DNA of 30,098 bases from Mycobacteriales bacterium (GCA_035553635.1 DATMKB010000406.1:1-30098), one strand, 5' to 3'; counted from the stretch's first letter, positions 1 through 30,098 are shown. Made by a program: numbers and translations. Notes: generated from the sequence alone by a model not told the origin.

Positions 1-2
1 CC

Positions 3-926
3 GCACCGCCCCCGCCGGCCCCGCCGCTCGTCCCGCCGGGGGCGGTGCGGCGGCTGCACCTCGACGTCGCGCGGCGGCTCGACGGGCTGCTGCACGGCGA
101 CCACCTCGGCCACCTGCCGGGCCCGGGCACCGAGCCCGACGAGGCCCGGCTCTACGCGCCCGGCGACGACGTGCGGCGCATCGACTGGGCCGTCACCGCC
201 CGGGCCGGCGACGTGCACGTGCGCACGCCGGTCGCCGAGCGCGAGCTCGAGACCACCGTCGTCGTCGACCTCACGCCGTCGATGGCGTTCGGCACCGCCC
301 GGTCGGAGAAGCGCGACGTCGCCGTCGCGGTCGCCACGGCGCTCGGGCACCTCGCCCGCGGGCCGGGCGACCGCGTCGGCGCGGTCGTCCTGTCCGACCG
401 GGTCGACCTCGTCCCGCACCGCCGCGGCAGCGACGCCGCGCTCGCGCTGCTGCAGCGGCTGCAGACGACGCGCCCCGCCGACGGCGCTCCGGCCGCCTCC
501 CTGCGCGAGGGCCTCGCCCGGGCCTCCGGCGTGGCCCGCCGCCGCGGGCTCGTGGTGGTGGTCTCGGACCTCCTCGACGGCGACCCGCCCGGCGAGGAGC
601 CCTCGTGGGCCGCGCCGCTGCGGCGGCTCGGCCTGCGGCACGACCTCGTCGTCGTCGAGGTCGTCGACCCGCGAGAGCTCGCGCTGCCGGCCGTCGGCGT
701 CCTCGAGGTCACCGACCCCGAGACCGGGGCCCGGCTGGAGGTGCAGACCGGCGACCGGCGGCTGCGCGAGCGCTACGCCGCCGCGGCCACCGCGCAGCGG
801 GCCGCGCACGCCCGGGCCGTGCGCCGGGCCGGGGCCACCCACGTCGTCGTCCGCACCGACCGCGACTGGCTGCCCGACCTCGCCCGGGCGCTCGCCGTCC
901 GCCGCCGCACCCGGGGGCGGGGCTGA
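3..926 (+). CDS. DUF58 domain protein of a MoxR AAA+ locus (5'-partial; frame is open to the window edge, first in-window GTG at 45)
   Basis: LDGLLHGDH..PGPG.E....R.Y.PGDDVRRIDWAVTAR and VVVDLTPSMAFG motifs typical of DUF58/Rv1480-like proteins; stop overlaps the next start (TGATG at 924-928). Confidence 0.88.
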   Translation, partial: APPPPAPPLVPPGAVRRLHLDVARRLDGLLHGDHLGHLPGPGTEPDEARLYAPGDDVRRIDWAVTARAGDVHVRTPVAERELETTVVVDLTPSMAFGTARSEKRDVAVAVATALGHLARGPGDRVGAVVLSDRVDLVPHRRGSDAALALLQRLQTTRPADGAPAASLREGLARASGVARRRGLVVVVSDLLDGDPPGEEPSWAAPLRRLGLRHDLVVVEVVDPRELALPAVGVLEVTDPETGARLEVQTGDRRLRERYAAAATAQRAAHARAVRRAGATHVVVRTDRDWLPDLARALAVRRRTRGRG

Positions 927-1891
927 TGCCGGTCTCCCTGCCCAGCGGCTTCCTGGTCCCGTCGCGGCTGTGGCTGCTGGTGGTCGTGGCCGCGCTCGCC
1001 GCCGGCTACGTCGTCGTGCAGCGCCGGCGGCGCGCGTACGCCGTGCGCTTCACCGCGCTGCCGCTGCTGGCGAGCGTCGCGCCGAGACGCCCCGGCTGGC
1101 GGCGGCACGTCCCCGCGGCGCTGCTGCTGCTCTCGCTCGTGGTGCTCACCGGCGCCTTCGCCCGGCCGGAGGCCGACGTGCGCGTGCCCCGCGAGGCCGC
1201 CACGGTGGTGGTCGCGATCGACGTGTCGCTGTCGATGCAGGCCGTCGACGTCGAGCCCGACCGCTTCACCGCGGCCAAGGACGCCGCCTCCGCCTTCGTC
1301 GACGGGCTGCCGGAGGAGTTCGCCGTCGGGCTCGTGAGCTTCAGCGGCGGCGCCGCCATCGCGGTGCCGCCGACGCAGGACCACGAGGAGGTCGTGCGCG
1401 GCATCGAGGAGCTCACCCTCGGGCCCAGCACCGCCATCGGCGAGGCCGTCTACGCCTCGCTCGAGGCGGTGCGGCTCGTGCAGCCGGTCGACGGCGGCCC
1501 CGCCGCGCCGGCCCGCGTCGTGCTGCTCACCGACGGCACCAACACCGTCGGCCGCGACGTCGAGAGCGCCGCCGCCGCGGCCGCCGACGCCGGCGTGCCC
1601 GTGTCGACCATCGCCTTCGGCACGCCGGAGGGCGTCGTCGACGTGCAGGGGCAGCTCGTGCCCGTGCCCGTCGACGCGCTGGCCATGGAGCGCCTCGCGG
1701 AGGCGACCGGCGGGAGCGCCTTCACGGCCCAGAGCGGCGACGAGCTGTCGGCGGTCTACGACGACATCGGCGAGCAGGTGGGCACCACCACCGAGCGCCG
1801 CGAGGTCACCGACGCCGCCACCGGCCTCGGGCTGGGGCTCGTCCTGCTCGCCGCGGCCGCCTCGCTGGCCTGGACGTCGCGCCTGCCGTGA
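926..1891 (+). CDS. vWA domain membrane protein (BatA-like N-terminus, Rv1481-like), 321 aa
   Basis: ATG at 926 overlapping DUF58 stop; two N-terminal hydrophobic helices, MIDAS motif DVSLS...T...LLTDG, C-terminal TM helix. Confidence 0.9.
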   Translation: MPVSLPSGFLVPSRLWLLVVVAALAAGYVVVQRRRRAYAVRFTALPLLASVAPRRPGWRRHVPAALLLLSLVVLTGAFARPEADVRVPREAATVVVAIDVSLSMQAVDVEPDRFTAAKDAASAFVDGLPEEFAVGLVSFSGGAAIAVPPTQDHEEVVRGIEELTLGPSTAIGEAVYASLEAVRLVQPVDGGPAAPARVVLLTDGTNTVGRDVESAAAAAADAGVPVSTIAFGTPEGVVDVQGQLVPVPVDALAMERLAEATGGSAFTAQSGDELSAVYDDIGEQVGTTTERREVTDAATGLGLGLVLLAAAASLAWTSRLP

Positions 1892-1941
1892 GCCCGGGCG
1901 CGACACGCGCCGATCGGCCTCCCGGGGCCCGTCGCCGGACC

Positions 1942-1947
1942 TACGCT
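1942..1947 (+). promoter_or_regulatory. Putative -10 hexamer TACGCT, 6 nt upstream of GTG 1954 (leaderless start)
   Basis: TANNNT match at leaderless spacing; the same geometry recurs at many gene starts in this window. Confidence 0.45.
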
Positions 1948-1953
1948 CCGGCC

Positions 1954-3420
1954 GTGGCCAGGCGGGGGGACGTGCGGGACGAGGAGCTCGAGGGCGAGCT
2001 CCCGGGCGGGCTGTGGTTCACCGACGAGGAGCCCGTGCTGCCGCCGCCCGCGCACCCCGGCGCGCGGCGGCTGCTGTCGGCGCTCGTCGTGCTCGCGCTG
2101 CTGGGCGGCGCCGTCCTGCTGGGCGTGCGCTGGACGGGAGCGTCCGACGTCCGCGACGTGCTGGCGTCCTCCACCCGCACCTACGCCCGGGTGCTCGGCG
2201 CCGTGGGGTCGGCCTCCGACCCGGAGGCCCTCGCCGCCGCCGCAGCGCTGGCGCCCCGCGCGGCCGAGCGGCTCGCGGCCGACCTCGGCCGGCTCCGGCC
2301 CGACGGCGGCGAGCGCCGGGCCGCCGTGGCGGCGCAGGTCGAGGCCGAGCGCGGCGTGCTGGCGGCGCTCGCACCGCTCGAGCGGCTGGCCGACGGCCCG
2401 CTGGAGGTGTGGGGGCGCGCGCACGCCGGCCTGACCGCGACGGTCGAGGCGGAGGCGCGCAGCCGGTCCCGGCTCGGCGCCGTCGACCCCGCTGCTGCCG
2501 GTCGCCTGCCCGACACCCCGGCCGCCGTCCGCCGCGCCGCCGCGACCGTGGGCAGCGCGCTCGTCGACGACGTGCAGCAGGCCGCGGCCGCGCTGCTCGA
2601 CGCCCTGCAGGGCGCCCGCACCACCGCCGACCTGCGCGCCGCCGGCGACGGGGCGGCAGCCCAGCGCGACGCCGCCGCCGCGGCGCAGGACGGCCTGGGC
2701 GGCGACGCCGGGGTGCTCGCCGCCTTCACCGCGGCCCTCGACGCCGCCACCGGGCTGCGCGAGGTGACGCCGGCCGAGACCTCCGGCTGGCCCGCGCTGC
2801 GCGGCCGGCTGAGCGAGCAGCTGCGCACCGTGGCCGACGCCGACGACTCGCTGGCCGCCGGCTCCGTGCGCGCCCGGCTGCCGCTCGTGCTGGCCGCCGT
2901 CGACCGGGTGGTGGCGGCGGCGGCCGACGCGCACGCCGAGTGGCAGCCCCGCTACGACGCCGCCGTCGCCGCGCAGGCGGCCGACCGGGCCGCGCTGCAG
3001 CGCTACGCCGACGCCGTCCGCTCCCTCGGCGAGGACCAGGAGGCCCTGCGGGCGGCGGCGGCGGCGCTGCGGGCGCGCGGCGGCACCGCCGACGACGTCC
3101 TGCGCGAGGCCGACCGGCTGGCGGCCGACGGCGAGCGGCTGCTGGCGGTGCTGCGCACGGCGGCCGTCCCGGCCGGCGTCGAGGACGCGCACGCCGGGCT
3201 GGTGGCCGCGCTCGAGCGCGTCGCGGGGCCGCCCGTGCGCGCCTTCGAGGAGCTCCGCACGCAGGTCTGCCCGGGCTGCCCCGCCTCCGACGCGCCGTCG
3301 TGGTCGCAGCTCGGCGCCGCCGACCCGTGGCCCACCGCGGTCGCGGCCTGGGAGCCCGCGCTGGCCGAGGCCGACGCCGCCGTGGCCGCCCGGGCGCTGC
3401 CGCCGCCTCCGGACGCCTGA
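1954..3420 (+). CDS. Hypothetical membrane-anchored Ala-rich helical protein, about 488 aa (alternative GTG at 1972)
   Basis: 3' part of ORF 970..3420 with GC-rich third positions; acidic N-terminus, one TM helix ([21 protein letters not shown]), long helical region, C-terminal CPGC motif. Confidence 0.7.
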
Positions 3421-3439
3421 GCGCGTAGCGTCGCCGCCC

Positions 3440-4237
3440 GTGACGGACGACCCCGCTGCTCTCGCCCGCTCCGCCGCCGACCGGCTCGCCTCGCTGACCG
3501 GCGCCGACCGCCACGACGTCGCCGTCGTGCTCGGGTCGGGGTGGGTGCCCGCCGCCGACGCCCTGGGGGAGCCCGAGGCCGAGGGCACGGTCGCCGACCT
3601 GCCGGGCTTCCTGCCGCCCGCGGTCGCCGGGCACGCCGGCCGGTGGCGCTCGGTGCAGGTGGGCGGCTCCCGCGTGCTCGTGCTCCTCGGCCGCACGCAC
3701 CTCTACGAGGGCCGCGGCACCGATCCGGTGGTGCACGGTGTCCGCACCGCCGCGGCGGCCGGCTGCCGCACGGTGGTGCTCACCAACGCGGCCGGCGGCC
3801 TGCGCGACGGCATGCAGGTCGGCCAGGCGGTGCTCCTCGCCGACCACCTCAACCTCACCGCCCGCTCGCCGCTCGTCGGGCCGCGCTTCGTCGACCTCAC
3901 CGACCTGTACAGCGCGCGGCTGCGCGCGCTCGCCCGCGACGTCGACCCCTCGCTCGCCGACGGCGTCTACGCCGCGCTGCCCGGTCCGCACTACGAGACG
4001 CCGGCCGAGGTCCGGATGCTGCGCGCGCTCGGCGCCGACCTCGTCGGCATGTCGACAGTGCTCGAGGCCGTGGCCGCCCGGGCCGAGGGCCTCGAGGTCC
4101 TCGGCGTCTCGCTCGTCACCAACCTGGCCGCGGGCATCACCGGCGCGCCGCTCGACCACGCCGAGGTGCTCGAGGCCGGAGCGGCCTCGGCCGCCCGGGT
4201 CGGCGGGGTGCTCGCCGCGGTGCTGGCCCGGCTGTGA
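3440..4237 (+). CDS. punA: Purine-nucleoside phosphorylase (trimeric, family 2)
   Basis: [46 protein letters not shown] motifs. Confidence 0.93.
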
Positions 4238-5775
4238 GGTTCGAGGCGGAGGCCCGCGCCTGGGCGGCGGACGACCCCGACCCGGCCACCCGCGCCGAGG
4301 TGGAGGCGCTCCTGGCCGCCGGCGACGAGGGGGGCCTGGCCGCGCGCTTCGACGGCCGGCTCGTCTTCGGCACCGCCGGCCTGCGCGGGCCCGAGCGCGC
4401 CGGCCCGACCGGCATGAACCGGGCGGTGGTGCGGCGGGCCGCGGCCGGGCTCGCCGCGCACCTCGGCCCGGGCGCCACCGTCGTCGTCGGGCGCGACGCC
4501 CGGCACGGGTCGGAGGCGTTCGCGGTCGACACCTGCGCCGTGCTCGCCGGCGCCGGGCTGCGGGCCCGGCTGCTGCCGCGCGTCCTGCCGACGCCGGTGC
4601 TCGCCCATGCGGTCCTGCACCTCGGCGCCGACGCCGGCGTCATGGTCACGGCGAGCCACAACCCGCCGCAGGACAACGGCTACAAGGTCTACCTCGCCGA
4701 CGGCGCGCAGGTGGTCGCGCCGGTCGACGCGCAGGTCGAGGAGCGCATCGCGGCGGTCGGGCCCGTGCTCGCGATCCCGCTGTCGGACGACTGGGAGGTG
4801 CTCGGCGAGGAGGTCGTCGACTCCTACCTCGACGCCGTCGCCGCCCTGCCGCTGACGCCGCACCGCGACGTGCGGGTCGCCTACACGCCGATGCACGGCG
4901 TCGGGGGAGCGGTGCTGCTCGAGGCCTTCCGGCGCGCCGGCTTCGCGCCGCCTGCCGTCGTCGCCGCCCAGGCCGAGCCCGACCCCGACTTCCCGACCGT
5001 CTCGTTCCCCAACCCGGAGGAGCCCGGGGCGATGGACCGGCTGCTCGCGCTGGCCGACGAGACCGGCGCCGACGTCGCGATCGCGAGCGACCCGGACGCC
5101 GACCGCGTCGCCGTCGCGGTCGGCGGGCGGCCGCTGCGCGGCGACGAGACCGGCCTGCTGCTCGCCGACCACCTGCTGTCGCACGGCCGGCTCGGGCGGG
5201 TGGCCACCACGGTCGTGAGCGCGTCGGCGCTGCGCGTGCTCGCCGCGTCCTACGGCGTCCCGTTCAGCGAGACGCTCACCGGGTTCAAGCACCTCGCCCG
5301 CGCGGGGGAGGGCCTCGTCTACGGCTACGAGGAGGCGCTCGGCGTCATGGTCGCGCCCGACGTCGTGCGCGACAAGGACGGCGTCAGCGCGGCGCTGCTC
5401 GTCGCCGACCTCGCGGCCGAGGAGCGGGCCCGCGGGCGCACGCTGCTCGACCGGCTCGCCGACCTCGAGGCGCGGCACGGCCGGCACGAGACCCGGCAGC
5501 TGTCGTACCGCGTCGACGACCTGTCCCTCATCACCGCGGCGGTCGAGCGGCTGCTCGCGGACCCGCCGGAGGCCTACGGGCGGTTCGCCGTCACCGCGGT
5601 CGAGCAGCCGGCGCCGGACGTGCTCGTGCACCGGCTCCAGGGCGGTCGCGTGGTGGTGCGGCCGAGCGGCACGGAGCCCAAGCTCAAGGCCTACCTCGAG
5701 CTCGTCGACCCCGCGCCCGGGGCGGTGGACGCCCTCGTCGCCGCCGTCGACGCCCGGCTCGGCCTGCCCCGGTAG
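4234..5775 (+). CDS. Alpha-D-phosphohexomutase family phospho-sugar mutase (PmmB/PGM2-like; probably phosphopentomutase), 513 aa
   Basis: GTGA overlap with punA stop; FGTAGLRG, catalytic TASHNP, metal-binding [20 protein letters not shown]. Confidence 0.92.
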
Positions 5776-5778
5776 CGT
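5773..5778 (+). promoter_or_regulatory. Putative -10 hexamer TAGCGT overlapping the mutase stop codon, 7 nt before deoC GTG
   Basis: TAGCGT-cgcgggc-GTG; no Shine-Dalgarno visible. Confidence 0.45.
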
Positions 5779-5785
5779 CGCGGGC

Positions 5786-6436
5786 GTGACCCTGACGCGC
5801 GCGCAGCTGGCCTCCCGCATCGACCACACGCTGCTCAAGCCGGAGGCCACCGACGCCCAGGTCGCCGCCCTGTGCGCGGAGGCCGAGGAGCTGGGCACCT
5901 ACTCGGTCTGCGTCTCGCCCGCACGGCTGCCGCTGCGCCCCCTGCACGGCGTCGTGGTCTGCACCGTGGTCGGCTTCCCGAGCGGCGCCGTGCGCCCGGA
6001 GGTCAAGGCCGCCGAGGCCGCGCAGGCCGCCCGCGACGGCGCCCGCGAGGTCGACATGGTGGTGGACCTCGGCCGGGTCAAGGCCGGCGACTGGGACGCC
6101 GTCGAGGCGGACGTGCGGGGCGTCGTCGAGGCGAGCGGCGTGCTCGTCAAGGTGATCCTGGAGAGCGCGGCGCTGACCCGGGCGGAGCTCGTCGAGGCCT
6201 GCCGCGCCAGCGAGCGCGGCGGTGCGCAGTACGTGAAGACCTCCACCGGCTTCCACCCGGCGGGCGGCGCGTCCGTCGAGGCGGTGCGCGTCATGGCCGA
6301 GACGGTCGGCGGGCGCCTCGGCGTCAAGGCGAGCGGCGGCATCCGCGACACGGCGACGGCGCTCGCGGTGCTCGACGCGGGCGCGACGCGGCTGGGCCTG
6401 TCCGGCACCCGCGCGGTGCTGGACGGCCTCTCCTAG
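5786..6436 (+). CDS. deoC: Deoxyribose-phosphate aldolase
   Basis: [36 protein letters not shown] motifs. Confidence 0.95.
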
Positions 6437-7485
6437 AGCTGCAGCACGTTCCCGTCGCGCGGGGCGCTGCGGCCGCCGAGCACCTCCCGCCACACCCGCG
6501 CGAGGTCGCCGGGACCGTGCCCGACGACGACGTCGACCCAGCCCTCGACCACCGGGGCGAAGGAACGCCAGGCCTGCGCGAACCGGTCGTCGAGGCCCTC
6601 GCGACCCCAGTCCTGCGTCCGCTGGCGCATGCGGTCGGGGGCGAAGAAGACCTGCGGCCGCGCCCCGTGCAGCGTGCCCGCGCGCTCGCCGTCCTGGTGG
6701 GTCACGCCCACGACGAGGTCCAGCTCCAGCGACGTGCGCAGGTGGTCGTGCAGCGCCTGCCGCACCGCGGCGCTGCCGGCGACGTCGACGTAGCCCGTGG
6801 GCTCCTGCCGGAGCTCGGCGACGGCGTCGTAGGGGAGCACCTCGTCGTACACGCCGAGCGACCGCGTGAAGTCCAGGTTCGACGGCGACGTCAGCCCCAC
6901 GAGCCGCCGCTGCCCGCGCAGCAGGAACGCGGCGCCGTACGCGGTCTTGCTCGACGCGCTCGACAGCACCACCACCGGCGGCGCGGTGTCGGCGAGCTGG
7001 TCGGCCAGCACGAACGACGTGAAGAACAGCGGGCGGAACAGCACCTGCAGGTCCTCGCGGTCCGGTTCGTACGCCGGGTCGCCGGTCGTCGTGGCGTAGG
7101 CGTTGTACGGCGACGGGAGCGTGCTCCGGTGGTCGCTCGCGTCGCGGAAGCCGCGCGCGTCGGGCCGCGCCGGACGGACGACGAGGTGGCTCGCCGTGGG
7201 CAGGTAGCCGTAGACGCGGGTCCCCTCGTCGACGCCGTCGGCCCGCGAGGCGACCACCTCGGCGAATCCCCACAGCGGCACCGTGCCGCGGCCCGCGGGC
7301 GCGGGGAAGAAGTCCCAGTACCGGAAGGACTCGCCGAGCACCGCGTAGGTGACGTTGTTCGCGGTGACGCCGACGCGGTCGACGCGCAGCACCGCCTCGC
7401 CGTCCGCCGGCTGCGGCACCGGCACGTCGACGACGTCGGTGGCGGCGAGGTCGTCCCGCGCGACGGTCAGGTGCCAGCCGCTCAC
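6433..7485 (-). CDS. DUF2855 family protein, 350 aa
   Basis: TANNVTYA...YWDFFP...[18 protein letters not shown] motifs; GTGA overlap with the upstream small gene at 7482-7485. Confidence 0.8.
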
Positions 7486-7691
7486 CCGAGCGGCCGCTCG
7501 AGGGTGACGAGCAGGCCCTCCGACGAGCCCGGGCCGAGGCGGCCCTTCACGTCGGCCGCGGTGACGGCCTTGACCTGCCAGCCCTCGCGGGCGTGCTCGT
7601 TGAGCACCTTCTCCAGCTTGCCGGGCGAGATCTTGTCGCCGATGAGGCCCTCGCGGACCTGGACCACCTTGTACTCGTAGCGCGCCGCCAT
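7482..7691 (-). CDS. DUF4177 family small protein, 69 aa
   Basis: YEYKVV...LEKVLNEHAREGWQV...LLVTLERP pattern; ATG preceded by CACGCT + 6 nt (7703-7698). Confidence 0.8.
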   Translation of the reverse strand: MAARYEYKVVQVREGLIGDKISPGKLEKVLNEHAREGWQVKAVTAADVKGRLGPGSSEGLLVTLERPLG

Positions 7692-7709
7692 GGGCGGAGC
7701 GTGCCACGC

Positions 7710-8369
7710 TCAGCCGCCCGGGCGCACCAGCCCCGACTCGTACGCGAGCACCACGGCCTGCACGCGGTCGCGCAGGCCGAGCTTCGCGAGGGTGTTGCTC
7801 ACGTGCGTCTTCACCGTCGTCTCGGACAGCACGAGCTCGGCGGCGATCTCGGCGTTGGACATGCCGCGGGCCACCAGCAGCAGCACCTCGCGCTCGCGCT
7901 CGGTGAGCTCGGGCAGCGAGGCGGTGCGGCCGGGAGCGGCGCTGGGCAGCGACGAGGCGAACCGGTCGAGCAGCCGGCGCGTGACGCGCGGCGCGACGAC
8001 GGCGTCACCGCGGTGCACCAGGCGCACCGCCTCGACGAGGTCGTCAGCGGGGACGTCCTTGAGCAGGAAGCCCGACGCGCCGGCCCGCAGCGCCTCGACG
8101 ACGTGCTCGTCGAGGTCGAAGGTGGTGAGCACGAGCACCCGGGGCGGGTCGGGCAGGGCGGTGATGCGCCGGGTCGCCTCGATGCCGTCCATGACCGGCA
8201 TGCGCACGTCCATGAGCACGACGTCGGGGCGCAGCGCCTGCACCTGGCGGACGGCGACGGCGCCGTCGGCCGCCTCGCCCACCACCTGCAGGTCGTCCTC
8301 GGACTCGAGGATGAGGCGGAAGCCGGTGAGCAGCAGCGGCTGGTCGTCGACCAGCAGCACGCGCGTCAC
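7710..8369 (-). CDS. NarL/LuxR-family response regulator, 219 aa
   Basis: VLLVDD, DVVLMDVRMP phospho-acceptor, FLLKD, LTEREREVL...GMSNAEIA...TVKTHV HTH; GTGA overlap with kinase stop. Confidence 0.95.
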   Translation of the reverse strand: MTRVLLVDDQPLLLTGFRLILESEDDLQVVGEAADGAVAVRQVQALRPDVVLMDVRMPVMDGIEATRRITALPDPPRVLVLTTFDLDEHVVEALRAGASGFLLKDVPADDLVEAVRLVHRGDAVVAPRVTRRLLDRFASSLPSAAPGRTASLPELTEREREVLLLVARGMSNAEIAAELVLSETTVKTHVSNTLAKLGLRDRVQAVVLAYESGLVRPGG

Positions 8370-9538
8370 GCCGGCACCCGCACCGGGAGCACCGCCGTGA
8401 GCGCGAAGCCGCCACCGGTGCGCGGTCCGGCCGACATCCGCCCGCCGTAGGCGCCGGTGCGCTCCTCGAGCAGGCGCAGGCCGCGGCCCGTGCCGCCGGC
8501 CGGCACCGCCGCCCCGCGGCCGTCGTCCTCGACCCGGATGTCGAGCGCCTCGCCCGTCCACGACAGCCGCACGTGCACCCGCGCCGGGCCGGCGTGCTTG
8601 AGCGCGTTCGTCAGCGACTCCTGCACGATCCGGTACGCGGCGAGGTCGACGCCGGCGTCGAGCGGCACCGGGTCGCCGACCTGCTCGAGCACCACGTCGA
8701 GGCCGGCGTCGCGCACGCGGGCGACGAGCGCCCCGAGGTCGGCGGTGCCGGGCTGCGGCGCGAGGTCGGCCGGGTCGTCGGCGTCGGCCCGCAGGACGCC
8801 GAGGACGCGGCGAAGCTCGTCGAGCGCGGCGCGGCCGGCGCCCTGCACGGCGTCCAGCGCCTGCTCCGCGGCGTCGGGGTCGCGGCGCACGAGCCGCCGC
8901 GCGGCGGTGGCCTGCACCGTCATCGCCGTGAGGCTGTGCGCGACGACGTCGTGCATCTCGCGCGCGATGCGGCTGCGCTCCTGCGCCATCGCCGCCCGCA
9001 GCTCCGACTCGCGCGCCGCCTCCATCGCGCGGTTGCGCTCGGTGAGGCTGGCGACGTTCGCCCGGTGCGTGCGGACGGCGCGGCCCACGGCCCAGCCCGT
9101 GGTGAGGACGAACGTGTTCCCGAACCAGTCCGCGAGCGCCACCTCGACCGGCGCCGTCAGCATGATGCCGACCACGCCGAGCCAGGCCCCGACGGCGCAC
9201 GCAACGCTCGTGCGCAGCCGCTCGCGCGAGGCGACGGTGTAGAGCACGAGGAGCGCCGCGACGCCGCCGAGCGCCTGCGGGTAGTCGAGCGCGAAGACCG
9301 TCAGCGAGGCGGTGATCGAGACGAGGAAGGCCGGCACCGGCACGCGGCTGCGCACGGCCACGGCCGCGTTCGCGAGCACGGTCAGGGCGACGCCGAGCGC
9401 GTCCGGCTCGCGGAAGTCGTAGGTGACGAAGTCGGGCGGGTCGAACATCGACGACAGCGACAGCGCCGCCAGCAGCGCCGCCACGAGGGCGTCGACGACG
9501 ACGGCGTGCCGCTGCACCAGCTCGCGCGCCCGGACCAC
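8366..9538 (-). CDS. Membrane sensor histidine kinase (HisKA_3 + HATPase_c), 390 aa
   Basis: Several N-terminal TM helices; H-box ERSRIAREMHDVVAHSL; N-box QESLTNALKHA; G1 VEDDGRG; GTG 9538 lies 6 nt after TACGGT (9550-9545). Confidence 0.92.
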   Translation of the reverse strand: MVRARELVQRHAVVVDALVAALLAALSLSSMFDPPDFVTYDFREPDALGVALTVLANAAVAVRSRVPVPAFLVSITASLTVFALDYPQALGGVAALLVLYTVASRERLRTSVACAVGAWLGVVGIMLTAPVEVALADWFGNTFVLTTGWAVGRAVRTHRANVASLTERNRAMEAARESELRAAMAQERSRIAREMHDVVAHSLTAMTVQATAARRLVRRDPDAAEQALDAVQGAGRAALDELRRVLGVLRADADDPADLAPQPGTADLGALVARVRDAGLDVVLEQVGDPVPLDAGVDLAAYRIVQESLTNALKHAGPARVHVRLSWTGEALDIRVEDDGRGAAVPAGGTGRGLRLLEERTGAYGGRMSAGPRTGGGFALTAVLPVRVPA

Positions 9539-9628
9539 GTGCCCACCGTAGGTGCGCCCGGGCGGCCGCCCCTCCTCCTCGAGGACGAACCGGCCCTCGT
9601 GCGCGCGGACCAGTGGCAGGCTGGGGGC

Positions 9629-9964
9629 GTGGGGGAGCAGCACGCGCAGGTGCCGCAGCAGCGGCCGGCCGACGACGTCGTCGCCGAGGCGGCGGCGCAG
9701 CACGAGCGGGCGCAGCTGGCCCGCGACCTGCACGGCTCGGTGGCGGCGGCGCTCGTCGCGCTGCACCAGCGCGCCCAGCTCGTCGACCGCGCGCTCGCGC
9801 AGGGCGACGACGACCTGCTCCGCCGCGCCGCGGCCGACCTGCGGCCGCTCACCGAGCAGGCGCTCGAGGAGCTGCGCCGGCTGGTCGCCGAGCGCCGCCC
9901 GGGCTCCGACGGCGCGACGGGCAGGGGCACCCGCGTCGACGTGCGGGTGCCCCTGCCCGGCTGA
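9629..9964 (+). CDS. Small HisKA_3-like protein lacking the ATP-binding domain, about 111 aa (alternative GTG 9599/9650)
   Basis: ERAQLARDLHGSVAAAL and EQALEELRRLV resemble the DHp helices of NarL-type kinases; GC-rich third positions; CAGGCT + 6 nt + GTG at 9617-9631; fills the gap between kinase start and permease stop. Confidence 0.65.
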   Translation: MGEQHAQVPQQRPADDVVAEAAAQHERAQLARDLHGSVAAALVALHQRAQLVDRALAQGDDDLLRRAAADLRPLTEQALEELRRLVAERRPGSDGATGRGTRVDVRVPLPG

Positions 9965-9968
9965 GCGG

Positions 9969-12512
9969 CTACTCGCTCGCGATCGCGTCCAGCACCCGCA
10001 GCCGCGCCGCCCGGCGGGCCGGCCACACCGCGGCCAGCACCCCCACCACGGCGGACGCGACGAGGAAGGCCGCGAGCCGGCCGGCCGGCACCGACACCAC
10101 CTCGATGCCCTGGCTCCTGAGCGACGTGACGAGCGCCAGCCCGAACGCGCAGCCGAGCGCCAGGCCGAGCACCGCGCCGAAGGTGCTGATGACCACCGAC
10201 TCCAGGCGCACCATCCGGCGCAGCTGCGCGCGCGCCATCCCGACGGCGCGGAGCAGGCCGATCTCCCGGGTGCGCTCCACCACCGACAGCGCCAGCGTGT
10301 TGACGATGCCGAGCACCGCGATGACGACCGACAGCACCAGCAGCGCGTTGACGAGCAGCAGCAGCTGGCCCACCTGCTCCTTCTGCTCCTCCTTGAACTG
10401 GCTCTGGTCCTTGAGCGACACCACGGGGTAGTCGGCCACCACCTCCTCCACGGCGGCCCGCACCTGCGCCGTGTCGGCACCGTCGGCGAGCACGACGTAG
10501 ACGTACTGGTCGAGGTCCGCGCCGCCCGCCGACCGCAGCGTCGTCGTGGAGACGACGTGGTCGCTGACCGCCTGGTTCTTCTCGAAGACGCCGCCCACGA
10601 CGAGGGTGCGCTGCTCGCCGTTCGGCAGCAGGAGCTCGACGCTGTCGCCGACCGACGTGCCCGAGCTGCGCGCGGCGGTGTCCGACAGCAGCAGGCCGTC
10701 CTCGAGCGACGCCGCGGAGCCCTCGACGAGCTGCAGGCGCAGGGCGGCGTCCAGACCGTCGGCGTCGAGCGCGGTGAGGTACTGCTGGGCGCCGTCGACC
10801 TGGGCGGTGCCGAAGCGCTCGCGCACCACCGCGTCGACGCCGTCGACGGCCGCCACCCGCCGGGCTACCTCGGTGGTGAAGGGCTGCTGCACCGCCGTCG
10901 AGACGACGAAGTCGGCGCCGAGCGCGTCGTCGACGAGCTTCTCGACCGAGGCGCTCGTCGACGCGCCGACGATGCTGAACGCGCTCACGAGCGCGAGCCC
11001 CACCATGAGCGCCGACGCCGTGGCGGCCGTGCGCCGCGGGCTGCGCAGCGCGTTCTGCCGGGCCAGGTGGCCGGTGGTTCCCCAGACGCGGGGGAGCACG
11101 GCGCCGGGACCGCGGAGGAACGGCACCGCCAGCACGGGGCTGAGCGCGACGGCGCCGAGCACGAGCGCGACGGTGCCGAGCCCGACCAGGGCCGCGCCCT
11201 GCTCACCGCCGTCCCCGGCGACGCCCGCGACCAGGCCGGCGACGCCGACCGCTGCGAGCGCCGTGCCGAAGGCGGTGCGGCGGCGCAGGGGCCGCTCGCC
11301 CGCGGGCGTCTCGGCGCGCATGGCCGCCACCGGGGGCGTGCGCGAGGCGCGCCGCGCCGGCAGGTACGCCGCGGCGAGCGTCACGAGCACGCCCACGACG
11401 TACGACCACACGACGGTGCGGGCGGTGAGGACGAGGTCGCCGTCCAGCGTGAGGCCGAACTGCCCGAACAGCGCGCGCAGGCCGGTCGCGATGCCGTAGC
11501 CGCCGGCCAGCCCGACCGTCGAGCCGACGACGCCCAGCACGAGCGCCTCGCCCAGCACCGAGCGCGTCACCTGGCCCCGACCGGCGCCGAGGGCGCGCAG
11601 CAGCGCGAGCTCGCGGGTCCGCTGCGCGACGAGCATCGAGAAGGTGTTGAGGATGATGAACGTGCCGACGAACAGCGCGATGCCGGCGAAGACCAGCAGG
11701 AAGACGTTGAAGAACTGCAGCGCCGACGAGAACGAGGTCGCGAGGTCCTCCGCCTGCTCCTCGCGCGTCTTCACGTCGTAGCCGCTGCCGACCGCCGCGG
11801 CGACGCGGTCGCGCACCTCCTCGTCCGTGGCGCCGTCGGCGGTGAGCACGCCGACACCGGTCCACTGGCCGGGTGCGGTGAGCAGCTGCTGGGCGGTCGC
11901 CGCGTCGAAGGCGGTGAGCGACGCGCCGGCCAGCCCGCCGCTCTCGCCGAAGCGGAAGACGCCGACCAGCTCGGCCTCGACCCGCGGTCCGGTGGTGAGC
12001 ACCGGCACGGTGTCGCCGAGCTCGTAGCCCAGCTCCTCCGCGGCACCCGTGTCGACGGCGATCTCGCCGGCGCGCTCGGGGCCGCGGCCCTCCACGAGCG
12101 TGTTCGCCGACAGCCGCTCGTCGACGTCCCAGCTGATGCCGAGGCCGGGGGCGCCGCCGGTGTCGAGCACCTCGCCGTCGCGGTCGAGCAGGTACACGCC
12201 CTCGGCCTGCACGAACCCCTGGACGGCCTCGACGCCCTCGACGCCGTCGCGGAGCCGCTGCACGACGTCGTCCGGCACGTAGGAGACCGCGCCGCTCGCG
12301 CCGGTGCCGGCCAGGCCGGTCTCGAAGGCGGCCGCGGGCTCGACGTTCACGTCGGCCGACGTGGCGCTGAACAGCGCGGTGAAGGTGCGGCTCAGGGTGT
12401 CGGTGAACACGAGGGTGCCCGACACGAAGGCGACGCCGAGCACGATGGCCAGCGCGGACAGCGCCAGCCGCAGCTTGTGCGCGGCGACGCTGCGCAGGGT
12501 GGTGCGCCACAT
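9969..12512 (-). CDS. ABC transporter permease with two FtsX/MacB repeats, 847 aa
   Basis: MWRTTLRSVAAHKLRLALS start; two copies of NT(F/L)..(L/S)V..RTRE(L/I)(A/G)LLRA(L/V)G; multiple TM helices. Confidence 0.93.
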   Translation of the reverse strand: MWRTTLRSVAAHKLRLALSALAIVLGVAFVSGTLVFTDTLSRTFTALFSATSADVNVEPAAAFETGLAGTGASGAVSYVPDDVVQRLRDGVEGVEAVQGFVQAEGVYLLDRDGEVLDTGGAPGLGISWDVDERLSANTLVEGRGPERAGEIAVDTGAAEELGYELGDTVPVLTTGPRVEAELVGVFRFGESGGLAGASLTAFDAATAQQLLTAPGQWTGVGVLTADGATDEEVRDRVAAAVGSGYDVKTREEQAEDLATSFSSALQFFNVFLLVFAGIALFVGTFIILNTFSMLVAQRTRELALLRALGAGRGQVTRSVLGEALVLGVVGSTVGLAGGYGIATGLRALFGQFGLTLDGDLVLTARTVVWSYVVGVLVTLAAAYLPARRASRTPPVAAMRAETPAGERPLRRRTAFGTALAAVGVAGLVAGVAGDGGEQGAALVGLGTVALVLGAVALSPVLAVPFLRGPGAVLPRVWGTTGHLARQNALRSPRRTAATASALMVGLALVSAFSIVGASTSASVEKLVDDALGADFVVSTAVQQPFTTEVARRVAAVDGVDAVVRERFGTAQVDGAQQYLTALDADGLDAALRLQLVEGSAASLEDGLLLSDTAARSSGTSVGDSVELLLPNGEQRTLVVGGVFEKNQAVSDHVVSTTTLRSAGGADLDQYVYVVLADGADTAQVRAAVEEVVADYPVVSLKDQSQFKEEQKEQVGQLLLLVNALLVLSVVIAVLGIVNTLALSVVERTREIGLLRAVGMARAQLRRMVRLESVVISTFGAVLGLALGCAFGLALVTSLRSQGIEVVSVPAGRLAAFLVASAVVGVLAAVWPARRAARLRVLDAIASE

Positions 12513-12517
12513 GCCGG

Positions 12518-13294
12518 TCAGCCCCTCGCGCGCTCGTCGGCGTCGAAGCGCTTCATGCGCTCGAGCACGAGGTCGGCCGTGGGGTCGAGCAGCTCGTCGA
12601 CGATCCGGCCGTCGGCGAGGAACAGCACCCGGTCGGCGTACGACGCGGCGCCCGCGTCGTGGGTCACCATGACGACGGTCTGGCCGAGCTCGCGCACGCT
12701 CATCCGGAGGAACGACAGCACCTCCGCGCCGCTGCGGCTGTCGAGGTTGCCGGTGGGCTCGTCGGCGAAGACGATGTCGGGACGGCTGGCGAGGGCGCGG
12801 GCGCACGCCACCCGCTGCTGCTGGCCGCCCGACAGCTCGCTCGGCCGGTGCGACAGCCGCGGGCGCAGCCCGACGGTGTCGATGACGGTGTCGAGCCACG
12901 CGCGGTCGGGCCGGCGCCCGGCGATGTCCATCGGCAGCGTGATGTTCTCCAGCGCCGTCAGCGTCGGCAGGAGGTTGAAGGCCTGGAAGACGAAGCCGAC
13001 CTTGTCGCGGCGCAGGGCCGTCAGCCCCTTGTCGTCGAGCGCCGTGAGGTCGACGTCGCCGAGGAGCGCGCGGCCGCCGTCGAGGGTGTCGAGCCCGGCC
13101 ATGCAGTGCATGAGGGTCGACTTGCCGGAGCCGGAGGGCCCCATGATGGCCGTGAAGCGGGCGCGCGGGAACACGACGTCGACCCCGTCGAGCGCGACCA
13201 CGCGGGTCTCGCCGGAGCCGTACACCTTGACGAGGCCCTCGCCGCGCGCCGCGGCCCCGACGGACGTGGTGGACGCGCCGGTCACGGCGGTCAC
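12518..13294 (-). CDS. ABC transporter ATP-binding protein (LolD/MacB type)
   Basis: Walker A GPSGSGKST, signature LSGGQQQRV, Walker B IVFADEPTGNLD, VTHD. Confidence 0.95.
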   Translation of the reverse strand: MTAVTGASTTSVGAAARGEGLVKVYGSGETRVVALDGVDVVFPRARFTAIMGPSGSGKSTLMHCMAGLDTLDGGRALLGDVDLTALDDKGLTALRRDKVGFVFQAFNLLPTLTALENITLPMDIAGRRPDRAWLDTVIDTVGLRPRLSHRPSELSGGQQQRVACARALASRPDIVFADEPTGNLDSRSGAEVLSFLRMSVRELGQTVVMVTHDAGAASYADRVLFLADGRIVDELLDPTADLVLERMKRFDADERARG

Positions 13295-13638
13295 GGCCGT
13301 GCCGCCAGCTCGCGCGCGACGCGCTCGGCGTCGGGCAGCGACACGACGGCGCTGCTGAAGGCGGCGTCGCGCAGCTCGAGGCGCAGCGCCGGCACCCCGC
13401 GGCGGACGGCGACGAACTGGCGCCCGGCGCGGCTGCGCCAGGTGCCGACCTTGGTGAGGCCGGGCAGGGCGAGGCCGGGCGCCCGCACGCCGCGGGCGGC
13501 GGCCAGGCCGTCCTCGACCACCTCCGCCGACACGACGCTGGCGCGGGGGACCTCGAGGTCGCGGAGCAGGCCGGAGACCTTCTCGCGCAGGGACAGGTGG
13601 ACGTGCAGGACGTCGCGGGTGACGGTGGCTCTGGGCAT
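13291..13638 (-). CDS. Hypothetical 115-aa beta-rich (possibly PH-like) protein
   Basis: ATG preceded by TAGCGT + 7 nt (13651-13646); stop overlaps ATPase GTG; RAPG...PG..KVGTWR motif seen in small actinobacterial hypotheticals. Confidence 0.72.
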   Translation of the reverse strand: MPRATVTRDVLHVHLSLREKVSGLLRDLEVPRASVVSAEVVEDGLAAARGVRAPGLALPGLTKVGTWRSRAGRQFVAVRRGVPALRLELRDAAFSSAVVSLPDAERVARELAARP

Positions 13639-13702
13639 GGCCCGGACGCTAGGGACGCGGCCCCGGCGGCGCCTCGTCCCGCAGCCCTGAGCCGACCCTG
13701 GT

Positions 13703-13750
13703 CCGGAGGAGGACCTCGTCAGGGTCTCCTCCTCCTCCGGGAGGAGGACC
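13703..13750 (-). terminator. Intergenic stem-loop downstream of add (probable U-less intrinsic terminator)
   Basis: TCCTCCTCC 13727-13735 pairs with GGAGGAGGA 13740-13748 (4-nt loop); alternative 11-bp stem 13703-13713/13730-13740. Confidence 0.55.
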
Positions 13751-13752
13751 GG

Positions 13753-14826
13753 TCAGGCGACGCCGGCGGCGAGCGTGGCGTAGCCGGGCTTGATGCGCCC
13801 CTCGATGACGGCCAGGCGCTCGTCGAAGGGGAGGAAGGCCGACTTCATGGCGTTGACGGTGAGCCAGCGCAGGTCGTCCCAGCCGTAGTCGAAGGCGTCG
13901 ACCAGGGCCGACATCTCGGACGAGACCGACACCCCGCTCATGAGGCGGTTGTCGGTGTTGACCGTGACCCGGAAGCCCAGCGACCGCAGCAGGCCGATCG
14001 GGTGCTCGGCGATGGACGGCGCGGCACCGGTCTGCACGTTCGACGTCGGGCACATCTCGAGCGGGATGCGCTTGTCGCGCACGTAGGCCGCGAGGCGGCC
14101 GAGCCGGGCGGTGCCGTCGTCGTCGACCTCGATGTCGTCGACGATGCGCACGCCGTGGCCGAGCCGGTCGGCGTTGCACCACTGCAGCGCCTCCCAGATC
14201 GACGGCAGGCCGAACGCCTCCCCGGCGTGGATGGTGAAGTGCCCGTTCTCGCGCTGCATCAGCTGGAAGGCGTCGAGGTGCCGGCTCGGCGGGTAGCCGG
14301 CCTCGGCGCCGGCGATGTCGAACCCGACCACGCCCTCGTCGCGGTAGCGGATGGCGAGCTCGGCGATCTCGAGCGAGCGGGCCTGGTGGCGCATCGCCGT
14401 CAGGAGCGTGCCGACGCGGATGCCCTCGGGCGCCGCGCGGAAGCCCTCGAGCACGGCCTCGACGACGGCCGGCAGCGCGAGCCCGCGGTCGGTGTGCAGC
14501 TCCGGCGCGAAGCGGACCTCGGCGTAGACGACGCCGTCAGCGGCGAGGTCCTCGGCGCACTCGCGGGCGACCCGCACGAGGGCCTCCTCGGTCTGCATGA
14601 CCCCGACGGTGTGCCGGAACGTCGACAGGTACCGCGGCAGGTCGCCGGCGTCGGCGTTCTCGACGAACCAGCGGCCGAGCGCCTCCGGGTCGGTCTCCGG
14701 GAGGTCGGCGTAGCCGGTGGCGTCGGCCAGCTCGACCACGGTGGCCGGGCGGAGCCCGCCGTCGAGGTGGTCGTGCAGCAGCACCTTCGGCGCGCGGCGG
14801 ACGTCGTCGGGCGACGGGCGGCTCAC
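13753..14826 (-). CDS. add: Adenosine deaminase, 357 aa
   Basis: [38 protein letters not shown]; GTGA overlap at 14823-14826. Confidence 0.95.
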
Positions 14827-15647
14827 GCGGGGACCTCCTCGAAGCCGCGCGCCGGCAGGTCGGCCGGCCGCTGCAGCCAGTTGTCGGCGGGGTAGTGGGC
14901 GGTGCCGTCGACGAGGTGCAGCGAGTAGGCCGCCCGCGACCGCGGGCTGGTGTTCGGGCTGCTGCGGTGGGGGAGCAGCCCGTGCAGCAGGACCACCGTG
15001 CCGGCCGGCGCCTCGAGCGGCACCCAGCCCTCCTCGGGCACCTCCACCGGCTCGTCGCGCAGGCGCACGAACGACGTGCCGTCGGCGTCGCCGCCGTTGC
15101 GGACGAAGCGGCGCTCCAGCGGGACGGTGCGGTGCCCGCCCGGCAGCGCCCACAGGCAGCCGTTCTCCACCGTGGCGTCCTCGAGCGCGACCCAGACGCC
15201 CACGCAGCTCTGCGGCTCGGTGTAGAGGAACGTCGCGTCCTGGTGGCTGCCCACCTCGCCGCCGGACAGGGCCGCCTTGCACAGGTACATCGACTGCAGC
15301 AGGAGCGGCTGCGCGACGCCCAGGTCGGCCACCAGCTCGGCGAGCAGGGGCTGCCGGCTGAACGCCGCGAAGACCGGGTCGAGGTCGTGCAAAGCGTGGC
15401 CGATCTTCGCCAGCGTGACGCCGTCCGGCTCGGTGAAGCAGGTGATGCGCGGCCCGCTGGACAGGAAGCGCTCGTCGGAGACGCGCTCCTGCTCCTGCGT
15501 CGTGAACACCGCCTTCTCCGCCGGCGCAGCGGCGGCGATCTCCTGCGCCCGCGCGACGAGCCGGTCGCAGTCCGCGCGGTCGACGAGGTCCGGCAGGACG
15601 AGGAAGCCGTCGCGGTCGAACGACGCGCGCTGCTCAGCGGTGAGCAC
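14823..15647 (-). CDS. Phytanoyl-CoA dioxygenase family, PHYHD1-like 2-oxoglutarate/Fe(II) dioxygenase
   Basis: HQD...H facial triad ([17 protein letters not shown]; [10 protein letters not shown]), [26 protein letters not shown] motifs. Confidence 0.9.
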
Positions 15648-15998
15648 TCAGCCCTCCCGGTTGACGGTGTCGGGGGAGAAGGCGGGCAGGCAGACGGCGA
15701 CGTACTCCGCGCCCTGCGGCGTGGTGTAGCGGACCCGCTCGCCGGCGCGCGTCACGACGGCCGAGCCGGCCGGCACCTCGAGCACCCCGCCGTCGTGCTC
15801 GACGTGCACGGCGCCGGCCAGCACGAGCGTCACCTCGTCGAACTCCGGCACCTGCGCCGGCTCCTCCCACCCGGCGGGCGAGCGCATGTGCGCCACCGAC
15901 ACCGCCTCGCTGCCGGTGCTGGCCCGGCCGACGTACTCGTCGATGAGCTTGCCGCCCGGCACGGGCACCCGCACCGGCGACGTCACGAGCTCAGGCAC
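15648..15998 (-). CDS. Cupin-fold protein (EutQ-like, no canonical His ligands), 116 aa
   Basis: GWEEPAQVPEFDEVTLVLAGAVHVE...AGSAVVTRAGERVRY cupin pattern; overlaps deoA stop by 8 nt and abuts the dioxygenase. Confidence 0.8.
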   Translation of the reverse strand: MPELVTSPVRVPVPGGKLIDEYVGRASTGSEAVSVAHMRSPAGWEEPAQVPEFDEVTLVLAGAVHVEHDGGVLEVPAGSAVVTRAGERVRYTTPQGAEYVAVCLPAFSPDTVNREG

Positions 15999-17289
15999 GC
16001 GAGGACCCCTCCCTGCTCACCGTGCCGAGCACCAGGGGGGTGCGCGGCACGTCGTCGTCGCGGACGTCGAAGGCGCCCTCGAGGGCGTCTAGCGCGTCCT
16101 GCACGCGCGCGTCGTCGTCGGTGTGCAGCTCCAGCAGCGGCGCGCCGGCCACCACCGGGTCGCCCGGCGCGGCCAGGACGCGCACCCCCGCCGCCGGGTC
16201 GACGGCGTCCTCCTTGCGGGCCCGGCCGGCGCCGAGCCGCCAGGCGGCCGTGCCGACGGCCCGGGCGTCGAGCCGGGTGAGCACGCCGTCGCGCGGCGAG
16301 GCGACGAACGCCACGTGCCGGGCCGACGGCAGGGGCGCGTCCGGGTCGCCGCCCTGCGCGCGGACCATCGCGTCCCAGACCCGGCGGGCCGAGCCGTCCT
16401 GCAGGGCCGTGCGCGGGTCGACGTCGGCCCGGCCGCCCAGGGCGAGCATCTGCCCGGCGACGGCCAGGCACACCTCGACCAGGTCGTCCGGCCCGCCGCC
16501 GTCGAGCACCTCGACCGCCTCGGCCACCTCCAGCGCGTTGCCCACGGCGCGGCCGAGCGGCGCCTCCATGGAGGTCAGCAGGCAGACGGTGCGGACGCCG
16601 TGCGCGTGGCCGAGGTCGACCATCACCTCGGCCAGCTCGCGCGCCCGCTCCTCGGTGGGCATGAACGCGCCGGCGCCGACCTTGACGTCGAGCAGCACGG
16701 CGCCGGCGCCGCCGGCGATCTTCTTGCTCATGATGCTGCTGGCGATGAGCGGCACCGACTCGACCGTCGCGGTGACGTCGCGCAGGGCGTAGAGGGCCTT
16801 GTCGGCGGGAGCGACGTCGTCGGTGGCGGCGGCGATGACCGCGCCGACGTCGCGCAGCTGCTGCACGAACTGCTCGCCCGTCAGCGCACCGGTCCAGCCG
16901 GGGATGCTCTCGAGCTTGTCGAGCGTGCCGCCGGTGTGCCCGAGCCCGCGGCCGGAGAGCTTGGGCACGGCCACGCCGGAGGAGGCGACGAGCGGGGCGA
17001 CGACGAGCGACACCTTGTCGCCCACGCCGCCGCTCGAGTGCTTGTCGACCACGGGCCGCCCCACGCCCGAGAGGTCGATGCGGCGGCCGGAGCCGACCAT
17101 CGCGTCGGTCCACGCGGCGAGCTCGCGCGTGGTCATGCCGCGGAAGACGACCGCCATGAGCAGCGCGCTCATCTGCTCCGGGGCCACCAGCCCGCGGGTG
17201 AAGCCGTCCACGACCCAGCGGAGCGCGTCGTCGGGCAGCTCCTCACCGTCGCGCTTGCGGCGCACGACGTCGACCGCCGTCCAGCTCAC
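15991..17289 (-). CDS. deoA: Thymidine/pyrimidine-nucleoside phosphorylase, 432 aa
   Basis: DKHSSGGVGDK, SGRGLGHTGGTLDKLESIPG, PADKALYALRDVTATV, SSIMSKKIA; GTGA overlap with cdd. Confidence 0.95.
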   Translation of the reverse strand: MSWTAVDVVRRKRDGEELPDDALRWVVDGFTRGLVAPEQMSALLMAVVFRGMTTRELAAWTDAMVGSGRRIDLSGVGRPVVDKHSSGGVGDKVSLVVAPLVASSGVAVPKLSGRGLGHTGGTLDKLESIPGWTGALTGEQFVQQLRDVGAVIAAATDDVAPADKALYALRDVTATVESVPLIASSIMSKKIAGGAGAVLLDVKVGAGAFMPTEERARELAEVMVDLGHAHGVRTVCLLTSMEAPLGRAVGNALEVAEAVEVLDGGGPDDLVEVCLAVAGQMLALGGRADVDPRTALQDGSARRVWDAMVRAQGGDPDAPLPSARHVAFVASPRDGVLTRLDARAVGTAAWRLGAGRARKEDAVDPAAGVRVLAAPGDPVVAGAPLLELHTDDDARVQDALDALEGAFDVRDDDVPRTPLVLGTVSREGSSRA

Positions 17290-17669
17290 GGCAGGTCCTC
17301 GGGGCCGAACGCGCCGGGCAGCACGGACGTCATGGGCAGGATGCCGTCGTCGGTGTCGACGAGCAGGTCCGCGCCGCCGTGCTCCCACAGCAGCTGCCGG
17401 CAGCGGCCGCAGGGCATGAGCCGCTCGCCGGAGCCCGACACGCACGCGAACGCCGTCAGTCGGCCGCCGCCGCTCGCGTGCAGCGCGGAGACCAGGCCGC
17501 ACTCCGCGCACAGCGTGAGCCCGTAGGAGGCGTTCTCGACGTTGCAGCCGGTGACCGTGCGGCCGTCGTCGACGAGCGCCGCGGCGCCGACCTGGAGGCC
17601 GCTGTACGGCGCGTAGGCCCGGGCGGCGGCGTCGCGGGCGGCGGCGCGCAGCGCGTCCCAGTCGGTCAC
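17286..17669 (-). CDS. cdd: Cytidine deaminase, 127 aa
   Basis: AYAPYS, GCNVENASYGL, CAEC and PCGRCRQ zinc motifs. Confidence 0.95.
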   Translation of the reverse strand: MTDWDALRAAARDAAARAYAPYSGLQVGAAALVDDGRTVTGCNVENASYGLTLCAECGLVSALHASGGGRLTAFACVSGSGERLMPCGRCRQLLWEHGGADLLVDTDDGILPMTSVLPGAFGPEDLP

Positions 17670-18922
17670 GAGGAGGTCCCCTTGCGGTAGGGCAGCCCGA
17701 CGGCGGCCGGCGGGCGGAGCCGCTGCGCGGCGAGCCCGAGGACCAGCAGCGTCGCGACGTAGGGCGTGAGGCCGGTGAGCTCGCCCGGCACGAGGTCGGT
17801 GACGGCGAACCAGACGAGCACCGCGACGGCGACGAGCATCCCGGTGATGCCGGCGCGCCGGGAGCCCCGGACGATGAGCAGCACGCCGACCACCACGAGC
17901 GCGATGCCGACGAGCAGCAGCAGCGCGTGCACCGACTCGCCGCCCCGCCGGAGCTGCAGGGCGTCGGCGTAGCCGAACAGCGCGGCACCGGCGGCCGTCC
18001 CGCCCGGGCGCCAGTTGCCGAAGATCATGGCGGCGATGCCGATGAAGCCGCGGCCGCCGGTCTGCCCCTCGCGGTACGCGCTGGCCGCGACGATGGCGAG
18101 GAACGCGCCGCCGAGGCCGGCGAGGGCGCCGGACACCACCACGGCCGCGTACTTCATCGTGTAGACGTTGACGCCGAGCGACTCCGCCGCCTGCGGCCGC
18201 TCGCCGCAGGCGCGCAGCCGCAGCCCGAACGCGGTGCGCCAGAGGACGAACCAGCTGAGCACCACGACCGCGACGGCGATGAGCGTCAGTACCGAGACGC
18301 CGGTGACGAGCCCGCGCAGGATGCCGGCGACGTCGGACAGCAGGAACCAGCCCTGCGCCTCGAGGTCGCCGAGGGCCGGCCCCACGCCGGGCAGCGTGAA
18401 CGACGGCAGGTCGCCGACCGGCGGCGACTGCGTGGCGCCACCGCCCGAGACGTCCGCGTACGCGACCGCCGACAGGTACTGAGCCGTGCCGCTGCCGAGC
18501 AGGATGACGGCGACACCGCTGACGATCTGGTCGACCCCGAACGTCACGGTGGCGATCGCGTGCACGAGACCGCCGAGCGCGCCGAAGGCGACGGCCGCGA
18601 GCACGCCGTACCAGGGGCCGTACGTCCAGCCGGCGTAGCCGGCCGCCCAGGTGCCGAGGATGAGCATCCCCTCGAGGCCGATGTTCACCACGCCGGCCCG
18701 CTCGGCCCACAGCGCGCCGAGGCCGGCCATGCCGATCGGCACGGCGAGCCCCAGCGCGGCGGCGACGGTGCCGGCCGAGGTGATGTCGTCGGCCCCCGTG
18801 ACGACGCGCACGAGCGACAGCAGCACCACGAGCCCGGCCGCGCCGAACCACGCGCGCGAGGCGCGCAGCCGGCGGCGGGGCTGCTGGTCGACCGGCGCGG
18901 CGCCGGTGGTGCGGGTGCTCAC
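17666..18922 (-). CDS. Nucleoside (simple sugar-type) ABC permease, 418 aa
   Basis: ERAGVVNIGLEG, RT.FGLRLRACGE, GRGFIGIAAMIFG, LPYR C-terminus; coupled by GTGA overlaps. Confidence 0.92.
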   Translation of the reverse strand: MSTRTTGAAPVDQQPRRRLRASRAWFGAAGLVVLLSLVRVVTGADDITSAGTVAAALGLAVPIGMAGLGALWAERAGVVNIGLEGMLILGTWAAGYAGWTYGPWYGVLAAVAFGALGGLVHAIATVTFGVDQIVSGVAVILLGSGTAQYLSAVAYADVSGGGATQSPPVGDLPSFTLPGVGPALGDLEAQGWFLLSDVAGILRGLVTGVSVLTLIAVAVVVLSWFVLWRTAFGLRLRACGERPQAAESLGVNVYTMKYAAVVVSGALAGLGGAFLAIVAASAYREGQTGGRGFIGIAAMIFGNWRPGGTAAGAALFGYADALQLRRGGESVHALLLLVGIALVVVGVLLIVRGSRRAGITGMLVAVAVLVWFAVTDLVPGELTGLTPYVATLLVLGLAAQRLRPPAAVGLPYRKGTSS

Positions 18923-20034
18923 GCCGGCACCCCCTCGGCGTCGGCGGCGCGCTGCTGGTCGAGCTCGCGCGCGACGCGGCGCTGCTCGTCGCGCAGGCGG
19001 TAGCGCCGTACGAGCTCGTAGGCGACGACGACCGAGAGCACGATGGTCCCCTGCATGATCGTGACGATCTCGCGCGAGACGCCCTCGATGTCGAGGATGA
19101 CCGACGAGACGTCGAGGTAGGCCCACAGGAGCGCGCCGAAGGCGATGCCCACGGGGTGGTTGCGCCCGAGCAGTGCGATGGCGATGCCGGTGAAGCCCAG
19201 GCCCGCGGGGAAGTCGAGGCTGTAGGAGTACGACGCCCCGAGCAGCTGCGGCATGCCGACCAGGCCGGCGACGGCGCCGGACAGCAGCATCGTCGTCACG
19301 GTCATCCGCTTGACGTCGACGCCGCTGGCCACCGCCGCGCTCTGCGACCGCCCGGTGGCGCGAAGGTCGAAGCCGAACCGGGTGCGGCCGAGCAGCAGCC
19401 AGTACGCGACGCCGACGAGCACCGCGAGCGGCAGCAGGCCGAACACCTCGAGGCTGCTGTCGGGGACGAGCGGGAGGCCGCCCACGCGCCCGGACTCCGG
19501 GATCGGCTGCGTGCCGATGTTGTTGCTGCCCTGCACCGGCACCGCGACCTTGCGCAGGAAGAACGCGACGAGGCCGGTGGCGATCGCGTTCAGCATGATG
19601 GTCGAGATGACCTCGCTGACGCCGCGGGTCGCCTTGAGCAGGCCGGCGAGGCCCGCCCACATCGCGCCGACGGCGACGGCCGTGAGGATGATGACCGCCT
19701 GGTGCAGCCCCGCCGGCAGCGACAGCGTGCCGCCGACGTAGGCGGCCGTCATGGCGGCCAGCCGGTACTGGCCGTCGACGCCGATGTTGAACAGGTTCAT
19801 CTTGAACCCGATCGCGACCGCCACCGCCGACAGGTAGTAGGTGGTGGCCGCGTTCAGGACGAGCGCGATGCTGCGCGGCTGCTGCCCGTAGTCCAGGAGC
19901 AGCTGGAAGGTCCCGAGCACGGGGTCACCCGCGCCGATGAGCACGAACGACGCGAGCAGCGCGGCGAAGGCGATGGCGAGCAGCGGCGCGGCCAGCCCGA
20001 GCGCGGGGCTGCGGACGTCCCTGCGCCCGGTCAC
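18919..20034 (-). CDS. Nucleoside (simple sugar-type) ABC permease, 371 aa
   Basis: LFNIGVDGQY, EVISTIMLN, RTRFGFDLRATG, GFTGIAIALLGRNHP. Confidence 0.92.
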   Translation of the reverse strand: MTGRRDVRSPALGLAAPLLAIAFAALLASFVLIGAGDPVLGTFQLLLDYGQQPRSIALVLNAATTYYLSAVAVAIGFKMNLFNIGVDGQYRLAAMTAAYVGGTLSLPAGLHQAVIILTAVAVGAMWAGLAGLLKATRGVSEVISTIMLNAIATGLVAFFLRKVAVPVQGSNNIGTQPIPESGRVGGLPLVPDSSLEVFGLLPLAVLVGVAYWLLLGRTRFGFDLRATGRSQSAAVASGVDVKRMTVTTMLLSGAVAGLVGMPQLLGASYSYSLDFPAGLGFTGIAIALLGRNHPVGIAFGALLWAYLDVSSVILDIEGVSREIVTIMQGTIVLSVVVAYELVRRYRLRDEQRRVARELDQQRAADAEGVPA

Positions 20035-21557
20035 GCGGCGCCCTGCCCGGCTCCGGTCATGGCGCTGCCGAGCTGCTCGGGCGTCACCGTGCCGGGGTCG
20101 ACGTCGGCGACGAGGCGGCCGCGCAGGACGACGGCGATGCGGTCGGACAGGCCGATGAGCTCGTCGAGGTCGGCCGACACGAGCAGCACGGCGAGCCCCT
20201 GCCGGCGGGCGGTGCGCACGTGCTCCCAGATGGCGGCCTGGGCGCCGACGTCGACCCCGCGCGTCGGGTGGCTCGCGACCAGCACGCTGATGTCGGCGCT
20301 CATCTCGCGCCCGACGATGAGCTTCTGCTGGTTGCCGCCCGACAGGGCGCTGGCGAGCACGTCGATGCCGGGGGTGCGGACGTCGTACTCCCGCACGATG
20401 CGCTCGGTGTCGCGCCGGGCGGCGCTGCGGTCGATGAGCGCGCCCTTCACGTTCGGTGCCTCCGTCTGGTGGCCGAGCACCCGGTTCTCCCACAGCGGGG
20501 CGTCGAGCAGCAGCCCGTGGCGGTGGCGGTCCTCCGGCACGTATCCGATGCCGCCCTCGCGACGGCGGCGGGTGGACCACCCGGTGACGTCCTGCCCGCC
20601 GAGGTGGACGGTGCCGGCGTCGGTGCGGCGCATGCCGAGCACCGCCTCGACGAGCTCGGCCTGGCCGTTGCCCTCGACCCCGGCGAGCCCGAGGACCTCG
20701 CCGCGGCGGATGGTGAGCGAGACGTCGTCGACGAGCGCGCGGCCGGTGGCGTCGCGCACGGTCAGCCCGCGCACCTCGAGCACCACCTCGTCGGTCACGG
20801 TGGACTCGCGGGTCTCGGGCGACGGGAGCTCGGCGCCCACCATGAGCTCGGCCAGCTCGCGCGCCGTCGTCGTCGCGGGGTCGACGGTCGCGACGGTGGT
20901 GCCGCGGCGGATCACGGTGACGTCGTCCGCGACGGTGAGCACCTCGTCGAGCTTGTGGGAGATGAAGATGACGGTCAGGCCCTCGCTCTTGAGCTCGCGC
21001 AGGTTGGCGAACAGCTCGTCCACCTCCTGCGGCACGAGCACCGCGGTCGGCTCGTCGAGGATGAGGATCCGGGCGCCGCGGTAGAGCACCTTGAGGATCT
21101 CGACGCGCTGCCGCTGGCCGACGCCGAGGTCGCCGACCAGGCGGTCGGGCTCGACGCCGAGGCCGTAGGCGTCGGAGATCTCCGTGATGCGCCGCCGCGC
21201 GGTGCGCAGGTCCAGGACGACGCCGCCCGTGCGCGGCTCGCTGCCGAGCACGACGTTCTCGAGGACGGTGAGGTTGTCGGCGAGCATGAAGTGCTGGTGC
21301 ACCATGCCGACGCCGGCGGCGATGGCGTCGCCGGGGTCGCCGAAGCGGACCTCGCGGCCGTCCACCCGCACGGTGCCCTCGTCGGGGCGCTGCATCCCGT
21401 ACAGGATCTTCATGAGGGTCGACTTGCCGGCGCCGTTCTCGCCGACGACGGCGTGCACCGTGCCGGCGCGCACGCGCAGCTCGACGTCGCGGTTGGCGAC
21501 GACGCCGGGGAAGCGCTTGGTGACGCCGGTCAGCTCGACCGCGAGGGGTGCGCTGAT
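20031..21557 (-). CDS. Nucleoside ABC transporter ATP-binding protein with two ABC domains, about 508 aa (start inferred at ATC 21557; ORF track uses GTG 21635)
   Basis: GENGAGKST, ILILDEPT, LSGGNQQK, HPTRGVD; AGGAGG (21570-21565) lies 7 nt before ATC. Confidence 0.9.
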   Translation of the reverse strand: MSAPLAVELTGVTKRFPGVVANRDVELRVRAGTVHAVVGENGAGKSTLMKILYGMQRPDEGTVRVDGREVRFGDPGDAIAAGVGMVHQHFMLADNLTVLENVVLGSEPRTGGVVLDLRTARRRITEISDAYGLGVEPDRLVGDLGVGQRQRVEILKVLYRGARILILDEPTAVLVPQEVDELFANLRELKSEGLTVIFISHKLDEVLTVADDVTVIRRGTTVATVDPATTTARELAELMVGAELPSPETRESTVTDEVVLEVRGLTVRDATGRALVDDVSLTIRRGEVLGLAGVEGNGQAELVEAVLGMRRTDAGTVHLGGQDVTGWSTRRRREGGIGYVPEDRHRHGLLLDAPLWENRVLGHQTEAPNVKGALIDRSAARRDTERIVREYDVRTPGIDVLASALSGGNQQKLIVGREMSADISVLVASHPTRGVDVGAQAAIWEHVRTARRQGLAVLLVSADLDELIGLSDRIAVVLRGRLVADVDPGTVTPEQLGSAMTGAGQGAA

Positions 21558-21604
21558 GACCGGACCTCCTGAGGGGGAGAGGGAGCTCGCGACGGCCGGA
21601 CGCG

Positions 21605-21650
21605 GGACGGGGCCCGCCGGGACGCTAGCGCGCACCCGGGGGCCCCGTCC
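21605..21650. repeat. 11-bp perfect inverted repeat between lipoprotein and ATPase genes, enclosing a TAGCGT hexamer
   Basis: GGACGGGGCCC 21605-21615 / GGGCCCCGTCC 21640-21650; TAGCGT on minus strand at 21627-21622. Confidence 0.6.
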
Positions 21651-21669
21651 GCTCGTGCGGGGACTGCGG

Positions 21670-22728
21670 TCAGCTGGTCGGGACGGTGATCTCGCCGCTG
21701 ATGATCTTCTGCTTGTAGTCCTCGAGCTGCGCGGTGATGTCGTCCACCTTGCCGCCCGACGTCGAGTAGTCGACGCCGCCGGCCTCGAGGTCGTAGACCG
21801 TCTGGCCGGACTGGACGTCGCCCTCGACCGCGCTGTTGATGAAGTCGAAGACCGCGACGTCGACCTTCTTGAGCATCGACGTGAGGATGACGTCCTGCAC
21901 CGCCTCGCCGGCGGTCACGTACTGGTCGGAGTCGACGCCGATGGCGAGCTTGCCCGCCGCGTCGGCCGCCTCGAACAGGCCGGAGCCCGAGCCGCCGGCG
22001 GCGTGGTAGACGACGTCGGCGCCGGAGTCGAACATGCCCTGGGCGGCGGTGCGGCCCTTGGCCGGGTCGTTGAACCCGGTGAAGTCCGGCGGCTGCGTCA
22101 GGTAGGTGGTCTGCACGGTGATGCCGGGCTTGACGGCCTCGGCGCCGGCCTTGAAGCCCGCCTCGAACTTCTTGATGAGCGGGACCTCGACGCCCCCGAT
22201 GAAGCCCACGTTGCCGTTCGGGCTCTTGAGGGCGGCGGCCACGCCGACGAGGAAGGAGCCCTGCTCCTCGGCGAAGACGAGGTTGCTGATGTTGTCGCCC
22301 TCGGCCGCGGCGTCGTCGACGATCGCGAAGGTGGTGTCGGGGAACTCCTCGGCGACCGCGGCGAGCGGGCCCGAGTAGGCGAACCCGACCGCGATGACCG
22401 GGTTGAAGCCGCTGCTGGCCAGCAGGCGCAGGCGCTCCTCCTTGGCGGAGTCGGACTCGCCGGCGCCCGCCTCGGCCTCGCGGACCTCGACGCCGAGCTC
22501 CTCGACGGCGCGGTCGAGGCCGGCGGCGGCGGCGTCGTTGAAGGACTGGTCGCCGCGGCCGCCGATGTCGTAGGCGAGGGCGACGCGGACGTCGCTGGAC
22601 GCGCCGCTGTCGCCGGACGCGGTGTCGGTGTCGCTGCTGCTGTCGCTGCCGCCGCAGGCGGTGAGCGCCAGCGCCGAGACGGCCGCGGCCGCCACGAAGC
22701 GCCGGCTGCGCAGGAGTCCTGTGCGCAA
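21670..22728 (-). CDS. BMP-family nucleoside-binding lipoprotein
   Basis: TTG start with GGAGG at 7 nt; lipobox LTAC; YDIGGRGDQSFN, F.EEQGSFLVG, AIGVDSDQ, SMLKKVD motifs. Confidence 0.93.
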   Translation of the reverse strand: MRTGLLRSRRFVAAAAVSALALTACGGSDSSSDTDTASGDSGASSDVRVALAYDIGGRGDQSFNDAAAAGLDRAVEELGVEVREAEAGAGESDSAKEERLRLLASSGFNPVIAVGFAYSGPLAAVAEEFPDTTFAIVDDAAAEGDNISNLVFAEEQGSFLVGVAAALKSPNGNVGFIGGVEVPLIKKFEAGFKAGAEAVKPGITVQTTYLTQPPDFTGFNDPAKGRTAAQGMFDSGADVVYHAAGGSGSGLFEAADAAGKLAIGVDSDQYVTAGEAVQDVILTSMLKKVDVAVFDFINSAVEGDVQSGQTVYDLEAGGVDYSTSGGKVDDITAQLEDYKQKIISGEITVPTS

Positions 22729-22802
22729 GGGTGTTCCTCCGGGTGAGGACCGCCGGACGGCGGTCGGGGGAGGCGGGCCGTAGGGCTCCGCCGTCGGCGC
22801 GC

Positions 22803-22808
22803 ACGCTA
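22803..22808 (-). promoter_or_regulatory. Putative -10 hexamer TAGCGT of the nucleoside operon, implying a leader of about 70 nt
   Basis: Same hexamer as at 3426, 5773, 13651 and 21627. Confidence 0.45.
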
Positions 22809-22873
22809 GCCGCCGCGGGGGTGCGGACGGGGCTGCGCCGCGCGACCGCTACCAGTCCGTGACCTGGCGCCGG

Positions 22874-23506
22874 TCAGACCGGGCGCAACGCCGCGAGGAC
22901 GGTCCGCGCGAAGGCGACGAAGCGGTCGACCGGCCACTGCTCGGGCTCGGCCAGGACCAGCCGCGCCGCGCCCTCCGCGAGCGTGAACACCGCCAGCGCG
23001 AACAGCCCCGGGTCGAGCGCGGGCCCCCCGCGCAGGGCGAGCCCCTGCTCGAGCAGGACGCGCAGCTGCTCCAGCAGCACGCCGCGGTGGCGGTCGACGC
23101 GGGCGGCGAGCTCGGCGGGGGCGCCCTCCGGCGGCAGCAGCACGACGCGCCAGGTGCGCGGGTCCTCCGACACGGCGCGCAGGTAGGCGGCGACGCCCGC
23201 GACGAGCAGCTCGTCGGGGTCGGCGTCCTGCGGCAGGTCGCCGCTCGGGAAGACCGGCCCGAGCTGCTCGAGGGTGCGCGCCTCCGCGCGGTCGGCGAGC
23301 GCGGTGAGCAGGGCGGTGCGGTCGGCGAAGGCGCCGTACACGACCGGCCGGGTGACGTCGCACGCGCGGGCGACGGCGTCGACGGTGACGGCGTGGAAGC
23401 CGCGCTCGAGCGCGATGTCGAGGGCGGCGTCGAGCAGCTGCTCCCGGCGCTGGGCGAGCGGCAGCCGCGGCGCGTACGGCCGCCTGGCGGGTCTTGCGCT
23501 CGTCAC
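22874..23506 (-). CDS. TetR/AcrR family transcriptional regulator
   Basis: REQLLDAA...GFHAVTVDAVARACDVTRPVVY HTH; GTG preceded by TAGCAT + 7 nt (23519-23514). Confidence 0.93.
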   Translation of the reverse strand: MTSARPARRPYAPRLPLAQRREQLLDAALDIALERGFHAVTVDAVARACDVTRPVVYGAFADRTALLTALADRAEARTLEQLGPVFPSGDLPQDADPDELLVAGVAAYLRAVSEDPRTWRVVLLPPEGAPAELAARVDRHRGVLLEQLRVLLEQGLALRGGPALDPGLFALAVFTLAEGAARLVLAEPEQWPVDRFVAFARTVLAALRPV

Positions 23507-23514
23507 GCCCGGAA

Positions 23515-23546
23515 TGCTACACAGGTGTTGCTACAGCCGTGTAGTA
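23515..23546. promoter_or_regulatory. Two abutting palindromic operators CTACA-N4-TGT(A/T)G in the divergent TetR/monooxygenase promoter
   Basis: CTACAcaggTGTTG 23517-23530 and CTACAgccgTGTAG 23531-23544; AT-rich relative to the window; AGGAGG at 23550-23555 before ATG 23561. Confidence 0.7.
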
Positions 23547-23560
23547 ATGAGGAGGCGCAG

Positions 23561-25078
23561 ATGAGCAGGCCGCTGCCGGACCGGGTCCGGGTCGTCGTCG
23601 TGGGGTCCGGCTTCGCCGGCATCGCCACCGCCGTGCGGCTGCTGGAGCAGGGCGAGCGCGACCTCGTGGTCCTCGAGCGCGGCGACGACGTCGGCGGCAC
23701 CTGGCGCGACAACACCTACCCGGGGTGCGCGTGCGACGTCCCGAGCCACATGTACAGCTTCTCCTTCGCGCCGAACCCCGACTGGTCGATGTCGTTCTCG
23801 CCGCAGCCGGAGATCCAGGCCTACCTGCAGCGGGTGGCGCGCGAGCGGGGCGTGACCGGTCTCGTGCACCTGCGCACCGAGCTGCTCGGCGCGCGCTGGG
23901 ACGACGACGCGCAGGAGTGGCACGTCTCCACCTCGCGCGGCGACCTCGTCTGCGCGGTGCTCGTGCTGGGCACCGGCGGGCTGTCGGACCCCAGCGTGCC
24001 GTCGCTGCCGGGCCTCGACCGCTTCCGCGGCACGACCTTCCACTCCGCCACGTGGGACCACGGGCACGACCTCACCGGCGAGCGCGTCGCCGTGGTCGGC
24101 ACGGGCGCGTCGGCGATCCAGTTCGTGCCGCACGTGCAGGAGCGGGCCTCGCACCTCGTGCTGTTCCAGCGCACCGCGCCGTGGGTCATGCCGCGGCGCA
24201 ACCGGCGGATCTCGGCCGCGGAGAAGGCCCTGTTCCGCAGGGTCCCCGCCGCGCAGAAGCTGGCCCGCGGCGGCATCTACGCCGTGCGGGAGAGCTGGAT
24301 CGTCGGCTTCTCGAACCCGGGCGTCATGAAGGTGGCCGAGCGCATCGCTCGGGCGCACCTGCGCCGCCAGGTGCCCGACCCCGAGCTGCGGCGCGTGCTC
24401 ACGCCGACGTACCGGCTGGGCTGCAAGCGGGTCCTGCTGAGCAACGACTACTACCCGGCGCTCGTGCAGGACGACGTCACCGTGGTCCCCGACCGCGTCG
24501 TCGAGGTCACCGAGCGCGGCGTCGTCTCGCAGTCGGCGGACGGCACCCGCACCGAGCACGAGGTCGACACGATCATCTTCGGCACCGGCTTCAAGGTCAC
24601 CGACCCGCCCGTCGCCCACCGGGTCGTCGGGCGCGACGGCCGCACGCTGGCCGAGCACTGGCGTGGCCGCGGCATGCAGGCGCTGCACGGCACCGCCATC
24701 GCCGGCTTCCCGAACCTGTTCTTCCTCGTCGGCCCCAACACCGGCCTCGGGCACAACTCGATCGTCTACATGATCGAGTCGCAGGTGCAGCACGTGGTCG
24801 AGGCCCTGGCGCTCCTGCGGCGCGCGGGCGCGACGGCGATCGAGGCCCGGCAGTCCGCGCAGGACGCCTACAACGCCCGCCTGCAGGAGGACCTGCAGGG
24901 CACGGTCTGGAACGCCGGCGGGTGCTCGAGCTGGTACCTCGACGCGCACGGCCGCAACACCACCCTGTGGCCGACCTACACCTGGCGCTTCCGCCGCCAG
25001 GTGCAGGAGGTCCGGCCCGCCGAGTACGTCCTGCGCACGGCCGACGCCGCGCGCTCCCCCGAGGAGGTCCCCGCATGA
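23561..25078 (+). CDS. Flavin-containing monooxygenase, type I Baeyer-Villiger signature, 505 aa
   Basis: GSGFAG and GTGASA Rossmann motifs, GGTWRDNTYPGCACD, FRGTTFHSATWD (FxGxxxHxxxW[P/D]). Confidence 0.92.
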   Translation: MSRPLPDRVRVVVVGSGFAGIATAVRLLEQGERDLVVLERGDDVGGTWRDNTYPGCACDVPSHMYSFSFAPNPDWSMSFSPQPEIQAYLQRVARERGVTGLVHLRTELLGARWDDDAQEWHVSTSRGDLVCAVLVLGTGGLSDPSVPSLPGLDRFRGTTFHSATWDHGHDLTGERVAVVGTGASAIQFVPHVQERASHLVLFQRTAPWVMPRRNRRISAAEKALFRRVPAAQKLARGGIYAVRESWIVGFSNPGVMKVAERIARAHLRRQVPDPELRRVLTPTYRLGCKRVLLSNDYYPALVQDDVTVVPDRVVEVTERGVVSQSADGTRTEHEVDTIIFGTGFKVTDPPVAHRVVGRDGRTLAEHWRGRGMQALHGTAIAGFPNLFFLVGPNTGLGHNSIVYMIESQVQHVVEALALLRRAGATAIEARQSAQDAYNARLQEDLQGTVWNAGGCSSWYLDAHGRNTTLWPTYTWRFRRQVQEVRPAEYVLRTADAARSPEEVPA

Positions 25079-25962
25079 GCCCCCGTCCCGATCTGACCGG
25101 CCGCGTCGTCGCGGTGACGGGTGCCGCCCGCGGTCTGGGTGCCGAGCTGTCGCGCCAGCTGACCGCGCGCGGCGCGCGCGTGGCGCTGCTCGGCCTCGAG
25201 CGCGACGAGCTCGCCGCCGTGGGCGCGCAGTGCCCGGGGTCGTAGTGGTGGGAGGTCGACGTCACCGACGGCGCGGCGCTCGCCGCGGTCGCCACGGACG
25301 TCGTCACCGCCTTCGGGCAGGTCGACGACCTCGTCGTCAACGCCGGCATCGGCGCGGGCGGGTCGCTGCTCGTCGCCGAGCCGGAGGCCTACGACCGGGT
25401 CCTCGAGGTGAACCTGCTGGGCAGCGTCCGCACGGTCCGGGCGTTCCTGCCGCACCTGGTCGCGAGCCGCGGCTACGTGCTGCAGGTCGCGTCGCTCGCC
25501 GCGCTCGTGCCGGTGCCCCTCATGAGCGCGTACTGCGCGAGCAAGAGCGGCGTCGAGGCGTTCGCGCACAGCCTGCGCGGCGAGACCCGGCACCACGGCG
25601 TCGGCGTGGGCGTGGCCTACCTGTCCTGGACCGACACAGACATGGTGCGGGGCGCCGACGCCACCCCCGGCCTCGGCACGTTCCGCTCGCAGCTGCCGGG
25701 CGTCTTCGGCCGCACGTACCCGCTCGAGCCGGCGGTGGCGCGGATCGCCGACGGCCTGGCCCGCCGGCGCCGGCACGTCTACGCCCAGCCGTGGCTGCGG
25801 GCGCTGCCCGCGGTGCGGGGCGCCCTGCCCTGGATCACCGACGTCGGCAGCCGCGACCTGCCCGCGCAGGCCGAGCAGGCCCTGCTCGCCGCCGGCCCTG
25901 AGGCCACCCGCCCCGTGGGTAGGGGAGGATCCGCCGACACCCGCGCCGCTGCTGCGCAGTAG
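25075..25962 (+). pseudogene. Short-chain dehydrogenase/reductase interrupted by one in-frame TAG at codon 57 (25243-25245)
   Basis: ATGA overlap with monooxygenase; TGAARGLG before the stop; same frame continues with NAG, S and YCASK to TAG at 25962. Confidence 0.8.
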
Positions 25963-25987
25963 CGGCCACCTCGAAGGAGGCTCCCCC

Positions 25988-27364
25988 GTGGGGCTCATGC
26001 CGCCGCAGGACTCGATGTTCCTCGTGCCGGAGTCGCGCGAGCAGCCGATGCACGTCGGCGGGCTCCAGGTCTTCGAGCTGCCCGAGGGCGCCGACGACGG
26101 CTTCGTCAGCGAGCTCTACGAGCAGGCCCTCGCCGTCGAGGAGGTGTCGCCGCTGTTCCGCAAGCGGCCGCGCCGCTCCCTGACGACCCTCGGGCAGTGG
26201 GCCTGGGAGGAGGACGACGACCTCGACCTCGAGCACCACGTCCGCCACTCGGCCCTGCCGCGGCCCGGGCGCGTCCGCGAGCTGCTCGCGCTCGTCTCGC
26301 GGCTGCACGGCACCCTGCTGGACCGCAAGCGGCCGCTGTGGGAGGCGCACCTCATCGAGGGCCTCGAGGGCGGCCGGTTCGCCGTCTACACCAAGACCCA
26401 CCACGCGATGATCGACGGCATCAGCGGCATGCGGCTGCTCCAGCGCAGCATGTCGACCGACCCGGACGCCGTCGTGCCCATGCCGTACGCCATGCGGACG
26501 CAGGGCGGCCGGCGCCGGGGCGGCGGGGGTGGCGTCACCGCGCTGCCGGGGCAGGCGGCGCGCGGTGCGGTGCGCGTCGGCGTCGACGCCGTCACCATCA
26601 CGCCGGCGCTGGTGAAGATCGCCGAGAAGGTGCTGCGCCAGCAGCGGCTCGCGCTGCCGGGGCAGGCCCCGCGGACGATCCTCAACACCTCCATCAGCGG
26701 CAGCCGCCGCTTCGCCGCCGACGGCTGGGACCTCAGCCGCATCCGCGCCGTCGGGAAGGCGGCGGGTGCCACCGTCAACGACGTCGTGCTCGCCATGTGC
26801 TCCGGCGCGCTGCGGCAGTACCTGCTCGACCTCGACGCGCTGCCCGACGCCCCGCTCATCGCCATGACCCCGGTCAACCTGCGCGCCGACGACCCGGACG
26901 ACGACCGCACGGGCAACGCCGTCGGCATCATCCTGTGCAACCTCGCCACCGACCTCGAGGACGCCGGCGAGCGCCTCGCGGCCGTGCGCGAGTCGATGCT
27001 GCACGGCAAGGACGTGCTGTCCGGGCTCGACCAGCTGCAGATCACGGCGCTGTCGGCGCTCGCGCTCACCCCGATCGGGCTCAACGCCTTCCTGCCGCTG
27101 CACAAGCTGACGAACGCCTACAACCTCGTCATCAGCAACGTGCCCGGCCCGGCCGACACGCTCTACTTCAACGGCGCGCGGCTGCAGGGCCTCTACCCGC
27201 TGTCCATCCCGACCCACGGCCAGGCCCTGAACGTGACCGTCACGAGCTACGCGGGCCAGCTGCAGTTCGGGCTCACCGGCGACCGCAAGGCGCTGCCGAG
27301 CCTGCAGCGCCTGCTCGTGCACCTCGAGGACTCCCTGGCCGCCCTCGAGCGGGCGGTCGCCTGA
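25988..27364 (+). CDS. Wax ester synthase / diacylglycerol acyltransferase (WS/DGAT)
   Basis: PMHVGG, HHAMIDG catalytic motif, TVNDVVLAMC, NLVISNVPGP; GAAGGAGG before GTG. Confidence 0.95.
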   Translation: MGLMPPQDSMFLVPESREQPMHVGGLQVFELPEGADDGFVSELYEQALAVEEVSPLFRKRPRRSLTTLGQWAWEEDDDLDLEHHVRHSALPRPGRVRELLALVSRLHGTLLDRKRPLWEAHLIEGLEGGRFAVYTKTHHAMIDGISGMRLLQRSMSTDPDAVVPMPYAMRTQGGRRRGGGGGVTALPGQAARGAVRVGVDAVTITPALVKIAEKVLRQQRLALPGQAPRTILNTSISGSRRFAADGWDLSRIRAVGKAAGATVNDVVLAMCSGALRQYLLDLDALPDAPLIAMTPVNLRADDPDDDRTGNAVGIILCNLATDLEDAGERLAAVRESMLHGKDVLSGLDQLQITALSALALTPIGLNAFLPLHKLTNAYNLVISNVPGPADTLYFNGARLQGLYPLSIPTHGQALNVTVTSYAGQLQFGLTGDRKALPSLQRLLVHLEDSLAALERAVA

Positions 27365-27741
27365 CCGCCGCGGACGACGTCGCGCGCGCCCGGCGCAACC
27401 GCCGCAACGGCAGCACCGCGCTGGGCCTGCTCGTCGCGCGCCTCGGCCGGGGGCGGCTGTCCGCGGGGCCGTACGGGCTCGTGCTCGCCGAGCGCCTGCG
27501 GCTGCCCGTCCGGGCGCCGTTCGCGGTGGGCGACGTCGTGCTGTCGCGCGGCGCCGTGCGCGGCCGGGAGGCGCTGCTGCGCCACGAGGCGCGGCACGCC
27601 GAGCAGTGGTCGCGCTGGGGCGGCCTGCCGTTCCTGCCGGCGTACGGGCTCGCGGCCCTGTGGTCGTGGCTGCGCACCGGTGACCGCGCCCGCGGCAACC
27701 CCTTCGAGGTGGCCGCCGGGCTCGAGGACGGCGGGTACTAG
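27361..27741 (+). CDS. Small hypothetical protein with HExxH zinc-peptidase-like motif, about 126 aa (start uncertain, CTG inferred)
   Basis: NGST.LGL, LLRHEARHAEQW, NPFEVAAGLEDGGY; GC-rich third positions; first canonical in-frame start (GTG 27481) is about 40 codons in. Confidence 0.65.
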   Translation: MTAADDVARARRNRRNGSTALGLLVARLGRGRLSAGPYGLVLAERLRLPVRAPFAVGDVVLSRGAVRGREALLRHEARHAEQWSRWGGLPFLPAYGLAALWSWLRTGDRARGNPFEVAAGLEDGGY

Positions 27742-29078
27742 AGGCCCTTGCCGGGGTTCAGCACGCCGGCCGGGTCGAAGGCGGCCTTCACGCGGTGCAT
27801 CAGCGCCCGCTCGGCGGCCCCGAGCTGGCGGGACAGGTACGGCGCCTTGAGCAGTCCGACGCCGTGCTCGCCCGACATCGTGCCGCCGAGCGCGAGCGCG
27901 GCGTCGAGCAGCGCGCCGAAGGCGTCCTGGGCGGCCTCCTCCTGCCCGGCCCCGACGACGACCGTCGGGTGCAGGTTGCCGTCGCCGGCGTGGCCGAACG
28001 TGCCGATGACCAGCCCCGTGCGGGCGGCCACGTCCTCGACGGCCGCCACCAGCGCCGGCACCTGCGGCACCGGCACGCACACGTCGTCGAGCAGCGTGGT
28101 GCCGAGGCGCTGGAGCGACGGGTAGGCGGCGCGGCGGGCCGCCAGCAGCGCCTGCCCCTCGTCGGCGTCGTCGGTGACGTGCAGCTCCGCCCCGGCGCAC
28201 AGGGCTGCGGCGGCGGCCGCTTGCGCGGGCGCGTCGGCGTCGTCGTACTGCACGAGCAGCAGCGCACCGGCGTCGCGGTCCAGGCCCATCCGGGTCGCGT
28301 CGTCGACGGCGCGGACGGTGGTGCGGTCGAGCAGCTCGCACAGCGACGGCGTCGTGCGGGCGACGAGCTCGACGAGGGCCGGCCCGGCGTCGGCGAGGGA
28401 GCCGAACGACGCCACGAGGGTGGACGCCGGACCGGGCGGCGGGCGCAGCCGCACCAGCACCTCGACGACCACCGCGAGCGTGCCCTCGGAGCCGACGAGC
28501 AGCCGGGTGAGGTCGTAGCCGACGACGTCCTTGCGGGTGCGCCCGCCGGTGCGCACCACGGTGCCGTCGGCGAGCACGGCCGTGAGGCCGGCGACCCAGT
28601 CGGCGGTGACGCCGTGCTTGAGGCAGCAGCCTCCGCCGGCGTTCGTCGCCACGTTGCCGCCGACCGTCGACCACGCCCGGCTCGCCGGGTCGGGCGGGTA
28701 CCAGAGCCCGTGCGCCGCCGCGGCGCGCGCGAGGTCGTCGGTGACGACGCCGGGCTCGACCCGGGCGGTGCGGGTGGGCGGGTCGAGCTCGAGCACGCGG
28801 TCCATCGCCGCGAGCGACAGCACGACGCAGCCGTCGACCGCGTTGGCGCCGCCCGCGAGCCCGCTCCCGGCTCCCCGCGGGACGACCGGCACCCCGTGCG
28901 CCGACGCCGTCCGCAGCACCGCGACGACGTCGTCGACGCCCCGGGCGCGCACGAGGCCGAGCGGCGTGCCCGCGGGCACCGTCGGAGCGGCGTCCCGGGA
29001 CACGGACGCGAGGACCTCGGGGTCGTCGACCCAGCGCCCCTCGGGCAGGGCGGCCCGGAAGGCGTCTGCGAGGCTCAC
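27738..29078 (-). CDS. FAD-linked oxidase (GlcD/D-lactate dehydrogenase family), 446 aa
   Basis: PRGAGSGLAGGA, STVGGNVATNAGG, GSEGTL, GHAGDGNLHP, GEHGVG; GTG 29078 lies 6 nt after TACGGT (29090-29085). Confidence 0.92.
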   Translation of the reverse strand: MSLADAFRAALPEGRWVDDPEVLASVSRDAAPTVPAGTPLGLVRARGVDDVVAVLRTASAHGVPVVPRGAGSGLAGGANAVDGCVVLSLAAMDRVLELDPPTRTARVEPGVVTDDLARAAAAHGLWYPPDPASRAWSTVGGNVATNAGGGCCLKHGVTADWVAGLTAVLADGTVVRTGGRTRKDVVGYDLTRLLVGSEGTLAVVVEVLVRLRPPPGPASTLVASFGSLADAGPALVELVARTTPSLCELLDRTTVRAVDDATRMGLDRDAGALLLVQYDDADAPAQAAAAAALCAGAELHVTDDADEGQALLAARRAAYPSLQRLGTTLLDDVCVPVPQVPALVAAVEDVAARTGLVIGTFGHAGDGNLHPTVVVGAGQEEAAQDAFGALLDAALALGGTMSGEHGVGLLKAPYLSRQLGAAERALMHRVKAAFDPAGVLNPGKGL

Positions 29079-29115
29079 CGGAGCACCGTAGGCACCCCTG
29101 CCCCGAGGAGCAGCG

Positions 29116-29439
29116 TTGATCTTCATCACGGCGAAGTTCTCGATCCGCCCCGAGTCCGTCGAGTCGTGGCCGGAGATCAGCCGGCCCTTCACCGAGGCGA
29201 CCCGCGCGGAGCCGGGCTGCCTGTGGTTCGACTGGTCGCGCAGCCTCGACGACCCGGCCGAGTACGTGCTCGTCGAGGCGTTCCGCGACGGCGACGCCGG
29301 CGCCGCGCACGTGCAGTCCGACCACTTCAAGGCGGCCCAGCGCGACCTCCCGCCGCACCTCGCCGCGACACCGAGGATCGTCAGCGTCTCGCTCGACCAG
29401 GACGACTGGTCCGAGCTGGGGGAGATGCGCGTCGGGTGA
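29116..29439 (+). CDS. Antibiotic-biosynthesis-monooxygenase (ABM) family protein
   Basis: TTG with GAGGAG at 5 nt; TRAEPGCLWFDW, YVLVEAF, HVQSDHF pattern. Confidence 0.87.
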   Translation: MIFITAKFSIRPESVESWPEISRPFTEATRAEPGCLWFDWSRSLDDPAEYVLVEAFRDGDAGAAHVQSDHFKAAQRDLPPHLAATPRIVSVSLDQDDWSELGEMRVG

Positions 29440-30098
29440 CCCGCTCCCTGGGCCGGCTCGCCGAGGAGTCGCTCGCGCGGCTCGGTGACCACCGCTCGCT
29501 GGTGCACGAGGGGCGCTGGCACACCGCGTCGGCGCTGCACGACCGCGCCGCGCGGCTGTCCCGGGGGCTCGGCGTGCCGCCGGGGGCGCGCGTCGTCGTG
29601 TGCACCACCAACAGCCCCGACGTCCTGGTGGCCTACGGCGCGCTCTGGCGCGCGGGTGCCGTCCCGGTGCCGGTGCTGCCCGCGCTGACGGTGACGGAGC
29701 TGCGGCACGTCCTGGTCGACTCAGGAGCGGTCGTCGCCCTGGCGTCGCCGCCGTCGTTGGCGCTCGTCGTGCAGGCGGCGCAGGCGCTGCCGGTGCGCGT
29801 CGTCGTCACGGGCGACGTGCGGCTGCCCGGTGCGGACGCGTCGCTCGCCGAGCTCGAGGCGGCCCCGGAGGGCCCGGTGGTCGACCGCGACGGTGACGAC
29901 CTCGCCGCGCTCCTCTACACCGGCGGCACCACCGGCCGGGCCAAGGGCGTCATGCTCACGCACGCCGGGCTGTCGGAGATCTCGCGCGCCCGGGCGCAGG
30001 TGTTCGCGCAGTCGGGGGCCGTCGACCTGCTGCTGCCGCTGCCGCTGTCGCACGTGTACGGGCTGCTCAACAGCGTCACGCGCATGCACCTGCCCGAG
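29436..30098 (+). CDS. AMP-dependent synthetase / acyl-CoA ligase (3'-partial, runs off the window; absent from the ORF track)
   Basis: GTGA overlap with ABM stop; my translation gives LLYTGGTTGRAKGVMLTH (AMP-binding motif, starting near 29910) and LPLSHVYG. Confidence 0.88.
   Translation, partial: MTRSLGRLAEESLARLGDHRSLVHEGRWHTASALHDRAARLSRGLGVPPGARVVVCTTNSPDVLVAYGALWRAGAVPVPVLPALTVTELRHVLVDSGAVVALASPPSLALVVQAAQALPVRVVVTGDVRLPGADASLAELEAAPEGPVVDRDGDDLAALLYTGGTTGRAKGVMLTHAGLSEISRARAQVFAQSGAVDLLLPLPLSHVYGLLNSVTRMHLPE

What the first reader, a model, noticed from the sequence alone, without database searches (positions are those of the whole stretch)
14823..15647. PHYHD1-like dioxygenase wired into a nucleoside salvage operon: candidate modified-nucleoside recycling system
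Seen: the gene lies between deoA/cupin and add, abutting one and overlapping the other, within the run bmp-ATPase-perm-perm-cdd-deoA-cupin-phyH-add. Its motifs (FLSSG, KIGHALH, QSMY, GGEV..HQDA.FLYTEP, EDAT.ENGCLW, NWLQ) match my recollection of human PHYHD1. Established: the mycobacterial cdd-deoA-add run has no such insert. From memory, not checked here: PHYHD1 and bacterial relatives have been reported to demethylate 2'-O-methyl nucleosides. Inference: the operon imports RNA breakdown products and unblocks 2'-O-methylated or otherwise modified nucleosides so phosphorylases can use them, giving genomic-context support for a physiological role.
Basis: partly seen in the sequence, partly recalled or inferred. 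Interest (0 to 1): 0.7.

Follow-up and report, generated by a model that had tools for sequence, protein, structure and literature searches.

The report
Nucleoside demethylase gene in salvage operon
An uncultured soil or freshwater actinobacterium carries a true bacterial counterpart of human PHYHD1, an enzyme shown in 2025 to strip the 2'-O-methyl group from free RNA-derived nucleosides, built into its nucleoside uptake and breakdown operon, and the same linkage recurs in distant bacteria, which suggests these operons also recycle otherwise resistant methylated nucleosides.

Summary
ORF 14823-15647 (-) is a 274-aa PhyH-family Fe(II)/2-oxoglutarate dioxygenase. Its closest solved relative by a wide margin is human PHYHD1 (E 5e-54 against 3.5e-10 for PHYH; model TM 0.86, 40% identity). 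The iron/2OG residues are kept, and so are five of the six nucleoside contacts proposed for PHYHD1. The gene is translationally coupled inside bmp-ABC-perm-perm-cdd-deoA-cupin-phyH-add.

That paper has no genomic-context analysis, and its bacterial test enzymes belong to a different (FJS) clade.

The linkage is not unique to this genome:
- All 14 Actinomycetota orthologues found by genome search lie next to add, cdd or deoA.
- So do 38 of 94 bacterial loci, including a separate alphaproteobacterial clade (cdd-PNP-deoC-deoA-phyH-5'-nucleotidase).
- The gene is rare: 5 of 301 genomes of the order. One relative keeps only a deletion remnant.

The cupin is an independent, more common partner of deoA with unknown function.

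Verdict: a new member of a known kind, with useful context evidence. Activity is inferred, not shown. This scan noted the same arrangement before on other DNA (Pseudovibrio, e1-5245839).

The parts
14823..15647 (-). PHYHD1-type Fe(II)/2-oxoglutarate dioxygenase (274 aa); predicted 2'-O-methyl nucleoside demethylase
   Evidence: PF05721 at 143.5 bits. Human PHYHD1 2OPW/3OBZ at E 5e-54. AF2 model pLDDT 83.9, TM 0.86 to 3OBZ. H135/D137/H227/R238 and K81/H84/Q118/F140/W257 are conserved.
13753..14826 (-). add, adenosine deaminase; its GTG start overlaps the phyH stop (GTGA)
   Evidence: NF006847 at 600.6 bits, cut-off 412; junction read.
15648..15998 (-). Small EutQ-like cupin (116 aa) with no conserved His; function unknown; a conserved partner of deoA that occurs independently of phyH
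   Evidence: Weak Pfam cupin hits. 2PYT at E 7e-5. Generic cupin fold. Found in 27 of 301 genomes of the order, directly after deoA in 20 of 25 loci.
15991..17289 (-). deoA, thymidine/pyrimidine-nucleoside phosphorylase
   Evidence: NF004490 at 573.9 bits, cut-off 269; Pfam Glycos_transf_3 and PYNP_C.
17286..17669 (-). cdd, cytidine deaminase; its GTG overlaps the permease stop, and its own stop overlaps the deoA start
   Evidence: NF004064 at 183 bits, cut-off 74; junctions read.
17666..18931 (-). ABC permease 2 (BPD_transp_2); start approximate
   Evidence: PF02653; GC3 frame.
18919..20076 (-). ABC permease 1 (BPD_transp_2); start approximate
   Evidence: PF02653; GC3 frame.
20031..21635 (-). 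Double ABC ATPase of the BMP-type importer; true start uncertain (21563-21635)
   Evidence: PF00005 twice.
21670..22728 (-). Bmp/PnrA-like substrate-binding lipoprotein of the nucleoside ABC importer
   Evidence: PF02608 at 200.7 bits.
22874..23506 (-). TetR-family regulator upstream of bmp on the same strand; possible regulator, link unproven
   Evidence: PF00440.
3398..6436 (+). Nearby nucleoside-catabolic genes: PNP_UDP_1 phosphorylase (3398-4237), PGM/PMM-family mutase (4210-5775) and a DeoC-like aldolase (5735-6436, weak match)
   Evidence: Pfam; search of the window's own genome.

Best explanation
The gene encodes a bacterial orthologue of PHYHD1, an Fe(II)/2-oxoglutarate dioxygenase. 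It most likely hydroxylates the methyl carbon of free 2'-O-methyl ribonucleosides (Am, Cm, Um, Gm, Im), so that the group leaves as formaldehyde and the ordinary nucleoside remains. In this operon the BMP-type ABC importer would bring in nucleosides from RNA breakdown. The dioxygenase would unblock the 2'-O-methylated fraction. The co-translated cdd, deoA and add would then deaminate and phosphorolyse the products. The PNP, mutase and aldolase genes 8-10 kb away would handle the purine nucleosides and the pentose phosphate.

Shown here: family membership, conserved catalytic and predicted substrate-contact residues, translational coupling, and recurrent operon linkage in two phyla.

Inferred: the substrate, the direction of flux, and uptake of methylated nucleosides by this transporter.
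For: The best solved relative is human PHYHD1 (E 5e-54; the next, PHYH, is 3.5e-10). The predicted structure matches 3OBZ/2OPW at TM 0.86/0.85 and 40% identity, while all other hits are at TM 0.71 or below.

The facial triad H135/D137/H227 and R238 are present. The equivalents of the docking-derived ribose and base contacts K102/H105/Q139/F161/W277 (here K81/H84/Q118/F140/W257) are present in the window protein and invariant in 94 bacterial orthologues.

Every PHYHD1-type enzyme tested in PMC12709175 (human, mouse, fish, fly, fungus, Fadolivirus) demethylated 2'-O-methyl nucleosides and did not act on nucleotides or RNA. E. coli, which has cdd, udp and deoA, cannot use 2'-O-methylcytidine without such an enzyme.

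The gene junctions are overlapping or abutting, each with a Shine-Dalgarno sequence.

Linkage: all 14 Actinomycetota orthologues from unbiased genome samples lie next to add, cdd or deoA. So do 38 of 94 loci overall. A separately branching alphaproteobacterial clade has perm-perm-cdd-PNP-deoC-deoA-phyH-5'-nucleotidase. This is the only PF05721 gene in the genome.
Against: No assay was done here. No bacterial member of the PHYHD1-proper clade has been assayed: the paper's bacterial enzymes are FJS-type, with the WHQDSGY motif.

55 of 94 orthologous loci (Acidobacteriota, Myxococcota, Azospirillaceae) show no nucleoside genes nearby. They often pair the gene with a GNAT and a ChrA or MFS transporter instead, although their pocket residues are identical.

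The deoA-add gap is a variable slot that holds unrelated genes in other genomes, such as PIN, ABC-2 and Clp_N-HTH.

The gene is rare (5 of 301 genomes of the order) and was lost by deletion in one relative, so it is dispensable.

Human S154, the proposed purine contact, is Gly here. The PHYHD1-specific helix region is shortened and modelled with low confidence.
Confidence: 0.72

Rival explanations
1. It is a nucleoside-directed Fe/2OG oxygenase that performs a different reaction in salvage. Candidates are 2'-hydroxylation of deoxynucleosides (as fungal PDN2'H does), removal of another 2'-O-alkyl or base methyl group, or oxidation of a nucleoside antibiotic or analogue.
For: The operon context only says 'nucleoside'. 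FJS and PHYHD1 are promiscuous towards the base and accept 2'-O-allyl. Fe/2OG enzymes that act on free deoxynucleosides exist. Position 133, equivalent to human S154, varies among the bacterial orthologues.
Against: The ribose-contact residues that place the 2'-O-methyl at the iron in the docked PHYHD1 model are all invariant. Orthologues at about 40% identity from animals, a fungus and a giant virus all carry out the same demethylation. PDN2'H is not reported as a PhyH-family member.
Confidence: 0.15
2. It is a passenger in a variable intergenic slot. Its real substrate is an unrelated small molecule, as suggested by the transporter-phyH-GNAT pairing in Acidobacteriota, and its position between deoA and add has no functional meaning.
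For: The deoA-add slot carries unrelated inserts elsewhere. 55 of 94 loci are not linked to nucleoside genes, and GNAT is the commonest neighbour there. The gene is rare and is lost without loss of the operon.
Against: The linkage recurs in at least three separately branching clades and two phyla, with different operon make-ups. All 14 Actinomycetota orthologues from the unbiased genome samples are linked. Start and stop codons overlap those of the flanking salvage genes. The published substrate is a nucleoside.
Confidence: 0.08
3. It is what databases call it: a phytanoyl-CoA (branched acyl-CoA) 2-hydroxylase.
For: It matches Pfam PF05721, and sources name its relatives 'phytanoyl-CoA dioxygenase family protein' or 'phytanoyl-CoA hydroxylase'.
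Against: Human PHYH matches only the C-terminal half, at E 3.5e-10, against 5e-54 for PHYHD1. Human PHYH had no activity on 2'-O-methyl nucleosides, and FJS made only a negligible trace of hydroxylated phytanoyl-CoA. No lipid or CoA genes are in the operon.
Confidence: 0.02

Closest known systems
Eukaryotic and giant-virus PHYHD1 (human isoform A, PDB 2OPW/3OBZ; zebrafish, mouse, fly, Choanephora, Fadolivirus), the 2'-O-methyl nucleoside demethylases of Stonkus et al., NAR 2025 (PMC12709175)
   Same: Same PhyH subfamily. About 40% identity over the full length, the same fold (TM 0.86), the same HxD...H plus Arg, and the same K/H/Q/F/W pocket residues. It shares the KIGHALH, QSMY, HQDAxFLYTEP, ENGCLW and NWLQ motifs, which are also visible in the Fadolivirus sequence.
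   Different: It is bacterial. It is shorter by a 4-residue and a 12-residue deletion around the PHYHD1-specific helix and loop. Human S154 is Gly here. It is encoded inside a nucleoside import and catabolism operon, a context that eukaryotic genes cannot show and that the paper does not discuss. It has not been assayed.
FJS and FJS-like bacterial PhyH-family demethylases (metagenomic FJS; Acidisoma, Sphingomonas colocasiae, Poribacteria)
   Same: Bacterial PF05721 enzymes with demonstrated demethylation of free 2'-O-methyl nucleosides.
   Different: They form a different clade. They carry WHQDSGY instead of SHQDATFLY, lack the KIGHALH, QSMY and NWLQ motifs, have Tyr in place of the stacking Phe, and have C-terminal helices. 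No operon context is reported for them.
Mycobacterial and actinobacterial cdd-deoA-add salvage operon (M. tuberculosis Rv3315c-Rv3313c) with BMP-type nucleoside ABC importers
   Same: The same three genes in the same order with translational coupling (PMC5661903). The plain form occurs in relatives G019 and G035.
   Different: The window has two extra genes (cupin and phyH) between deoA and add, and the importer genes lie directly upstream in the same string.
Nucleoside hydrolases acting on 2'-O-methyl nucleosides (LbNH, AgNH, RK9NH)
   Same: An alternative known route for catabolism of 2'-O-methyl nucleosides.
   Different: These are hydrolases that release 2'-O-methylribose plus the base. 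They are an unrelated protein family with no oxidative demethylation.

Membership tests
PHYHD1 subfamily of PhyH (PF05721) Fe(II)/2OG dioxygenases | Full-length PhyH domain above Pfam's gathering score | tested here: met
   143.5 bits against a cut-off of 22; model positions 1-213 of 213.
PHYHD1 subfamily of PhyH (PF05721) Fe(II)/2OG dioxygenases | Closer to PHYHD1 than to PHYH or any other solved PhyH-like enzyme, by sequence and by fold | tested here: met
   phmmer gives 5e-54 for PHYHD1 against 3.5e-10 for PHYH. Foldseek gives 3OBZ at E 8.5e-30, TM 0.86 and 40% identity; the next hits are at E 1e-15 and TM 0.71 or below. A tree with eukaryotic sequences could not be built, because no usable ids were available.
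PHYHD1 subfamily of PhyH (PF05721) Fe(II)/2OG dioxygenases | HxD...H iron triad (human H156, D158, H246) and the conserved Arg (human R257) that I take to bind 2OG | tested here: met
   H135, D137, H227 and R238 align with the human residues. They are invariant in alignment A1 and in 94 orthologues.
PHYHD1 subfamily of PhyH (PF05721) Fe(II)/2OG dioxygenases | Docking-derived nucleoside contacts K102, H105, Q139, W277, F161 and S154 | tested here: met
   K81, H84, Q118, W257 and F140 are present and invariant. K, H and Q were partly forced by the retrieval patterns. S154 is not kept (G133 here, and variable among orthologues).
PHYHD1 subfamily of PhyH (PF05721) Fe(II)/2OG dioxygenases | PHYHD1-specific alpha-4 helix near the cavity mouth (human Q56-L71) | tested here: inconclusive
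   The region aligns but has a 4-residue deletion and a further 12-residue deletion downstream. Model residues 45-60 have pLDDT 47-59, and only a short helix (58-63) is predicted.
PHYHD1 subfamily of PhyH (PF05721) Fe(II)/2OG dioxygenases | 2OG-dependent demethylation of free 2'-O-methyl nucleosides, with no activity on nucleotides or RNA | not testable with these tools
   This needs an enzyme assay or complementation, as in PMC12709175.
FJS-type bacterial 2'-O-methyl nucleoside demethylases | WHQDSGY-type iron motif, Tyr as the stacking residue, and no KIGHALH, QSMY or NWLQ motifs | tested here: not met
   The window protein has [13 protein letters not shown]140, KIGHALH, QSMY and NWLQ. FJS-like sequences are shown in the paper's supplement.
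Phytanoyl-CoA 2-hydroxylase (PHYH/PAHX) | Full-length similarity to PHYH | tested here: not met
   Only residues 121-252 align well (E 3.5e-10), and the match is far weaker than to PHYHD1.
BMP-ABC importer plus cdd-deoA-add nucleoside salvage operon | All component genes present, on one strand, in the canonical order and tightly packed | tested here: met
   Pfam and NCBIfam matches above cut-offs; overlapping or abutting junctions; the same string in G017 and in Acidimicrobiia loci.
BMP-ABC importer plus cdd-deoA-add nucleoside salvage operon | Single transcript; transporter specific for nucleosides (including 2'-O-methyl forms) | not testable with these tools
   No terminator-like sites on the operon's strand and no promoter-like sites were found in the scanned interval, and no Rfam element was found. 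Specificity needs binding or uptake assays.

The most novel reading that the evidence does not exclude
The deoA-add slot of actinobacterial salvage operons holds a modular toolkit for unblocking modified nucleosides. PHYHD1 removes 2'-O-methyl groups. The His-less EutQ-like cupin is fixed directly after deoA in 20 of 25 sampled loci, from a family found in 11 of 82 sampled genera; it would be a second, still unknown nucleoside- or pentose-processing or binding protein. The extra add paralogue that flanks phyH in Acidimicrobiia would be specialised for modified adenosines. Together these would define a dedicated bacterial pathway for scavenging modified RNA nucleosides from the environment.
Probability: 0.15. 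Interest if true: 0.65.

Novelty: new member of a known kind. Interest (0 to 1): 0.45.

Why it matters
The demethylase activity of PHYHD1 was discovered only in 2025, and its physiological role rests on a zebrafish knockout and human metabolite associations. Bacterial operons give independent, purely genomic support that the natural job of this enzyme family is to return free 2'-O-methyl nucleosides to ordinary salvage. They also supply simple systems to test that idea: cultivable carriers such as Aquihabitans daechungensis and Pelagibius marinus, with growth on Nm nucleosides as the readout. The finding corrects the misleading 'phytanoyl-CoA dioxygenase' label on at least 595 bacterial genome records. 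It also shows that the bacterial PHYHD1-proper clade, untested so far, is distinct from the FJS clade used in the paper. For microbial ecology, it suggests that some soil, freshwater and marine bacteria can use a fraction of RNA debris that most others cannot.

Tried and rejected
Neighbourhoods were therefore read with tblastn of the window's own proteins against fetched loci, plus Pfam scans.

2. A tree including eukaryotic PHYHD1, FJS and PHYH could not be built. Membership therefore rests on the PDB sequence and fold searches and on motifs.

3. An Rfam scan of the whole window found nothing. The promoter and terminator scan gave no promoter-like sites and no terminator-like sites on the operon's strand, only two on the opposite strand at the chance level.

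4. The idea that the cupin and phyH form one inserted cassette was rejected. The cupin occurs without phyH in most carriers, and phyH occurs without the cupin in G017, G039, G117 and all Acidimicrobiia.

5. The idea that the deoA-add slot always holds nucleoside-related accessory genes was rejected. G029 and G034 hold Clp_N-HTH, PIN and ABC-2 genes there.

6. The cupin's function was not resolved. It matches only generic cupins and EutQ.

7. NCBIfam has no model for this PHYHD1 clade.

8. Genome G030 is unpublished.

Full report
**Observation.** The window is about 75% GC, so long spurious ORFs abound. The ORF at 14823-15647 (-) is nevertheless clearly coding. Its GC3 is 0.99 against GC2 0.48. 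It matches Pfam PhyH end to end at 143.5 bits.

Pfam and NCBIfam confirm the surrounding minus-strand string:
- Bmp/PnrA-like binding protein, 21670-22728
- double ABC ATPase
- two BPD_transp_2 permeases
- cdd, 17286-17669
- deoA, 15991-17289
- a 116-aa cupin, 15648-15998
- the PhyH gene
- add, 13753-14826

The junctions are those of a translationally coupled operon. GTGA overlaps occur at permease/cdd, cdd/deoA and phyH/add. deoA and the cupin overlap by 8 nt. The cupin TGA sits directly against the phyH GTG. A GGAGG-like box precedes each start.

A TetR gene lies upstream on the same strand. An unrelated MacB-type ABC exporter and a two-component system lie downstream. On the plus strand at 3.4-6.4 kb there are a PNP_UDP_1 phosphorylase, a PGM/PMM-family mutase and a weak DeoC-like aldolase. 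From my own knowledge, this resembles the deoD-pmmB neighbourhood of the mycobacterial cdd-deoA-add operon.

**What the protein is.** Against all PDB sequences, the best hit is human PHYHD1 (2OPW/3OBZ) at E 5e-54 over residues 3-265. The next hit, human PHYH, is at 3.5e-10 and covers only the C-terminal half. An AlphaFold model (pLDDT 83.9) matches 3OBZ at TM 0.86 and 40% identity. All other PhyH-like structures score TM 0.71 or below.

The alignment to the human enzyme places H135/D137/H227 on the iron triad H156/D158/H246, and R238 on the conserved Arg. It places K81, H84, Q118, F140 and W257 on K102, H105, Q139, F161 and W277. The published docking proposes those five as the ribose and base contacts. 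All nine residues are invariant in 94 bacterial orthologues. The caveat is that K, H and Q lie inside the peptide patterns used to retrieve 80 of those loci.

Human S154 is Gly here. The PHYHD1-specific helix region is shortened and poorly modelled. This is the only PF05721 gene in the 81%-complete MAG.

**What is known.** Stonkus et al. (NAR Dec 2025, PMC12709175) found a metagenomic dioxygenase, FJS, by selecting for growth of a pyrimidine auxotroph on 2'-O-methylcytidine. They showed 2OG-dependent demethylation to cytidine plus formaldehyde. They then showed the same activity for human, mouse, fish, fly and fungal PHYHD1, for plant PHYH-like enzymes and for a Fadolivirus enzyme. None of these acted on nucleotides or RNA, and human PHYH was inactive.

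Two points matter here. First, the paper contains no genomic-context analysis. Two further full-text searches found no report of PhyH in cdd-deoA-add operons. Second, the bacterial enzymes it tested (FJS, Acidisoma, S. colocasiae, Poribacteria) carry WHQDSGY and lack KIGHALH, QSMY and NWLQ. They are a different clade from the window protein, which resembles the eukaryotic and viral PHYHD1 proper. So the function of the window protein is inferred from orthologues at about 40% identity, not from an assayed bacterial sibling.

**Is the linkage more than a one-off?** Yes. Orthologues were found as follows:
- In the window's order: a same-genus MAG (81% identity), two genomes of the same family and one of another family (64%). 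That is 5 of 301 genomes and 4 of 82 genera.
- In a phylum sample: 10 of 401 genomes, and nine of the ten come from other families that I take to be Acidimicrobiia, from their tree position and operon type.

All 14 sit directly beside add, cdd or deoA.

A scan of one genome per species found at least 595 records with a relative. Of the 80 best loci, all but two of those from Actinomycetota carried add, cdd or deoA next to phyH, usually within bmp-abc-perm-perm-(cdd)-(deoA)-phyH-add (L077 and L081 did not). Four loci from Kiloniellaceae and Pelagibius carried perm-perm-cdd-x-x-deoA-phyH. In Pelagibius marinus the full string is cdd-PNP-deoC-deoA-phyH-5'-nucleotidase.

In a maximum-likelihood tree of 94 proteins, the window clade (SH-aLRT 99) nests among linked Acidimicrobiia. 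The alphaproteobacterial clade (SH-aLRT 100) and a second Acidimicrobiia group lie elsewhere. The linked state changes at least seven times on the tree. The different operon make-ups argue for repeated recruitment rather than one transferred block.

**Limits of the context argument.**
- 55 of 94 loci (Pyrinomonadaceae and Blastocatellia, Myxococcota, Azospirillaceae) have no salvage genes nearby. Their commonest same-strand neighbours are a GNAT acetyltransferase directly downstream and a ChrA or MFS transporter upstream.
- The deoA-add gap is a variable slot. It is empty in G019 and G035, and holds Clp_N-HTH, PIN and ABC-2 genes in G029 and G034.
- Within the window's own family, add itself is found in only 5 of 25 genomes.
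- In G205 the slot reads cupin, then a remnant of the phyH C-terminus (residues 242-273, 66% identity, two stops), then add. This shows loss by deletion.
- The gene is therefore an accessory, gained and lost, not a core part of salvage.

**The cupin.** It is not tied to phyH. It occurs in 27 of 301 genomes of the order (11 of 82 genera). In 20 of 25 loci it lies directly after deoA, usually without phyH. It has thousands of close homologues. It has no conserved His, and has invariant K17, E21, W44, E46, Q49, F53-D54-E55, E87, R90, Y91, Y99 and C103. It folds as a generic single cupin whose nearest structures are EutQ proteins. Its function is open.

**Mechanism proposed.** RNA debris is cut to nucleosides, outside the cell or in the periplasm-equivalent space; in Pelagibius a 5'-nucleotidase is part of the operon. 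The BMP-ABC system imports the nucleosides. 2'-O-methyl nucleosides cannot be used by standard salvage enzymes: E. coli cannot grow on Cm. The dioxygenase uses O2 and 2OG to hydroxylate the methyl group, which leaves as formaldehyde. cdd, deoA, add and PNP then process the plain nucleosides. The order of deamination and demethylation is open, since FJS and PHYHD1 also accept 2'-O-methylinosine and 2'-O-methyluridine. I put this at about 0.72. A different nucleoside-directed oxidation gets about 0.15, a context-independent passenger about 0.08, and a true phytanoyl-CoA hydroxylase about 0.02.

**Novelty and score.** The enzyme family and its reaction are known, so this is a new member of a known kind. 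What is new relative to the literature searched is threefold. A distinct bacterial PHYHD1-proper clade exists. It is repeatedly wired into nucleoside import and catabolism operons in Actinomycetota and some Alphaproteobacteria. It is a dispensable accessory there.

This scan had already noted the same arrangement on other DNA:
- e1-5245839: Pseudovibrio, followed up and supported.
- e1-5013219: a BMP operon extended by a PhyH gene.
- e1-3816893: a PhyH-GNAT pair.

I score interest at 0.45. It is solid, testable context evidence for a very recent biochemical discovery, but it is neither a surprise to a specialist nor a new mechanism.

Noticed in passing
window 15648-15998 (-); loci L116-L118, L142-L163: The His-less EutQ-like cupin is a conserved partner of deoA. 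It occurs in 27 of 301 genomes of the order, directly after deoA in 20 of 25 loci, mostly without phyH. Its function is unknown, and its invariant residues are acidic and aromatic.
   Followed up: partly
L144:1354-1449 (G205, same family): A remnant of the phyH C-terminus (residues 242-273, 66% identity, two in-frame stops) lies between the cupin and add. This is a footprint of phyH loss by deletion from a cupin-phyH-add arrangement like the window's.
   Followed up: yes
L034:5892-6980, L045, L099, L106, L110: Several Acidimicrobiia have a second add paralogue (47-54% identical to the window's add, above NCBIfam's adenosine deaminase cut-off) directly upstream of phyH, giving add'-phyH-add. 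It may be specialised for modified adenosines.
   Followed up: no
L028, L032, L041, L042, L071 (about 7860-8400); L035:7883-8446: There is a recurrent phyH-GNAT pair. In Acidobacteriota the string is transporter (ChrA or MFS)-phyH-GNAT, with no nucleoside genes. In Aquihabitans an AAC(6')-like GNAT sits between phyH and add. An earlier scan note (e1-3816893) saw the same pair.
   Followed up: partly
L043:3601-9404 (Pelagibius marinus): A complete alphaproteobacterial nucleoside catabolic string: perm-perm-cdd-PNP-deoC-deoA-phyH-5'-nucleotidase.
   Followed up: yes
window 3398-6436 (+): A PNP_UDP_1 phosphorylase, a PGM/PMM-family mutase (a candidate phosphopentomutase) and a weak DeoC-like aldolase lie about 8-10 kb from the operon. 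From my own knowledge, this recalls the M. tuberculosis deoD-pmmB region near cdd-deoA-add.
   Followed up: partly
The genome search relatives: Within the window's own family, an add orthologue (E 1e-80 or better) was found in only 5 of 25 genomes, but in all 16 other families of the order that were sampled. The salvage cluster itself looks patchy in this family, though many of these genomes are incomplete MAGs.
   Followed up: no
window 22874-23506 (-) and about 23590-25078 (+): A TetR regulator lies upstream of bmp on the same strand and divergent from an FMO-like flavin monooxygenase. Which of the two it controls is unknown.
   Followed up: no
L042, L046, L047, L067, L068: MAGs labelled Heliomicrobium or Heliobacteriaceae carry phyH genes and neighbourhoods that nest within the Blastocatellia/Pyrinomonadaceae clade. 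The taxon labels look doubtful.
   Followed up: no
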